A DNA stretch of 64,000 bases from an uncultured Actinomycetota bacterium (GTDB lineage: Bacteria; Actinomycetota; Actinomycetes; JAHEKZ01): contig CAVQYR010000001.1 in the NCBI GenBank assembly GCA_963718235.1, positions 320,001 to 384,000 on the forward strand, read 5' to 3'. The stretch's first letter is position 1, and every line of letters starts with the position of its first letter. The position numbers and the translations under genes were made by a program. Positions 1-64,000 of the stretch are shown piece after piece. The notes beneath the pieces were generated by a model. It did not search any database. It saw only the letters and a list, made by a program, of their open reading frames with translations, and had not been told where the DNA came from.

Positions 1-840
1 CACGCCCCGCACGATGTCCGCCTTCTCGGCAGCGGGTCGTGCTCTGAGCGTGGTCCCGTGCACCGACGCTCGCCGGCTCATCAGACGTCTGAGGTCGAGC
101 TCGCCCTTGGCGCCCCCTTGCAGGCCGATCACGACGAGCCGGCCCCCCGGTGCCACAGCCCGCAGGTTCCGGTCGAGGTAGGAAGCCCCCATCACGTCGA
201 GGACGACGTCGACGCCGCGACCGTCGGTGGCCTCGCGCACCGCATCGACGAAGTCGACCTCGCGGTAGTTGATCGCGACGTCGGCACCCAGGGCTCGCGC
301 GGTGTCCCCCTTGCCCTGCGAGCCGACGGTGACGAGCACGCGCACCCCCAGCGCACGGGCGAGCTGGACGGCGAACGTCCCGATCCCCGACCCGCCGCCG
401 TGCACGAGCAGCGTCTCGCCCCGCTGGAGCCGGGCCACCAGGACCAGGTTCGACCACACGGTGCAGGCGACCTCGGGCAGTGCCGCGGCGGTGACGACGT
501 CGACCCCGCGCGGCACGGGCAGCAGCTGCCCTGCAGGGACGGCGACCCGCTCGGCGTACCCGCCGCCGCTCAGCAGCGCCGCCACCTCGTCCCCGGGCCG
601 CCACTCGGTGACCGCGCTGCCCACGGCGGTGACGGTGCCGGAGACCTCCAGCCCGAGCAGCGGCGAGACCCCTGGCGGGGGTGGATAGTGGCCACGACGT
701 TGCAGGAGGTCGGCGCGGTTGACCCCTGCGGCCGCCACCGAGACGAGCACCTCGTCGTCGGCGCAGGCGGGCTCGTCGACGTCGTCGCGCCACTTCAGCT
801 GCTCGGGTCCGCCGGGCTCCCCGACCACGATCGCGCGCAT
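1..840 (-). CDS. NAD(P)H-quinone oxidoreductase, PIG3/MDR family (runs off the window start)
   Basis: Manual translation from ATG at 840: MRAIVVGEPGGPEQL...AAAGVNRADLLQRRGHYPPPPG...LGLEVSG...LVHGGGSGIGT. Absent from the ORF track because there is no stop in the window. Confidence 0.9.
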   Translation of the reverse strand, partial: MRAIVVGEPGGPEQLKWRDDVDEPACADDEVLVSVAAAGVNRADLLQRRGHYPPPPGVSPLLGLEVSGTVTAVGSAVTEWRPGDEVAALLSGGGYAERVAVPAGQLLPVPRGVDVVTAAALPEVACTVWSNLVLVARLQRGETLLVHGGGSGIGTFAVQLARALGVRVLVTVGSQGKGDTARALGADVAINYREVDFVDAVREATDGRGVDVVLDVMGASYLDRNLRAVAPGGRLVVIGLQGGAKGELDLRRLMSRRASVHGTTLRARPAAEKADIVRGV

Positions 841-895
841 GTGCTGACCCTAGGTGGTGACCGTGAGACGGTGGGGTAGACCAGGTGGAGGTTCC

Positions 896-2734
896 ATGGC
901 GCGCCCGTTGCGCATCGCCAACTGCAGCGGCTTCTACGGAGACCGGCTGGCAGCGGCTCGTGAGGTGGTCGACGCCGGGCCGCTCGACGTCCTCACCGGC
1001 GACTGGCTGGCCGAGCTGACGATGCTCATCCTGGCCCGCTCGAGGTTGAAGCGCGGGCCCGGCAGCGGCTACGCACGCACCTTCCTCGACCAGATGGACG
1101 ACGTGCTGGACCGCTGCCTGCACCGGGGGATCAAGGTGGTGAGCAACGCCGGAGGCGTCGACCCGGCCGGCCTGGCCGCCGCTGTGCACGAGCTGGCCGT
1201 CCGGCACGGCCTGCGCCCACGGATCGCGTACGTGCTCGGAGACGACCTCGTGCCGCGCTTCGACGACCTGACGGCCGGGGGCGAGCCGTGGCTGAACCTC
1301 GACACCGGTGAGCCGTTCCGCGAGGTCGGGCAGCCGCCTCTGACCGCGAACGCCTACCTCGGTGCGTTCGGCATCAAGGCGGCGTTGGACGCCGGGGCCG
1401 ACGTGGTGATCACCGGCCGAGTCACCGACGCCTCGCTCGTGGTCGGCCCCGGCGCCTGGCACCACGGCTGGGGTCCCGACGACCTCGGCCCCCTCGCCGG
1501 GGCGACGACCGCGGGGCACCTCGTGGAGTGTGGGACCCAGGTGACCGGGGGGAACTTCGCCTTCTTCACCGAGGTCGCCGGCCTGAGCCGGCTGGGGTTC
1601 CCGGTGGTCGAGCTGGCCGCCGACGGCTCCTGCGTCGTCACCAAGCAGACCGGCACCGGAGGTGCGGTCACGCCGGACACGGTCACCGCTCAGCTGCTCT
1701 ACGAGATCGACGCCCCGCGCTACCTGGGGCCTGACGTCGTCAGCCGCTTCGACACCGCCGAGCTGGCGGTCGTCGGACCGGACCGGGTCGAGGTGCGCGG
1801 CGTCGTCGGTGAGCCACCACCGGGCAGGCTCAAGGTGGCCCTGAACTACCTCGGCGGGTTCCGCAACACGGTCACCTTCGTGCTGACCGGCCTGGACGTC
1901 GAACGCAAGGCACAGATCGTGGTCGAGCAGCTCTTCGCCGACCTCCCGGGCGGTCGGGACTCCTTCGACGACGTCGACGTGCAGCTGCTGCGTCATGGGG
2001 CCGGGCTGGACCCGCAGACGCTGTGGCAGGCCCAGTCCGAGCTGCGGGTGACGGTGAAGAGCCGCGACCCCAACCTGGTCGGCCGCGCCTTCACGGCCAA
2101 AGCGGTCGAGCTCACGCTGTCGTCGGTGCCGGGGCTCTTCCTGCCCGGACCGCCACCGGCGCCGTCGCCGTTCGGGATCTACTGGCCGACCACGGTCGAT
2201 GCCCGAGCCGTCGAGCAGCGGGTGCTGATGCTCGAACCGGTCCTGGACACCGGGTCGCCACAGGAGGCCACCGAGGTCGCGTCGGTGTCCGCCAGCGGGG
2301 TGCCTGCCGTGGCTGCGCCTGCCCCGTCGTACGGGGTGGCTGCACCAACGGCTGTCCCTCCCGGTTCGCGGGTACGGGCTCCGCTCGGGGTGATCCTCGG
2401 CGCCCGCTCCGGCGACAAAGGGGGCAACGCAAACGTCGGCGTGTGGGTGAGGAGCGACCACCCGCTGCGCGAGGCAGCCTACGAGTGGCTGGTGGCGGGG
2501 CTTACGGCCCAGCGGTTGGTCGAGCTGATGCCGGAGACCGAGGGCCTGGTCGTCGACCGCTTCGTACTGCCCAACCTGTACGCGGCCAACTTCGTCGTGC
2601 GGGGTCTGCTCGGACGTGGCGTGGCGGCGAACACGTCGGTCGATCCGCAGGGCAAGGGGCTGGGAGAGTACCTGCGGGCGAAGGTGGTCGACCTGCCCGC
2701 CGACCTGATGACCGGACTCGAGGAATCGCCATGA
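896..2734 (+). CDS. Acyclic terpene utilization AtuA (DUF1446) family protein
   Basis: LRIANCSGFYGDR, GDWLAELTM, GARSGDKGGNANVG and DPQGKGLGEYL motifs. GGAGG RBS before ATG 896. Confidence 0.85.
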   Translation: MARPLRIANCSGFYGDRLAAAREVVDAGPLDVLTGDWLAELTMLILARSRLKRGPGSGYARTFLDQMDDVLDRCLHRGIKVVSNAGGVDPAGLAAAVHELAVRHGLRPRIAYVLGDDLVPRFDDLTAGGEPWLNLDTGEPFREVGQPPLTANAYLGAFGIKAALDAGADVVITGRVTDASLVVGPGAWHHGWGPDDLGPLAGATTAGHLVECGTQVTGGNFAFFTEVAGLSRLGFPVVELAADGSCVVTKQTGTGGAVTPDTVTAQLLYEIDAPRYLGPDVVSRFDTAELAVVGPDRVEVRGVVGEPPPGRLKVALNYLGGFRNTVTFVLTGLDVERKAQIVVEQLFADLPGGRDSFDDVDVQLLRHGAGLDPQTLWQAQSELRVTVKSRDPNLVGRAFTAKAVELTLSSVPGLFLPGPPPAPSPFGIYWPTTVDARAVEQRVLMLEPVLDTGSPQEATEVASVSASGVPAVAAPAPSYGVAAPTAVPPGSRVRAPLGVILGARSGDKGGNANVGVWVRSDHPLREAAYEWLVAGLTAQRLVELMPETEGLVVDRFVLPNLYAANFVVRGLLGRGVAANTSVDPQGKGLGEYLRAKVVDLPADLMTGLEESP

Positions 2735-3528
2735 CCGTGCAGAGCAGCGTGCAGATCAGCCGCGACACCGGGGTCACCACCTTGATCCTGGACCGCCCCG
2801 AGCGCCGCAACGCCTTGAACCTCGCGATGGTGCAGGAGCTGCGGGCGGCCCTGGACGCAGCCGCGTCCGACGACTCGGTTCGGGTCGTCGTCCTGACGGG
2901 AGCCGGCAGCACGTTCTGCTCAGGCGCCGACCTCACCGATGCCGCCGAAGGCGGTGCCGAGTCCTTCGCAGGAGGAGTGCCCGCCGCGTTCGCCGACCTG
3001 CTCGGTGCGATGGTCGACCATCCGAAGCCGATCATCGGCCGGGTGCAGGGTCACGTGGCCGGTGGAGGCATCGGCCTGGTCGCCGCGTGCGACCTGGCGG
3101 CGGCCGTCGACGGGGCCTGGTTCGCCTTCGCCGAGGTCCGGCTCGGGGTCGTGCCCGCCGTCATCGCTCCCTACGTCCTGCGCAAGCTCGCACCGGCCGC
3201 AGCCTCGGAGCTGATGCTCACCGGTGAGCGGGTCAGCGCGGAGGTCGTGCGTGAGGCGGGGCTCGTGCAGCGCGTCGTGCGCAGCGAGTCCCTCGATGCC
3301 ACGGTGTTCGCCTGGGCCGCCCAGCTGCGCCGTGGTGGTCCCCAGGCGATGGCGGTCACCAAGCGGGTGCTCACCCGGGTCCCCACGATGGAGCGGGCCG
3401 AAGCACGCGCGTGGACGACCGCGGTGTCGGCCGCGGCGTTCGGGTCGGTGGAGGCACAGGAGGGCATCGCCGCCCATGCGGGACGTCGCGACCCGTCGTG
3501 GGCCGGCCCGGGGGCTACTGCGTCGTGA
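2731..3528 (+). CDS. Enoyl-CoA hydratase/isomerase (methylglutaconyl-CoA hydratase-like)
   Basis: LDRPERRNALN, FCSGADL, GGGIGLVAACD, EVRLG. ATGA overlap with the upstream stop. Confidence 0.9.
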   Translation: MTVQSSVQISRDTGVTTLILDRPERRNALNLAMVQELRAALDAAASDDSVRVVVLTGAGSTFCSGADLTDAAEGGAESFAGGVPAAFADLLGAMVDHPKPIIGRVQGHVAGGGIGLVAACDLAAAVDGAWFAFAEVRLGVVPAVIAPYVLRKLAPAAASELMLTGERVSAEVVREAGLVQRVVRSESLDATVFAWAAQLRRGGPQAMAVTKRVLTRVPTMERAEARAWTTAVSAAAFGSVEAQEGIAAHAGRRDPSWAGPGATAS

Positions 3529-4060
3529 GGTCGTCGGGGGAGTCGACGTCGACCAGCGAGCCGGTCGGCGCCGCGACCGTCACAGGGTCGAGCCCCTCGT
3601 AGAGCGTCATCATCGCGGCGCCCTGGACCTGGCCGAGGGCGGCGAGCCGACGCATGAGGTGCCGTCGGGGCCACAGGGCGGTGAGCGGCTGGGTACGCCC
3701 GTCGTCGTCGGCCATGACGACGACCCGCTCGGCGTCGCCCGCGCACTCGATCAGTGCCGCGACCGCCTGAGCGACGCGGGGCATGTCGCCGGCCAGGATC
3801 ACGATCCGGTCGGCGCTGGTGCACGCGAGTCCGGCGGCCAGCCCGGCCACCGGGCCACCGCCTGCGGGCACCTCTCGGGTCCAGGTGACGGGCCGGGCCG
3901 TCGTCCGCTGCGGACCGACGACGACGGTGCGTTGCGCGTGGGCGACCGCGTCCAGGGCGTGGTCGAGCAGGGGCCGCCCCTCCAGGGCGTGGGCGAGCTT
4001 GTCCGAGCCGAACCTGCGGGAGTCGCCGCCGGCCAGCACGATGGCGTCGAAGGCGATCAC
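3515..4060 (-). CDS. mobA: Molybdenum cofactor guanylyltransferase (MobA-like NTP transferase)
   Basis: AIVLAGGDSRRFGSDK, GGGPVAGL, LAGDMP, DVDSPDDL. GTG start inferred. Confidence 0.8.
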   Translation of the reverse strand: MIAFDAIVLAGGDSRRFGSDKLAHALEGRPLLDHALDAVAHAQRTVVVGPQRTTARPVTWTREVPAGGGPVAGLAAGLACTSADRIVILAGDMPRVAQAVAALIECAGDAERVVVMADDDGRTQPLTALWPRRHLMRRLAALGQVQGAAMMTLYEGLDPVTVAAPTGSLVDVDSPDDLTTQ

Positions 4061-4149
4061 CCGGGCGCCCTGCCTTGCGCGTCGTTGCCTACGGTGTGGT
4101 CCACGGTTGGGAGAGTAGGCCGGTTTCCGGTCGGTGAGGAGGGCACGGC

Positions 4150-4623
4150 ATGTCCGAGGCGCCGGTCGCCTTTCGGCGGCACCGGTACGACGAGGTCGTC
4201 GTCCACGGCCTGATCGAGGAGCTGCAGGAGGAGTACGTCGTCCGCTACGGCGGCCGTGACGGCACACCCGTCGACCCCGAGCAGTTCGCGCCGCCGACGG
4301 GCTCCTTCCTGGTCGCCACTCAGGACGGCGAGCCGGTCGGTTGTGGCGGGTTGCGGCGCCACGACGAGCGGCAGGTCGAGGTCAAGCGGATGTTCGTGCG
4401 CACCCCGTTCCGGGGACGGGGCCTGGCCCGGGTGCTGCTGGCGGCGCTGGAGGACGAGGCTCGTGCGCTCGGCTACGCACGGATCCTGATGGAGTCGGGC
4501 ACCGCACAGCCGGAGGCGATGGCGCTGTACGAGTCGAGCGGCTACGTGCGGATCCCTGGCTTCGGCTACTACCGGGACTCACCGGAGAACCGCTGCTACG
4601 CCAAGGACCTCGCCGCCGCGTAG
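4150..4623 (+). CDS. GNAT family N-acetyltransferase
   Basis: VGCGGLR, EVKRMFV, RGRGLAR acetyl-CoA motif, QPEAMALYESSGY. Confidence 0.9.
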   Translation: MSEAPVAFRRHRYDEVVVHGLIEELQEEYVVRYGGRDGTPVDPEQFAPPTGSFLVATQDGEPVGCGGLRRHDERQVEVKRMFVRTPFRGRGLARVLLAALEDEARALGYARILMESGTAQPEAMALYESSGYVRIPGFGYYRDSPENRCYAKDLAAA

Positions 4624-4662
4624 GGGCCGTCGGCCGCCGGTACGGCACAATGCGTTGACCCG

Positions 4663-4747
4663 GGAGGGTTGGCAGAGCGGCCGAATGCACCCGCCTTGAA
4701 AGCGGGAGATGCGCAAGCATCCGGGGGTTCAAATCCCTCACCCTCCG
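4663..4747 (+). tRNA. tRNA-Ser (anticodon TGA)
   Basis: GGAGGGT/ACCCTCC acceptor stem, CCCGC-CTTGAAA-GCGGG anticodon arm, long variable arm, GGTTCAAATCC T-loop. Confidence 0.95.
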
Positions 4748-4762
4748 CGCCGGGCGCGGTGC

Positions 4763-6013
4763 TCACCGGACGACGCGCCCACCCTTGACGACTGCCCGGA
4801 CGTCGTCGGCGAACACGCTGAGGTCGCCGAGGTCACGGCCGCCGACGGCGACCAGGTCGGCGTATCGGCCGGGCTCCAGGGAACCGACCGAGTCGTCGTC
4901 CATGCACTCCGCGGCCCACAGCGTGGCGGCGCGCAGCGTGTTGATCGGCGAGAGCCCGAGGCGCACCATCACGGGCAGCTGTCGGGCGTTCATGCCGTGC
5001 GGGTACACCCCGGAGTCGGTGCCGAACGCGATGCGCACCCCGAGCTCCACGGCCCGGGTGAAGGCGGCGCGCTGGGTCTCGGTGGTGTCGGTGTTCTTCT
5101 GCAGCGTCGCGGCCGGCCAGCCCTCGGCGCGTCCGGTCTCGGCGATCCAGTCACCGTTCCAGACGTCGGCCACCAGGTAGGTGCCCGCCTCGGCCATGAG
5201 CTGGAGCGCCTCCTCGTCAGCGATCGAGCCGTGCTCGACCGAACGGACGCCGGCGCGGACGGCTCGCTTGATGCCCTCGGCCCCGTGGGCGTGCGCAGCC
5301 ACGAACGTGTCGTACAGCGCGGCCTCGTCGACGGCAGCCCGGATCTCGTCCTCGGAGAACTCCGGCGCACCCGGGGTCGTCCCCGGTGCGAGGACGGCCC
5401 CTGTGGCGATCACCTTGATGAAGTCGGCGCCGCCGGCGAGCAGCAGCCGCACGTTGCGACGCACCTCGTCGACGCTGTTGCTCACGCCGTAGCGCAGGGA
5501 CCGGGGCAGCTCGATGTCGTGGGCGAAGCCGGTCACCCCACCGCCTCCACCGTCGGTCGTGATGTACGCCCCCGAGCAGCGCATGCGCGGCCCCTCGAAC
5601 CAGCCGGCCTCGATCCCGCGCTTGAGGGCGACGTCGGCGAAGGCCCGGAAGGTGCCGACGTCACGCACCGAGGTGAACCCGGCCCGCAGGGTGTCGCGCG
5701 CGTGCTTCACACCGACCAGTGCCTCGTCGGCCTCGCTCTTGGTGAGGATCTCGGCGTACGAGCCGCCCTCGATCGCGCCGACCAGGTGGGTGTGCAGGTC
5801 GATCAGGCCGGGTGCGACGGTGCAGTCGCTCAGGTCGAGGACCGCTGCGTCGGCCGGCAGCGGCACGTCACCCGCCTGGACCGAGGCGACCCGCTCGCCG
5901 TCCAGGACCAGGACGACGTCGTCGCGGACGACGCCGGCGCGCACATCGACGAGGCGACCGCAGCGGACGACGTCCACGGTGGTGGCGCGGGTGGCGAAGG
6001 AGTCCGGCGTCAC
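4763..6013 (-). CDS. Metal-dependent amidohydrolase (prolidase-like/Xaa-Pro dipeptidase subgroup)
   Basis: PGLIDLHTH, GFTSVRDVG, GADFIK, AAHAHG, SVEHG, FGTDSG, GSLEPGRYADLV. Confidence 0.9.
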   Translation of the reverse strand: MTPDSFATRATTVDVVRCGRLVDVRAGVVRDDVVLVLDGERVASVQAGDVPLPADAAVLDLSDCTVAPGLIDLHTHLVGAIEGGSYAEILTKSEADEALVGVKHARDTLRAGFTSVRDVGTFRAFADVALKRGIEAGWFEGPRMRCSGAYITTDGGGGGVTGFAHDIELPRSLRYGVSNSVDEVRRNVRLLLAGGADFIKVIATGAVLAPGTTPGAPEFSEDEIRAAVDEAALYDTFVAAHAHGAEGIKRAVRAGVRSVEHGSIADEEALQLMAEAGTYLVADVWNGDWIAETGRAEGWPAATLQKNTDTTETQRAAFTRAVELGVRIAFGTDSGVYPHGMNARQLPVMVRLGLSPINTLRAATLWAAECMDDDSVGSLEPGRYADLVAVGGRDLGDLSVFADDVRAVVKGGRVVR

Positions 6014-6081
6014 GGTGTGGTCGGTGTGGTCGGTGTGGTCGGTGTGGTCGGTGGGTCGTGGTCGGTCTGGTCGGTCTGGTC
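6014..6081. repeat. Imperfect 9-bp tandem repeat (GGTGTGGTC x4, then GGTCTGGTC variants)
   Basis: Directly visible between the amidohydrolase start and the solo palindromic element. Confidence 0.85.
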
Positions 6082-6108
6082 AGACATGACGGCGAACCTA
6101 CCCCCCAC

Positions 6109-6178
6109 CCAAGTTGATCATGCAGAAGTTGCGGTCCCAGGAGGTCGAACCGGGAGATCATGTCCAAGATCAACTTGG
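6109..6178. repeat. Solo palindromic REP/MITE-like unit (CCAAGTTGATC...GATCAACTTGG), same family as the inverted repeats at 19568 and 20655
   Basis: 62-bp core GTTGATCATGCAGAAG...GTCCAAGATCAAC matches the 19572-19633 unit at 48/62 positions with no gaps. Confidence 0.85.
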
Positions 6179-7141
6179 TGGGGTGGGGGTGGCGGCGAGG
6201 CGGGCGAAGCCCTCGTCGAGGGTGACCCGGGGGGACCACGCCAGCGCCTCGCGGGTGCGTCGCTGGTCGAACCAGTGGGCAGTGGACAGCTGCTCGGCCA
6301 GGAACCGGGTCATCGGGGGCTCGTCGTCGCGTCCCGCCAGCGACCACGACGACTCGACGAGCGCGCCGCCGGACCGGGCGACCGCGCTTGGCACCGACCG
6401 GGTCGGAGCAGGCGCGCCGCACGCCAGGCAGATGCGGGACAACAGCTCGCACACGGTGCGCGGCTGGCCGTTGGTCACCACGAACGCCTCCCCGTGGACG
6501 ACGTCGGCCCGGTCGAGCGCGGACACGACGGCGTCGACGGCGTTGTCGACGTACGTGCTGTCGATCAGTGCGGTGCCCCCGTCGACCAGGACCAGCCGCC
6601 CTCGGTGGGCGCGCTCGACGATCCGCGCGACGAGCTGGGTGTCACCTGGCCCCCACACGAGGTGCGGGCGTACCGCCACCACGGCGAAGCCGTCGGCGTC
6701 CGCGGCGAGGGCTGCCTGCTCGGCCAGGGCCTTGCTCCTCGCGTAGTGACCACGCGCACGCTCCGGGTCGGCCGGTGCGGCCCCCACCCCGACGAGGGGC
6801 TCACCGGCGTGGGCCACCGAGGGCGACGACACCTGGACGAACCGGTTGGCCCCGGCGGCCCGCGCTGCGGCCAGCAGGGCCCGCGTGCCCTGCACGTTGA
6901 CCCGCTCGAACTCCGCCCACGGCCCGGTCACGGACACCTTGGCGGCGAGGTGCACGACGGCGTCCTGCCCCGCCACCGCATCGGCGACCACGGCGGGGTC
7001 TGCAACGTCGCCCAGGACCTCGGCCAGCCCCGAGCCGCTCGGGCGCCGCTGCAGGACGGTGACGGTGTCTCCTCGGTCGGCCAGGGACCGGGCCACCGCC
7101 CCTCCGAGCATGCCGCTGGCCCCGGTGACGAGCACCCTCAT
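6170..7141 (-). CDS. oleD: OleD-type NAD(P)-dependent epimerase/3-beta-HSD family reductase
   Basis: MRVLVTGASGMLG, HLAAKV, YARSK, RPHLVWGPGD. ATGA-coupled to oleBC. Confidence 0.85.
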   Translation of the reverse strand: MRVLVTGASGMLGGAVARSLADRGDTVTVLQRRPSGSGLAEVLGDVADPAVVADAVAGQDAVVHLAAKVSVTGPWAEFERVNVQGTRALLAAARAAGANRFVQVSSPSVAHAGEPLVGVGAAPADPERARGHYARSKALAEQAALAADADGFAVVAVRPHLVWGPGDTQLVARIVERAHRGRLVLVDGGTALIDSTYVDNAVDAVVSALDRADVVHGEAFVVTNGQPRTVCELLSRICLACGAPAPTRSVPSAVARSGGALVESSWSLAGRDDEPPMTRFLAEQLSTAHWFDQRRTREALAWSPRVTLDEGFARLAATPTPPS

Positions 7142-9747
7142 CGTCGTGGCGCCTTCCGCCCGGCCAGGAGCTGCTCGGCCCAGCGCGCCACCTGCGCGCG
7201 GTCGATCTTGGAGTTGTGCCGGACGTCGACCGGGAGGCGGGGCGTGACCAGGACCGCCGCGACGTCGACGCCCCCGACGGCTGCGCGTACCTGGTCGGCC
7301 AGGGCCAGGGGAGCCAGTCCGGGCCGACGCGAGCGGGGCGACGTCTCCACGACGACGACCACCTGCTGGGTGCCGACCGGGCCGACGCCGACCACCGCGG
7401 CCAGGGTGACGGCATCGACCTGCTCGACCCGCTGCTCGACGCCCACCGGCGTCACGACACCGTCGGCCGTCACCACGACGTGCGCCAAACGCCCCTCGAC
7501 CCACAGCCGCCCCTGCGCATCGAGGTGCCCGACGTCGCCGGTCCGGTGCCATCCGGCGTCGCGGGCACTGGCCGTCTGGGTCGACCACAGCTGGTCGTAG
7601 TGGTCCTTCACATGGTCGGCCCGCACCACGATCTCGCCGGTGACCTCGGCCCGCATGGTCAGTCCTCCGTCGGCTGCACCCGAGGAGGACAGAGGGCTCA
7701 CCGCGACGTCGACCCCCTTCAACGGAGTCCCGACACACACGCCGGACCCGGTGCCCACGGCGTCGAGCTGGCCGAGCGTGATGTCGGCGACCGGGAGCAC
7801 CTCGGTCATCCCGTAGGGGGTGTGGGCCTCGCAGTCGCCTAGAAGGCGAGCAGCGGCCCGCAGCGTGTCCCGCGGCACGGGCGCGCCGGCCGACAGAAGA
7901 GCCCGCACTTGGGTCAGCGCGTCACGGGCGCCGGAGTCCAGCTGGTCGGCCGTGTCGACCACGTTGCGCAAGGCGGCTGGTGACCCGAAGACCACCGTGG
8001 CGTCGATCGCCTCGACTGCCTCGGCCAGCGCGGTTGCGGTCAGCGTTGCCGGTGCTGTGACGTCCATGTCGGGCACGGCGGAGGCGATTCCCAGTGCCGG
8101 ACCGTAGAGCGCGAACGGGGCGAACGCGGCGACGAGCCGGTCCTGGCCGGTGATCCCGAACAAGGTGGCGACGGCGTCGCGCTGCGCCTCGAGCTGGCGG
8201 TGCCGGTAGACCACGCCCTTGGCCGGCCCGGTGGCCCCGGAGGTGAACAGAACCGCAGCCTCAGCCTCGGCCGAAGGGGGCCGGGGCGTCGGCAGTGCCC
8301 GTCCGTCGAGCGCCACCTGCGCCAGGGTGGTGGTCGGCCGGGTGAGGGCGGACACCCGACCCGACACCGGACCGGCCGCGACCAGCTGTCCGGGGAGGCC
8401 CATGAGCCGCGCGGCGAGCAGGCCGCGTTCAACGCCGACCACGTGCTGCACATCGGCACCTTGCAGCGCCTCGCGCAGGCCCTTCAGCCCGAGCCCGGCG
8501 TCGGCGACGACGACCACGGCACCCATCTGCCAGCAGGCGTAGAGCACGGCGGTGAGGTCGGCGCCGGGCGTCACCAGGAGCGCGACCCGGTCGCCGGGCT
8601 CGACGCCGTGCTGGACGAGCCCCGAGGCGAGGTCGTGCACCCGCTGGGCGAGCTGGCGCCACGACACCGTGCGGCCCCCGGCTGACAGCTCGACGACCGC
8701 AGGGGATTCGTCGTCGGCCCGTGCGTCGAGGGCCGACCACAGTGGACGGCGAAGCGGTGCCTCGCGCGGAGGAGCGTCGACGGCGCCGGGCGTGGTGTCT
8801 GTGCTGGCCCCGTCAGCGGCGGGCTGCCGGGCGAGGGTGTCGACGAACTGCTCGATCGCCTCAGCCACGGGAGCGTCGTCGACCACCAGGTGCCCGGCGT
8901 TGGGGAACCGGTGCAGCTTCGCCTGTGGGAGTCGTCGCTGCACGTCGCGCAGGTAGCGGTCGGAGAACACCGGGTCGCGCGGACCCCACAACAGCAGGGC
9001 CGGCACCTGCGCGAGCTCGGACAGGCGCTTCTGGATCGAGGTCAGGGTGGCGAAGCTGGGGTCAGCCGGGGCCAGCGGGATGTCGTCGACGAAGTCGCCG
9101 ACCGCTTGTCGGTCGGCCGCCCTTCGGTACGGCGCGGCGTAGGCCCGCCGGACCTCGACCGGCAGCGACGGGTGGGCCAGCCGCAACGTGCCCTGGACGA
9201 AGGCCGCCGTCCGGACCGTCGAGGTGCGCAGGACTCCCGGCGTGCGAGCCGCGGCGATCAGGGCCGGCAGCCGGGCGTCGTCGGGCTGGGCCACCGCCGT
9301 GTTGGTCAGGACGACGCCGGTGAGGTCGCCGGGGTGGTCCAGGGCCCAGCCCAGCGAGATCGAGCCGCCCCAGTCGTGGCCGACGGTGACGACCGGACCG
9401 CTGACGTCGAGGGCCCGGGTCACCGCCCCGAGCTCGGCGACCCGGTCGGCCAGTCGGTGCTGCTCACCGGTCCGCTCGGAGTACCCCATGCCGAGGTGGT
9501 CCACCGCGACCACCCGCCAGCGGTCGCCTAGCCGGGCGGCCACCGACCGCCACAGGTAGGACCAGGTGGGGTTGCCGTGGACGCACAGCAGGGTGCCCAC
9601 GGGGTCGGCCGGTGCGGTGTCGAGGACGTGCCAGGTGCGCAGCCGCCCGTGGGAGTCCCTGGCGGAGACGAGGCGGGACCACGCAGGGTCGAGCCCGCAG
9701 AGCCCGGGCGGTGGCAGCGTGGCCGGTGCGGTGGGACCGACCGTCAC
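7138..9747 (-). CDS. oleBC: OleBC fusion: alpha/beta hydrolase (beta-lactone decarboxylase) plus AMP-dependent ligase (beta-lactone synthetase)
   Basis: HGNPTWSYLW and GHDWGG in the N-terminal half. FTSGATGPAKG, PYGMTE, RTGDVG and HNSKI in the C-terminal half. Lies between oleA and oleD. Confidence 0.85.
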   Translation of the reverse strand: MTVGPTAPATLPPPGLCGLDPAWSRLVSARDSHGRLRTWHVLDTAPADPVGTLLCVHGNPTWSYLWRSVAARLGDRWRVVAVDHLGMGYSERTGEQHRLADRVAELGAVTRALDVSGPVVTVGHDWGGSISLGWALDHPGDLTGVVLTNTAVAQPDDARLPALIAAARTPGVLRTSTVRTAAFVQGTLRLAHPSLPVEVRRAYAAPYRRAADRQAVGDFVDDIPLAPADPSFATLTSIQKRLSELAQVPALLLWGPRDPVFSDRYLRDVQRRLPQAKLHRFPNAGHLVVDDAPVAEAIEQFVDTLARQPAADGASTDTTPGAVDAPPREAPLRRPLWSALDARADDESPAVVELSAGGRTVSWRQLAQRVHDLASGLVQHGVEPGDRVALLVTPGADLTAVLYACWQMGAVVVVADAGLGLKGLREALQGADVQHVVGVERGLLAARLMGLPGQLVAAGPVSGRVSALTRPTTTLAQVALDGRALPTPRPPSAEAEAAVLFTSGATGPAKGVVYRHRQLEAQRDAVATLFGITGQDRLVAAFAPFALYGPALGIASAVPDMDVTAPATLTATALAEAVEAIDATVVFGSPAALRNVVDTADQLDSGARDALTQVRALLSAGAPVPRDTLRAAARLLGDCEAHTPYGMTEVLPVADITLGQLDAVGTGSGVCVGTPLKGVDVAVSPLSSSGAADGGLTMRAEVTGEIVVRADHVKDHYDQLWSTQTASARDAGWHRTGDVGHLDAQGRLWVEGRLAHVVVTADGVVTPVGVEQRVEQVDAVTLAAVVGVGPVGTQQVVVVVETSPRSRRPGLAPLALADQVRAAVGGVDVAAVLVTPRLPVDVRHNSKIDRAQVARWAEQLLAGRKAPRR

Positions 9748-10766
9748 CAGGTGATCTCGCAGAAGGCGGTGTTCAGCCCGGACCCGATGCCCATGCAGAG
9801 CACCCGGTCGCCGGCCCGGAGCGTGTCGACCTCACGGGCCAGGGTGAACGGCACTGACGCCGGCCCGATGTTGCCGAACTGCGGGAACGTGATCGGCACC
9901 TTGGAGGTGTCCAGGTCGAGGCGTTGGCACAGTGCCGCCGTGTGCACCTGCGACACCTGGTGCAGGACGTACCGGTCCATGTGCTGCCAGTCGTTGTCCA
10001 GCAGCGCCTCTTTCCACGCCGCCTCGGCGAGCTCGAGACCGGCGTCGAGCAGCCCCTTGGTGTCGGTGCGCATCGACTCGTTGTCGCCGATGCAGAGGGT
10101 GTGGTGCTCGGTCGCGGCCCGGGAGATCCCGCCGACCAAGCGGTGCGCCTCGGGGTGCTTGTCGAGGCGGCCGAGCACCATCGCGGCGCCGCCGGAGCCC
10201 AGGGTGAGGCTGGCGAACTCGTTCATGACGTCTTCGGTGGTGGAGTCCGGCTGGCTGAGTCGGCGCAACGTCCGTTCCTGGACCGGACGTGCGTCCTCGC
10301 CGTCGACCACGAGTGCGTAGTCGATGTGGCCGGCGTCGATCATCGACGCGGCCAGGTGCATGCCGTTGACGAAGCCCAGGCAGGCATTGGCCAGGTCGAA
10401 GTTCGTGCAGGACGTCGGCATGCCGAGGCGGTGGTGGATCTCTACGGCCGACGACGGCTCGAGGTACTCCCGTGACACCGAGGAGTTGATCATCAGGCCG
10501 ATCCGGTCCCGGTCGACCCCGGACGCGTCGATCGCGGACTCGGCGGCCTCCACGGCTCCGTCGGCGAACCGGGTTCCCTCAGCCCACCAGCGACGCTCGT
10601 AGATGCCGGCGAGTCCTTCGAGCAGACCGGCCCTCATCCCGACCCGGTCGTAGGTGGGGCCCAGGATCGCGTCGAACGACGTAGAGGTGACCACGTGGGG
10701 GGCTTCGGCGGCCGTCACCGACAAGATCGCGGTGTTCGTGTGCCGGTAGGCGGAGTTGCCGTCCAT
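9744..10766 (-). CDS. oleA: OleA thiolase-fold 3-oxoacyl-ACP synthase III-like condensing enzyme
   Basis: YLEPSSA, FDLANACLGF, LTLGSGG, LHQVSQVH, FGNIGPASVP, GIGSGLN. GAGG RBS before ATG 10766. Confidence 0.88.
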   Translation of the reverse strand: MDGNSAYRHTNTAILSVTAAEAPHVVTSTSFDAILGPTYDRVGMRAGLLEGLAGIYERRWWAEGTRFADGAVEAAESAIDASGVDRDRIGLMINSSVSREYLEPSSAVEIHHRLGMPTSCTNFDLANACLGFVNGMHLAASMIDAGHIDYALVVDGEDARPVQERTLRRLSQPDSTTEDVMNEFASLTLGSGGAAMVLGRLDKHPEAHRLVGGISRAATEHHTLCIGDNESMRTDTKGLLDAGLELAEAAWKEALLDNDWQHMDRYVLHQVSQVHTAALCQRLDLDTSKVPITFPQFGNIGPASVPFTLAREVDTLRAGDRVLCMGIGSGLNTAFCEITW

Positions 10767-10854
10767 CGGTTCCTCTCGGGCTGATAACCGCAAGAGTGTC
10801 GCACGCGCCCCGGCCGCCCACCCAACTCCGGCCCGGCATGGGTCTACCCGGGAT

Positions 10855-12327
10855 CTACAGCGAGACGACGACGCCGACCCCGCCCCGGCGTGGGTCGCCA
10901 TGGGCGCTGACCGCCCCGGCGCCGTCGAGCCCGACGGCCTGCGCCCCCCCGAAGTACAGGTCGCGCCGGGTCCACTGGTTGGTCGGCCGCCACTCGGCCA
11001 TGGCCGCCACGGCGTCCGGCGTCCAACCGGGTTCGACCTGGACCCGCTGTCCGTCCCAGTGCACCCGGGGCGCCTCGATCGCCGGCTCGACCCCGACGCC
11101 CTGGTCGACGAGGTGGACGATGACCTGGAGGAGCGCGCTGCGGATCCGTTCGCTGCCGCCGCTGCCCAGCGCGATCACGGTCCCGTCCGCGCGGTCGACG
11201 ATGCTGGGCGCCATCATCGACCCGATCCGGGTGCCCGGAGGGACCGAGTGGAACCCGGCCGGGTGCAGGTCGTCCTCGCCCATCACGTTGTTGAGCTGGA
11301 CACCGGTTCCCGGTGCGAAGACTCCCGAGCACGAGCCGTTGGACGTCGTCATCGAGACCATGAGCCCGTCGGCGTCGACCACGCTCACGTGGGTGGTGCC
11401 CCGTCGCGCCTGAGGGACTGCGGCCGCGGCCTGGCGCTTGTGCCGTTCGGTCGCGCCGGCGAGCGCCTCGAGCAGTCGTCGCACGTCCGGCGGCGACCCG
11501 GTGGAGGGACTCTCGGCGGCGAGCACCTCCAGCGCGGCGGTGAGGATCGCCCCGCCCGATGAGGGCAGGGGGTTCGTCGCCACGCGCGCGCCCCGGTACT
11601 GCAGGACCAGTGGCTCGCGGACGATCGGTGCATAGGCGTCGAGGTCGGTCTTGGTCAGCAGGCCGTGGTGCTCGGTCATCGCGTCGACCAGCGGACCGGC
11701 CACCTGGTCGGACGCGAAGCCGTCCACGGCCCCGCACCCCACCTCGCTCAGGAAGTCGCCGAGAGCGTGGTTGGAGAGGGTGTCCCCGGCGCGAACCAGT
11801 GCACCGTCGGGGGCGAACAGCCGACGACCCGTCTCGGTCAGCGTGACGATTCCGGACAGGAGCCCGAGGACGGCAGCCTGCTTGCCCGACAGCTCGACCC
11901 CCTGGTGCGCATAGGCGACTGCTGGCGACACGACGTCGGCCAGCGCCAGGCGCCCGAACGCCCGGTGCGCAGCCAGGTAGCCGGCCAGACAGCCGGGGAC
12001 GGCCACCGACCCCCAGCCCGCGTGGAACACCTGCTCGGCGCCGGCGAACTCGACCACGACCGGGGTGAAGTGGGGGGTCCGCTCGTCGGCGGGCAGCCCT
12101 CGGCCGGGCGCGTCGACGAAGAAGTCCAGCAGCTGCTCACGCCCGTCGGGAGTGCGCACGAGCAAGAATCCGCCTCCGCCGAGGCTGGTCATGCCGGGCT
12201 CGGCGACCGAACCGGCGAAGCCGGCCGCGAGGGCTGCGTCGACGGCGTTGCCGGCCCGTCGCAGCACGTCCACCGCGGCCGCCGCGCTGGCTTCGCTGCC
12301 TGCGGCCACTGCCGCCCGCCGGGCCAT
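10855..12327 (-). CDS. ggt: Gamma-glutamyltransferase family protein (no signal peptide seen)
   Basis: GNAVDAALAA, SLGGGGFLL, VAVPG, GTTHVSVVD autocleavage site, LNNVMGE, GSGGSERI, DPRRGG. Confidence 0.9.
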   Translation of the reverse strand: MARRAAVAAGSEASAAAAVDVLRRAGNAVDAALAAGFAGSVAEPGMTSLGGGGFLLVRTPDGREQLLDFFVDAPGRGLPADERTPHFTPVVVEFAGAEQVFHAGWGSVAVPGCLAGYLAAHRAFGRLALADVVSPAVAYAHQGVELSGKQAAVLGLLSGIVTLTETGRRLFAPDGALVRAGDTLSNHALGDFLSEVGCGAVDGFASDQVAGPLVDAMTEHHGLLTKTDLDAYAPIVREPLVLQYRGARVATNPLPSSGGAILTAALEVLAAESPSTGSPPDVRRLLEALAGATERHKRQAAAAVPQARRGTTHVSVVDADGLMVSMTTSNGSCSGVFAPGTGVQLNNVMGEDDLHPAGFHSVPPGTRIGSMMAPSIVDRADGTVIALGSGGSERIRSALLQVIVHLVDQGVGVEPAIEAPRVHWDGQRVQVEPGWTPDAVAAMAEWRPTNQWTRRDLYFGGAQAVGLDGAGAVSAHGDPRRGGVGVVVSL

Positions 12328-12349
12328 GGGCGGTCAGGGTACGCGCGGG

Positions 12350-13480
12350 TCAGCCGGCGTGGCCGGGGCCGGGGCCAGGCGACTGGGTCGACGACTGGGC
12401 CGACGGTTGGGCCGACGGTTGGGCGCTGCGCACGGCGATGACCCGGTCCCCTGACCTCAAGGGGCCCAGCGCGTCGTCGTCGTAGCGGCGTACGTGGTCG
12501 TCGCGGACGACGGCCAGGATCCGCTCGTTGAGCTCGGACACCACCCGTCCGATCTCCTCGCGGGAGACCGGTCGGTCGATGACATCCAGGCCGCTGCCGG
12601 TGCGCAACAGGTCCTCGACGACCTGGCCGACTGCGGGCTTCTCCGCCGCCATGCCCAGCATGCGTCCGGCCGCCTCGGAGGACGTGATGACCGCGTCGGC
12701 CCCGCTCTGCTCCAGCAGCGGGACGTTCTCCGACTCCCGGGCCGACACGACGATCTGCGCCGTTCGGTTCAGGCGACGGGCACTCAGCGTCACGAGTACC
12801 GCGGTGGCGTCGTCGTCCGACGCGACGACGACCGCTGCGGCCCGGCCGACCCTGGCCTGCTCGAGCACCTCGTTGCGTGTGGCGTCGCCGAGCACCGCTG
12901 CGTAGCCGAGCTGGTTGGCTTCCTCGACCGAGGTTGGGCTGGCGTCGATCACGACGATCTTCTCCGGAGTGACCCCGTGTTCGCGAAGCTCGCGGGCCGC
13001 AGCCCGGCCCTTCACGCCGTACCCGACGATGACGGTGTGCGCGATCAAGGTCTGCCTCCATTTGCTCACGCGGTACTCGCGTCGGCTGCGTTCGGTCAGG
13101 ACCTCCAGCGTGGTTCCGACGAGTGCCACGAGGAACACGATCCGCAAGGGCGTGATGACCAGGATGTTGAACAGCCGTGCGGCGTCGCTCTCCGGTGTGA
13201 TGTCGCCGTAGCCGGTCGTGGTGAGGCTGACCGTGGAGTAGTACACCGCGTCGAGCAGGCTGAGCCCGTCTCCGTTCGCGTCGCGGTAGCCGTCGCCGTC
13301 GAGCCAGACCAGGACGCTGACGACGACCGTGATGAGCAAGGCGATCACCACGCGCCGGCTGACCTGTCGCAGGGGGCTGGCCGGGGCCTCGGGCAGCTGA
13401 ACCACTCCGACGGCGTCGAGGTCGGGGCGCGAAGACGCGCCCCCGATGCTCGTCGGGCGCCTCAGGCTGCTGGGGATCAC
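12350..13480 (-). CDS. Potassium channel (2-TM pore plus TrkA-N/RCK domain)
   Basis: YYSTVSLTTTGYGDITP selectivity filter, IVGYGVKG Rossmann motif. Start uncertain. Confidence 0.9.
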   Translation of the reverse strand: MIPSSLRRPTSIGGASSRPDLDAVGVVQLPEAPASPLRQVSRRVVIALLITVVVSVLVWLDGDGYRDANGDGLSLLDAVYYSTVSLTTTGYGDITPESDAARLFNILVITPLRIVFLVALVGTTLEVLTERSRREYRVSKWRQTLIAHTVIVGYGVKGRAAARELREHGVTPEKIVVIDASPTSVEEANQLGYAAVLGDATRNEVLEQARVGRAAAVVVASDDDATAVLVTLSARRLNRTAQIVVSARESENVPLLEQSGADAVITSSEAAGRMLGMAAEKPAVGQVVEDLLRTGSGLDVIDRPVSREEIGRVVSELNERILAVVRDDHVRRYDDDALGPLRSGDRVIAVRSAQPSAQPSAQSSTQSPGPGPGHAG

Positions 13481-13646
13481 GAATGACGAGCCTAATCGGG
13501 GGCGCCGGGACCAGCCGCCCACGCATCCGGACTAACCCGTTTGGGTCAAGTTCACGCCCGGGGGTGCCGATTCCAGGGGAGGTCCGGCGTGGGGTCCGGC
13601 CACACAACCGGGTGCGAGCCCGGGGGGTTCGCGACGAAGGGCTGGG

Positions 13647-15173
13647 ATGGACAACCCGCAGCCGTTGGCACGCACGGGCGCGGTGGCCGCTTGGGTCAAC
13701 GCCGGTCTCGGGCTGGGCCTGACGCTGCTCTACATCGTCACCGAGCCGGGCATCCCGGTGGCTCCCCTGCCCGCCCTCGTCTGGTGCGCCCTGGGTTTCG
13801 GGTTCGCAGCCTTGGTCACCGGGCTGTTCGTCCATGCCCGGCGGGCCGACCTCCAGTTCGTCGAGCGCCGGGTCCCGCTGGTCCTGATCTCCGCCCAGAT
13901 GGTCTGGGTGGCGGGTCTGGTGGCCCTGTCCGGGGGGATGCAGAGCCTCACCTGGGTGCTGATGGTCACGGTCGCGGTGTTCGTGGTCGACACCGTGGAG
14001 CGCGCGGGGCTGGTCACGTTCACCGTGCTTGCCGACGGCCTCCTCATCGCGTCCGCGGCAGCGGCCGGCACCCTGAACCTGCAGACCCTGCCCGCCCTGG
14101 TGGCGGCCTGCGCCGTCCTGCCACTTGCCGTGTCGTTCGACGAGATGCTCAAAGGTCGGATCACCCAGGACCACCACGACCGCCTCGAGAAGCGGGTCGA
14201 GGAGCTGTCGGTCTCCCTCGGCCAGGCCGCCGAGGGAGACCTCGCCGTCCACATCCCGACGCCGGACGACGACACTGCACTGCGCTCCCTGGCGATCAAC
14301 ATCGACGAGACACTCGTCTCCCTTCGGATGCTGGTCGACCGGGTGCGAGACGGCGGTGAGCGGATCTCCGACAGCGCTGCTCACCTGCTGAACGCCGCGC
14401 AGGAGCAGGCGGCGGCGTCGACCAAGCAGTCCGGGGCCGTGGTGGAGTCCACGAGCACCCTGGAGCAGCTGGCCCAGATGGCCGAGACGATCGCGGCCAG
14501 CAGCTCGGAGGTCGTCGAGCATGCGGCCCTGACCTACCGGTTCGCCGAAGAGGGTCAGGAGGCGGTCACGAACGCCGTGTCGGCCATCGACGCCATCGCG
14601 ACCCGGTCGCGGCTGGTCGCCGAACGCACCGCGGCACTGGCCGACAAGTCCGGCGAGATCGGACGGATCCTGGAGGTGATCGACGACCTGGGCAGCCAGA
14701 CGAACCTGCTGGCCCTGAACGCGGCGATCGAGGCCGCCAGAGCGGGCGAGCACGGTCGTGGCTTCGCCGTGGTGGCGGCAGAGGTCCGCAAGCTGGCCGA
14801 ACGGGCCCAGGCATCGACCAAGCAGATCCAGGGCATCGTCTCGGAGATCCAGGCCGAGATGCGGGCGACGACCGCGGCCACCGCCGAAGGGGCCGAAGAG
14901 GTCCTCAACGGAGTGGCCCTGGCCCGTGACGTGGTCACCGTGCTCGAGCGGATCTCCGACATGGCCGACGAGACGACAACCGCTGCGCGGGAGATCTCCA
15001 ACGCCAGCCAGCAGCAGCGCACAGCCTCCTCGGAGGTCGTGTCCGCGATGAGTGAGGTCTCGGCGGTCAGCGAGGCCGCCGCTGCCGGGTCACGGGAGGC
15101 GGCGGCGGCCGCAGCGACGATGACCGGCCTGGCAAACGATCTTCGGGACTCCATTTCCCGCTTCCAGGTCTGA
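13647..15173 (+). CDS. Methyl-accepting chemotaxis protein with multi-TM N-terminus
   Basis: QTNLLALNAAIEAARAGEHGRGFAVVAAEVRKLAER hairpin motif, with about 5-6 hydrophobic segments N-terminally. Confidence 0.92.
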   Translation: MDNPQPLARTGAVAAWVNAGLGLGLTLLYIVTEPGIPVAPLPALVWCALGFGFAALVTGLFVHARRADLQFVERRVPLVLISAQMVWVAGLVALSGGMQSLTWVLMVTVAVFVVDTVERAGLVTFTVLADGLLIASAAAAGTLNLQTLPALVAACAVLPLAVSFDEMLKGRITQDHHDRLEKRVEELSVSLGQAAEGDLAVHIPTPDDDTALRSLAINIDETLVSLRMLVDRVRDGGERISDSAAHLLNAAQEQAAASTKQSGAVVESTSTLEQLAQMAETIAASSSEVVEHAALTYRFAEEGQEAVTNAVSAIDAIATRSRLVAERTAALADKSGEIGRILEVIDDLGSQTNLLALNAAIEAARAGEHGRGFAVVAAEVRKLAERAQASTKQIQGIVSEIQAEMRATTAATAEGAEEVLNGVALARDVVTVLERISDMADETTTAAREISNASQQQRTASSEVVSAMSEVSAVSEAAAAGSREAAAAAATMTGLANDLRDSISRFQV

Positions 15174-15189
15174 GCGGTTCAATGGCCGG

Positions 15190-15459
15190 GTGAGCCGAAC
15201 CCGACGCATCGTCCTCGCCGTCCTGGCCGTGCTCTTCTTCGCGCTGGCCGCCGCCACCCTCGTCGCCGGAGGGCCTTGGTACATCCCCTTGGGCTGGGTG
15301 GTCTGCGGCGTCGTGCTCCTGCTCGTCGTCCGCAAGACCGGGGGCCTTCGTTCCGGCCGACCCGGCCCGTCCGACTCCGGCAACGACCCGGCCAAGCGGG
15401 CCCGCCGATCGGGCAACCCGGCGATCCGAGCGGGTGTGGAGCCGCCGAAGCAACCGTGA
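15190..15459 (+). CDS. Small 2-TM hypothetical membrane protein
   Basis: Two hydrophobic helices. Its stop overlaps the chrA GTG (GTGA). Confidence 0.55.
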   Translation: MSRTRRIVLAVLAVLFFALAAATLVAGGPWYIPLGWVVCGVVLLLVVRKTGGLRSGRPGPSDSGNDPAKRARRSGNPAIRAGVEPPKQP

Positions 15460-16778
15460 CCGCCGGCGGGCTCGGCGAGTCAGCTCGCACCTGGGGCTAT
15501 GTCGGTATCAACAGCTTCGGGGGGCCGGCGGGACAGATCGCGGTCCTCCACCGGGTCGTGGTCGACGAGAAGCAGTGGGTCGACGAGAAGCGGTTCCTGC
15601 ACGCGCTGAACTTCTGCATGCTGCTGCCTGGTCCGGAGGCCATGCAGCTGGCCACGTATCTGGGGTGGCTGCGCAACGGGATCCGCGGCGGCCTGATGGC
15701 CGGAGGCTTCTTCGTCCTCCCAGGTGCCGTGGTCATGCTCGCGCTGGCTGCGGGGTACGTCGTGTTCGGCGACGTGTCGTGGGTCTCCGGGCTGCTGTTC
15801 GGCGTCCAGGCTGCGGTGATCGCCATCGTCGCCCAGGCCGTGGTGCGCATCGGTGGGCGCGCCCTGAGGACCCCGGCCAGCGTTGCGATCGCGGTCGGCT
15901 CCTTTCTCGCGATCTTCGCGTTCGGCCTCCCTTTCCCGGTGGTGGTGGTCGCGGCCCTCCTGCTGGGGTGGGTGATCGCGAAGACGGCGCCAGATTCCCT
16001 GAACGTGCAGGTGGCGCACGACGAGTCGCACGACGTCGTGGGTACGCATCGGGCCCGGCGCACGCACCTCGTCGCCTCCGCGGTGTTCGTGGTGTGGCTT
16101 GGCTCGATCGTGACGTTGGTACTCACCCTCGGTCGCGACAGCGTCTTCGCCCAGGAGGCGGTCGTCTTCGCCCAGGCGGCGATCTTCAGCTTCGGTGGCG
16201 CCTACGCGGTGCTGGGCTACGTCACCTACCAAGCGGTCCAGAACTACGGTTGGGTCACCACCGAGGACATGGTCACCGGCCTCGGACTCGCCGAGACCAC
16301 ACCTGGACCGCTGATCCTGGTCTGCCAGTTCGTCGGCTTCGTCGCGGCCTACGAGGCGGCGCCGGCCGGGATGGCGCCCCTCCTCGCCGGAACGCTCGGT
16401 GCCGTCGTCACGTTGTGGGTCCTGTTCCTGCCGTCGTTCTTCCTGGTCTTCGCCGGCGCGCCGTACGTCGAGCGGCTGAGGCACAACGTCCGGATCGCGG
16501 GGGCGCTGGCTGCAGTGACGGCGGCGGTCGTGGGCGTCATCGCCGACCTCGGGCTGTGGTTCGCGCTCAACGTGCTGTTCGGCTCGGTCGGGGAGCAGAC
16601 GTCCGGGGTCTTCGCCGTCGCCTGGCCTCAGTGGGACACCTTCGACCCATGGGCGGCCGCCCTTGCCGCGTTGGCGGGCGTCCTGGTCTTCTGGCGCCGG
16701 CTGGGGATCCTGCAGGTGATCGGGGTGTCTGCCGCGCTCGGCCTGCTGCTCGCCGTGGCCGGGGTCCACCAAGCCTGA
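15456..16778 (+). CDS. chrA: Chromate efflux transporter (long-chain CHR family)
   Basis: SFGGPAGQIA, LLPGPEAMQLA, SFGGAYAVL, GLAETTPGPLI duplicated CHR motifs. Confidence 0.92.
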   Translation: MTAGGLGESARTWGYVGINSFGGPAGQIAVLHRVVVDEKQWVDEKRFLHALNFCMLLPGPEAMQLATYLGWLRNGIRGGLMAGGFFVLPGAVVMLALAAGYVVFGDVSWVSGLLFGVQAAVIAIVAQAVVRIGGRALRTPASVAIAVGSFLAIFAFGLPFPVVVVAALLLGWVIAKTAPDSLNVQVAHDESHDVVGTHRARRTHLVASAVFVVWLGSIVTLVLTLGRDSVFAQEAVVFAQAAIFSFGGAYAVLGYVTYQAVQNYGWVTTEDMVTGLGLAETTPGPLILVCQFVGFVAAYEAAPAGMAPLLAGTLGAVVTLWVLFLPSFFLVFAGAPYVERLRHNVRIAGALAAVTAAVVGVIADLGLWFALNVLFGSVGEQTSGVFAVAWPQWDTFDPWAAALAALAGVLVFWRRLGILQVIGVSAALGLLLAVAGVHQA

Positions 16779-16862
16779 GCGACACGGGGGTGCGGGGCCG
16801 GGCCGGTACCGACTTGGTCAAGGGGGTGACGGGTCGAGAGGTTCGTTCCTACCCTTGCTCTC

Positions 16863-18230
16863 GTGGTGACCCGAGGCCAGTTCGCTGCCGCCAGGAAGGC
16901 CCTGGGCGAGCAGTACGCGGCCCTGCCGGTCGGCTCCCCGGTGCGGCTGGCCAAGACGACGTCCAACCTGTTCCGCGTGCGACGCGACGTCGCTACTGCC
17001 GGACTCGACGTGTCGGCGTTCGACGGGGTGATCGACGTCGACGTGTCGAAGAGGACTGCCGACGTGCTGGCCATGACCACCTACGAGCACCTGGTCGACG
17101 CCACGCTGCCGTTCGGCCTCATGCCGAAGGTGGTGCCTGAGCTCAAGACGATCACACTCGGCGGGGCAGTGACCGGCCTGGGCATCGAGTCGTCGTCCTT
17201 TCGCAACGGCTGCCCTCACGAGTCGGTGGTCGAGCTCGAGGTGCTCACGGGCGACGGTCGGTGCCTGACCGCCACGGCGGACGGCGAGTACGCCGACCTC
17301 TTCCACGGGTTCCCGAACTCCTACGGAACGCTGGGCTACGCCCTGCGTCTGGTGATCGAGCTCGAGCCCGTGCGGCCGTACGTCGAGCTGACCCACACCA
17401 GGTTCGGCAGGGCGGAGGCGTACTTCGAGGCGGTCGCGGAGGTCGTGGCCGACCAAGCCTGGCGCGGTCAGCACGTCGACTTCGTCGACGGCACCGTCTT
17501 CGGTACCGACGAGATGTACCTCACCACCGGCCGCTTCGTCGACGAGGCGCCGTACGTCTCCGACTACACCGGGCGCGGCATCTACTACCGCTCGCTGCGT
17601 CTTCGGACCCGCGACTACCTGACGATCCGCGACTACCTGTGGCGCTGGGACACCGACTGGTTCTGGTGCTCGCGGGCGCTGGGCGTGCAGCACCCGCTGG
17701 TCCGGCCGTGGGTCCCGCAGCGTCTGCTCAGGTCGGACTCGTACTTCAAGGTGGTCGCGTTCGAGCGCCGGCACCAGGTGGTGGCTGGCGTGCAGCGGCG
17801 CCTGGGGCGTCCTCGCCGCGAGCTGGTCGTGCAGGACGTTCAGGTGCCGGTCGACCGGGCGGCGGAGTTTCTCGACGTCTTCCACCGCGAGGTCGGGATC
17901 TCGCCCGTCTGGATGTGCCCGCTCCGGCCGCGCGGCGGAGCGCAGGCCTGGTCGCTGTACCCGCTGGATCCTTCGACCACGTACGTGAACTTCGGGTTCT
18001 GGTCGTCGGTGCCCCTGACCGCCGGCCAACCGGACGACGCCCACAACCGCCTGGTCGAGCGACTGGTCAGCGACCTGGGGGGCCGCAAGTCGCTGTACTC
18101 GACGTCGTCGTACGACCGCGACGAGTTCTGGTCCCTCTACAGCGGAGCCGAGTACGAGGTGCTCAAGAAGGCCTACGATCCTGACGGTCGGCTCCTGGAC
18201 CTCTTCGACAAGTGCGTGCTCGGGCGCTGA
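16863..18230 (+). CDS. FAD-binding oxidoreductase, BfaA/TmsA-like (10-methylene fatty acyl reductase)
   Basis: LAKTTSNLFR, VVPELKTITLGGAVTGLGIESSSFR, PNSYGTLGY, YLWRWDTDWFWCSRA. Adjacent to a cfa-like methyltransferase. Confidence 0.85.
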   Translation: MVTRGQFAAARKALGEQYAALPVGSPVRLAKTTSNLFRVRRDVATAGLDVSAFDGVIDVDVSKRTADVLAMTTYEHLVDATLPFGLMPKVVPELKTITLGGAVTGLGIESSSFRNGCPHESVVELEVLTGDGRCLTATADGEYADLFHGFPNSYGTLGYALRLVIELEPVRPYVELTHTRFGRAEAYFEAVAEVVADQAWRGQHVDFVDGTVFGTDEMYLTTGRFVDEAPYVSDYTGRGIYYRSLRLRTRDYLTIRDYLWRWDTDWFWCSRALGVQHPLVRPWVPQRLLRSDSYFKVVAFERRHQVVAGVQRRLGRPRRELVVQDVQVPVDRAAEFLDVFHREVGISPVWMCPLRPRGGAQAWSLYPLDPSTTYVNFGFWSSVPLTAGQPDDAHNRLVERLVSDLGGRKSLYSTSSYDRDEFWSLYSGAEYEVLKKAYDPDGRLLDLFDKCVLGR

Positions 18231-18251
18231 CCGGTGTGGGAGAGCGGTGAC

Positions 18252-19538
18252 ATGAGACCAACGATGACGCTGGCCGAGATGTTCGTCCGCGTGGCCGGGC
18301 TGCCCGAGGGCGTGCGCTTCGAGGGGTACGACGGCAGCTCCTCGGGACCGTCGGACGCCAAGGCGACGCTGATGGTGCGTCGTCCCGAGGCGCTGGAGTA
18401 CATCATCCGGGCCCCGACCGACCTCGGGCTGGCCCGGGCGTACGTGACCGGTGCGCTCGAGGTCGAAGGCGACCTGCACCACCTGATCGCGGCACTTCTC
18501 CCGAGCCGGGCGCAAGGTGTTCGGTGGCGCGAGCTGGCCGCCCTGGTGCCCGCGTTCCGCCAGCTGCTGCCTTTGACGCTCGCCCGGCCGCCCGTTCCGG
18601 AGACTGAGGCACCGCCGCGCTGGCGTCGGGGTCTGGTCCGGCACTCGAAGGGACGCGACGCGGAGGCGATCTCCCACCACTACGACGTGTCCAACACGTT
18701 CTACGAGATGGTGCTCGGTCCGTCGATGACCTACACCTGCGCCGTGTACCCGACCGCCGGGGTGTCGTTGGAGGAGGCGCAGTACGCGAAGTACGAGCTG
18801 GTGGCGCGCAAGCTCGACCTGCAACCGGGCATGCGACTCCTCGACGTGGGCTGCGGCTGGGGCGGCATGGTCATGCACGCAGCGATGCACCATGACGTAC
18901 GGGCGATCGGCGTCACGCTGTCGCGCCAGCAGGCGGAGTGGGCCGCCAAGGCGATCGCCGACCGCGGGCTGTCGGACCGGGCCGAGGTCCGGTTCATGGA
19001 CTACCGCGACCTGCAGGAGTCGTCGTTCGACGCGATCAGCTCGATCGGGCTGACCGAGCACATCGGGCAGGACAACCTGCAGCCGTACTTCCACGGACTG
19101 CTCGAACGGCTGCGCCCGCAGGGGCGCCTGCTCAACCACTGCATCACCCGGTCGGTCCCGGGGCGTCCGGCCCGAGCGAAGGCGTTCATCGACCGCTACG
19201 TCTTCCCCGACGGTGAGCTGGAGTCACCGGGCTACATCATGGAGGCGATGAACGGCGCCGGGTTCGAGATCCGGCACTCGGAGAACCTGCGCGAGCACTA
19301 CGCGATGACCCTGCGCGACTGGGGGGTCAACCTGGAGCAGCGGTGGGATGAGGCGGTGGCGGAGGTCGGGCTGGAGCGCGCGCGGGTGTGGCGGCTGTAC
19401 ATGGCGGCGTCGAGAGCCGGTTTCGACACCAACCAGATCCAGCTGCACCAGGTGCTCGGGGTGAGGCCCAGCCGGTCCGGCCGTTCCCGTGGCCCGGTGA
19501 ACAGCGGATTCCCCCTGCGCCCCACCTGGCTCTCCTGA
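18252..19538 (+). CDS. Cfa-like SAM-dependent fatty acyl methyltransferase, BfaB/TmsB-like
   Basis: ISHHYDVSN, GPSMTYTCA, LLDVGCGWGG, YVFPDGEL, ENLREHYAMTL. Confidence 0.9.
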   Translation: MRPTMTLAEMFVRVAGLPEGVRFEGYDGSSSGPSDAKATLMVRRPEALEYIIRAPTDLGLARAYVTGALEVEGDLHHLIAALLPSRAQGVRWRELAALVPAFRQLLPLTLARPPVPETEAPPRWRRGLVRHSKGRDAEAISHHYDVSNTFYEMVLGPSMTYTCAVYPTAGVSLEEAQYAKYELVARKLDLQPGMRLLDVGCGWGGMVMHAAMHHDVRAIGVTLSRQQAEWAAKAIADRGLSDRAEVRFMDYRDLQESSFDAISSIGLTEHIGQDNLQPYFHGLLERLRPQGRLLNHCITRSVPGRPARAKAFIDRYVFPDGELESPGYIMEAMNGAGFEIRHSENLREHYAMTLRDWGVNLEQRWDEAVAEVGLERARVWRLYMAASRAGFDTNQIQLHQVLGVRPSRSGRSRGPVNSGFPLRPTWLS

Positions 19539-19561
19539 CCCCTGACCCCTGACCCCTGACC
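19534..19561. repeat. Heptamer tandem repeat (CCTGACC)x4
   Basis: Four exact copies starting over the methyltransferase stop and ending 6 nt before the inverted repeat. Confidence 0.9.
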
Positions 19562-19567
19562 CCCTAC

Positions 19568-20722
19568 CCAAGTTGATCTTGGACTTGATGTGCCATCTCA
19601 ACCTGTTTGGCCGACATCTTCTGCATGATCAACGCGAGCCAGGACGACGCCGGCGTCCACCTGGCTCTTGGGTGAACGAGAAGTCCGGGTGGCCGGTCCA
19701 GCCCCGGGCGCGTAGCGCGGCGGCCACCGGCTGGACCACCGTCTGCGGCGATCGGAGCATGTGCTGCTCGAGGTGGACCACCAGGAAACCGGCCTCCTGC
19801 AACCGGTTGCGCCGGTCCAGGTCGTCGGCGTACTGGTCGGCGTCTCGGTGGTAGCGCCCCTCGTACTCAACGGCTATCCGGTACTCCCGGATGCAGAGGT
19901 CGACCCGGGCGACGAACCGCCCGCCCGGGTCGGTGATGACCACGTTGGGCTCGGCGGCCGGCAGCCCGGACAGGTGGAGCCACACCCGCACAATGCTCTC
20001 CGGCGGCGACTCGGCGCGGGCGTCGAGCAGCTGCGCCGCCCGGCGCGCCGTGAGAATGCCCCGACGGCGGGTGCCCCTGCCCACGATTGACTCGATGTCC
20101 GGCTGCGTGGCCTGCCCGCTGCGCAGCGCCGCGTCGCCGAAGGCCACCAGCTGCTCCAGGCGCAGAGTCGGCGCCAGGTCCATGAACGCGCGGGCGGCCG
20201 AGACGACCGGCACGCCGTCCACCTGGGTGACGTGTTCCGGTGGAAGCCAGCACCCGTGGGAGGTCACCTGCTGACGCCGGGTCACGGTGGCTTCGCGCGG
20301 TACGGCGACGTGCAGCGGCTCCCGCTCACTGACGAAGACCGGCAGGCTCAGCAGTCGGGCACCGGTGCTCAGGCAGAACGCCGACCCGCTGGGCAGCACC
20401 TGGGTGAGCGCCTGGCAGCGGGTGAGCAGGGTGTCCTCGGTGTCGGCGGGCAGGTAGACGTCGCGGCTGAGCCGGCGGAACCGTCGTCCGCGCAGCTGGC
20501 TGGCCGTGACCCCTGGGGGGAGGTCGCTGGCTCGAAGGATGGAGGTTGAGGTCATGCCGCACCCTGAGGCTCCTGGCCGCGGCGCACGGCTGCCCGCCTG
20601 AGCGCTGTGGACGACGGAGCCGTTCACCGGCTCGCAGTCACCCCGCCCCCGCCAAAGTTGATCAAGCAGAAGATGAGGGCCAAACACGTTGAGGTGGCAC
20701 ATCAAGTCCAAGATCAACTTGG
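19568..20722. mobile_element. Putative IS-like element: 66-bp terminal inverted repeats enclosing a DUF559-type nuclease gene
   Basis: 19568-19633 and 20657-20722 are reverse complements at 61/66 nt, and the outer 28 bp are perfect. Mobility is inferred, and no target-site duplication is seen. Confidence 0.6.
19629..20555 (-). CDS. AbiEi-like N-terminus plus DUF559/Vsr-like PD-(D/E)XK endonuclease
   Basis: FRRLSRDVYL, SAARAFMDLA, RAESPPESIVR, RVDL...IAVEYEGRYH, DLDRRNRL...GFLVVHL. Confidence 0.85.
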   Translation of the reverse strand: MTSTSILRASDLPPGVTASQLRGRRFRRLSRDVYLPADTEDTLLTRCQALTQVLPSGSAFCLSTGARLLSLPVFVSEREPLHVAVPREATVTRRQQVTSHGCWLPPEHVTQVDGVPVVSAARAFMDLAPTLRLEQLVAFGDAALRSGQATQPDIESIVGRGTRRRGILTARRAAQLLDARAESPPESIVRVWLHLSGLPAAEPNVVITDPGGRFVARVDLCIREYRIAVEYEGRYHRDADQYADDLDRRNRLQEAGFLVVHLEQHMLRSPQTVVQPVAAALRARGWTGHPDFSFTQEPGGRRRRPGSR

Positions 20723-20742
20723 ACGCTGGGGGTGGAGGTGGG

Positions 20743-21744
20743 TCAGATCCAGCGCTTGCGGCGGAAGACGACGTACAGGGTGCCGCTCATACCCACCCAG
20801 ACCAGCGTGCTGGTGAAGAAGCCGGCCGGTTGCAGGAACCCGGGGTAGGGCACGTTCTGCCCGTAGAACCCGGTCACCGCCGTGGGGACGGCGATGATGG
20901 CCGCCCAACCGGTGAGCTTCTTCATCACCGTGTTCAGGGTGTGGTCGGCCATCGCCAGGCGGGTCTCGTAGATCGTGGTCAGCAGGTCGCGCAGGCCCTC
21001 GATCGAGTCGTTGACCCGCAGGACGTGGTCGTACACGTCCTGGTAGTACGGCATCAGCCCGGGCTGGACCGGCGTCGGGTCGTCCTCCTCGCGCCGCATC
21101 AGTCCGCTCACGAGCTCGCGCATGGGCTGGGCGACCCGGCGCAGCCGCACGAGCGACTTGCGCGTGGCGAAGCCACGACGTTGGAGGTCACGGGGGTCGT
21201 CGTCGACCGAGGCCGGGCCGTCGAAGAGGAGGTCCTCCATGCGGTCGACGTCGTCGCCCAGGGCGTCGACGGTGTCCAGGTGGGAGTCGACGACCAGGTC
21301 GAGCACGGCGTACAGCAGCGCCGGGCTTCCGTACTTCAGAAGCTCCGGGTGTTCGCTCCACCGCTCAGCCAGCTCTCGGTGAGTGAAGCCGTGGGCCCGG
21401 TTCACCGCCACGACCCAACGGCTGGAGACGAATACGCCGATGTCGGCCAGCCGGAGAGCCCCGGCCTCGTCCAGCGAGGTCCGGTACAGGTAGAGGAAGG
21501 AGTAGCCGGGGTAGCGGTCGAGCTTGCTGCGCTGGCCCATCTCTACCGCGGGCGGCGCGGGTTTCACTGCGTCGTCGACGGAGTGGTGGTGCAGGCCGAG
21601 CGGCTCGGCCAGTCCGGAAAGCTCTCGAGGCTCGACCTCGAACCACACGCACGTTCCCGGCTCGTGAAGGGCCTGGAGCCCCACGTTGAGCGAGGCGGAC
21701 TCAGTGCTCAGTGCTCCGTCGCGCAGGATCCGGACCGTGGCCAC
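20743..21744 (-). CDS. corA: CorA family magnesium transporter
   Basis: QRSKLDRY, YYQDVYDH, LNTVMKKLT, TGFYGQN signature, two C-terminal TMs. Start uncertain (GTG 21744 or 21804). Confidence 0.9.
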   Translation of the reverse strand: MATVRILRDGALSTESASLNVGLQALHEPGTCVWFEVEPRELSGLAEPLGLHHHSVDDAVKPAPPAVEMGQRSKLDRYPGYSFLYLYRTSLDEAGALRLADIGVFVSSRWVVAVNRAHGFTHRELAERWSEHPELLKYGSPALLYAVLDLVVDSHLDTVDALGDDVDRMEDLLFDGPASVDDDPRDLQRRGFATRKSLVRLRRVAQPMRELVSGLMRREEDDPTPVQPGLMPYYQDVYDHVLRVNDSIEGLRDLLTTIYETRLAMADHTLNTVMKKLTGWAAIIAVPTAVTGFYGQNVPYPGFLQPAGFFTSTLVWVGMSGTLYVVFRRKRWI

Positions 21745-21867
21745 GCCCCTACCGTAGAGCCCCTCACGGCCGCAGGGGCCTGCGTCGCGGCGGGGCATCG
21801 TCACCCGAAACCTCGGTGGTCTCCTGGCGGCCGTATAGTTTCGTTGCCGCTCGAACCAGGGTGCGTT

Positions 21868-21958
21868 GGAGGCGTCGCCTAGCCCGGTTTATGGCGCCCG
21901 CCTGCTAAGCGGGTTGGGGACTCAAAGCCCCTCGCGGGTTCAAATCCCGCCGCCTCCG
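21868..21958 (+). tRNA. tRNA-Ser (anticodon GCT)
   Basis: GGAGGCG/CGCCTCC acceptor, CCCGC-CTGCTAA-GCGGG anticodon arm, long variable arm, GGTTCAAATCC. Confidence 0.95.
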
Positions 21959-22053
21959 CTGGTCAGCCCGTCCCGGTCGTCGTGATCGGGGCGGGCTGTT
22001 CCGCCTTGTTGGCGGGCAGGTTGCGGGTGACGAGCTGCACTCGGGGGGCGATC

Positions 22054-22761
22054 ATGGTTGACCCGGCTGCCACGTTGGCCGTTGCCCTACTGCGTTCGGC
22101 CGACTGCGAGGCAGCAACCGGCGGTTGGCTCAGCCAGCCAGCCAATGCGGTGTCGAGCCTCGCCTACGTCGTGGCCGGGCTGTGGGTCCTGTACTGGGCG
22201 CGCCGTCGTGACGATGTCGACGTGCGTCAAGCTGTCGGCTACGGCCTCGCTGTGTTCCTGACCGGACTCGGGAGTGCCGACTACCACGGCACTCGCTCAC
22301 CCGCATCGTCCTTCCTGCACGACTGGGGGATTTCGTCGACCTTGTTGTTCATCGTGGTGTTCGACTTGTCGCTGCTGCTCGGGTGGGAGCGTGCCAAGCA
22401 GTGGGCCGCCTTCCTCGCCGCGGTTGCGACGACCGGCGTGGTGCTCATGGTGGCGCCGACGATGGGCGCAGCACTCACCGGAGCGGGTGCGCTTGCGGTG
22501 GTCGTCGCCGAGGGCGGACTCCTCGTCACTGGACGACGGTCGTGGTGGCGTCCGGGAGGCTCCCCCGAGGCGGCGGCGTACTCGATGGCGGCGACGGCCC
22601 TGCTGGTGAGTGTGGTCGTCTACCTGGCGAGTCGCGCCAACGGCGTCCTGTGCGACCCGGACTCGTTGCTCCAAGGGCACGCGGCCTGGCATGTTCTGAC
22701 GGCGCTGGCGCTCGGAGGCTGGGCTCGGGCCTCACTCCCCGGGGCCGGGCCGCGGCACTGA
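22054..22761 (+). CDS. Ceramidase/CREST-superfamily membrane protein
   Basis: CE...QPANAVSSLAY, GLGSADYH, D, C-terminal GHAAWHVL, about 7 TMs. Confidence 0.7.
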   Translation: MVDPAATLAVALLRSADCEAATGGWLSQPANAVSSLAYVVAGLWVLYWARRRDDVDVRQAVGYGLAVFLTGLGSADYHGTRSPASSFLHDWGISSTLLFIVVFDLSLLLGWERAKQWAAFLAAVATTGVVLMVAPTMGAALTGAGALAVVVAEGGLLVTGRRSWWRPGGSPEAAAYSMAATALLVSVVVYLASRANGVLCDPDSLLQGHAAWHVLTALALGGWARASLPGAGPRH

Positions 22762-22964
22762 GCGCCCGGCGCCTGGCCACAGGGACGTCGGGTCACGCGC
22801 GCCTGGGCGGCAGCCCATTCCTGGAAAAGGGCATGGCTGCTCAGCAGTACTCGCTCCCTGCCGACCGCCTTGCCGGCCCAGGAGCTCCAAGACAGACGAC
22901 CCGGTGGTCGCGAGACACCGTTGGAGTAGCGTGCCGTGCCGTCGAGCGGTGGAGGAAGTCGCGT

Positions 22965-23915
22965 ATGCGGTTGGACAACCTGCGCCGGCGGTCCGGAGGC
23001 GTGGGCGACCGTCGCGGACAGCCAGGTCGGTCGTCCCGCCCCTCTACGGGAGGCTTCCCGGGCGGTGGCCAGGGTGGTCGAGGTGGGCTCGGTGGTCTGC
23101 CGATTCCCGTGGGCCGAGGCGGGTTCGGCGTCGTGGCCCTGTTGATCGTGGTCGTGGCGTTCCTCGTGCTGACCCAGTGCCTGGGCGGCTCAGGCCTGAT
23201 CCCGAACCCCGGCGCGATCGATGGGTTCCCCGGTGTCAGTGGCAGCGGCGGCGGGACCGAGGTCGACCCGAGCGACCCCACGGGCGCATTCGTGGACGCC
23301 GTTGCCGACGACGTCCAGATCACGTGGGACGACGTGTTTCGGCGCGCGGGCCAGCAGTACCGTCCGACCGAAGTTGTGCTGTTCCGCGGTCGGACGCCGA
23401 CCGGTTGTGGGCTGGGATCGGCCGACACTGGCCCGTTCTACTGTCCCGCCGACAGCACGGTGTACCTGGACACGTCGTTCTTCGCCCTGTTGGACAAGCG
23501 TTTCGGAGCGGCTGGAGACTTCGCCCAGGCCTACGTGCTGGCCCACGAGATCGGCCACCACGTGCAGAATCTGCTGGGAATCAACGGCCAGGTGCAGGAG
23601 GCCAGTCAGCAGAACCCGTCACAGGCCAACGACTTGTCGATCCGGATGGAGCTGCAGGCCGACTGCCTGGCCGGCGTCTGGGCGCACTCCGCCGACGAGC
23701 GAGGCGTGCTGGAGGCCGGTGACCTGGAGGAGGGGCTCCAAGCGGCAGCCGCTGTGGGAGACGACCGGATCCAGGCTTCGGTGACCGGGCGGATCGATCC
23801 GGAGTCGTGGACTCATGGTTCGGCCGAACAGCGGGTGCGGTGGCTGCGGCGAGGGTTCGACTCCGGCACGATCGAGTCGTGCGACACGTTCTCGGTTGCG
23901 AGCAACGAGCTGTGA
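22965..23915 (+). CDS. Neutral zinc metallopeptidase (YpfJ/KPN_02809 family)
   Basis: GPFYCPAD, AYVLAHEIGHHVQ, ELQADCLAG, THGSAEQR. GGAGG RBS. Confidence 0.92.
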   Translation: MRLDNLRRRSGGVGDRRGQPGRSSRPSTGGFPGGGQGGRGGLGGLPIPVGRGGFGVVALLIVVVAFLVLTQCLGGSGLIPNPGAIDGFPGVSGSGGGTEVDPSDPTGAFVDAVADDVQITWDDVFRRAGQQYRPTEVVLFRGRTPTGCGLGSADTGPFYCPADSTVYLDTSFFALLDKRFGAAGDFAQAYVLAHEIGHHVQNLLGINGQVQEASQQNPSQANDLSIRMELQADCLAGVWAHSADERGVLEAGDLEEGLQAAAAVGDDRIQASVTGRIDPESWTHGSAEQRVRWLRRGFDSGTIESCDTFSVASNEL

Positions 23916-23949
23916 CGAGGACGTCCAGGTGCGAGGACAGGAGAACGCC

Positions 23950-24576
23950 ATGACCGACCCCGTCGTCACCGTGCGAGGTGAGGCCGTCGTCGCCGGGCGT
24001 CCGGACGAGGGTATCTGGACCGTCGAGGTCACCCGACAGGACAGCGGTGCTTCGTCGGCGCTCGCGGAGGTTGCCACGCGCAGCCAGGCTCTGGAGTCGC
24101 TGTTCGACGAGCTCGGCATTACGTCGGCGAAGAGGTCGACGAGCGGAGTGACTGTCCACGAGGAGTTCGACTACGTCGATGGCAAGCAGGCACACCGTGG
24201 CTTCCGGGCGACGAACTCCGTCGTGGTCCGGGTCGCAGACTCGTCGGTCGCTGCGACCCTGGTCGAACAGGCAGTGACCCGGGCAGGAGCGAGCGTGCAG
24301 GGACCGACCTGGTTCGTGGCCGCGGACAACCCGGCCCGACTCGACGCATGTCGTCTGGCTGCCGCGGAAGCGAAGCAGAAGGCCGAGGCGTACGCGGCTG
24401 CACTCGGGCTTCGCCTTGGTGCGGTGTCCGAGATCCGGGAGGCACAGGAGGGCACGGGCGTGCTGCCGCGCACGGGGATGCTCAGGGCCGCCTCGATGGA
24501 GGCCTCGGTTCCGGTCGACTCTGGTGACCTGAGCATCGTGGCGCGAGTCGACGTGACCTTCCGCCTCGCGGACTGA
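23950..24576 (+). CDS. SIMPL (DUF541) domain protein
   Basis: VTVRGEAVV...PD, GFRATNSVVV, AAEAKQKAEAYAAALGLRLG. Confidence 0.8.
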   Translation: MTDPVVTVRGEAVVAGRPDEGIWTVEVTRQDSGASSALAEVATRSQALESLFDELGITSAKRSTSGVTVHEEFDYVDGKQAHRGFRATNSVVVRVADSSVAATLVEQAVTRAGASVQGPTWFVAADNPARLDACRLAAAEAKQKAEAYAAALGLRLGAVSEIREAQEGTGVLPRTGMLRAASMEASVPVDSGDLSIVARVDVTFRLAD

Positions 24577-24583
24577 GCCGACG

Positions 24584-24952
24584 ATGAGCAGAACGCGCCG
24601 GAGCTCCGCGAAGCACATCCGAGCGGTGGCTCTGGGCTTTCCCGAGTCGACTGAGCAGGTGACGTGGGACGTGCACCCGACCTTCCGGGTTCGCAACAAG
24701 ATGTTCGTCATCCTCAGCGAGGACGGGGCGACGGCCACAGTCAAGGCGACGCTCGAAGAGCAGCGGGCGCTGGTCCACCGATCCCCGGACACCTACGCCG
24801 TGGCGTCCTACGTCGGACGTTTCGGCTGGGTGTCGGTGACCCTCGAGGCGGCCGATCAAGCCGAGGTCGCCGAGCTGGTCGAGGATGCGTGGCGGTCGGT
24901 CGCCCCGAAGCGCCTGGTCACGGCTTGGGAGCAGCGAACGGCACCAGGCTGA
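24584..24952 (+). CDS. MmcQ/YjbR family protein
   Basis: ALGFPES, PTFRVRNKMF, YVGRFGWV, ELVEDAWRSVAPKRL. Confidence 0.85.
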   Translation: MSRTRRSSAKHIRAVALGFPESTEQVTWDVHPTFRVRNKMFVILSEDGATATVKATLEEQRALVHRSPDTYAVASYVGRFGWVSVTLEAADQAEVAELVEDAWRSVAPKRLVTAWEQRTAPG

Positions 24953-25021
24953 GTGGTCCACCCGGGGATTTCCGCTGCACTCGGGCCTGCCGGTAGACTC
25001 CCGACCCGGCCGCAAGGCCAT

Positions 25022-25094
25022 GCGCCCGTAGCTCAACGGATAGAGCATCTGACTACGGATCAGAAGGTTGGGAGTTCGAGTCTCTCCGGGCGCG
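25022..25094 (+). tRNA. tRNA-Arg (anticodon ACG)
   Basis: GCGCCCG/CGGGCGC acceptor, TCTGA-CTACGGA-TCAGA anticodon arm, GTTCGAGTC T-loop. Confidence 0.96.
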
Positions 25095-25111
25095 CAACGT
25101 TCGCCCAGGTC

Positions 25112-25717
25112 TCATTCCGACGTTCGTCCCACCAGCAGGGCGATCGCGGCAATCAGTCGGGTAGCCACGATGTCCGGGTCCGCGCGTCGAGTCGAAATGG
25201 CGAGCTCCATGCCATCGACTAGGGACAGGATGGCTTCGAGAAGCTCTTCTCGGCTCAGCGCAGACTGAAACGTGCCTTGCGCAAGACCGCGATCGAGCAA
25301 GCCCTCGATGAGTTGAGCCCAAGCCTTGTTGACCTCGTCGACGATCTGTTGGAGCGTCGCCACCCGCACAGCCGTCGCGGACAGCTCGATCCATGAAGCA
25401 GCGTCGTTGTCCTCGGTTGCTCCGAGGAATCGGAAGACTGCGACCAACCCCTCCCACGGGTCAACGGCTTCCGCGGAAAGGGCCGCCGCCGCATCGAGGG
25501 CATCGATCGTCTGCAGGCGGTACGCGTCGAAGACGAGAGCGTCGCGTGATCCGAAGTAGTGCTGCAGCGTGCCGATGGAGACTCTCGCAGCTTCCGCCAC
25601 GTCGACGAGCCGTACGGATTCGGCGCCCTTGCTTGCGATGGCGGTTCGTGCGGAACGAAGGATCTGCTCGCGCCGCGCAAGCATCGCTTCAGAGGGTGGT
25701 CGTTCGCTGGTCCTCAC
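25112..25717 (-). CDS. TetR/AcrR family regulator (BetI-type C-terminus)
   Basis: RREQILRSA...VRLVDVAEAARVSIGTLQHYFGSRDAL HTH. Start uncertain. Confidence 0.88.
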   Translation of the reverse strand: MRTSERPPSEAMLARREQILRSARTAIASKGAESVRLVDVAEAARVSIGTLQHYFGSRDALVFDAYRLQTIDALDAAAALSAEAVDPWEGLVAVFRFLGATEDNDAASWIELSATAVRVATLQQIVDEVNKAWAQLIEGLLDRGLAQGTFQSALSREELLEAILSLVDGMELAISTRRADPDIVATRLIAAIALLVGRTSE

Positions 25718-25771
25718 GATGCTCCAGAGTAGGCCAATCGATGGTCGGGCCGAGGACGGCGGCAACCCGCT

Positions 25772-27282
25772 TCAGCTGGTGGTGGCGGATTCTTGTCTCA
25801 GCTTGAACTTCTGAAGCTTGCCGGTGGCGGTGCGGGGGAGAGCCTGACGAAACTCGATGCGCTTGGGACACTTGAAGCCAGCCAACGACTGGCGGCAGTA
25901 CGCGATCACATCGTCGGGCGTCAGGTTCGGATCGTCGGTCACTACAAGGGCTGTGACCACTTCGCCCCACTTCTCGTCGGGGGTGCCGATGATCGCGACC
26001 TCGCGGACGGCCGGATGCGAGGAGATCACGTCCTCGACCTCGATCGACGACACGTTCTCGCCCCCGCTGATGATGACGTCCTTCTTGCGGTCCTTGATCG
26101 TGAGGTAGCCGTCAGTGAGCGTGCCACCGTCACCGGTGTGGAACCAGCCGCCGTGGACAGCCTCTGAGGTGGCGTCTCGCTGGTCCCAGTAGGAAGCCAG
26201 CACCACGTTCCCCTGGGCGAGGACCTCACCGGAGTCGTCGACGTCGAGTCGGACGCCGAGGGCCGGTGTGCCGGCCCGCACGAGCTTCCGAGCTCTCTCC
26301 GACGCGGCGAGGTCGTCCCACTCCTGGCGGCGCCGGTTGACGGTGAGCAGCGGTGCTGTCTCGGTGAGCCCGTAGATCTGGATGAACTCCCAGCCGAGCA
26401 CCGCTTCGATCTGCTCGATGACATGGGTGGGCGGAGGGGCACCGGCGACCACGACCCGCACGGAGTCGCGTCCGGGGATCGGCCCGTCCCACCCTGCGGC
26501 GGCCTCGAGGACCATGGCCAGCACGGTCGGGGCGCCACACAAGATGGTGACCCCGTGGCGCTCGATGCGGTTCAGGATCTCCCGTCCGTTCACCTGTCGC
26601 AGCACGATGTGCTTGCCGCCCAGGCCGGTGAGGGCGAAGGGCATTCCCCAGCCATTCACATGGAACATCGGGAGGGTGTGCAGCAGCACGTCTCGGTCGC
26701 TCAGACCCAAGTGGACCGCCATCGTCATGGCATTGACCCACAGGTTGCGGTGCGTGAGCTGAACGCCCTTTGGGCGTGCCGTCGTGCCTGAGGTGTAGTT
26801 GATGGCGGCCGTCGCGTTCTCATCGCCGGCCCACGGCTCTGCAGATCCCTTCCCAAGAAGAACTCGTCGTCGCACTCGCCGAGCACGAAGGCATTGCGCA
26901 CCGACACCTCGTCGAGGACGTGACGAAGGTCGGGGTCGGCAAACAACGTCTCCGCCCCGCTGTGCGCCTCGATGTAGGAGATCTCCGCCGGGGTGAGTCT
27001 GAAGTTGATCGGCACCAGCACCCGACCCGAACCACTGACCCCGAAGAAGGAGGCCAGCAGTCGGGCGGAGTTGTGCGACACGATCGCCACCCGCCCGCGG
27101 ACGGGTACGTCGAGACCCTCGAGGGCAGCCGACTGCGCCTGGGCCACTGCCGAGAGGTCGTCGTAGGTCCACGGGCCGATGGCTCCAGCCGGCTGGTCAG
27201 GCTCGTCGACGACCGCGACCCGGTCTCCGTAGACGAGCCGTGCCCGGTCGATGAAGTCGTTGACGGTGAGCGGAACGAGCAT
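25772..27282 (-). pseudogene. Acyl-CoA synthetase (AMP-binding) split by a frameshift near 26850
   Basis: N-terminal part MLVPLTVNDFIDRA...LGECDDEFF is in one frame, and EPWAGDENATAAINYTSGTTARPKG...TATGKLQK is in another. Could be a sequencing error. Confidence 0.8.
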
Positions 27283-27329
27283 CGACGGCACCTCGGACTG
27301 CTAGACGCGGAGACCCCTTGTGAAGGCGT

Positions 27330-27346
27330 AATAATGCCGTACTATT
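27330..27346. promoter_or_regulatory. AT-rich imperfect palindrome with -10-like hexamer in the divergent intergenic region (possible TetR operator, leaderless promoter)
   Basis: AATAATGC-C-GTACTATT (6/8 symmetric). TACTAT ends 7 nt before the GTG at 27353. Confidence 0.4.
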
Positions 27347-27352
27347 CCTCGA

Positions 27353-29047
27353 GTGTCACCCTCCGAGACTGCACACGACCCCCTGTACCTGCCGTTCGCC
27401 GAGGCGCCGGCAGGGGCGGAGTCGGTGGTGGTGCCGATGCGCGACGGCACCGGGCTGCACGCCGACGTTTATCTCCCGACGAGTGCCCGCTCTGCCCGAG
27501 TTCCGGCCGTCCTCATCAGAGCTCCGTACGGCGTCCGGGAGAGCTTCATGTTGCTGCCGGAGATCGCCCGGTACCTGGCACAGCGCGGCATGGCGACGGT
27601 GGTTCAGGACGTCAGGGGCAAGTTCCGCTCAGGCGGTGAGCGCGTTCCCTTCCTCCACGAGGTCAGCGATGGGTACGACACCCTGGAGTGGCTGTCGACC
27701 CAGCGATGGTGCAACGGTGCCGTTGGCATGTATGGGGAGTCGTACTACGGCTTCACCCAGTGGGCTGCGGTCGCGTCAGGCCATCCGGCGCTGAAGGCGA
27801 TCGCCCCGATCGTCACTGGTTCCGAGCTGCCGATGTGGCACGCGCGGAGCGGCACCGTCCCGTTCCTGGCCGCACCGGTCGGCTGGTTCGCCGGCACTTG
27901 GGAGTCAGAGTCGATCTTCGTGCGCGAGGAGTCCGATGTCCTCGACTTCACGCGGGTGCCGATCCTCGATGTGCTCGCCGCGGAGTTCCCGCACGCCCGA
28001 GACCTGGTCTCCGACTTGGTGGTGGCGCCGTCGTCTGACCTACTCGCGCGGACGTACCCGACCGGGTCGCCCGCGCCCCGCGTGAGCATTCCTGTGCTGC
28101 ACCGAGGTGGCTGGTGGGACAACATCAAGGGCTCTCAACTCGATGACTGGCGCACCGTCCAGCATGCTCCGGCTCGTGACCAGCAGTGGCTGGAGATGGC
28201 CGCGATGGATCACTACAGCGAGCCTTACGGGGTCGGGGCGTCGGTAACTGCCAATGACGATCTCGATCCGCAGGCGGTCGTCGAACGCATCACCGGCTCG
28301 GCGGCGGCTTTTCTCGAGCACCACCTTCAGGTGCGTGACGGCGGCAGGCGACCTCGAGTCCGTGTCGAGGTGGCCAACGGCGGGTGGCTCGACGCGGACC
28401 GCTGGCCGTTGCCGGGCACCGAAGAGCTGGTCTGGCACCTGTCTGGTGCGTCAGCTGCCTTGGCGTCCAGCGACGGCGGCGCGCTCTCGACCGGCGCCGA
28501 CACCGATCGGACGACGGTTGCCTGGACCCACCGACCCGACGACCTGGTGCCGTCGCTGACAGTCAGCGACTTCCACATCTTGCCGGTGCTGCCGGACGAG
28601 AACGCCGTCCACGCGCGAAACGACGTCGCCACCTTCACCAGTGAACCCCTCGCCCACGATGTATTGATCGCCGGCGATGTGAAGGCGTTGCTGACCATCC
28701 GCTCGTCCTGCGTGTCGGTTCCCGTCCTCGCAGGTCTGCATCGGGTCAGCAGTGGCGTTGCCACGTTGGTCACCGAGGGGTCACGCGCTGTCGTCGTCGA
28801 TGGCGGCGAGGCCGTCGTCGAGGTCGACCTCGGCGCCGTGGCGATCGGAGTGCCTGCCGGTGACCGGTTGAGGCTGTCGGTCAGCGTCAGCCGGTTCCCT
28901 CGGTACCTGCCACCGTCGGGCACCGTCGAGAGCTCGTGGCTGGCGGCCGACCGAAGGCCGTTCGACGTCGCGCTGGTCGTCGGGGGAGGGTCGGCAGCCC
29001 AGCTCAGAGTCCCAGTGCTGCCCCAATCGCCGGGCTGGTCTCGGTGA
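27353..29047 (+). CDS. CocE/NonD family hydrolase (peptidase S15)
   Basis: VPMRDGTGLHADVYLP, QDVRGKFRSGG, DGYDTLEW, GESYYG nucleophile, GGWWD. Confidence 0.9.
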   Translation: MSPSETAHDPLYLPFAEAPAGAESVVVPMRDGTGLHADVYLPTSARSARVPAVLIRAPYGVRESFMLLPEIARYLAQRGMATVVQDVRGKFRSGGERVPFLHEVSDGYDTLEWLSTQRWCNGAVGMYGESYYGFTQWAAVASGHPALKAIAPIVTGSELPMWHARSGTVPFLAAPVGWFAGTWESESIFVREESDVLDFTRVPILDVLAAEFPHARDLVSDLVVAPSSDLLARTYPTGSPAPRVSIPVLHRGGWWDNIKGSQLDDWRTVQHAPARDQQWLEMAAMDHYSEPYGVGASVTANDDLDPQAVVERITGSAAAFLEHHLQVRDGGRRPRVRVEVANGGWLDADRWPLPGTEELVWHLSGASAALASSDGGALSTGADTDRTTVAWTHRPDDLVPSLTVSDFHILPVLPDENAVHARNDVATFTSEPLAHDVLIAGDVKALLTIRSSCVSVPVLAGLHRVSSGVATLVTEGSRAVVVDGGEAVVEVDLGAVAIGVPAGDRLRLSVSVSRFPRYLPPSGTVESSWLAADRRPFDVALVVGGGSAAQLRVPVLPQSPGWSR

Positions 29048-29262
29048 GCATCGTCGACTCTGGCGGATCCGCATCCAGTCTCCGAGGCCCACGAGCCCCC
29101 GCCGCTGGTGTGCAGACCCGAGCCAGACGTCTGGGCGGGGTGTTGCGAAGCCTGCTGTGGCGGGTGTTCGGACTGATCGTGACGCTCCTGGTCGCCAGCT
29201 TCCTGATCTTCTCCGCGACCTACCTGGTGCCCGGCAGCGTCGTCACGACGATCACAGGCTGA
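29044..29262 (+). pseudogene. Truncated peptide ABC transporter permease (DppB/OppB N-terminus)
   Basis: LLWRVFGLIVTLLVASFLIFSATYLVPG then an abrupt stop. GTGA-coupled to the CocE gene. Confidence 0.65.
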
Positions 29263-29584
29263 GCTCCAGTACCAGTGGGCGGCCATTCGTGGGGACATCC
29301 GCAGGTAGGTACAAGGCGCCCCACCGGGCTACCTCGAAAGGCGTCGATATCCACCTGGCCCTCCTTCGACCTAGAGATCCAGGCGATCGATTCATAGGAA
29401 ACCGGGCAAACCTATGAATTACCCAGCGGTATCTATACCCAGGCGCCCCTGCCTGTGGATTCGGTGTGGCCGGCCGGTTCGAAGAGCCATGACACCGCCT
29501 GGGCGACGGGCGCGGAAGGGGCCGTGGCCGTGATTCCGGTCCTGGCAAACGTGGGTTCGTCGGCGAGTCATCCGCCATTATCGA

Positions 29585-30406
29585 GTGGTGAATGTCTTCG
29601 AGGCGACGCCAATCGATGTGCGATCTCTGCTCCCGGGTGACCGAGATGAACTGGTGGCATCCCTGGGGGCGCTTGCACCAGCCGAATGGGAATCGCCATC
29701 AGCCGCACCAGGCTGGAGTGTGAAGGACCTTGCCTTGCATTTGCTTGATGACGACCTCGGACTTCTCTCACGAAACCGAGATGGTGACAGCACGGGGCTG
29801 CTGGACGCGGCCGACCACGAGACCTTTGTCCGAGCCTTGGCGGCGAAGAACCAGCGGCGGATAGACGGTGCGCAAACCCTCAGCCACCGCGCCATCATCG
29901 ACCTACTGGACTGGGCTGGCAGTGAAGTTGATGCGTACTACTCCACCGTGGCGCTGACTGGTTACGGGCACGTGAGTTGGGCAAGCGACGAACCGGTTCC
30001 CATCTGGCTCGACATGGCTAGGGAATTCACCGAAAGGTGGGTCCATCAGATGCAGATCCGGGAGGCCGTAGGCCGGGTCGAACGCTATGCGGCTGCCTAT
30101 CTTCCGACCGTGCTCCGGACGTTCGTCTGGGCGATCCCCCACCAGTATCGAGTCGCTGCGGATCGAGGGGTAAGAGTCCAAATCGACCTGGGTTCCGGGG
30201 GCGTGTGGCACCTCGTGTGCAACGGGAAACTGGATTGGTCGCTCAACGAAGGTCCCGCTGTGTCTCCTGAGGCCCACGCGACGATCGGCGACGATTGCGG
30301 CTGGCGAATGTTCACCGGCGGGACGTATTCACCGGAAGGGCTCGATCTTCAAGGACCACCCCGTTTGTGTGAGCCTCTGCTGCAGGTGCGGGCGATCATC
30401 ATCTGA
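29585..30406 (+). CDS. Maleylpyruvate isomerase-like (MDMPI/DinB superfamily) protein
   Basis: EWESPSAAPGWSVKDLALHL and FTERWVHQMQIREAVG metal-binding motifs. Confidence 0.85.
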   Translation: MVNVFEATPIDVRSLLPGDRDELVASLGALAPAEWESPSAAPGWSVKDLALHLLDDDLGLLSRNRDGDSTGLLDAADHETFVRALAAKNQRRIDGAQTLSHRAIIDLLDWAGSEVDAYYSTVALTGYGHVSWASDEPVPIWLDMAREFTERWVHQMQIREAVGRVERYAAAYLPTVLRTFVWAIPHQYRVAADRGVRVQIDLGSGGVWHLVCNGKLDWSLNEGPAVSPEAHATIGDDCGWRMFTGGTYSPEGLDLQGPPRLCEPLLQVRAIII

Positions 30407-30671
30407 GTCCTGTGTGCACGCCAGTCCGCACGACGCAGCACCTCACCTAACAGGGTGGTCCTGGCATCTGCGGACAGTCGTGCCTGCTATCCCTTGTCAA
30501 GAAATCAGCCGCCGAGGGTGTTGATTCCAACCGTCGTGGAGCGGACCCCACTGATGAGCTACTGCAACCGCTACTGCAACGCCGAGGAACCGAGGGAGAC
30601 TTCGGGACACTTCCTGAGAATGATGTGAGCGTGCTGACACATCAGGAGACGCTCTGAGACGCCAGAACTAG

Positions 30672-30717
30672 GACTACGGATCAGAAGGTTGGGAGTTCGA
30701 GTCTCTCTGGGCGCGCA
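30672..30717 (+). repeat. att-like copy of the tRNA-Arg 3' half
   Basis: 45/46 identical to 25051-25096. Confidence 0.9.
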
Positions 30718-30759
30718 GTCATCGTTGCAGGTCAGAGTTGGGTTACGTCGCGGTAAGAG

Positions 30760-31216
30760 GCTTCGTGCGGATGTTCGCGACTGCCGCGGACTGGGTCACC
30801 TGCCTAACCGACGCGCACCACACCGGACGAGTGCACGACGAACCACGGCGCCTTGGCCGTTACCCGCTGATCGTGGTCGACGAGGTCGGATACATCCCTT
30901 TCGAACCCGAGGCTCCGAACCTGCTCTTCCAACTCGCCTCATCCCGCCATGAGCGCGCCCCAATGATCGTCACCAGGGACGACCCCTTCCGGCGCTGGGG
31001 GGAGGTATTCGGCGGCGACGTCGCGGCCGAAGCCATGATCAACCGGCTCGTCACCGCGCCGAAGTCATCGTTCAAGAAGAACAACCGCTACCGACTCAAA
31101 GACCGAGACTTCGGCTGCGTTCCCGCAGCCACCAACGGCAAGACCAACGACAACCAACCACAAGCGGAAAAACGTTCACCTGCCGAAGGGGGATCAGGCT
31201 TCAGCCGCCGTAGACA
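30760..31216 (+). mobile_element. istB: Degenerate IS21-family remnant: IstB ATPase C-terminal fragment and probable right end
   Basis: LIVVDEVGYIPFE, NLLFQL, RWGEVFG, YRLKDRD. Ends ...TCAGCCGCCGTAGACA. Walker A and istA are missing. Confidence 0.8.
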
Positions 31217-31233
31217 ACTGGCAGTATGGGGAC

Positions 31234-31998
31234 ATGAAGATCACCCGTGCGACGTTGGTGCGCCAGATTCGACGAATACCCGGCGCTGGCACCGTCAAGT
31301 CGAAGCTGAGCCCTGCCAAGCAGCAACCCACCACGGAGTCTGCCCAACGAACGCGCGGGGCGGAGCCCGCACGTAAGAAGCGCCCATTTCACGGCTCGGC
31401 AGACTTTTGGGAACAGCGCTATGCGATGGGCGGTGACTCCGGGCGTGGATCACGGGGAGTGCTTGCTGAGTACAAGGCTGAATTCCTGAGCGACTTCATC
31501 ATCACGCACGATGTCACGTCGGTCACGGAGCTGGGATGCGGAGATGGTGCGCAAATTTCCCTGGGCAACTATCCGCAATACACCGGTCTCGATGTTTCTG
31601 CCACGGCCGTGCGCTCCTGTGTCAAACGCTTCGCTGACGACCCGACCAAGACGTTCTCGGTCTACGCCTCCGGTGCAATTGCGGACCCGCGGGGCCTGTT
31701 GACATCTGATCTCGCGATGTCACTGGACGTGCTCTTCCACCTGGTGGAGCAGGAAGTGTTCGAACTCTACATGCAGGATCTCTTCAGTATGGCTCGCCGC
31801 TTCGTCATCATCTACGCGAGTGATGAACGTCCCGAATCGGCAAGCCCGTCCGTCACGAATCGCTCCTTCACTGAGTGGATCGAGCAGAACATCAACGGCT
31901 GGAAGCTCCAACAGCACGTGCCAAACCCGCATTCCTGGACCGGCGACCGCAGTACGTCCACATTCAGTGAGTTCTTCGTGTACGTGCCATCGGACTAG
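31234..31998 (+). CDS. Class I SAM-dependent methyltransferase
   Basis: FWEQRYAMGGDSGRGS, ELGCGDG, YTGLDVS, SLDVLFHL. Confidence 0.8.
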   Translation: MKITRATLVRQIRRIPGAGTVKSKLSPAKQQPTTESAQRTRGAEPARKKRPFHGSADFWEQRYAMGGDSGRGSRGVLAEYKAEFLSDFIITHDVTSVTELGCGDGAQISLGNYPQYTGLDVSATAVRSCVKRFADDPTKTFSVYASGAIADPRGLLTSDLAMSLDVLFHLVEQEVFELYMQDLFSMARRFVIIYASDERPESASPSVTNRSFTEWIEQNINGWKLQQHVPNPHSWTGDRSTSTFSEFFVYVPSD

Positions 31999-32089
31999 AG
32001 AGTGTTTGTCTGTCGGGTCCGGCGGAAGTCGTCGAACTTCCGACGAAACTGCGTAAGGGCTTACGGCACGCGCGACACACCAGCGCCCA

Positions 32090-32134
32090 GACTAAGGATC
32101 AGAAGGCTGGGAGTTTGAGTCTCTCCGGGCGCGC
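32090..32134 (+). repeat. Second, more degenerate att-like copy of the tRNA-Arg 3' half
   Basis: 42/45 identical to 25051-25095. Confidence 0.88.
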
Positions 32135-32551
32135 CACGTTTATGCAGGTCAAGCGCTTTCCTCGATCGTGGGGAATCGGCTCTTGGCTTCTTGGGCCTAG
32201 ATGCTGCAGTGCTTGCTTCAACGTGCCAGAGTGCTGACTCACCCCGCCTCATGTTTGCCGGTGCGACCGCGTCGTGCCGGGCGGACGCTTGTTGATCCAT
32301 CCAGGTGGCGGTCGTGTGTCGCTACTGGTGGATCGTCCCGGTTCGGCCGAGGCCGAGTCCCTCCACATGGTCGCGCACTAGCAGGACAGCCTCCACTTCC
32401 TGCGCCTTCAGATCTCCTCCGCACGCCCGGTTGGGGTGTGAGGCAGTTCATCTACCGACAACCTGTCGGGAGTCGAGGCTGTAGCCGGATTTGCGCACAA
32501 CTAACCCTCGCTTTGGCGGTACCAGCCGGTTGCCAGAGTCGAGGGGCTAGA

Positions 32552-33575
32552 CGTAGTTCCCAGGGACGTTGGTCAGGCCGCCGCCAGGGCGGTGATGGGT
32601 GCCTTGTGGCCGAGTGAGCCGTGGGGTCGCTGGTGGTGGTAGTAGTTCAGCCAGTGTGGCAGGGCTGCGCGGCGGTGGTTGCTGGTGGTGTAGGTCGCGG
32701 CGTAGGCCCACTCGCGGAGCAGGGTCTGGATGAATCGTTCGGCCTTGCCGTTGGTGCGTGGCCGGTAGGGCCGGGTCCGGATGTGGACGATGCCGCGGGC
32801 CTCGCAGGTCACCGCCCACAGCTTCGAGACGTAGGCGGATCCGTTGTCGGTCATGACTTCTCGCACGGTGATGCCGCGTTCGGCGAACCAGGCGATGGCT
32901 CGGTGCAGGAACCCGACGGTGACCGCCGCGGTCTGGTTGGGCAGGACTTCGACATAGGCCAGGCGGGTCGCGTCGTCGACGGCGACGTGGACGGCCTCCC
33001 ACCCGGCGTTGGGGGTGTGCCGGCCCGGGCCTTGTCCCAGGACCCGCTTGCCCGGGCGGGCGAAGCGGCCGAGGGTCTTGATGTCGAGGTGGATCAGCTC
33101 ACCGGCGTGGCGTCGGCAGTACCGGTTCGCGGGCTCGGGCGGCTCGAGGTGGGACAGCCGGTTGAGCCCGACCCGGGCGAGCACTGCGCAGACCGTGGAC
33201 ACGGCCATGCCCAGCTCCGCGGCGATCATCGAACTGGTCCGGCGCAGTCGACGCAGCGCCACGATCGCCGCCTCCACCGTGGCCGAGGTCCGGGACGGAG
33301 ACGAGTGCGGCCGCGAAGACCGATCCGTCATCGGTTCGCCGCGGTCATAGCGGCCCAGCCAGATCCGGACCCGGCGCTCGCTCATGTTCGCCGCCTCGGC
33401 GGCCTCGGCGACGGTCCAGCCCTCGAGGCGGACCCGCTCACACATGAGCAGGCGCCCCAACGGGGACAGGCGGGCATTAGCGTGGACGTTCATCGGGCTC
33501 CTTGAGGACGAGAGCGACTAAGCACCCTCAACTTCTCAAGGAGCCCGACCCGGAACAACCTGCCTGGGAACTACA
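32552..33575 (-). mobile_element. IS481-family insertion sequence (1024 bp) with 6-bp target duplication GCTAGA
   Basis: Terminal inverted repeats (C/T)GTAGTTCCCAGG. GCTAGA at 32546-32551 and 33576-33581. Confidence 0.92.
32573..33493 (-). CDS. IS481 family DDE transposase
   Basis: HANARLSPLGR, LIHLDIK, AVDDATRLAY, MTDNGSAY, PRTNGKAERF. Confidence 0.95.
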   Translation of the reverse strand: MNVHANARLSPLGRLLMCERVRLEGWTVAEAAEAANMSERRVRIWLGRYDRGEPMTDRSSRPHSSPSRTSATVEAAIVALRRLRRTSSMIAAELGMAVSTVCAVLARVGLNRLSHLEPPEPANRYCRRHAGELIHLDIKTLGRFARPGKRVLGQGPGRHTPNAGWEAVHVAVDDATRLAYVEVLPNQTAAVTVGFLHRAIAWFAERGITVREVMTDNGSAYVSKLWAVTCEARGIVHIRTRPYRPRTNGKAERFIQTLLREWAYAATYTTSNHRRAALPHWLNYYHHQRPHGSLGHKAPITALAAA

Positions 33576-33607
33576 GCTAGATGCCACCAGTCGCGGTGCA
33601 AGGGCGG

Positions 33608-34507
33608 TCAGCGGGTGGTGACGGTCGCGGTGTTCGAGGTCACACTTCCGGATCCATCGGTGGCGAGCAGCCGATAGGAGTACACCTTCTTGCACTTGAC
33701 GTTGGAGTCGGCGTACGCGTTAGAGGAGGGTGCGACGGTGGCGATGGGTGAGAACGAGGTGCAGTTGGTGCCGCGGCAGCGTTGCACTGTCAGGCTGCTC
33801 GTTGTGCTCGGGGGGTTTGACCAGGTGAGATCCACCCGACCTCGAGCGGGGGCGAGAGCCACCAGGTTCTGCGGAGGGACCAGTCCGAGAGTCACCGTCA
33901 CCACCGTGGAGACGGCGTCGACACTGAAGCCGGACTGCACCGTGAGGATGACCGTGTAGCTGCCGGGGGCAGCGAAGGTGTGGCTCAAGACGGGCGCGGT
34001 CGAGCTCGATCCGTCGCCGAATGACCACGTGTAGCTGTCGACCGGCCCGCCTCCGAACGCAGTGGAGCTGCGGCCATCGAAGGTTACGGTGAGGGGAGCG
34101 GAACCAGATGTTGGGGTGGCGGTGAACGAGGCGACCGGCTCCTCGGTTCCCAACAGCATGATCTCGGCTACGTTGCTGAAGGCGGATGTGCCCGAGGCGT
34201 TGATCGCCGCAACTCGGTACCGGTTAACTCCCGCGTCCGACGTCGGGTCGAGGTAGGACGTCGAGTCGGCCCCAACAGTGGCGATCTGCCGGAAGCTTGT
34301 GCAGCCGGATCCCTGGCATGACTCTACCGTGAACAGGGCTTCGTCGGTCGAGTCGTCCTGCCATGACAGGGCCACGCCCCCAGCGCCGAAGTCGGCCGTG
34401 AGGTTCGACGGGCTGGCGGGTGCGGCCACGGCGGTGACCGCGGTGGCCACGACCAATGTCGTGGAGACTGCCGCCAGCGCGAGGATCCGGGCAGTCAGGC
34501 GAATCAT
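33608..34507 (-). CDS. Secreted Fn3-PKD-Fn3 domain protein
   Basis: Signal peptide, PKD motif YTWSFGDG...HTFAAPGSYTVIL, and two Fn3-like modules each with a CxGxxCTSF motif. Confidence 0.8.
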   Translation of the reverse strand: MIRLTARILALAAVSTTLVVATAVTAVAAPASPSNLTADFGAGGVALSWQDDSTDEALFTVESCQGSGCTSFRQIATVGADSTSYLDPTSDAGVNRYRVAAINASGTSAFSNVAEIMLLGTEEPVASFTATPTSGSAPLTVTFDGRSSTAFGGGPVDSYTWSFGDGSSSTAPVLSHTFAAPGSYTVILTVQSGFSVDAVSTVVTVTLGLVPPQNLVALAPARGRVDLTWSNPPSTTSSLTVQRCRGTNCTSFSPIATVAPSSNAYADSNVKCKKVYSYRLLATDGSGSVTSNTATVTTR

Positions 34508-34689
34508 GGTTGTCCTTCTCTCCTCGGAGGCGGCGTGGGCGCTGCTCCCGATTCAATCACCTCGGAGCCGGTTGGGGGTCGAGCCCACAAGAACGGACGA
34601 TGAAGGAGCTGCTCCACTGGACACACGACAGGCACGAGAAACTGCTGCCGCTCGTGTTCAGGAAGCTGGCAGGTGGACCGAGTAACCCG

Positions 34690-35030
34690 CCGGTGTCGGC
34701 TGATGGTGCGCTGCGCCAGGCTGCGCATGACTGGGTGACCGCGTCGATCGCACCGTTCACCTCAACATGCTGATGGCCTACTTCATCGGTCATCGCCAAC
34801 TGGTCCTTCGCCCGCTCGGCAAGCAGCGGATACAGCAGCGAGTCTTCGCTCTCGTGGTGGTGGTGCAGTACGCCGATGACGAAGTCGATGTGGTTGGCCA
34901 AGAACGTCACGCGTTGCGCCGATGGCGTGGGGTCTGCAAGCACTAGTTGCGCGGACTCCTCGAAAGCCCTCCTGAACGTCTTGTGCACGATCGCCATGTC
35001 CCTGACATCGATGGGTTGAGTGGCTGACAT
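34690..35030 (-). pseudogene. Hemerythrin (HHE) domain protein, apparently 3'-truncated
   Basis: MAIVHKTFRR, LHHHHESED.LLYPLL, HQH. Family resemblance is lost after ADTGG and the second HxxxE motif is absent. Confidence 0.65.
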
Positions 35031-35231
35031 CTTGGAGCCTCCTTCGGGGGAGTTGGATGCTGCAGATCGCCGAGTCTGACGCCGCTTGGGTAGAGATCCT
35101 CGCCGTCGGCGAAGCCGGTGGCGTATGTCACCGCTGCCGAATACCCTCGCCGTCCTAAGGTTCACCGCTGTCGGTTGCCGGGGCCGCGACCCGTTAGCGC
35201 CACACCCGAGGTGCAGCGACTGGAGGTTCTC

Positions 35232-35855
35232 ATGACTCACCTGACCGTGGACTTGCGCCCGGTGCAGATTGAGCACCAGTTCGGCGCGCAGCTGGCCCTC
35301 GTCGGGGCGGGCTGCGGCCTAGCGTGGTCGTGTGCGCTGCGGGGGTGGATGACGGCCATCGCCGGACCGGAGTCCACCGTCACCTGGGCGGGCACGGTCG
35401 GCGGGGTTCTCGCCCCGGCGACCGTCGTCGGTGGTCTGCTGGGCTGGGCGGAAGCCCGACGCCGCGCCGGGAAGCCACCGTCGGGCTGGTTGGTGGCCAG
35501 TCCCGCGCTGTTGGGGTTGGCGCCGCTGGCGGTGCCGGGTGTGCTCACCAGCCTCGTGACCACCGGCCAGGGCTCCGGGGCGCTCGGGATGGTCTCGTTG
35601 GCGATGCTTGCCGGGTACTCGTTGTCGGGACGAGGCAGCCGTCGGCGCCGTACCGGGGCAGCCGTGCTCGGCTTCGCCGTTGTACCCGCCGTGTGGCTGG
35701 CACCGCCGATGACACCTGACCTGGACCCGACCACGCCGTACGGGGCGCTGGTCGCCATGACGTTCACGACGCTGTTCGTTGGCCTTGCAGCTGCCTGCGC
35801 CCTACCGATGCGCGACGCAACGGCAGCGGCCATCGGCGGCCGCCCGATGGACTGA
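35232..35855 (+). CDS. Hypothetical multi-TM membrane protein
   Basis: GGAGG RBS and about 6 hydrophobic segments. Confidence 0.7.
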   Translation: MTHLTVDLRPVQIEHQFGAQLALVGAGCGLAWSCALRGWMTAIAGPESTVTWAGTVGGVLAPATVVGGLLGWAEARRRAGKPPSGWLVASPALLGLAPLAVPGVLTSLVTTGQGSGALGMVSLAMLAGYSLSGRGSRRRRTGAAVLGFAVVPAVWLAPPMTPDLDPTTPYGALVAMTFTTLFVGLAAACALPMRDATAAAIGGRPMD

Positions 35856-35909
35856 GACACAACCCGCGGCCGACCCGCATCCCCCGAGCGGTGCGGCGGC
35901 GCGGGGCGA

Positions 35910-36881
35910 CTACCGCACGGGCTCGCTGGCGAAGAGGTCCAGTCCCAGCTCCTCCGACAGGGCTCTCGCGGCCAGCCCGCCTCGGACGCTGTTGCCGTGG
36001 GCGTCCAGTCGGGGCGAGTACGTCCCCATCCCGCCCTTGCCGGGAGCCACGGTGACGATGCCCCCGCCGATACCGCTCTTGGCGGGCAGGCCCACCTCGC
36101 ACAGCCACTGACCCGATCCGGTGTACATGCCGGCGGTCGTCATCACGGCGAGTACGAAACGTGCCGTATCCGCCCCCACGACCGCCTCACCGGTGATGGG
36201 GTTCACCCCGCCATCAGCGAGAGTCGCCCCCATCACGGCCAGATCGCGCGCTGTGACGCGCAGGCACGACTGCCGGGTGTAGCGGTCGAGTGCCTCCGCC
36301 GGGTCACCGGTGATCCGTCCGCGTTCCCCCAGGGCCGCCGTGATCTCGCGGTTCCGCAGGTTCGTGGCGGACGCCGATGCGTACGTCTCCTCGTCGAGGG
36401 CGAGGGGGTGGCCGGCGAACGCGGAGAGTCCTTGGAGCAGGTGCTGCCAACGGTCCTGGGCGTCCTGGCCCCGAATCAGGGCGCTAGTGGCGATGGCTCC
36501 GGCATTGACCATCGGGTTGGTCCGACCGTCGGTGGCGTCCAGCACCGCGTCCACCGAGTCGAAAGGTCGACCGGTGGCGTCGACCCCGATGCCCGAGATG
36601 ACGGCCTCGACCCCGATCGCCTCGACCACGAGGGCGAGGGTGAACGGCTTGGCCACGCTCATCATCGCGAATGGTGCGTCGACATCCCCGGCGACGACCT
36701 CCGTGCCGCGAGCGCCGACCACACAGATGCCGAAGAGGTCCGGCGAGACCGCCTGCAGTGCCGGGTAGACGCTGCTCACCTCGCCGTCGACGACACCGAT
36801 CAGGCTGCGGTGGGTCTGCTCGACCAGTCGCTGCACCTCGTCGTCGGTGGGCAGCCGTCCGGTGCTGACATGACGGACCAT
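35910..36881 (-). CDS. glsA: Glutaminase A
   Basis: MSVAKPF (SxxK), NPMVNAGAI, GLPAKSGIGGGI, SPRLDAHGNSVRG. Confidence 0.93.
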   Translation of the reverse strand: MVRHVSTGRLPTDDEVQRLVEQTHRSLIGVVDGEVSSVYPALQAVSPDLFGICVVGARGTEVVAGDVDAPFAMMSVAKPFTLALVVEAIGVEAVISGIGVDATGRPFDSVDAVLDATDGRTNPMVNAGAIATSALIRGQDAQDRWQHLLQGLSAFAGHPLALDEETYASASATNLRNREITAALGERGRITGDPAEALDRYTRQSCLRVTARDLAVMGATLADGGVNPITGEAVVGADTARFVLAVMTTAGMYTGSGQWLCEVGLPAKSGIGGGIVTVAPGKGGMGTYSPRLDAHGNSVRGGLAARALSEELGLDLFASEPVR

Positions 36882-36891
36882 CAGATGCCGA

Positions 36892-38550
36892 TCAGAATCC
36901 CCAGGGGATGCCCAGCAGGTACCAGGCAAGGAAGAACGCCGTCCACGCGATCGACATCAGCACGAAGTAGGGGAGCATCAGCGCGATGACGGTGCCGATC
37001 CCCGAGCGCTTGTCGTAGCGCGCAGCGAACACCACGATCAGCGGGAAGTACGCCATGATCGGGGTCACGATGTTGACCGGCGAGTCACCAACCCGGTAGG
37101 CGGCGAGCACCGCCTCCGGCTCGACCCCGAGTCGCAGGAAGAGCGGGATGAAGATCGGCGCCAGCAAGGCCCACTTCGCGATCGCCTGGGGGATCAAGAT
37201 GCCTACGACCAGCGTGATGAGGATCGCGAGGAGCAGCAGCCAGCCGGAGCCGATGTCGAGGCCTTCGATGAGGTCCCCGAGCTTGACGGCCGCCACCTGC
37301 GGCATGTTCGAGTAGTTGAAGTAGGCGATGAACTGCGCGATCAGCAGGAAGAGCAGCAGCAGGCCAGCCAGCCCTGCCCAGGACTTGGTGATGGCGTCGA
37401 TGATGTCGCCCTTGCCTCGCAGCGTCCCCGCGCCGCGCGCGAAGCCGACTCCAGCGGCGAAGAAGAGCACCGAGATCGTGACGATGAGCCCGTCCATGAA
37501 GGGCGAGGTGCCAATGATGCTGCCCGTCTCAGGGTCACGCAGTGGTGCGTTCGGAAGCACCGTGAGCAGCGTGATGCCGAGCGTGGCGGCGAGGAACCAG
37601 ATGCCGGACATCCGCAGCCCGCGACGCTCCGCCTGCTCATCGATCTCCGGCGCCTCGTCAGCGGACTGGATCTGGGGGCTGTCGGCATCGGGGGCCACCG
37701 AAGGGTCGTAGGCGCCCAGCCGGCGCTCGACGAGCCGGGAAGTCGTGATCCCGAGGAGGATGGTGAGCAGGACGGTGGAACCGATCCCGAACCAGAAGTT
37801 GGCCGTCAGGTCGATCGACTGGCTGGGGTCGACCAAGGCGATCGACTCGTTCGTGATCTCGGTCAGCACTGCGTCCGTGGGCGTGATCAGCAGGTTGACG
37901 CCGAAGCCGCCGGCGACCCCGGCGAAGGCGGCCGCCATGCCGGCGAGCGGGTGCCTGCCGACGCTCTTGAAGGCAACCGCCCCGAGTGGAATGAGTACGA
38001 GGTAACCGGCGTCCGACGCGATGCTCGAGATGATCCCCAGGAAGACGATGATGTAGGTGAGCGCTGCAGGAGAGGACGCATCCACCAGCCTCCGAATGAG
38101 GGCCGCGATGAGTCCGGACCGTTCGGCGACGCCGACCCCGATCATGACGATCAGGATGATGCCCATCGCGGTGAAACCCATGAAGTTGGGCACGAACGAG
38201 GTGAACAGGTACCGGACACCATCGGCCGTCAGCAGGCCTTCGATCTGGACGGTCTTCTCGACGACCTCGTAGTCGTTGGCGTCCGGCGGTTCGGACGGCA
38301 TGGTCTCGGCCGGGAGCGTCGAGCCCCCGACGTACTCCGCCTCGACCCCCTGAGGTGGCGGCTGGACCACCTCGTAGGTGGCGGAGACGCCAACCCAGGC
38401 CAGCACCTGCGACAGCAAGATCACGCCGATGCAGAGGGCGAGGAACATGATGGCCGGGTGCGGCACCTTGTTGCCGACCCGCTCGATCAGGTCGAGGGTG
38501 CGGGCGACGACCCCAGGCTTCTCGTCGGCAACGGCGGTCGCGGCGCTCAC
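36892..38550 (-). CDS. abgT: AbgT family transporter
   Basis: IERVGNKVPHP, GRHPLAG, YRVGDSPVNIVTP, GIGTVIALMLPY. Confidence 0.92.
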   Translation of the reverse strand: MSAATAVADEKPGVVARTLDLIERVGNKVPHPAIMFLALCIGVILLSQVLAWVGVSATYEVVQPPPQGVEAEYVGGSTLPAETMPSEPPDANDYEVVEKTVQIEGLLTADGVRYLFTSFVPNFMGFTAMGIILIVMIGVGVAERSGLIAALIRRLVDASSPAALTYIIVFLGIISSIASDAGYLVLIPLGAVAFKSVGRHPLAGMAAAFAGVAGGFGVNLLITPTDAVLTEITNESIALVDPSQSIDLTANFWFGIGSTVLLTILLGITTSRLVERRLGAYDPSVAPDADSPQIQSADEAPEIDEQAERRGLRMSGIWFLAATLGITLLTVLPNAPLRDPETGSIIGTSPFMDGLIVTISVLFFAAGVGFARGAGTLRGKGDIIDAITKSWAGLAGLLLLFLLIAQFIAYFNYSNMPQVAAVKLGDLIEGLDIGSGWLLLLAILITLVVGILIPQAIAKWALLAPIFIPLFLRLGVEPEAVLAAYRVGDSPVNIVTPIMAYFPLIVVFAARYDKRSGIGTVIALMLPYFVLMSIAWTAFFLAWYLLGIPWGF

Positions 38551-39908
38551 GAGGTCGCCCCGAGCCGGGCGAACAGATCGGCGATCGCCACGGTCGTCTT
38601 CTCGAACTCGTCCAGCAGCACTCGCTCATTGGGCCCGTGGATGTTGGCGTAGCCGTCGGTCGTCCCACCGAGCACGATCTGCGCGCCCGGCACGGCCTCG
38701 GCGAGCGAGCTGACCAGCGGGATCGACCCTCCGGCTCCAGCCATGGCAGTCTCGCCACCCCACGCCGATGCCCAGGCGGCCGACGCGGCGCCGACGGCAG
38801 CGCTGTCAGTTTGGGCGGCGAAGCCGTGGCCGGTCTCCAGCGCCTCGACCGTGAGCCGCAACCCGAAGGGCATGGCGCGGCGAAGGTGCTCGACCACGGC
38901 GGCCTGAGCCTCCTTCGGATCCTGCTCGGGGTGGACTCGGACGTTCAGCTTCGCCCGCGCGTACGGCGAGACCGCGTTGAGGGAGTTGTCGACAGAGGGA
39001 ACGTCCACGCCGATCACAGTGATCGCCGGCCCGCTCCACACGCGGGAGCCGAGCGAGCCGGTGCCCATCAGCGGCGCGCCGTCGACGACCTCTGCGAGCT
39101 CGCGGAACTCCGCCTCGTCCGGGCCGCCGCCCGTCCACTCGTTCCGCCGCAGCCCGGCGACGGCGACGTCGCCGTTGTCGTCGTGCAGTGAGGTGAGGGC
39201 ACGCATGAGGGCGAGCATCGCGTCGGGTGCGGCACCGCCGTACATTCCGCTGTGCTTGGCGGACGCCAGCGTGCGGACCTCGACGACGACGTTGGCCATG
39301 CCGCGCAGTGCCACGGTCAGAGTCGGCGACCCCGGCCTGACGTTGCCGAGGTCGGCGATCAGCATCACGTCGGAGGTGAACCGGTCGGGGTCCTGCTGGG
39401 GGTAGGTGGTGAAGGCACCGCCACCGACCTCCTCCTGGCCCTCGACGACCACCTTCACACCCACCGGGGGGCGTCCGCCCCAGGCACGCAGCGCCCCGAC
39501 GATCGCCATGATGTTCGACTTGGTGTCGGCCGCGCCGCGACCGTGGATGGCGCCGTCCCGCTCGGTCGGCTCGAACGGGGGTGTCTCCCAGAGCGACTCG
39601 TCGCCGGCGGGGACGACGTCGTAGTGGCTGTAGAGCAGCACCGTGGGGGCGTCGTCGGGGGCTGGGATCTCGCCGAAGACCACGGGGGCGGTGTCCGGCA
39701 GCTCGATTTGCTCGACCCGCTCACACCCGGCTTCAAGGAGCAGTTGGGTGACGAGTTGCTCGGCGTCGGCCAGTGCCGCGTGTGTGGATCTGGGGTACCC
39801 CGGTGACGAGACTGACGGGATCGCGATCAGCTCACACAACTGCGAGGTCAGCTGGGGCATGAGGGCGCGGACCGCGTTCGCCAGCTGCTCCGTGCTCTTC
39901 TCGGCCAT
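38547..39908 (-). CDS. M20 family dipeptidase
   Basis: LLYSHYDVVP, GRGAADTK, EGQEEVG, HSGMYGG, GGSIP, HGPNE. Confidence 0.92.
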   Translation of the reverse strand: MAEKSTEQLANAVRALMPQLTSQLCELIAIPSVSSPGYPRSTHAALADAEQLVTQLLLEAGCERVEQIELPDTAPVVFGEIPAPDDAPTVLLYSHYDVVPAGDESLWETPPFEPTERDGAIHGRGAADTKSNIMAIVGALRAWGGRPPVGVKVVVEGQEEVGGGAFTTYPQQDPDRFTSDVMLIADLGNVRPGSPTLTVALRGMANVVVEVRTLASAKHSGMYGGAAPDAMLALMRALTSLHDDNGDVAVAGLRRNEWTGGGPDEAEFRELAEVVDGAPLMGTGSLGSRVWSGPAITVIGVDVPSVDNSLNAVSPYARAKLNVRVHPEQDPKEAQAAVVEHLRRAMPFGLRLTVEALETGHGFAAQTDSAAVGAASAAWASAWGGETAMAGAGGSIPLVSSLAEAVPGAQIVLGGTTDGYANIHGPNERVLLDEFEKTTVAIADLFARLGATS

Positions 39909-40039
39909 GGTGCTCCTCCGCGTGTCTGTGTGCGGCTGCTTGTTGGCTGGGTCATGCCTGGAGTCATCCTGGCGCACGGAGAAACAGCGTGCAGGCCGGA
40001 CCGCGCCCCAGCCTGGGTTGGTGCTGGTCGGAAGCGAGC

Positions 40040-40240
40040 AGGACCTTGTCCTAGGCGGCGCTCGGACGATCGTCCGCGAGACCGGGCGGGACGCCGTGTG
40101 GCGTTGCCGTGGACGGCTCGACGATCAGTGTCGTCACCATCGGTGACGTTCTGGCATTCCACGGCCGCACCGAGGTCGACGTCGCCGGTCTCGTCTTGGC
40201 ACCGGGCTTCATCGACCTCGCACGGCCGCTGTCGACGAGT
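40040..40240 (+). pseudogene. Frameshifted N-terminal fragment of an amidohydrolase (D-aminoacylase-like)
   Basis: DLVLGGARTIVRETGRDAV, then in another frame VDGSTISVV...DVAGLVLAPGFIDL, with no continuation. Confidence 0.5.
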
Positions 40241-40343
40241 CTGTGCGCGGAACGTGAAGTCGCCCTCCTGGTCGGCTCAATCACCCCGTTGCCGGTCCTG
40301 ATGCGCAAGCGCCAGCTGCGGCGGTCATGCCGAGACCATTCCC

Positions 40344-40643
40344 TCACCAGAGGTCGAACGCGGTCCGGATGGCCTCGCTGAGCGCGGGTTCCTGGTCGGT
40401 GAGGAGGAACCCGAGCTGGCGTCCGAGCGCATCGGCGGGCACGGTGACAACGTTGTCGCAGCTGACCACGCTGTCGTGGTCGAGTCCGTTGGCCGGTCCC
40501 ACTGGCACCTCCGTGGACAGGCCGCGCACGATGGTGGTGATCGGCGCCACGGTGACCCGGCTCAAGTGCGGGCGGACGATGTCTCGGGTGAGGACCAGGA
40601 CCGGGCGCGCCTTGTCCAGGTGCGCGACATGGATGGGTCGCAT
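40344..40643 (-). CDS. mazF: MazF/PemK family toxin
   Basis: DKARPVLVLTR, VTVAPITT, SVVSCDNV. From memory it resembles M. tuberculosis Rv1102c. Confidence 0.92.
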   Translation of the reverse strand: MRPIHVAHLDKARPVLVLTRDIVRPHLSRVTVAPITTIVRGLSTEVPVGPANGLDHDSVVSCDNVVTVPADALGRQLGFLLTDQEPALSEAIRTAFDLW

Positions 40644-40879
40644 CAGTCGAGGTCGGGCATCGCAGTTTTCGCCGCATGGTGGGCCAGACCGTCCAGGTCA
40701 GCGTCGCGGCCCGCCTGGGCGAGGATCGCAGCGTCGCGCTCGGCGATCTGGCGGCGGCGCTCGCGTTCGAGGGCGCGCGCGACGGCGGCAGCTCGGCTGG
40801 CGGCATGGCCGCTGCGGACGAGCCCGTCGATGAAGGCGACCAGGTCGTCGGGGAGGCGGACAGCGATCTGCGTGGTCAT
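40643..40879 (-). CDS. mazE: Ribbon-helix-helix antitoxin (MazE-like)
   Basis: MTTQIAVRLPDDLVAFID...SRAAAVARAL. Stop overlaps the toxin ATG. Confidence 0.88.
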   Translation of the reverse strand: MTTQIAVRLPDDLVAFIDGLVRSGHAASRAAAVARALERERRRQIAERDAAILAQAGRDADLDGLAHHAAKTAMPDLD

Positions 40880-41072
40880 ACCTGAACGGTACTATGATGG
40901 GATTCGTATCGGGATGTGAACTGATGCCGGCCGCGAGCTGGGGGTCTCTCAACACCGCGAGAGGACTGGACGATGCGGCCTTCCCCGTACTTGCGCGGCG
41001 GACCTTGTCCACCGACCGATCCCCTGTGTATCGGGCGTCACAGACACCCGTGGCCGACAACGAAGTAGACGG

Positions 41073-41783
41073 TCAGTGCGAGGCGGCGACCAACAGCTCC
41101 GCGAGACGCACGGGTTGCTCGCGGAAGATCCCGTGGTCCGTGTCGATCTCGACAACATCAGCGCCCACCGACGCCGCCATCACCCGTTGAGCCTCCGGCG
41201 GCACCAGCGTATCGACGGTCGTCAGGACGTAGGTGCGGCGGCGAGAAGCCGGCAGATCGCCGCGCCACTTCTCGCGCAACACGGCGATCCCCTGAGGACG
41301 CTGCGTCCGCTCCAGGTAGGTCCGCACCGAGTCCCGCTCGGTCGGGTCAGCCGCGGCGAGGTAGAGGTCGATGTTCAGGGCGCACAGCCCAGGGCCGGCA
41401 CTGAGGATCAGGCCGTCGAAGGCGGCAAGTCCGGCTTCCTCGCCGCCCTCGAACGGATCGCCACCGGCGAAGAGGTCGAGCACCGAGGAACCATCCCGCG
41501 GGATCCAAGCCGCGACGTAGACCACCGGCACGTCGGGGTGCTCCACGGCGATCCTCGAGGCGGTGAAGCCTCCGAACGAGTAGCCGACCAGCACGACGTC
41601 GGCCAGGTCATCGGGCAGGATGGCGCGCACGACGTCCGCGTAGTCCTCCAGAGTCGCGTCGGCACTGTCGCACGGCAGATCAACGACGATCACCTCATGG
41701 CCTGCCGATTCCAACGGTTCGATCACCGGCTCCACCGTCGCGGGTGTATCCCAGGCCCCCGGCACGATGACGAAGGTAGACAT
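41073..41783 (-). CDS. Alpha/beta hydrolase (esterase-like)
   Basis: FVIVPGAW, VDLP, VGYSFGG, D and H in the C-terminal part. Confidence 0.88.
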   Translation of the reverse strand: MSTFVIVPGAWDTPATVEPVIEPLESAGHEVIVVDLPCDSADATLEDYADVVRAILPDDLADVVLVGYSFGGFTASRIAVEHPDVPVVYVAAWIPRDGSSVLDLFAGGDPFEGGEEAGLAAFDGLILSAGPGLCALNIDLYLAAADPTERDSVRTYLERTQRPQGIAVLREKWRGDLPASRRRTYVLTTVDTLVPPEAQRVMAASVGADVVEIDTDHGIFREQPVRLAELLVAASH

Positions 41784-41864
41784 GAGTAGATCCTCCTCGT
41801 CCGGGGACTGGGCGAGTCAACACCGCGGGGTGATCGGGGCAAGTGTGGGATGGGAGGTGAAACG

Positions 41865-42695
41865 CTAGTCCCTGATCGGCTCCGCAACGTCGTACTCAAT
41901 CGAAGACAGGGTGAACTCCCCGTAGGTGAATCGGCCTTCCGGGCGTAGGTACGCGGCTGAGCCGCTGTGCAGCAGGTGCCGGCCATCGACGTCGCGGTAC
42001 TCGGTGACGGGAGTGGACCAGCGCATCGGGACGAAGGTCCCCGAGCTGCTGTCGGGGCGGTCGTCGGACCAGAAGTCGACGAGTTCGTCGTCGTCGTTGA
42101 AGACCAAGGTGGCGCTCACTGTGTGCGGGCCGTTCGTGAAGGTGATGCCCACCGTCCGATCGTCGACCGGGCTCCACGCCAGGCGCGGGTCCACCAACGC
42201 GCCGGGTGCCATGAGGCACAGGTCGTTGAGGACGGTCACTGTCTCGGCTGCGCTGATCTCAGGACCGCGCTGGTCGACCATGTTCAGGGTCGATGCGACC
42301 CGTACGGTGAACGTGGCCTCCTCCTGGCGGTAGACGTGCAGCGCGCGAACAGGCAAGCCGAACATCCGGGCTTCCATCAAGAACAGACGGGTGGGTCGGC
42401 CGAAGAAGCTGTACTGCACGGACCGCGCCCGCATGGGTGTCTGACCGGGCCTGCGGTACATGTTGGCGGCCATGACCACGCGCATGTTCTGCGGTCGCGG
42501 TCGACCCACTGCTCCTGAGCGCTCGATGTACCGCCGGACGTGACCCGGCAGGGCGGCAAGGTCGCTGGCTACGAGCGGAGCACCGCCGGGGCTCAGAGGT
42601 TGGGCGGTGAACTCCGACGCGACAACGCGGTCGAACCGGGAACGTAGCGAACGACCAGCGCCGCCCGGGCGACCCGTGTCAATCGGTGCGGTCAC
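41865..42695 (-). CDS. Conserved hypothetical protein (DUF6544-like)
   Basis: DLAALPGHVRRYI...GAVGRP, ETVTVLNDLCLMAP, FWSDDR, WSTP. Confidence 0.65.
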   Translation of the reverse strand: MTAPIDTGRPGGAGRSLRSRFDRVVASEFTAQPLSPGGAPLVASDLAALPGHVRRYIERSGAVGRPRPQNMRVVMAANMYRRPGQTPMRARSVQYSFFGRPTRLFLMEARMFGLPVRALHVYRQEEATFTVRVASTLNMVDQRGPEISAAETVTVLNDLCLMAPGALVDPRLAWSPVDDRTVGITFTNGPHTVSATLVFNDDDELVDFWSDDRPDSSSGTFVPMRWSTPVTEYRDVDGRHLLHSGSAAYLRPEGRFTYGEFTLSSIEYDVAEPIRD

Positions 42696-42960
42696 GACAG
42701 CACCTCCGTCACGCGCAGGTTGAGGCGCACGGCCGAAGTCGCGTGCCCTACGAAGGACTCTACCCGGGCAGTCGGATCACGGTCCTTCTGACAGCGGTCG
42801 GCACACCGCACTCGGATCCAGGGTTCGCTGAACGGATCGGCCAACGTCGTGACTCGACCCCTCGGGCGCGTGGTGCTCAACTGCCTCAACGCCTGCGCAG
42901 CTTCTGTGAGACGGTTGGGCTGACGACGCTGCAGGCGTGCGGACGAAGGGAGTCAGCCGG

Positions 42961-44037
42961 ATGAGGATCGCAGTGCTGGGGGCCGGCGGGGGTGGCCTGG
43001 CGGTCGCCTACGAGTGGGCCAGTCAGGGGCATGAGGTCGCGCTGTACGCACAACATGCCCACGAGCACCATCTGCTGCCGGTCCGCGAGCGCGGCGGGAT
43101 CCAAGCCGAGGGAATGCTTGAGGGGTTCGTCTCCCTGGAGACGGTCACCACTGACATTGCCGAGGCGCTCGACGGCGTGGAGGTGGTCTTCGTCGTCGGC
43201 CCTGCCTATGCCACGGAGCCGTTCGGCCGGGACACTCGCGGTCACCTGCGCCCCGGGATGACCGTCGTGGTCTGCCCCAGTTCGTGCGTCGGAAGCCTGG
43301 CCTTCAAGCACGCCGCGGGGTTGGACCTCCATGACGAGAGCGTCGTCGTGGGCGAGACCAGCACGCTTCCGTACGCCGCACGCGCATCGATGCATGCGAG
43401 TGTGCGGATTTTCCACAGGTTCGACACCGGCTTCTCGGCCGCCGCTGCCCCGCGGAGCAACACCCCCCGCATGCTCGAGGTCCTGCGGCAGGTCTACCCC
43501 AACACCCAGGAGGCTGCGGGGATCTTCCAGACCACGCTGCAGAACGGCAACCCGGTCATCCACCCGGCCGTCACGTTGCTCAACGCCGCCCTCATCGAAC
43601 GCACGGGTGGTGACTTCATGTTCTATGAGGAGGGGGTCACCGAGGCGGTCGGTCGCCTCATGGAGGCAGTCGACGGCGAGCGAATCTCCGTCGCCCGTTC
43701 CTTGGGCGTGGAGATCCTCTCCGAACCGGATCTTGGGGTGCGGCAGGGCTACATGAGCGAGTCCAACTACTCCACCGGCTACTCCACCGCACCAGGATTT
43801 CGTGGCATCAAGGCGCAGGACGAGCTTCATCACCGCTACCTGACCGAGGATGTCGGCTACTCCATGGTGTTCCTCACTGACCTGGCTCGGCATCTTTCGG
43901 TGCCGACCCCCACCATGGATGCCGTCATCCGGATCGCCTCGATCGTCGCGGGCGAGGACTTCTCCGCCGAGCGCGCCCGCACGATGGACAAGATGGGCCT
44001 GTCCGGCCTGACGCGAGACCAGCTCGCGGTGTACTGA
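42961..44037 (+). CDS. NAD/NADP octopine/nopaline (opine) dehydrogenase family protein
   Basis: IAVLGAGGGG, ETSTLPYAAR, NGNPVIHP, HRYLTEDVGY. Confidence 0.9.
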   Translation: MRIAVLGAGGGGLAVAYEWASQGHEVALYAQHAHEHHLLPVRERGGIQAEGMLEGFVSLETVTTDIAEALDGVEVVFVVGPAYATEPFGRDTRGHLRPGMTVVVCPSSCVGSLAFKHAAGLDLHDESVVVGETSTLPYAARASMHASVRIFHRFDTGFSAAAAPRSNTPRMLEVLRQVYPNTQEAAGIFQTTLQNGNPVIHPAVTLLNAALIERTGGDFMFYEEGVTEAVGRLMEAVDGERISVARSLGVEILSEPDLGVRQGYMSESNYSTGYSTAPGFRGIKAQDELHHRYLTEDVGYSMVFLTDLARHLSVPTPTMDAVIRIASIVAGEDFSAERARTMDKMGLSGLTRDQLAVY

Positions 44038-44140
44038 CTGGGAGTCAGGTCCGCCTGGATGTCGAAGCGCGACCGGTGCTGTCCATCGGCGGGGCGGCAA
44101 CGACTTCTACCTCCGCAGGGCCTATGGGGCTCGGTGCCAG

Positions 44141-44398
44141 CTACGCGTAGTGGTAGCGGGCTTGAAGGACCACCAGATCGTCGCCATCAACGAGGTAGAC
44201 CAGGCGATGTTCCTCGCTGATCCGGCGCGACCAGGCGCCTGCCAGCAAGTGCCGTAGCGGTTCGGGTTTGCCGATGCCGGAGGTGGGATCATGGGGGGCG
44301 TCGTCGATGAGCCGGTTGATCCGCTTGAGGGTGGCTCGATCCGCGGCGAGCCAGTAGGTGTCGTCCTGTTAGCCGTGCGCGGTGAAGACAAGCCTCAC
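44141..44398 (-). pseudogene. yoeB: YoeB/Txe toxin with premature TAA at codon 10
   Basis: Manual translation VRLVFTAHG*QDDTYWLAADRATLKRINRLI...GIGKPEPLRH...WSRRISEEHRLVY...ARYHYA. Confidence 0.85.
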
Positions 44399-44620
44399 GA
44401 CGTCAGGTCATGCGTCTCACGCTGGCCGGACAGTGCCTGCTGCAAGCTCTCGATCAGCCGTTGGGCGTTCGCGGGTGCCCGCAGCAGGTGTGCCGTCTCC
44501 TCCAACGCGTCGTAGTCCGCGCGCCACATCAGGACGGCATCCTCGCGTCGGGAGGTGATCTCGACGGGGGTGCGGTCGACGTTGAGCTGTTCCATCAGGG
44601 GGAAAGGGCCTTGGCGCGAC
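44395..44620 (-). pseudogene. yefM: YefM/Phd antitoxin, N-terminally degenerate
   Basis: RQGPFPLMEQLNVDRTPVEIT...AVLM...DYDALEETAHLLRAPANAQRL. The canonical start is missing. Confidence 0.8.
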
Positions 44621-44651
44621 CAACCCTGACCGTCGGTGGATCGGGGCTAAG

Positions 44652-44858
44652 TCAAGCGCGCGGAGACTGCGACCTGTGGTCCAGTGCGGGTACCACCGCG
44701 ATGAACCAGCCCGTGCCAACGGTCAGTATCGGGATCATGTCGGCGAAGCCACCGCTGCCCTTCAGTACGACCGCGGTCCCGATCCAGATCGCCGCCCAGA
44801 CGAGCGCCGCGCTCCACAAGTAGCGGGCCTGCGCACGAGACGGCTTCATCTCTGTCAT
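44652..44858 (-). CDS. Small 2-TM membrane protein
   Basis: GAGGAGG RBS and two hydrophobic helices. Confidence 0.6.
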   Translation of the reverse strand: MTEMKPSRAQARYLWSAALVWAAIWIGTAVVLKGSGGFADMIPILTVGTGWFIAVVPALDHRSQSPRA

Positions 44859-45831
44859 GTCGCCACCTCCTCTGCGGCATTGCCTCGCTACCAGACTCCG
44901 AGGCGGCCAGGCGATCCGTCAGAGGCCAAGGTCACCCTGGCGGCGGACTCAGACCGGGGACCCACGGGTCGACGTCTCGGTCGGGCCGCTTGTGCCTCGG
45001 CGCCGGCGAGAGGCCTGCAACGGGCCCCGCACGGCCACGGTCCTCAGCGCTGTCGTGGAAAGTGGGAGTCGCGAGCGCGGTCAGCGGCACCAGTCGCGCT
45101 TGCCCCGAGCAGCGAGGGTCTCGGGACTGGGCCGCTCGCTCTGCAGGCGGCTGACCGCCGCGACGAGCACGGGAAGCGGGGACGTGGCGCGCGATGCCAT
45201 GACATCGACCGTATGTCCCAGCCGGTCGCGATCTCCAGCAGGGAGGTGTGAGGTACTGGCGTCGGTCATGGCTAGGACGTTGAGGATGCTCTTGCAGCCG
45301 GCGATGCGGCCGCTGGGTTGGGTCGGTTGGTTTCGCGATCGATTCCTCCACGAGTTCAGGGTCTTGGCCCTCGAACTGGGTCACGGACTCCTTCTGCGGA
45401 TCCGTCGGCGGGGAGCAGGAGTGGCGTTCCTATGGGCACGTCGCGATGCGGGTGTCGTCATGTCCCTTCTTCTGCTGCCGCTGGGAATGATCTTCTGGCT
45501 CGGGTTCGCACTACTCTTCGGACCGGTGTTGGGCGTCGCAGCGACCGTCTTGGCGTTGGTAGCTCGACGAGCCCGGCGTAGGGTCGATTCGGTGCGTGCG
45601 GTACGCCTGTCGACCTCTTGAGTCGGCGACGACGTCGGTGGCCTCGTCGACGGAGAGCCGGCCTGCCGCGGTGTAGTGAACCGTCACCTGGGCCGCCGCC
45701 TGGCCGCTGGAGCTCCCGGTGCAGAACTGCCGGTAACCCACCCCCCGGCGCTCGAAGAACCCGAGGCGCGTGACCTCTGCCCCTGTGCGGGCCCGCGCTG
45801 TACCAGTAGGACTTGGGAATGGAGGTGCGAC

Positions 45832-46653
45832 ATGTCCGCACGAGGGTCCGTGGGTTTTCTCCACGACGACATCCCCTACCTGAAGATTGGACAGGGCCCG
45901 CCGCTTGTGATGGTGCAGGGCCTTTCGCCCGAGCACGACGTCCCGAAGGGTTGGGAGCGCCGGATGGCGCTCGCCTCAGCGGTACAGCTCGCGCGCCACT
46001 TCACTGTGTACACCGTCAACCGCAAGCGCGGGCTGAAGCCCGGGGAGTCGATGTCGGACATCGCCGGCCACCTGGCCAACGCGATCGAGAACGACGTGGG
46101 TCGGCCGGTGTTCCTACAGGGCACCAGCACCGGCGGATCCGTCGTCCTGCAGTTCGCTGTCGATCGACCGGATCTCGTCCGGCGTCTCGTCGTCGTCGCC
46201 TCGGCATACAAGCTGGGCCCACGTGGACGTGAGCTGCAGGCCGAGATGGCTCGTCTGACCCGAGCCGGCAACACCACGGAGGCGATATCGCGGTTGATGA
46301 CCGCGATGATGCCCGCACCTCTCCGAGGTCCGATGCGGCCCCTGTCGGGGCTTGCAGCTCGCTCGATGGCCACTGACGAGCCGTCCGACCTGTTGGTCAC
46401 CCTCGACGCAGAGGACGCCTTCGACCTCGCGGCCGACCTGCACCGGATCACCGCGCCCACCCTCGTCATCGGCGGGGGCAAGGACGCCTTCTACACCCGT
46501 GAGCTGTTCGAGGGCACCGCCGCGGGCGTCCAAGACGGGCGGGTGCACATCTTCGAGGGCTGGGGCCACCTGCGGACGGCGGGCTCCGGCGCGACGACGA
46601 ACCTGGCCCTCGGTTTCTTGCTGGCCGGAACGCGCATCCATGTCGGGGACTGA
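45832..46653 (+). CDS. Alpha/beta hydrolase
   Basis: GQGPPLVMVQGL, GTSTGG, PTLVIGGGKD, GH. GGAGG RBS. Confidence 0.88.
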   Translation: MSARGSVGFLHDDIPYLKIGQGPPLVMVQGLSPEHDVPKGWERRMALASAVQLARHFTVYTVNRKRGLKPGESMSDIAGHLANAIENDVGRPVFLQGTSTGGSVVLQFAVDRPDLVRRLVVVASAYKLGPRGRELQAEMARLTRAGNTTEAISRLMTAMMPAPLRGPMRPLSGLAARSMATDEPSDLLVTLDAEDAFDLAADLHRITAPTLVIGGGKDAFYTRELFEGTAAGVQDGRVHIFEGWGHLRTAGSGATTNLALGFLLAGTRIHVGD

Positions 46654-46748
46654 ACTGCGCCGACGCGCCCTAAACGCACCGGCGAATCAAGGGGTGCGGT
46701 GGTTCAGGCTGCGAGGACCGGTCCGAGTTGAGTTCGCCGTCCGACCTC

Positions 46749-47111
46749 TCACGGGTACTGGACGAGCTGGATCTGGTTGCCGTCGGGATCTTCTAGCGTG
46801 GCCAGCGTGCCGCCCCATGGTTGGTGCTCGGGTGGTCCGGCGACGCTCACCCCCTGAGCGATGAGCATCTCGACGGTCGCTGCGATGTCGGTGGCGGCGA
46901 ACGAGAGGCCGGAAAGGCGGCCGATCAGCTCACTAGCCGGGATCTCGGAGTCCGATTCGACCGTCTCGAGCACGAGGTCAGCGCCGATGTCGAACACGAC
47001 GTAGCCAGCTCGTGGTGATCCAGCTGTTGGGGCAGTGCCGATGACGGCCTCGTACCACCAAGCACTTCGGACGAGGTCGGTGACGAAGACACGAGCAGCG
47101 GCGAGGTGCAC
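46749..47111 (-). CDS. VOC/glyoxalase family protein
   Basis: VFVTDLVRS, QPWGGTLATLEDPDGNQIQLVQ. Start uncertain. Confidence 0.8.
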   Translation of the reverse strand: MHLAAARVFVTDLVRSAWWYEAVIGTAPTAGSPRAGYVVFDIGADLVLETVESDSEIPASELIGRLSGLSFAATDIAATVEMLIAQGVSVAGPPEHQPWGGTLATLEDPDGNQIQLVQYP

Positions 47112-47274
47112 CTGGGCAGGGTATCCGACACGGCCTAGATGCCTAGCCGCATCTTCGTGCATGGGCAATGGTTCTCCGTTCGTCTGGCGATCTCGGCAAA
47201 GAGATGCCGTCAGTCGGCAGCGTGCCATGACCGTGGCCGCGTAGGGTCGGACTCGCTTCCCCGAGGAGGTATGC

Positions 47275-48288
47275 GTGCGCGCCATCGTTCAGCGGGAGTA
47301 CGGACCGCATTCTGAGGTTCTGCGAGTCCGGGAGATCTCCCCGCCGGTCGCTGGTGTCGGACAGGTGCTCGTCGGTGTCCGAGCCACCTCCGTGCACGCC
47401 GACGTGTGGCACGCCGTCAACGGGATCCCGTACGTCCTGCGCCTCATGGGATCCGGCGTCACATCCCCGAAGCGCCCGATCCCCGGCACCGACCTCGCTG
47501 GAGAAGTGGTGGCGGTCGGTCCCGCGGCAGGCGGGTTCCGCCCCGGCGACCGCGTGTTCGGCGAGGTGACCCCCAGTAGCCAGTGGAGCAACGCCGGCAC
47601 GTTCGCCGAGTTCGCTGCCGTGGATGAGTCCTTGCTGACCCGGATCCCCGATCACCTGTCGTTCGAGGAGGCGGCTGCGGTACCCACGGCCGCCCTCATC
47701 GCTCTGACGAACCTGCGCGACGAGGGCCGAGTGCGGGCTGGTCAGCGCGTACTTGTCAACGGGGCCGGTGGCGCGGTCGGTGTGTGGGCCGTGCAGTTGG
47801 CCAAGGTGATTGGGGCGGAGGTAACGGCGGTGGACGGCCCAGCCAAGCTCGACCTGCTGCGCGGCCTCGGAGCTGATCACGTCATCGACTACACGCAGCA
47901 CGACTTCACCGCCATGGGCGACCGCTTCGACGTCGTGTTCGACATCGTGTCGCAGGCGCCGTTCCGTCAGGTTCGGCGTGCTCTGGAGCCGGACGGCACC
48001 TTCGTTCTGGTCGGTCATGACCAGTACGGCCGATCCGGGCACCGGTGGCTCGGCAGTCTCGGCCGGATGCTGCCGCTGCTTGCGATCTCTCCCTTCGTCC
48101 AGCAGATCCCACCCATCCGGTCGGGACTCTCGCGTCAGGAGAACATGGCGGCGATCGCGCAGCTCCTCGGGGAGCACCGGATCCGTCCGGTCGTCGACGA
48201 GCGGACCTTTCCGCTGGAGCTGGCGGCCGAGGCGATCGACTACCTGACCTCGGGCGTCGCCATGGGCCGCGTGGTCCTCACCGTGTGA
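47275..48288 (+). CDS. NAD(P)-dependent MDR-family oxidoreductase (alcohol dehydrogenase/quinone reductase-like)
   Basis: RAIVQREYG, PGTDLAGEV, VLVNGAGGAVG, LGADHVIDYT. Confidence 0.9.
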   Translation: MRAIVQREYGPHSEVLRVREISPPVAGVGQVLVGVRATSVHADVWHAVNGIPYVLRLMGSGVTSPKRPIPGTDLAGEVVAVGPAAGGFRPGDRVFGEVTPSSQWSNAGTFAEFAAVDESLLTRIPDHLSFEEAAAVPTAALIALTNLRDEGRVRAGQRVLVNGAGGAVGVWAVQLAKVIGAEVTAVDGPAKLDLLRGLGADHVIDYTQHDFTAMGDRFDVVFDIVSQAPFRQVRRALEPDGTFVLVGHDQYGRSGHRWLGSLGRMLPLLAISPFVQQIPPIRSGLSRQENMAAIAQLLGEHRIRPVVDERTFPLELAAEAIDYLTSGVAMGRVVLTV

Positions 48289-48635
48289 CCCCTCCCGGTT
48301 ACCTCCGACCCTTGGGTCGGGCATCCGCGAGCGATAGACGGAAGGTGACGCCAGACAGGGTCCGCTTCGCTGGGGGTGGACTCGGGGTTCATGACGCATG
48401 TGCGTCCCCGACCGGCGAGGAAGCAGCGCCGACGTCGGTCCCTGGCGGCAGGCCGAGCGCTGTCAGCGACACCCGGGCGACCAGCTCGACGGCGAAGCGC
48501 ACGGCGAGCAGGCGACGACGAGTGGGCAGGACCGATCGCGCCCTCATGGGCGCCTCTGAGTCCGACTCGCACAGCATGCTTGACCGGGGAGCCTGACGGC
48601 TCCAGGCTCGAACCTCCAACAGCGAGGGAGCAACC

Positions 48636-49031
48636 ATGTCACGAGTCGTGCACTTCGAGATCCAGGCCGACGATGTTGAACGCGCCAAGGCCTTCTACTC
48701 CGCCACCTTCGGCTGGACCTACGAGGACTACGGCCAGTTCGTGGGCGGGACCTACTGGGGGATCACCACGGGTCCCGACGACGCGCCCGGCATCAATGGG
48801 GGACTGCTCCCGCGACCGGCGCCCACAGGGGGGCCGGGGCAGGGGACCAACGCGTTCGTGTGCACGATGGGAGTCGAGGACTACGACACGACCGAGGCCA
48901 AGATTCTCGCCGCCGGTGGTTCGGTCGCCCTGCCGAAGATGGCCCTCACGGGGATGGCGTGGCAGGGCTACTACATCGACACCGAAGGCAACACGTTCGG
49001 AATCCACCAGCCAGATCCCGACGCCGCCTGA
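48636..49031 (+). CDS. VOC family protein
   Basis: RVVHFEIQADDVERAKAFY, GINGGL, DTEGNTFG. Confidence 0.9.
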   Translation: MSRVVHFEIQADDVERAKAFYSATFGWTYEDYGQFVGGTYWGITTGPDDAPGINGGLLPRPAPTGGPGQGTNAFVCTMGVEDYDTTEAKILAAGGSVALPKMALTGMAWQGYYIDTEGNTFGIHQPDPDAA

Positions 49032-49185
49032 GCCGCGACGACGGCACCCGCGGTTGACCTCCGGCGACTTCGAGGGTGTTCACCCGGACAAGGGTGTGAC
49101 GAGGGACCGGATCGGGCACCGCCTGGCCGCACCGACAACGAGCCGTGGACGGCTCCGGTACTCTTTCGGGCCGCTCCGGCGCGCC

Positions 49186-50175
49186 CTACAACGGTGGGTA
49201 CTGTCTGCCAGTCGGCTCGTCGCGCTCGTAGACCTGCGAGGGCGGGCCCACGATGAGCGGGTCGGGGGTGCTGACGATGTCGAAGTCCTTGTCGCGGTAG
49301 TCGAACAAGGACAGCACCCACCGCATCGCCTCGAGCCGTCCCCGCTTCTTGTCATTGCTGCGAACGACGGTCCAAGGCGCCCAGTCGGTGTTCGTGTAGT
49401 AGAACATCGCCTCCTTGGCGTCGGAGTAGGCGTCCCACTTGTCAAGGGAGGCGAGGTCTGTGGGGCTGAGCTTCCACTGCCGCACCGGATCTATTCGTCG
49501 GATCGTGAACCGAGTGATCTGCTCCTTGCGGCTGACCGAGAACCAGAGCTTCACGATGGTCGTCCCCGAGCGGACGAGCATGCGTTCGAACTCAGGGACC
49601 TGGCGCAGGAATTCCCAGTACTCCTCGTCTGAGCAGAATCCCATCACTCGCTCGACGACGGCGCGGTTGTACCACGACCGGTCGAACAGCACCATCTCTC
49701 CAGCGGCCGGCAAGTGTTGGACGTAGCGCTGGAAGTACCACTGAGCCCGCTCGCGCTCGGTCGGCTTCAACAGCGCGACCACGTTGGCGCCGCGGGGGTT
49801 GAGGTGTTCCATGAATCGCTTGATGGTTCCGCCCTTGCCGGCCGCATCGCGCCCCTCGAAGAGGATCAGCACCCGCTGACCGGTCTTCCTCACCCAGGTC
49901 TGAAGCTTGAGCAGCTCGATCTGCAACAACCGCTTGTCGACCTCGTACTGCCAACGACGCATCCGGACGTCGTAGGGGTATCCCTCGCGCCACGTGTCCA
50001 CTGGCGTTCCGCCCGGCCCGAGCAGCACTGGGTCGTCGATCTCGTCCCAGGTTCCTTCGACGGCAAGTCCACGGTCCTGCAGCTCCTCGTCGGACAGCTC
50101 CTTAAGCGACGTGATGATGTCGGCCAGATCGACGACGGCTTCGATGTCGACCTCGTGTATGCGCGCGTCTGACAT
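49186..50175 (-). CDS. ppk2: Polyphosphate kinase 2
   Basis: FEGRDAAGKGG, HLNPRG, WYFQRY, FDRSWYNR, WKLSPTD. Confidence 0.95.
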   Translation of the reverse strand: MSDARIHEVDIEAVVDLADIITSLKELSDEELQDRGLAVEGTWDEIDDPVLLGPGGTPVDTWREGYPYDVRMRRWQYEVDKRLLQIELLKLQTWVRKTGQRVLILFEGRDAAGKGGTIKRFMEHLNPRGANVVALLKPTERERAQWYFQRYVQHLPAAGEMVLFDRSWYNRAVVERVMGFCSDEEYWEFLRQVPEFERMLVRSGTTIVKLWFSVSRKEQITRFTIRRIDPVRQWKLSPTDLASLDKWDAYSDAKEAMFYYTNTDWAPWTVVRSNDKKRGRLEAMRWVLSLFDYRDKDFDIVSTPDPLIVGPPSQVYERDEPTGRQYPPL

Positions 50176-50473
50176 GTCGCCTCCTGGCAACAAGCATGCA
50201 CCTCGACGGCTGGGCCGATCCGGACGAGCCCAAAGCGTCGCTGTCCGTTCACTCTCGTCCCTGGACGATGACTCCGTCGCATCAGAAGGAGCCCGTCGTG
50301 GTGCAGGCACGGCGGCGGTCCCCCGGGGTGCGGAGGTGACGGCACTCGGGCGAACGGTGTCGACCATCCCAGCTCAGGTCCCTGTGAGTGTCATGACAGG
50401 CCTTGCCAAGCAGGGTCGGCTACGGCCAGAGTGGCCCAAGCAACAGGGTGCCTGTCCGAGCGAGGAGGCCACC

Positions 50474-51058
50474 GTGCCTGATCCCTACGAAGGCGCACAT
50501 GGGTTCGTCTTCCTGCACGACGACGACATGAGGGCACCAGCAGAGGTGATCGGCGAGCTGCGCCAGAACCTCAGAACTCCGGACGACCCCGACCGGCCAG
50601 TATTCTTTGCCGCGACCTTCCAAGGTGACTTCGCGGGGTTTGCTCACTTCGCTGCCGACGACCTCGAAGGTCTGGCGGACCTCACCGGATCGCTCCTGTT
50701 CGACGCGGGTATCCACTCGGACTACGCGGTGGAGGGTGTGTACTACAAGAACGCACGGTCGGTACCCATGGCCCCGAAGCGCAAGAGCCCTCGCTTCTGC
50801 GCGATCTGCCGAGTTCGCACGAGCGAGACACCCGCGGTCGTCCTCGACGCGATCGCCCGGGAGTTCGATGAGAGTGAGCCGTTCGTCGGAGGGTCACGGG
50901 TGATCGGGACCTTCCAGCTGCTCATCGAGCTGGGCAGTGACGACGAACCGAGTCTCGAGGTTGCGATCGAACGGCTGCTCGGTGTCTCGGGGGTGACCAC
51001 CGCCCAGGTCGGAACGACCGACACCGGACGCAGAGAAGACGAAGGGCGCAGTGCCTGA
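50474..51058 (+). CDS. Hypothetical protein, possibly tandem Lrp/AsnC-type (RAM) ligand-binding domains without an HTH
   Basis: GAGGAGG RBS before GTG 50474, 8-nt overlap with the cyclase start, two similar segments (FQGDFAGFAHFAADDLEGL / VIGTFQLLIELGSDDEPSL). Confidence 0.6.
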   Translation: MPDPYEGAHGFVFLHDDDMRAPAEVIGELRQNLRTPDDPDRPVFFAATFQGDFAGFAHFAADDLEGLADLTGSLLFDAGIHSDYAVEGVYYKNARSVPMAPKRKSPRFCAICRVRTSETPAVVLDAIAREFDESEPFVGGSRVIGTFQLLIELGSDDEPSLEVAIERLLGVSGVTTAQVGTTDTGRREDEGRSA

Positions 51059-54000
51059 GACACAGGCGGAACGAAAGCTCGCCACCGTCCTGTTCGTCGA
51101 CCTGACCGGCTTCACGGCCCTGGCGGCGTCGTTGGATCCCGAGGACGTCTTCTCCCTCATCAGACCGACCATGCTGGACCTCAAGCAGATCGCCGAGGCG
51201 CACGGGGCAACCGTCCCCGAGATCCAGGGTGACGGCTTTATGGCCCTGTTCGGTGTGCCCACCACCCACGAGGACGACGCGGAGCGGGCAGTGCGCGCGG
51301 CGCTGGCCTGCCGCGACCGCATCCGGGTGTTGAACGAGGGCCGCTCCGGGCTCACGATCCCCGAGACGCACTCGGGCGTGAACTCAGGTGAGGTGATGGT
51401 TGGCTCGTCCACGACGGACTTCGGCCTGACCGTGATCGGCGACGTGGTCAACACCGCATCGCGGCTGGCCGATCTCGCGCCCGCGGGAACAGTGATCGTC
51501 GAGGAGGGGACCTGGCAGCGGACCAAGCACGCCATCGGGTACGGGCCACGGCGTACCTTCCGGGCCAAGGGCAAGGCAGAGCCGGTGGCCGCGTTCGAGG
51601 CGCGGGCTCCGCGGACGGCGATGCCGGTCGGTCGGCGGACGCACCCAGGATCGGACTTCGTGGACCGGGTGGCCGAGCGCGAGGAGCTGGCGCAGGAGCT
51701 TCGCACGGTGAGCCGCGAGGGACGGCCGCGGGTCGTCATCGTGGCCGCCGAGCCCGGGGCGGGGAAGACGAGACTCGCCTCGGAGTTCACCCGCCGAAAC
51801 CCCGACCTTCTCGTTCTGGCCGGTCGAGCCACCGCCTACGGGCAGAGCACGCCCGTCTCGCCGCTCGGCGCCGCGGTGGCGGAGATCGTCGGGGTCCCGC
51901 CCGGAACGTCGGCGAAGGCAGGGCTGCGCCGCATCCGTGCCCTCGCCGACCGGATCGCGAGCGGCGGCGAGCGTCGTTCCCTGGTCCGAGGCATGTCCCT
52001 GCTGCTGGGGATCGGGATCGGGGACGAGGACGCAGCCCGCTCGCGGGGCACCGAGGAGGCCATCGCGGCCGCCCGAACCGTGCTCGAGGCGCTCGCCCGC
52101 GAGCGACCGATCGTCGTCCTGCTCGACGACCTGCAGTGGGCCGACCCGGCCGTGGTGGAGGCACTCCGCAGTGTCGGGGACCAGCCGTGGGTCGGTCCGA
52201 TCCTGTTCCTGGGCCTCACCCGTCCGGAATCGCTCCCCAGCCTGACGAACGTTCGAAGGATCGAGCTCGGGGCCATCCCCGGCCCGTTCATGGACGAGCT
52301 CGCCTCCCTCACCCTCGGCCAGGGGTCGGTCACTCCGGAGCTCACCGCCGTCATCTCTCGTGCGGGCGGCAACCCGCTGTTCCTCGAGGAGAGCATCAGC
52401 ATGCTGATGGAGTCGGGCGCGCTGGCCCTGACCGGCTCGGAGTGGGTCGTCGTCGATCCGGTTCAGCTGAGCCGGGTTCCGACGACTGTTCGTGCCGTCG
52501 CCGCCGCTCGACTGGACGGGTTGCCTGCCGACGAGAAGCGGTTGCTCCAGTGCGCTGCGGTCTCAGGCGAGATCACCTGGGACAGACTCCTCGACCGGCT
52601 GGCGCCGGAGATCGACGTGGGCGCGGCTCTGCGACGCCTCGTCGACCGAGACCTGCTGCGTCGACGCCGCGGTTCGCACGTGAGGGGGGCGACCGAGCTC
52701 GTCTTCAAGCATGCGCTGATTCGCGATGTCTCCTACAGCTCGCTGCCCCGTGAGGAACGCGTTCACCTGCACCTGGACGTCGCCGAATGGCTCGTCCAGG
52801 GCGCCCGGCCGTCGCGGGAGCCGGTCGACCAGCTTGCCCAGCACTACTGGCAGGCCTGGAGCCTGGCGACGGCGTCGACGGTCTCTGTTGCACCTGCTGG
52901 CCTGGCTCGGTCGGCGTCGCTGTTCGTCGGGCGCTGGGCCGACGAGACGATGCGCTACCAAGCCCTGGCGGCCGAGTCGCTGTACTCCCGCGCGATCGCC
53001 GTGGATCGGGCCGGCGGGGACGAAGTCGAGCCGGAGCTGTGCACCCGGCATGCGATCGGGCACGCCGAGTGTCTGATCGAGCTGGGCCGCCACGCGGAGG
53101 CCAAGGTCGCCGCCGTCCGGGCGCTCGAGCTCGCCGGAACGCTGGGCGACGAGCGTCTGGAGGCCCGAGCCCTCGTCGCCCTGGGCCGGGTGGAGTCCGA
53201 CGTGGGCGACGATGCCGAAGCTCGCGTGCTGCTCGAGCGGGCACTGGTCGCCTTCCAGACGGTCGGCGACGTGTCCGGGGTGGCGTGGGCCACCCACAGG
53301 CTGTCAGAGCTGTCCGCCCGGACTGACTACGCCGAGAGTCTGGAGTACCTGCGGGTGGCTCACCGGCTGTTCGTCGAGTCCGGCGACCACTGGGGGCGGG
53401 TGATCTCAGCCCAGGACCTGGCCTACATGTTGAGCATGGTGGGAGGCGCGGAGTTCCGCCGCTGGTACCGCGAGTGTGAGCGGCTGGCTGAGGGTGAAGG
53501 CGACCTGCGGTCGCGGGCTGCGTTGCTGCGGACGCTCGGTTACCACCAGTACTACTGCGGAGAGCACGAGGCGGCCATCGCGACCATGCACGAGGCCGGA
53601 CCGGTCGCCCGAGCCGCCGGCGACCGCTATGCGCTGGCGGATGCCTTGCTGATCGAGGCCCTGGCTGCGGCGGCCGTGAGTCCGCCCAAGGAAGCATGGG
53701 TCGCTGCGGAGGCGGTCGTGACGTTCGGAGGTGACATCCAGTCGGACCGGTTGAAGGGCCTCGGACTGGCTGCTGAGGGCCGGGCGGCCTTGCGCGGTGG
53801 TGACCCGCGCCGCGCGACCCGCTGCCTCACTGCCTGCCGACGCACTCTCGGTCGGCTGGGCGCCCGCGCTGAGCTGGCCGAGGCGGACCTGATCACAGCC
53901 GAGGTGATGCTCGACCGAGGGGCGTGGGGGAGGGTCCGCGAGCCCGCGATGAACGGCGCCCGAGAAGCCGTGGCGAACTCGATGACCCTCGTCGAGCCCA

Positions 54001-54485
54001 TCGGGCCGCTCCTGGTCGGCCGGGCGGCGCTCGGCGCCGGTGACCTCGCGCAGGCGAGCACGGTGCTGACCCAGGCAGTCGCGCTGGCCCGCGGCTCCGG
54101 GGCGAGTGGAACCCTCGCCGTGGCGCGTGCCGCGCGAGACCAGGCACTGCTCCTGTCGGCCCGAAAACCTCGTCCCCGTCGACTTCGAGGGCCAGGAGTC
54201 GTGGCCCAGGCGATAGAGGAGGAGAACCACGGTCTGGTGTGCCTGTGGGAGCAGCGGTACGAGGACGCTGCCGTGTCGTTGCAGCGCGCCGTTGACCACT
54301 GGGGGCTCCTCGGCTCGACGGTGTGGCTGGCCCGCGCCCTGGTGATGCTCGGCGACGCGCGTCGACGGGCAGGCGATCGATCGGGGTCGGCGTCCGCGCG
54401 ATCACGCGCCCGACGGGTGCTCGCGCGGCTGGACACACCCGATGCCGAGCGTCAGGACGTGATGGATGTCCTGAGCCGTTGGTGA
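51051..54485 (+). CDS. Class III nucleotide cyclase + STAND/AAA ATPase + TPR-like repeats
   Basis: TVLFVDLTGFT, QGDGFMALFG, GDVVNTASRL; EPGAGKTRL, LLDDLQWAD, GGNPLFLEE, FKHALIRD; long Ala/Leu/Arg-rich helical repeats. Confidence 0.92.
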   Translation: MPETQAERKLATVLFVDLTGFTALAASLDPEDVFSLIRPTMLDLKQIAEAHGATVPEIQGDGFMALFGVPTTHEDDAERAVRAALACRDRIRVLNEGRSGLTIPETHSGVNSGEVMVGSSTTDFGLTVIGDVVNTASRLADLAPAGTVIVEEGTWQRTKHAIGYGPRRTFRAKGKAEPVAAFEARAPRTAMPVGRRTHPGSDFVDRVAEREELAQELRTVSREGRPRVVIVAAEPGAGKTRLASEFTRRNPDLLVLAGRATAYGQSTPVSPLGAAVAEIVGVPPGTSAKAGLRRIRALADRIASGGERRSLVRGMSLLLGIGIGDEDAARSRGTEEAIAAARTVLEALARERPIVVLLDDLQWADPAVVEALRSVGDQPWVGPILFLGLTRPESLPSLTNVRRIELGAIPGPFMDELASLTLGQGSVTPELTAVISRAGGNPLFLEESISMLMESGALALTGSEWVVVDPVQLSRVPTTVRAVAAARLDGLPADEKRLLQCAAVSGEITWDRLLDRLAPEIDVGAALRRLVDRDLLRRRRGSHVRGATELVFKHALIRDVSYSSLPREERVHLHLDVAEWLVQGARPSREPVDQLAQHYWQAWSLATASTVSVAPAGLARSASLFVGRWADETMRYQALAAESLYSRAIAVDRAGGDEVEPELCTRHAIGHAECLIELGRHAEAKVAAVRALELAGTLGDERLEARALVALGRVESDVGDDAEARVLLERALVAFQTVGDVSGVAWATHRLSELSARTDYAESLEYLRVAHRLFVESGDHWGRVISAQDLAYMLSMVGGAEFRRWYRECERLAEGEGDLRSRAALLRTLGYHQYYCGEHEAAIATMHEAGPVARAAGDRYALADALLIEALAAAAVSPPKEAWVAAEAVVTFGGDIQSDRLKGLGLAAEGRAALRGGDPRRATRCLTACRRTLGRLGARAELAEADLITAEVMLDRGAWGRVREPAMNGAREAVANSMTLVEPIGPLLVGRAALGAGDLAQASTVLTQAVALARGSGASGTLAVARAARDQALLLSARKPRPRRLRGPGVVAQAIEEENHGLVCLWEQRYEDAAVSLQRAVDHWGLLGSTVWLARALVMLGDARRRAGDRSGSASARSRARRVLARLDTPDAERQDVMDVLSRW

Positions 54486-54519
54486 CACCGACTGGGTGAG
54501 CGCGCAGACCTCGCTGCGG

Positions 54520-54700
54520 TCGCGGTCCCTCGGTGAAGCAACGGGATCGGCCCGGGCGACCCGGACGGCGAAACACCCAGGACGGGCGTTGTGCATGTGC
54601 ACGAAGTCGACCCGCGTGTCCAAGAACAGCCGGTCGAGCTCTGCTTCGAGCTTCGTGCCCTCGACGACCTCGGCGTCGGCCATCATGGCCGCGGCGTCTG
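54520..54700 (-). pseudogene. DUF1203 C-terminal fragment
   Basis: MMADAEVVEG...LF.DTRVDFVHMHNARPGCFAVRVAR. The N-terminal part is missing. Confidence 0.6.
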
Positions 54701-54951
54701 GGCGTCAATGCCACTCTCGCGGATCGCAGGCCGCGAGACCGGCGAGTTTCGGACCGGGCATGGGCGTGCCGACCGCTGGGGACGCAGCGCGGCGGGTGAG
54801 GTCAGGGCGGTCGGACTCCCAGCGGCACGTGTCGCACAGCTGACAGCCCCCCTGTCGCCCAGACGACAGACAGACCCTGGACAGGCGGTGCACACTGAGT
54901 ACGTCAGAACGGCCCGGTCCCCCCGGGACCACTCCAACGGAGGAGCGCACC

Positions 54952-55104
54952 ATGTCAGACACCACCCAGCCCGACGCCACCCAGCCCACACCCGAAGACG
55001 ACACCGAAGGCTCGATCCTGCGGCACCCGAAGGCACAGGTCGAGGACGAGACGGCCGTCGAGGACGACACCCAAGGTCACATCGCGAGGGGCCACGGCAA
55101 GTAG
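54952..55104 (+). CDS. 50-aa acidic/basic repeat peptide (putative precursor), not in the ORF track
   Basis: GGAGGAG RBS 6 nt before ATG and GC3-rich codons. MSDTTQPDATQPTPEDDTEGSILRHPKAQVEDETAVEDDTQGHIARGHGK. Confidence 0.75.
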   Translation: MSDTTQPDATQPTPEDDTEGSILRHPKAQVEDETAVEDDTQGHIARGHGK

Positions 55105-55191
55105 ATCGTCGAGGACACCGACGCGAAGGCGTCCACGTACTCAGACCTGCGGGGACTGCTGCCGGGTTCGGAAATCCGGCGACGAGTGATC

Positions 55192-55239
55192 AACACCGAG
55201 CCTGGCCCGGATCACACGATCCGGGCCAGGCTCGGTGTT
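55192..55239 (+). terminator. Perfect 22-bp stem hairpin after the peptide gene
   Basis: AACACCGAGCCTGGCCCGGATC-ACAC-GATCCGGGCCAGGCTCGGTGTT, with no strong U-tract. Confidence 0.65.
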
Positions 55240-55384
55240 CGCATGACGTCGACGGCCATGAGTGGGCGCCCGGGAGGTACGGGTGGAGCAGTGCACGGCG
55301 CACCCATCGACCCCTGGCCCACCCTTGACCCGACGCGGGGCCCGCACCCATGATCCGCTGCAGGTTCCGACGAGGGAGCGAGCG

Positions 55385-57058
55385 GTGAGCGATCGATCGT
55401 CCGGAGGGTTTCGCTCAGCCCTGGCCCGGGCGGACTTCCGCAACCTGCTGTCCGGACTCGTCGTCTCGGGCACCGGCGACTGGATGTACAACGTCGCCCT
55501 GTTCGTGTACGTGCTGGACCGGACCGGTTCGCCGGGCTGGGTGGCCGCTGTCAGTGCGGTCAAGCTGCTGCCGGTCCTCCTCTTCAGCAGCGTCGGCGGT
55601 GTGGTCGCCGATCGGTACGACCGCCGGCGAGTGATGCTGGTCTCCGACCTGATCCGGGCGTTCCTCATGGTGGCGCTTGCGCTGATGGTCGGCGTCGACG
55701 GACCCCTCGCGTTCCTGCTGTTGATCGTGGCGGGGAGCTCGCTGGTCGGTACTCCCTACTACCCCGCAGTTGGTGCGCTGACCCCGAGCATGGTCGACGA
55801 GGACGACCTCGCAGCCGCAAACGCACTCAACGGCGCCGTGGACAACATCACGATCACGCTCGGGCCGGCTCTGGGCTCGGTCCTGCTCCTGCTTGGCTCA
55901 CCCTCCACGGCGATCGCCCTGAACGCAGTCACGTTTCTGGTGTCGGCGGCGTTCGTCTGGCGCATCCGGGGTCCGGCTCCCGGCGATCCGGACGCGAGCT
56001 CGCAGACGCTTCGGAGCCGCCTGGCGGCCGGGCTTGGAGCGATGACGCGTTCGCCGGACATCATGCTGCTGGTGCTCGTCTCGCTGGGGTTCACGCTGAC
56101 CTTCGGTATGGAGATCGTGCTGTTCCCGCTCATTGCCGATGAGCTGCTCGGAACCGGTGCGCAAGGCCTGGGGTGGCTGCTCGGGGCGTCCGGGCTGGGT
56201 GGGGTGCTCGGTACCTACGTTGCTGGGCGTCTGGCCGGCCGGCCACGGACCGCGATCATCCTGGTCGGGTCGGCGCTCCTGACGGCGTTGCCCCTGCTGG
56301 CGCTCACCGTGATCAGCCAGCCCGTGGTCGCGTACGCGGTGCTCCTGGCCGAGGGAGTGGGGTTCGTCGTCGGCGACGTCATCGCTGTGACGACGATCCA
56401 GCGGGTTGCTCCCGGCGAGGTGGTGGGTCGCGTGCTCGGCCTGCTCGGCACCGTGTTCGTCGGGGGGATCCTCGTCGGCAACCTGGTCGCGGGTGTGGCC
56501 GTCGACGCGGTCGGACTGGAAGGGGCCATGGTCCTCGGCTCGGCGTGCCTGATCGTGAGCGGACTGGCCGCGCTGCCTCGCGCCCGTCGGCTGGACCGTC
56601 AGTCGGCCGAGAGCGCGGCTGCGGTCGCGGACCGCGTCGCGTTGCTCCGACGACTGCGCATCTTCGACGGAGCCTCCCAGGCGACTCTGGAGTCGGTAGC
56701 CGCCGCTGCGACGGACCTTCACGTCACGCCCGGCACCGTGGTTGTCCGCGAGGGCGACACCGGGGACGCCTTCTACGTGGTGAGGACCGGCAGCTTCATG
56801 GTCAGTCCGGTCGGCCGGACGCTCGGAGCGGACGACTACTTCGGTGAGATCGGAATCCTCGAACGGGTGCCCCGCACCGCCACCGTCACCTCCACGACCG
56901 ACGCCGACCTGTACCGGATCGAGGCCGATGCGTTCGTCGCGGCGATCAACGAGGCCCCGGCCGGCATGCTTCGCCTGGCGGACACCCTGGCCGGGCGACT
57001 GGCCCGCACCCACCCGTCCCGCCGCGCCACGTTCAGCGGGCGTGAGCCCAGCGAGTAG
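55385..57058 (+). CDS. MFS transporter (DHA3/MFS_3-like) fused to a C-terminal cyclic nucleotide-binding domain
   Basis: GGVVADRYDRRRVM MFS motif A, about 12 TMs, then VVREGDTGDAFYVV...YFGEIGIL..PRTATV. Confidence 0.9.
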   Translation: MSDRSSGGFRSALARADFRNLLSGLVVSGTGDWMYNVALFVYVLDRTGSPGWVAAVSAVKLLPVLLFSSVGGVVADRYDRRRVMLVSDLIRAFLMVALALMVGVDGPLAFLLLIVAGSSLVGTPYYPAVGALTPSMVDEDDLAAANALNGAVDNITITLGPALGSVLLLLGSPSTAIALNAVTFLVSAAFVWRIRGPAPGDPDASSQTLRSRLAAGLGAMTRSPDIMLLVLVSLGFTLTFGMEIVLFPLIADELLGTGAQGLGWLLGASGLGGVLGTYVAGRLAGRPRTAIILVGSALLTALPLLALTVISQPVVAYAVLLAEGVGFVVGDVIAVTTIQRVAPGEVVGRVLGLLGTVFVGGILVGNLVAGVAVDAVGLEGAMVLGSACLIVSGLAALPRARRLDRQSAESAAAVADRVALLRRLRIFDGASQATLESVAAAATDLHVTPGTVVVREGDTGDAFYVVRTGSFMVSPVGRTLGADDYFGEIGILERVPRTATVTSTTDADLYRIEADAFVAAINEAPAGMLRLADTLAGRLARTHPSRRATFSGREPSE

Positions 57059-57132
57059 CGCGAGACGGGTTCCCGACGGCGACCCGGCCGGATCCCATGC
57101 GTCCGGCCCCCGCCACCGCTAGCATCCGATCA

Positions 57133-57870
57133 ATGGACAGCAACGAGCTCGTCGCGCGGCTCGCGGACCTTGCCGGCGAGCTCGGGCCGGGGCTGGAACC
57201 CCCTGGGGCAACCGACCAGCTGCAGGACATCGTCGAGACCGTTCGGGACCTTCTGGGCTCTGCGGCGTGCTCGGTCGCCGCAGTCGACCGTGACGAGGGA
57301 ACCCTTGTGTTCGTTGCCGCCACCGGGGAGGGCGCGGACCGCGTGGTCGGCGCCCAGATGCCGCTGTCGAAGGGGATCGCGGGCTGGGTCGTCGCCTCGG
57401 GGCAGTCGCTCACTGTCTCGGACACGGCACAGGACTCCCGCTTCGCCGCCGACGTCGCCACCTCGACGGGGTACGTACCCACCTCGTTGCTGGCTGTGCC
57501 ACTCCACAGCGACGACGACGTGCTCGGCATTCTGGAGGTCCTCGACGCCACAGTCGAGCCGGACGCCGGCACCTCACGGCTGCTGGAGCTGTTGGCCCAG
57601 CAGGCCACGCTGACCCTGCAGACCCGCCGAGTCTTCGCCGACCTGGGCTTCGTCCTGCTGCAGGCCCTGAAGGGTGCGGATCAAGGTGGCGACCTGAGTG
57701 ATGCTCTCGACGCGGTGGTGACCGGCAGCAGTGGGTCGGTCAGGGAGCTGGCGAGGCTTGCCACGCTGTTCCAGTCCCTGGGTCGACTCGGCCCTGACGA
57801 ACGGTCTGCGGCGACGCGCATGCTGACGACGTTCGTCTCGTACGCGCAACAGGCGGCACCACAGCCGTGA
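57133..57870 (+). CDS. GAF domain protein with short helical C-terminus and no output domain
   Basis: LVFVAATG, GIAGWVVASGQSL, DSRF, SLLAVPL, LGILEVLD. Confidence 0.88.
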   Translation: MDSNELVARLADLAGELGPGLEPPGATDQLQDIVETVRDLLGSAACSVAAVDRDEGTLVFVAATGEGADRVVGAQMPLSKGIAGWVVASGQSLTVSDTAQDSRFAADVATSTGYVPTSLLAVPLHSDDDVLGILEVLDATVEPDAGTSRLLELLAQQATLTLQTRRVFADLGFVLLQALKGADQGGDLSDALDAVVTGSSGSVRELARLATLFQSLGRLGPDERSAATRMLTTFVSYAQQAAPQP

Positions 57871-58685
57871 AGCCCGCGTACACCTGGCAGTTCGACCCCC
57901 GCCACCTCGAGTCGGTGCCCGTCGACCTCCCGGTCGCGATCACCCCCGAGTGGGCGTGGGAGGGCAGCACTGGGGCCGGGGTCAAGGTCGCCATCGTCGA
58001 CAGCGGCGTCGACCCTGGGCACCGATGGGTCGGCTCGGTCGCCGGCGGAGTGGCCGTGGAGTACGACCCCGAGCTGGTTGCGCGGGTCCGGTTCGACGAG
58101 GGGCCCCACGAGGACCTGTTCGGGCACGGCACAGCATGCGCCGCGATCGTGCGCAAGACCGCTCCTGATGCGGAGATGTACAGCATCCGTGTGCTCGGCT
58201 CACGTCTGAGCGGCAAGGGCTTCGTCTTTGCGGCCGGTCTTCAGTGGGCCATCGAGCACGGTATGCAGGTCGTCAACCTGAGCCTGTCGACGCCGAGCCG
58301 GGCTCACTTCGCCGCGTTCCACCGTCTCGTCGACGAGGCGGCCCGTCGGCGGATCATGGTGGTGTCCGCCATGAACAACTGGCCCGGTCGCTCATACCCG
58401 TCGGAGTTCTCCGGGGTGTTCAGCGTCGCTGCCCACGAGGGCACCGACCCATACGCGTTCGACGTCAATCCGCGCCCTCCGGCCGAGTGGGGGGCTCCAG
58501 GGATCGACCTCGAGGTCGCGAGCCTGGGCGGGTCGACGATTCGGGCCACCGGCAACAGCTTCGCATCTCCGCACATGGCGGGACTGATCGCGAAGATCCT
58601 GGGCAAGCACCCCGACCTCACGGTCTTCCAGATGAAGGCGATCCTGCAGTCCCTGGCCCGTAACGCAGTCTCGGCGTCTGCCTAG
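57867..58685 (+). CDS. S8 family (subtilase) serine peptidase, no signal peptide
   Basis: VAIVDSG, GHGTACA, SAMNN, TGNSFASPH triad. GTGA-coupled to the GAF gene. Confidence 0.92.
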   Translation: MKPAYTWQFDPRHLESVPVDLPVAITPEWAWEGSTGAGVKVAIVDSGVDPGHRWVGSVAGGVAVEYDPELVARVRFDEGPHEDLFGHGTACAAIVRKTAPDAEMYSIRVLGSRLSGKGFVFAAGLQWAIEHGMQVVNLSLSTPSRAHFAAFHRLVDEAARRRIMVVSAMNNWPGRSYPSEFSGVFSVAAHEGTDPYAFDVNPRPPAEWGAPGIDLEVASLGGSTIRATGNSFASPHMAGLIAKILGKHPDLTVFQMKAILQSLARNAVSASA

Positions 58686-59371
58686 CCCCCAGCTCGGCGC
58701 TCCAACTGCGCGAAGTTCGTCACGGTCACATGTCGACCGTCGATGGTGATCCAGCCGCGCTCGGCAAAGCGGTGCAGCGCCTGGTTCAGGCTCTGCCGCG
58801 ACACCCCCACCATCTCGGCGAGCTCAGTCTGCGACAGAGGCAGGTCGACGGCGACGGGAGCTCCCTGGCCAGCGACCCGCTCTCGATCAGCCAGGCCGAC
58901 CAGCAGCTTCGCGACTCGTGCCTGCACGTCGAGGAACACCAGATCGCCGGTCTGCTCGGTGAGCCGACGGACCAGCGTGCCCAGAGACCGCAGCAGTCCA
59001 TCGACCAGTGCCGGCTCGTTGTGAAGTGCGTCGAGCAGGTCCTGGCGCCGGAGGGTGAACACGGTGGTGGGCTCCACCGCGACGGCCGACGTCGAGCGAG
59101 ACCCGCCGTCGACCAGGGACAGCTCGCCGAACGTCTCAGTCGGGCCGACCGTGGCCAACAGCATCTCGCGTCCGTCCGGTGACGCGATGGTGATCTTGAC
59201 CAGCCCCGAGACGACCAGGTACAGCGTGTCGCCCGGGTCCCCCTCGTGGAACAGGGTGTGACCGGCGGCGAACGACCGGCGAACGGCGCCGTCGTTGAGC
59301 CGCCGCAGGAACTTGGTGTCCAGACCGGCGAACAGCTCGGTCCCCGACAGTGGGACTTCGTTGGGTTCCAT
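58682..59371 (-). CDS. Crp/Fnr family transcriptional regulator
   Basis: LFHEGDPGD, FGELSLVDGGSRS, LSQTELAEMVGVSRQSLNQAL HTH. Confidence 0.93.
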   Translation of the reverse strand: MEPNEVPLSGTELFAGLDTKFLRRLNDGAVRRSFAAGHTLFHEGDPGDTLYLVVSGLVKITIASPDGREMLLATVGPTETFGELSLVDGGSRSTSAVAVEPTTVFTLRRQDLLDALHNEPALVDGLLRSLGTLVRRLTEQTGDLVFLDVQARVAKLLVGLADRERVAGQGAPVAVDLPLSQTELAEMVGVSRQSLNQALHRFAERGWITIDGRHVTVTNFAQLERRAGG

Positions 59372-59402
59372 GCGGCGAAAGGTGGCAGCCTCGCTGCCCG
59401 CG

Positions 59403-59825
59403 CTAGCCGAGCTTCGCTTCAGAGGCGCGGATTGTCTCGCAGAGTCCGACCAGGATCTTGCGCGTCAGAGCCGGGTTGTCGTCGAGCAACGGCTGGAACT
59501 TCCAGGCGGGAAGGGACAGCGTGCGCATGGCTGACTCGGTCTTCACGGTCGCGCTTCGTGGTTTGCCGTCGATGACCGAGATCTCCCCGAAGTAGTCACC
59601 GGGCGCGAGAGTCCGGATCGTGCGAGCGCCTTGGCTGACTGTCGCCGTTCCGTCGAGGATCAGGTGGAAACCGACCGAACCCCCGCCCTCCTCGACGACC
59701 TCGTGGCCGGCTTGGTGCTCGACGGTGCGGGAGGCGCTCACGACCGCATTGAGCTCCTTGTCCGAGAGCCCTTCGAACAACGGCACCGACTTCAGCCGCT
59801 GGAGCAGGTCCTTGTCCGCCGCCAT
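59403..59825 (-). CDS. Stand-alone cyclic nucleotide-binding domain protein
   Basis: LKSVPLFEGLS, YFGEISVIDGKPRSATV. GGAGG RBS. Confidence 0.9.
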   Translation of the reverse strand: MAADKDLLQRLKSVPLFEGLSDKELNAVVSASRTVEHQAGHEVVEEGGGSVGFHLILDGTATVSQGARTIRTLAPGDYFGEISVIDGKPRSATVKTESAMRTLSLPAWKFQPLLDDNPALTRKILVGLCETIRASEAKLG

Positions 59826-60018
59826 GCCACGCCTCCGAGTCTGAGTGTGCCGAGGTAGGCACCTGAATCGAACAGTGCCACTCGCGGCAGTTCCCTGCAA
59901 GCGAATCGGGTCATGAAGAGCACCTGACCTTGGCTGCGCGAGCTCGTCGTGTCGACCACTCGCCCCAGGGGTGGGAATGGTCCACGAAGAACAGCTGAAA
60001 GCGCCTACTGTCTGCTCT

Positions 60019-60837
60019 GTGCTGCTGACCATGCTCGGCGTCCGAGGTTCGACTCCCGCGCCGGGGCCGGAGTTCGTCCGGTACGGCGGACACACCTCGT
60101 GCATCGCCCTGACCGCCAGCGGCCACGATCGTCCAACCCTCGTGCTGGACGCCGGTACCGGCCTGCGTGCCCTGACCTCCCTTCTGGACGGTCGGCCGTA
60201 TCGAGGGTCGATCTTGCTGAGCCACCTCCACTGGGACCACACCCAGGGTCTGCCGTTCTTCGTCGCAGGGGACCGTGACGACGCGGCAGTCGATGTCTAC
60301 CTACCCGCGCAGGAGGGACTGAGCGGGTTCGACCTGTTGGCGCAGTCCATGTCGCCGCCGACCTTCCCGATCACGCCTGCTGGTCTGCAGGGGAAGTGGT
60401 CCTTCAACGCACTCGAACCTGGCGAGTGCCGGGTCGAGGGGTTCACGGTTACTGCAGCAGACGTGCGCCACAAGGGCGGGCGAACGTTCGGGTACCGCAT
60501 CTCCGACGGGACCCGGGCGGTTGCCTTCCTGCCCGACCACGTGGCCAGGGGGGAGGTGACCGAGGAGCTGCAGCGGATCGGTGGTGGCGTGGACCTGCTC
60601 GTCCACGACGCCCAGTTCGTGGAGTCTGAGCGAGAACTCGCTGACGCCTACGGTCACTCGACCGTTGACGACGCTGTCGAGCTCGCGGTGTCCCTCGGGG
60701 CCCGCCGACTCGTCCTGTTCCATCATTCGCCGGCGCGAACCGACGACCAGCTGGACGCGATCCTGCGCCAGCTGAGCTGCCCGATCCCCGTCTCCCTGGC
60801 CCGCGAGGGCCAGGTGCTGGAGGTTGCCTCCGACTGA
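60019..60837 (+). CDS. MBL-fold metallo-hydrolase (RNase Z/phosphodiesterase-like)
   Basis: LGVRGS, YGGHTSC, LDAGTG, SHLHWDH, HDAQF, GHS, FHH. Start uncertain. Confidence 0.9.
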   Translation: MLLTMLGVRGSTPAPGPEFVRYGGHTSCIALTASGHDRPTLVLDAGTGLRALTSLLDGRPYRGSILLSHLHWDHTQGLPFFVAGDRDDAAVDVYLPAQEGLSGFDLLAQSMSPPTFPITPAGLQGKWSFNALEPGECRVEGFTVTAADVRHKGGRTFGYRISDGTRAVAFLPDHVARGEVTEELQRIGGGVDLLVHDAQFVESERELADAYGHSTVDDAVELAVSLGARRLVLFHHSPARTDDQLDAILRQLSCPIPVSLAREGQVLEVASD

Positions 60838-60930
60838 CGGGCTCGAGGTCCGTGCGCCGGCGTCGGCTGCGTGGGCGACGCGCATGGCATCGGTGTCCGG
60901 CATCTGTTGCGCGAGTGGCAGGGTGTTGTC

Positions 60931-62757
60931 GTGAGCTTTGGCACCGGAGGCACTGCCCCTCCCCGGCAGCGGAGGGGCTGGTCAGGTCGTGGCCTGGCCG
61001 TTCTCGCCCTGGCCGGGCTCTCCTGGGTGGCGGCCCCACCGGTCTCCCAGGCGGCCGGCCAGGATCCGGTCGTCGTGACCGCCTCCGGCTCGGTGCGCGG
61101 AGTGGCAGAGTCCGGGCTCGACGTCTTCCGAGGGATCCCGTACGCCGCCCCGCCGGTCGACGAGCGACGCTTCCGACCACCTGCTCCCGTGGCGCCCTGG
61201 ACCGACGTCCGCGACGCCACGGCGTTCGGCCCGGCCTGCCCGCAGGACCCCGACGAGCACGAGATGGCCGAAGGCACTCCGACGTCCGAGGACTGCCTCA
61301 CCCTCAACGTGTGGTCCCGGTCAGACGGTGCGCAAGCCCCCGTCGTGGTCTTCATCCATGGCGGTGGGTTCACCGCTGGCTCCACGCTGGATCCCTGGTA
61401 CGACGGAGCCGCCTTCGCCCAGCGCGGGATCGTGTTCGTGAGCCTTCAGTACCGCGTTGGCCCGCTCGGCTGGCTCGACCTCAGCAAGCTCGGGCCGCAG
61501 TACGCGACCAGCGGCAACGATGGTCTGCAGGACCAGATGGCAGCGCTGCGCTGGGTGCGTACCAACGCCGCGGCGTTCGGGGGTGACCCGAAGAACGTGA
61601 CCATCGTCGGCGAGTCCGCGGGCGCGATCAGTATCTCCGCGCTGCTGGGGTCACCTGCCGCCGACGGTCTGTACGACCGAGCGATTCTCGAGAGCGGCAC
61701 GCCGGGAACCGTCGCCACGCGCGACTGGTCCCAGCGCGTCTTCGAGCGGTTCGTCGAGTTCTCCGGCGTCTCCGAGCCTGAGGACATCCTGAGCCTGCCG
61801 ACGGACCGGGTGCTCGACGCAGCTCGCCAGATCTACGACACCGAGCTCTCCGACACCGCGTTCCACCCCCTTGTTGACGGCGTGATCCTGCCGCAGCTGC
61901 CGATGAGACGGATCGCCGCGGCGGACGGTCCGAAGGTGCCGGTGATCATCGGGACGAACCTCGACGAGGCTCGGTACTGGCTGTACTACATCCCTGAGCT
62001 CGACCGCCTGCCGTTGCGCTACTACCGACCGTGGCTTGAGTCCCTCGTCGGTGAGCGTGCCGACGACGTCATCGCGGCCTACCGGGCCGAGCGACCCGAG
62101 CTCGACGAGGCCCAGACCGGACTCGCGCTGTCCGGTGACGTCGGCTTCCGGATGCCCGCGATCCGCATGGCCGAGGCACTGTCGGCCCGTGGCGTCCCGG
62201 TGTGGATGTACTTGGCCACCATCGACTCGCCGGACCTCGACGGCCGCATGGGGTCCGCACACGCGATCGAGCTGCCGTTCGTGTTCGACAACCTCACCGC
62301 CGACCGTGCCCCCGAGCTCGTCGGGACGGACCCGGCGAACGAGGCGCTCGCCGACACGACACAACGGCTGTGGGTGTCGTTCGCCACCGACGGGGTCCCG
62401 TCGGCGTCTGGGGCCCCGAAGTGGCCGACCTACGACGCTGCCGATCGCACGACGCTCCTGCTCGACCGGACGCTTGCGATCGAGGACGACCCCTACCCGG
62501 CGAGCCGCAATGCCTGGGGGCCGATGCGGTTCGACGGCTCGGATCCTGGCCTGAACCGCCTGACGGCGCTGCAGTACGAGGGCACGAACCCCAACGACCC
62601 ACTCGTGATCGCTGCCGTCATCGGCTGGCAGTGGGTGATCCTCGGTGGAGCCGTCCTGATCGGCATCGTGGTCGCGTTGGCGCTCCTGCTGCGTTGGGTC
62701 CTCCGGCGGCTCCGGCTCGGTTCCGAACGGCGTGAGTCGACACCCATGCCCCGATAG
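60931..62757 (+). CDS. Type B carboxylesterase, exported with a C-terminal membrane anchor
   Basis: Signal-like N-terminus, FRGIPYA, SEDCLTLNVW, HGGGF, GESAG, HAIELPFVF, C-terminal TM followed by Arg. Confidence 0.9.
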   Translation: MSFGTGGTAPPRQRRGWSGRGLAVLALAGLSWVAAPPVSQAAGQDPVVVTASGSVRGVAESGLDVFRGIPYAAPPVDERRFRPPAPVAPWTDVRDATAFGPACPQDPDEHEMAEGTPTSEDCLTLNVWSRSDGAQAPVVVFIHGGGFTAGSTLDPWYDGAAFAQRGIVFVSLQYRVGPLGWLDLSKLGPQYATSGNDGLQDQMAALRWVRTNAAAFGGDPKNVTIVGESAGAISISALLGSPAADGLYDRAILESGTPGTVATRDWSQRVFERFVEFSGVSEPEDILSLPTDRVLDAARQIYDTELSDTAFHPLVDGVILPQLPMRRIAAADGPKVPVIIGTNLDEARYWLYYIPELDRLPLRYYRPWLESLVGERADDVIAAYRAERPELDEAQTGLALSGDVGFRMPAIRMAEALSARGVPVWMYLATIDSPDLDGRMGSAHAIELPFVFDNLTADRAPELVGTDPANEALADTTQRLWVSFATDGVPSASGAPKWPTYDAADRTTLLLDRTLAIEDDPYPASRNAWGPMRFDGSDPGLNRLTALQYEGTNPNDPLVIAAVIGWQWVILGGAVLIGIVVALALLLRWVLRRLRLGSERRESTPMPR

Positions 62758-62988
62758 CTGGGCGCCGGTGGACCCTCGAGCCAACCCGGTGACATGGACC
62801 CGCTCCGGCTTGATTGGCTCGGTGGGCTGAGTCTCTCCCGCGCTCCCGTGTGAGTGGCGGCAGCGCAGGTCACCGTGCGTGCGACTTGGTGGTCCCGTCG
62901 CTATCATTCGAGCGATGTCCTGCCTCGACTCGTCGCGGTCGACCGCCTTGCTCCGGCTGGGTAACCCGGCCAACAAGCAGAGCCGTCG

Positions 62989-64000
62989 ATGATCGACGTC
63001 TACCTGCACATCGGTGCTCCCAAGACGGGAACGACCTCGATCCAGCGCTCACTCGAGAACGCCGCTGAACCTCTTCTCGAGGAGGGCATCCTGTTTGCCG
63101 GCGGGACTCGGGCGGTCCAGAGACGTGCGGTCTTCGACGTTGTCGGCCGGAGGATTCCAGGGGCAGACACCACCAAGCTCGTCGGTTCCTGGCGTCGCCT
63201 GGTCGAGGAGATTCATGCGTGGTCGGGACAGTCAGCGGTGGTCTCCGACGAGCTTCTCGTGCTTTGCCGTCCCAAACAGATAGCCCGAATCGTGCGGGAT
63301 CTGGCAGGGCAGCGAGTCCACGTGGTCCTGGGGCTGCGTGACATCGGCAGCCTCGTTCCATCGACCTGGCAGCAGGAGGTTCGCAAGGGACGGGCGTTCA
63401 CGTGGGACGAGTACATCTCGGCGGTTCGCGACCCAGCGACCGGACCCGCCACTGCCGGGGTGCCGTTCTGGCTGAGGCAGGACCCGCTGCGGATCCTTGA
63501 CGCATGGGAGAGGCATGTGTCGCGCGACGAGATTCGGTTGGTGACGTTGCCGAGGAAGGGAAGCCCGCCCACGGTACTGCTGGGGCGGTTCGCCGACGCG
63601 GTAGGTATCACGGCAGGTGTTCTGGAGCCGGTCAAGAGCTCCAACCCGTCGTTGGGCAGCGTTGAGACCGAGGTCATCCGCCGGTTGAACCAGGGCTTGG
63701 GGGCGAAGGCGAGCACTCGTGGCCATCTCGATCTGGTGCGCGCGATCATCCCCGGGCTCACGGCGCATCCGGGGCGTCCACTGCGGCTTCCACAGGATGA
63801 CCTGCCTTGGGCTGTCGCCTACACGGATGCGCTTTCCAGCGAACTGAGGAGTCGTGGCTACGCCGTCTTCGGCACACTCGACGACCTAGCGCCGACGGCT
63901 GCTGCCTCGGGCGAGCGACGCATCGACGACGTAACCGACGTCGAACTGCTGGATGCGACGGAAGTCGCTCTACTGGGGCTGTCGCGAAGGTACACCCGAG
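62989..64000 (+). CDS. Sulfotransferase-like P-loop protein (runs off the window end)
   Basis: Manual translation MIDVYLHIGAPKTGTTSIQ...VVSDELL...LRD...PSTWQQEVR. Confidence 0.75.
   Translation, partial: MIDVYLHIGAPKTGTTSIQRSLENAAEPLLEEGILFAGGTRAVQRRAVFDVVGRRIPGADTTKLVGSWRRLVEEIHAWSGQSAVVSDELLVLCRPKQIARIVRDLAGQRVHVVLGLRDIGSLVPSTWQQEVRKGRAFTWDEYISAVRDPATGPATAGVPFWLRQDPLRILDAWERHVSRDEIRLVTLPRKGSPPTVLLGRFADAVGITAGVLEPVKSSNPSLGSVETEVIRRLNQGLGAKASTRGHLDLVRAIIPGLTAHPGRPLRLPQDDLPWAVAYTDALSSELRSRGYAVFGTLDDLAPTAAASGERRIDDVTDVELLDATEVALLGLSRRYTR

Follow-up and report, generated by a model that had tools for sequence, protein, structure and literature searches.

A conserved small repeat protein encoded beside a GAF–subtilisin gene pair in Actinomycetota is a candidate multi-copy peptide precursor

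Introduction

Multi-copy peptide precursors that are cut by subtilisins occur among the cyanobactins, the fungal pheromones, and some lanthipeptides. In yeast alpha-factor-type pro-pheromones and fungal repeat proteins, tandem peptide copies alternate with spacers that are acidic or rich in Ala, and are liberated by Kex2, a member of peptidase family S8; the copy number differs between species, and cleavage takes place in the secretory pathway, on the C-terminal side of dibasic sites. The RRNPP systems of Firmicutes (Phr, PapR, NprX, arbitrium) use unmodified, diversifying peptides of 5–8 residues that are partly subtilisin-cut; their precursors carry Sec signals and are cut outside the cell, the receptors are TPR-HTH or TPR-phosphatase proteins, and cyclic nucleotides play no part. 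The QhpC subunit of quinohemoprotein amine dehydrogenase is processed by QhpE, a small and compact subtilisin; it lacks the usual pro-region, and its intracellular substrate is a small peptide of ribosomal origin. To our knowledge, none of the multi-copy precursor systems is coupled to cyclic-nucleotide signaling, and we know of none from the widespread free-living group of Actinomycetes to which the present host belongs.

Here, we analyze a small gene for a protein with two acidic motifs, each followed by a basic segment, in a 64-kb stretch of actinobacterial DNA (the window). The locus resembles the Kex2 systems in its tandem copies, its variable copy number, and the proposed processing by an S8 peptidase; it differs from them in lacking a secretion signal, in the acidic nature of its conserved element, and in its protease, which is predicted to be cytoplasmic and is paired with a GAF protein of the cyclic nucleotide monophosphate (cNMP) type. 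As in RRNPP systems, a TPR protein is encoded in the cluster, but as a cyclase-STAND-TPR fusion and in only 6 of 24 loci; RRNPP membership was rejected because the leaders are hydrophilic and without a secretion signal and the S8 protein has no signal peptide. A literature search for the motif and the domain combinations, covering main texts outside subscription journals, found no description of the cluster.

Results

The small gene encodes a conserved repeat protein

The ORF at 54952–55104 translates to the 50-residue protein MSDTTQPDATQPTPEDDTEGSILRHPKAQVEDETAVEDDTQGHIARGHGK, identical to the reading in the initial annotation, which had described a strong GGAGGAG ribosome-binding site and two EDDT(E/Q)G cassettes with a basic tail after each; we found all of these elements in the DNA and in the translation (Table 1). 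GC by codon position is 0.69/0.45/0.86 in this ORF, compared with a GC3 of 0.83–0.87 in the neighboring genes, while the frames overlapping it have neither a coding-type GC pattern nor a Pfam match. Between the two copies of the motif there is one E-to-Q change; the other differences (GAA/GAG, GGC/GGT) are synonymous. Among homologs, a purine-rich Shine-Dalgarno sequence lies 5–9 nt before the start in 20/20 peptide genes, GC3 exceeds the GC of the locus in all 19 genes tested, and within the motif four codons are used for the invariant Gly, two for Glu, and three for Val. The same 50-residue protein is present, identical, as a called but nameless entry in a public protein collection.

Table 1 Features of the locus, with positions in the window
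Feature	Position	Strand	Remarks
Class III nucleotide cyclase + AAA_16 (STAND-type) ATPase + TPR	51051..54485	+	Pfam
Operator-like palindrome 1, TGTCGCACAGCTGACA	54830..54845		CRP/FNR-type spacing; center 114 nt before ATG
Operator-like palindrome 2, TGTCGCCCAGACGACA	54853..54868		23 bp after palindrome 1; center 92 nt before ATG
Shine-Dalgarno GGAGGAG	54939..54945	+	6-nt spacer before ATG; read directly
Putative precursor peptide gene, 50 aa	54952..55104	+	Leader M1-P14, cassette 1, spacer, cassette 2, stop
Cassette 1	54994..55032	+	Motif E15-D-D-T-E-G-S21, basic segment I22-L-R-H-P-K27
Acidic spacer A28-QVEDETA-V36	55033..55059	+	Read from translation
Cassette 2	55060..55101	+	Motif E37-D-D-T-Q-G-H43, C-terminal basic tail I44-A-R-G-H-G-K50
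Stem-loop	55192..55239	+	Perfect 22-bp stem, 4-nt loop; 88 nt past peptide stop; read directly
MFS_3 (EntS-like) transporter + C-terminal cNMP-binding domain	55385..57058	+	MFS_3 2.3e-45, cNMP_binding 1.5e-15
GAF-domain protein	57097..57870	+	GAF ~38-155, ~100-residue helical C-terminal part; Pfam GAF_2 4.6e-16
Subtilisin-type S8 serine peptidase, 272 aa	57867..58685	+	Catalytic domain only; Pfam Peptidase_S8 3.4e-24
CRP/FNR-family regulator	58682..59371	-	Convergent with S8 gene; cNMP_binding 4e-26 + HTH_Crp_2 1e-18
Stand-alone cNMP-binding protein, ~140 aa from internal ATG	59403..59825	-	cNMP_binding 1.3e-13; longest ORF to 60242

Profile searches with the peptide returned 243 proteins at E ≤ 0.01 (90%-identity clusters) and 1167 clusters at E ≤ 1e-3 (50% identity), 153 of them at ≤1e-10, and no Pfam or NCBIfam model matches the family. 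The D-D-(V/T)-E-G-H repeat proteins are thus a large, unnamed family of small proteins. Based on 498 units from 137 proteins, the family logo reads D (77%), D (91%), V (51%) or T (44%), E (90%) or Q (9%), G (100%), and H (95%), followed by R/K-rich positions, which agrees with the earlier proposal, made for the window alone, that each conserved acidic motif is followed by a variable core. In alignments with homologs, D16, D17, G20, and R24 of cassette 1 and D38, D39, G42, H43, and R46 of cassette 2 (alignment A1) are invariant. Family proteins carry 2–13 tandem motif copies with a repeat period of mostly 13–25 residues, separated by A/D/E/G-rich spacers of variable length and preceded by leaders of 8–25 hydrophilic residues without a hydrophobic stretch. 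The units are near-identical inside one protein, but the segment after the His differs between species, even within a genus (KMKLPKA, TRLNHGAA, and NRLHSAT versus QRLRASGAT, VRRPL, and RLRHGG). The window protein has no Cys and few Ser/Thr in its variable parts; it ends seven residues past the His, and 98 of the 137 family members end 3–7 residues past it.

Spurious ORFs are common in high-GC genomes, and 14 kb of the present DNA holds 144 ORFs of at least 30 aa. In four metatranscriptome runs compared with positions 54300–56300, only X16 matched, at 54760–54945, 55591–55623, and 55726–56035; these pieces have 3–5 differences each at a depth of about 5, leave the ORF uncovered, and come from contigs of an RNA library that may contain DNA, so that they speak neither for nor against transcription. 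A chance open frame, or a region acting only as RNA or regulatory spacer, is nevertheless opposed by the coding-type GC pattern together with the strong Shine-Dalgarno sequence, by conservation at the protein level with synonymous variation, and by the 1167 homologous clusters with conserved synteny; moreover, no Rfam family reaches threshold, the best match, on the downstream hairpin, having 30.3 bits where the gathering score is 50. We consider this explanation, which has next to no probability left, effectively refuted already. Chance is far from sufficient to explain the cassettes, since homologous small ORFs next to orthologous protease genes contain the same motif, and we conclude that the peptide gene is real and conserved.

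The peptide gene is linked to a GAF–S8 gene pair

The peptide is present in 23 of the 401 genomes of the host's class. In 22 of these 23, its gene lies 38–2763 nt from an ortholog of the window's S8 gene (48–77% identity) with an adjacent GAF gene, and a CRP-family gene is usually also nearby. The initial annotation had named a lack of similar small ORFs at homologous loci as a refutation; the opposite was found, as such ORFs, with 2–12 cassettes, are neighbors of orthologous S8 genes in these 22 motif-positive genomes. Its placement of the peptide ORF directly upstream of transporter and protease genes was accurate; the genes that follow are MFS, GAF, and S8. For the remaining carrier of the peptide, G339 (69% complete), the S8 search gave no match. 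The S8 gene itself is restricted to 49 of the 401 genomes, and in each of the 42 S8-bearing loci that we examined a GAF gene lies next to it. No match came from G001, a genome of the same genus that is 99% complete.

To these counts, a scan of 20 S8 loci that had appeared peptide-negative added four with peptide genes near S8 that the genome search had overlooked, and one weak case; the scan was restricted to these 20 loci and left out the S8-positive genomes G021, G112, G130, G162, G209, G233, and G248. No cassette ORF was found in 14 of these 20 S8–GAF loci, and most of these 14 belong to a more distant S8 clade (43–55% identity). A k-mer repeat scan of the distant loci was swamped by high-GC noise. 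A pattern search of contigs gave 175 matches, of which tblastn with the 50-residue query confirmed only two (the G007 and G013 loci), a confirmation step that is too strict for a short repeat protein.

The protease is a predicted cytoplasmic subtilisin

The S8 protein scores 86.1 bits against PF00082 (cut-off 21.8), which places it in peptidase family S8. The catalytic triad D45 (DSG), H87 (HGT), and S231 (GNSFAxP) and the oxyanion residue N170 are invariant in 21 orthologs and align with the corresponding residues of subtilisin BPN', which phmmer matched at 7.6e-30 over mature residues 2–243; the best matches are calcium-loop-deleted variants. An AF2 model (pLDDT 87.4) matched subtilisin in Foldseek at 3e-18 with a TM score of 0.67. 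The protein has neither signal peptide nor propeptide, and between the upstream stop and its GTG start there are only 23 codons, none of them a start codon. We therefore predict from its sequence a cytoplasmic subtilisin consisting of the mature domain only. Its best NCBIfam match is NF049966 (QhpE; 2.9e-32), with 111.8 bits, which is less than the curated cut-off of 165. Like QhpE, the protein is compact and propeptide-less, but there are no qhp or radical-SAM genes nearby and the substrate is unrelated. A complex prediction for GAF protein, S8 protein, and peptide (the peptide serving as partner), run with alignments and without controls, scored 0.01 against a mark of 0.32 and gives no verdict.

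As described in PMC10885120, cleavage by the RiPP subtilisin PatA follows G(L/V)E(A/P)S, and CylA, LicP, and AprE cut after GDVQAE, NDVNPE, and GDMEAA, respectively; the same paper describes ElxP as cytoplasmic. The D-D-(V/T)-E-G-H motif shares the shape of these cut motifs of characterized RiPP subtilisins. Specifically, in the PatA motif and in the proposed D(V/T)EG(H/S/Q) alike, P3 is Glu and P4 is hydrophobic or beta-branched, and the LicP and CylA sites have Asp-Val at P5–P4, so that D-D-V-E-G-H falls in the same D-V register. Because the motif His is replaced by Ser in cassette 1 of the window and by Gln in G007 and G013, P1 would not be strictly fixed. For the same reason, and because the Val/Thr register at P4 suits known subtilisin sites better, we set aside an ATCUN-type N-terminal metal site (X-G-H, generated by cleavage on the N-terminal side of Glu).

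The cyanobactin system of PatE and PatA/PatG likewise combines a small precursor with several cassettes and a short recognition sequence beside a hypervariable core. However, at this locus we found no gene for a PatG-type macrocyclase, a heterocyclase, or any other tailoring enzyme; the C-terminal AYDG-type recognition sequence is missing, with no AYD-type motif after the variable segments in the window or family peptides; and the cluster has one S8 gene, without the second (macrocyclase) protease of cyanobactins. Here, a GAF protein is the partner of a protease that consists of a bare BPN'-like domain, the hosts belong to the Actinomycetes and not the cyanobacteria, and the PatA/PatG model TIGR03895 scores only 31.7 bits against a cut-off of 421.05. 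Thus, of the cyanobactin comparison made in the initial annotation, the logic of a multi-core precursor and a motif-cutting subtilisin holds, while membership was rejected. The S8 leader peptidases of lanthipeptides (LicP, CylA, ElxP, NisP, AmyP) are also sequence-specific subtilisins, and the segments that they take off are short acidic hexapeptides. Unlike the S8 protein here, LicP and CylA are made as secreted pre-pro-enzymes, and the lanthipeptide substrate is a leader with a single core rather than a tandem array. A lanthipeptide or other tailored RiPP cluster was rejected because no lanthionine synthetase or modification enzyme is encoded among the nine neighboring proteins scanned.

The domains in the nine neighboring proteins are cyclase/AAA/TPR, MFS, cNMP-binding, GAF, S8, CRP, and carboxylesterase; for the neighbor at 49994–51058 no family was found. 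A PPK2 and a DUF1203 fragment were also seen near the peptide gene. Because no class-defining modification or tailoring enzyme is among these nine neighbors, unmodified peptides are the simplest reading, as had been suggested at the outset.

Protein ends were used to look for a second cut site in 160 proteins. In only 33 of them is the C-terminal tail the same as the beginning of an internal segment after the His, and the next residue varies; therefore, there is no consistent second cut site and no rule for the C-terminal core boundary in this set. This would suit a repeat protein that is not cleaved at all and functions as a small, disordered, acidic, His-rich protein: a pseudosubstrate, inhibitor, or chaperone of the S8 protein, a metal-binding protein (through its repeated Asp/Glu/His), or a partner of the GAF or CRP protein. 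The most conserved part of the family is the motif itself, with its 95% His flanked by acidic residues, which could be a functional site or ligand; an S8 protein without the usual propeptide may need a partner for folding or restraint; and many loci lack an exporter. By contrast, 2–13 near-identical units with a fast-diverging segment after the motif form a multi-core pattern, unlike that of a stoichiometric binding partner, and family proteins usually end 3–7 residues past the last motif, as if each motif were a processing site. We regard an intact function as unlikely.

A putative cyclic-nucleotide layer surrounds the peptide gene

The GAF partner, the CRP gene, the operators, the cNMP-binding domains, and the cyclase were absent from the initial annotation. 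The stop of the GAF gene and the start of the S8 gene overlap by 4 nt. The GAF protein matches CyaB2 (1ykd, 9.5e-16), PDE2A (5.6e-09), and PDE5/6/10 in phmmer, and 1ykd (1.7e-11) and the Lcd1 GAF–cAMP complex (4.2e-10) in Foldseek. It is thus nearest to GAF domains with proven cAMP or cGMP ligands, and on this similarity its own cNMP binding is predicted.

The only two TGTC-N8-GACA sites in the 64-kb window are the palindromes before the peptide gene (54830–54868), and this pair recurs in G007 and G013 at the same distances. Across 303 kb from 19 loci, some of them from related and hence non-independent genomes, 15 of 17 such sites lie at most 200 nt upstream of peptide genes, and 12 of 20 peptide genes have sites upstream. 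The regulator convergent with the S8 gene has the CRP/FNR architecture of an N-terminal PF00027 and a C-terminal HTH (PF13545), and a CRP homolog (at least 180 aligned residues) is encoded in 20 of 24 loci. Homologs of the stand-alone cNMP-binding protein align only to residues ~136–278 of the long ORF.

Downstream of the peptide gene, the fold of 55105–55262 has −89.4 kcal/mol (z −6.65), a stability reached by 0/200 shuffles. The hairpin in it is likely a terminator or attenuator between the peptide and MFS genes; a scan for intrinsic terminators returned none because the hairpin has no T-run. Sub-threshold Rfam matches all fall on this hairpin. A promoter-like site lies at 55325–55354 before the MFS gene, whose likely start is the GTG at 55385 after GAGGGAG, the longest ORF beginning at 55262. 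In NCBIfam, the best matches of the MFS protein are an H+ antiporter and EntS, both below cut-off.

The cyclase fusion matches Guanylate_cyc (2.6e-15), AAA_16 (3.3e-17), and TPR_12 (6.8e-12) in Pfam, and five of the 23 other loci (L060, L063, L065, L068, L075) encode a homolog (25–35% identity) no more than 10 kb away from the peptide gene. It is a candidate cNMP source and optional in the cluster. The transporter that had been noted beside the peptide gene is adjacent at this locus but not universal, orthologs of the MFS–cNMP fusion occurring in 10 of 24 loci. The cyclase fusion is found in 6 of 24 loci when the window is counted, so neither export nor a dedicated cyclase is a core feature.

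The same domains could suggest a Pycsar-like cyclic-nucleotide conflict or anti-phage module, in which the STAND-type cyclase would sense infection, the cyclic nucleotide would activate the GAF–S8 protease and the cNMP-binding membrane protein, and cleavage would free toxic cationic peptides or remove an antidote. The patchy distribution of the S8 gene, including the lack of a match in the same-genus G001, would suit such a module, as would the fusion of a STAND NTPase to the cyclase and the domain-level PADLOC matches to PycC (6.3e-12, cyclase) and PycTIR (1e-12 to 2.5e-9, cNMP-binding domains). However, these matches cover only generic cyclase and cNMP-binding domains, with no effector domain and no TIR; the peptide, the GAF protein, and the S8 protein match no defense-system model beyond generic subtilase; and the cyclase is missing from most loci. 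In addition, a dedicated CRP protein and operators before the peptide gene point to transcriptional signaling rather than an immediate abortive response. We therefore judge a defense module to be quite improbable.

Discussion

Because the peptide family is encoded nearly always beside an S8 protease, a predicted cNMP-sensor partner, and a CRP regulator, its members are most likely cut into short peptides under second-messenger control. On balance, our working hypothesis, which we hold to be probable, is that the repeat protein is a multi-copy precursor and that a cytoplasmic subtilisin under cNMP control cuts it at each of the conserved motifs. Specifically, a cyclic nucleotide, whose source would be the neighboring cyclase-STAND-TPR protein or another cyclase, would bind the CRP-family regulator of the cluster, which would act on the two TGTCG-N6-(T/C)GACA operators before the peptide gene. 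The strong hairpin after the gene would limit read-through, so that the small transcript could accumulate independently of the downstream genes. The precursor, having no signal peptide, would stay in the cytoplasm, where the propeptide-less subtilisin, translationally coupled to the cNMP-type GAF protein and probably controlled by it, would cut at every conserved motif, most likely right after the post-Gly residue (P6–P1 being D-D-(V/T)-E-G-(H/S/Q)). This would release short, basic, species-specific peptides, here starting ILRHPK... and IARGHGK. At this locus, the MFS pump would probably export them, and its C-terminal cNMP-binding domain would gate the export. The suggestion of a multi-core signal or RiPP-like precursor in the initial annotation gains support from the cassette ORFs beside orthologous S8 genes, the cleavage itself being our inference.

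A more far-reaching and rather doubtful extension is that the cluster forms a hitherto unrecognized, cNMP-wired peptide-pheromone system of Actinomycetota. In such a system, the cAMP- or cGMP-gated cytoplasmic subtilisin would cut the precursor into cationic peptides of 5–8 residues, which the cNMP-gated MFS pump would release. The TPR domain of the cyclase-STAND protein, where present, would sense the returning peptide and raise cNMP production, and the cNMP, via the cluster's CRP protein on the TGTCG-N6-CGACA operators of the precursor gene, would close an autoinduction loop. The fast divergence of the variable segments between congeners would then define pherotypes.

The system is small and would be easily reconstituted from one precursor, the protease, the GAF partner, and a regulator with a clear operator. 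If our working hypothesis is true, more than 1000 sequence clusters of nameless small proteins would gain a function, and the S8 protein would be a natural second-messenger-gated intracellular subtilisin with a six-residue recognition motif, and potentially useful as a sequence-specific protease. It would then also become possible to test directly whether uncultured Actinomycetota of fresh water and soil communicate or compete by means of peptides.

A repeat peptide gene of a large family

As the initial annotation had described, the small ORF encodes two EDDT(E/Q)G cassettes behind a strong ribosome-binding site, GGAGGAG, 6 bases 5' of its ATG, and transporter and protease genes follow downstream, with a GAF gene between them (see the table). 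The translation is MSDTTQPDATQPTPEDDTEGSILRHPKAQVEDETAVEDDTQGHIARGHGK. GC by codon position (0.69/0.45/0.86) is patterned as in the genes nearby (GC3 0.83-0.87); neither a coding-type GC pattern nor a Pfam match was found in the overlapping + and - frames. Between the two motif copies, the DNA shows synonymous substitutions (GAA/GAG, GGC/GGT) plus a single Glu-to-Gln replacement, and the ORF is single-copy in its own genome (3.17 Mb, 2 contigs). Among 60 relatives searched, two genomes of the same family (G007, G013) have a clear homolog (E about 1e-5) and G002 a weaker one. Each homolog has three cassettes, PEDDT(E/Q)G-(Q/H)VRRPL in the former two and DDDV(Q/E)GH-RLRHGG in the latter, as well as a strong SD, and adjoins GAF, S8 and CRP orthologs in three different gene orders. 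We conclude that the small ORF is a real, conserved gene; that it arose as a chance ORF is hardly credible.

Features of the cluster in the window and of repeat arrays in relatives, with occurrence among 24 loci
Feature	Position	Strand	Remarks	Loci
PPK2 polyphosphate kinase	49186-50367	-	8e-100; cluster border
354-aa ORF	49994-51058	+	no Pfam match; overlaps PPK2 gene, extends to cyclase start
Nucleotide cyclase + AAA_16 + TPR (cyclase-STAND)	51051-54485	+		6/24
94-aa ORF	54402-54686	-	overlaps final 84 nt of cyclase gene
GGAGGAG	54939-54945
Small ORF	54952-55104	+
Hairpin	55192-55239
MFS_3 transporter fused to cNMP-binding domain	55262/55385-57058	+		10/24
GAF protein	57097-57870	+	stop overlaps S8 start by 4 nt
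S8 peptidase	57867-58685	+
CRP/FNR-family regulator	58682-59371	-		20/24
Stand-alone cNMP-binding protein	59403-59825	-	140 aa	8/24, one the S8-less G339 locus
L065 (G241:C63), first precursor gene	3340-3531	-
L065 (G241:C63), second precursor gene	6611-6802	+
L062 (G205:C3) array	9780-10400		frame shift
L079 (G309:C20) array	6982-7503		frame shift
L066 (G295:C18) array	9818-10141		frame shift
L077 (G339:C4) array	9124-10503	+	460-codon open frame

A four-sequence profile matched 243 small proteins in a 90%-clustered protein collection (E<=0.01), all 'hypothetical' and none with a Pfam domain; a 25-sequence profile matched 1167 clusters at 50% identity (E<=1e-3), 153 of them at <=1e-10, and the family has no NCBIfam model. 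The consensus of 498 units from 137 proteins reads D(77%)-D(91%)-V/T(51/44%)-E/Q(90/9%)-G(100%)-H(95%), followed by Arg/Lys-rich positions and, after these, a spacer of variable length in which Ala, Asp, Glu and Gly abound. These proteins carry 2-13 copies with a period of mostly 13-25 residues, and 98 of the 137 end 3-7 residues past the last His; leaders comprise 8-25 hydrophilic residues. Units are near-identical within one protein (e.g. 12 copies of DDDVEGHKMKLPKA in G076), and the post-His segment varies between species and also within a genus (NRLHSAT versus QRLRASGAT in g124, KRE(L/F)(V/A)GAT versus HREPPGAT in g89). Because invariant residues use several synonymous codons (Gly 4, Glu 2, Val 3) and peptide-gene GC3 exceeds locus GC in 19/19 genes tested, the data point to selection at the protein level.

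In L062, L079 and L066 the array shifts frame midway, reflecting either a tandem-repeat assembly error or a decaying copy. The longest array by far, in L077, has many ETDDA(T/Q)GH-(S/N)AH(W/Y)GGADAER units and adjoins a stand-alone cNMP-binding gene, with no S8 or GAF gene within 10 kb.

Linkage to S8, GAF and CRP genes

We searched 401 genomes sampled from the class with the family profile, fetching up to 20 kb around every match. Looking for similar small ORFs at homologous loci, a check that the initial annotation had suggested, gave a positive answer: in 22 of the 23 genomes with a match, the distance between a peptide gene and an S8 ortholog (48-77% identity) with an adjacent GAF gene is 38-2763 nt. 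The largest gap is the window's own, because the MFS gene is inserted there. G339 (69% complete) is peptide-positive without an S8 match, and of the two peptide genes in G295, as in G135, one stands apart from the S8-GAF pair. S8 orthologs (E<=1e-50) occur in 49/401 genomes, and 20 of the 27 S8-positive genomes lacking a profile match were fetched. GAF adjoins S8 in all 20; four hold clear cassette ORFs missed by the genome search (G035, G309, frameshifted, G383 and G221), one holds a weak candidate (G127), one contig (G014) stops exactly where relatives have the peptide gene, and in 14, most of them from a more distant S8 clade, no cassette ORF was found. The small gene is thus tightly linked to a signal-less subtilisin, a cNMP-type GAF protein and a CRP regulator and, based on accessory-gene counts over 24 loci, the core of the cluster is peptide, GAF, S8 and CRP.

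Six loci of the distant clade (L091-L095 and L097, from G278, G380, G350, G083, G333 and G239; 43-47% identity, 7-10 Mb genomes) keep the GAF neighbour in reversed order (S8 first), with a cyclase-STAND gene 1-5.5 kb from the pair in all six. Scans of these loci found no D-D-(V/T)-E-G-H ORF, so the protease there may have another substrate.

The cluster is an accessory trait with a patchy distribution: S8 is present in only 5/19 genomes of the window's family, and both peptide and S8 ortholog are absent from G001, the sole other genome of its genus (99% complete, 370 contigs). Near-identical DNA (word shares 0.24-0.60) occurs in runs X1-X8 from four studies, labelled freshwater sediment or freshwater metagenomes, the best-matching runs perhaps being the source sample itself.

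Domain scans of the genes around the small ORF found no modification enzyme, agreeing with the absence of tailoring enzymes claimed earlier. The 94-aa ORF, which has a coding-type GC pattern, matches Pfam DUF1203 (8.2e-11) over its first 45 residues, and there just the C-terminal end of the model (72-116 of 116); it looks like a truncated gene remnant between cyclase and peptide promoter.

Putative operators and a 3' hairpin

Candidate operators precede the small ORF: the palindromes TGTCGCACAGCTGACA and TGTCGCCCAGACGACA, centred 114 and 92 nt 5' of the ATG and 23 bp apart, are the only TGTC-N8-GACA sites within the 64-kb window. The 303 kb examined from 19 loci contain 17 such sites; 15 precede a peptide gene by <=200 nt (12/20 genes; centres 76-116 nt 5' of the start) and one more is upstream of a GAF-S8 operon. 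Related genomes being non-independent, the binomial P of about 1e-26 overstates significance. We take their spacing and half-sites to be of CRP/FNR type, and the cluster's own CRP is the only such regulator nearby.

L065 has two paralogous precursor genes flanking one cNMP-binding/GAF/S8/CRP block, with slightly different variable segments (KREFAGAT versus KRELVGAT/KRALVGAA); a separate TGTC-N8-GACA site accompanies each gene at an identical distance.

The hairpin that starts 88 nt past the small-ORF stop combines a perfect stem of 22 bp and a loop of 4 nt. The fold of 55105-55262 has -89.4 kcal/mol (z = -6.65; 0/200 shuffles equally stable). A consensus terminator scan missed the hairpin because it has no T-run, and Rfam gave no family at threshold.

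Protease, predicted processing and comparison with known systems

The S8 alignment covers residues 2-243 of mature subtilisin BPN', and between the upstream stop and the S8 GTG there is room for only 23 codons, none of them a start codon; therefore, S8 has neither signal peptide nor propeptide. All 21 orthologs compared share D45, H87, S231 and N170. AF2 models the protein with confidence (pLDDT 87.4), and the top fold matches of the model are subtilisin BPN' variants, calcium-loop-deleted ones first, a fold that would suit a cytoplasmic enzyme. The best NCBIfam match, QhpE, is below cut-off. For the GAF protein, which continues into a helical C-terminal part of ~100 residues, the nearest relatives are GAF domains proven to bind cAMP/cGMP (CyaB2, PDE2A, PDE5/6/10, Lcd1). 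A Pycsar-like defence module could be read from generic domain matches, but its support is limited to these and we regard it as very improbable.

Because characterised RiPP subtilisins cut after motifs in the same register, we favour a cut site with P6-P1 = D-D-(V/T)-E-G-(H/S/Q). Examples given in PMC10885120 are cuts after G(L/V)E(A/P)S (PatA), GDVQAE (CylA), NDVNPE (LicP) and GDMEAA (AprE), and ElxP is its example that RiPP subtilisins can be cytoplasmic. Predicted products here would begin ILRHPK... and IARGHGK; the acidic spacer may be trimmed or retained, as no consistent second site was found in family proteins. We consider it unlikely that the protein stays whole and serves as a disordered, His/Asp-rich pseudosubstrate, chaperone or metal binder. 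In the cleavage model that we prefer, cNMP-bound CRP would activate precursor expression, the same nucleotide would control protease activity through the GAF protein, S8 would cleave at every motif and, at this locus, the cNMP-gated MFS pump would export the products.

Cyanobactin, lanthipeptide-protease and alpha-factor processing follow the same logic, but the cluster lacks defining features of each; of the cyanobactin parallel drawn initially, the multi-cassette/subtilisin logic stands and membership does not. A literature search, with supplements and subscription journals outside its scope, found no published description of the cluster. The combination of a fast-diverging variable segment with homogenised copies in each gene would fit the pattern of signalling pherotypes or competition peptides.
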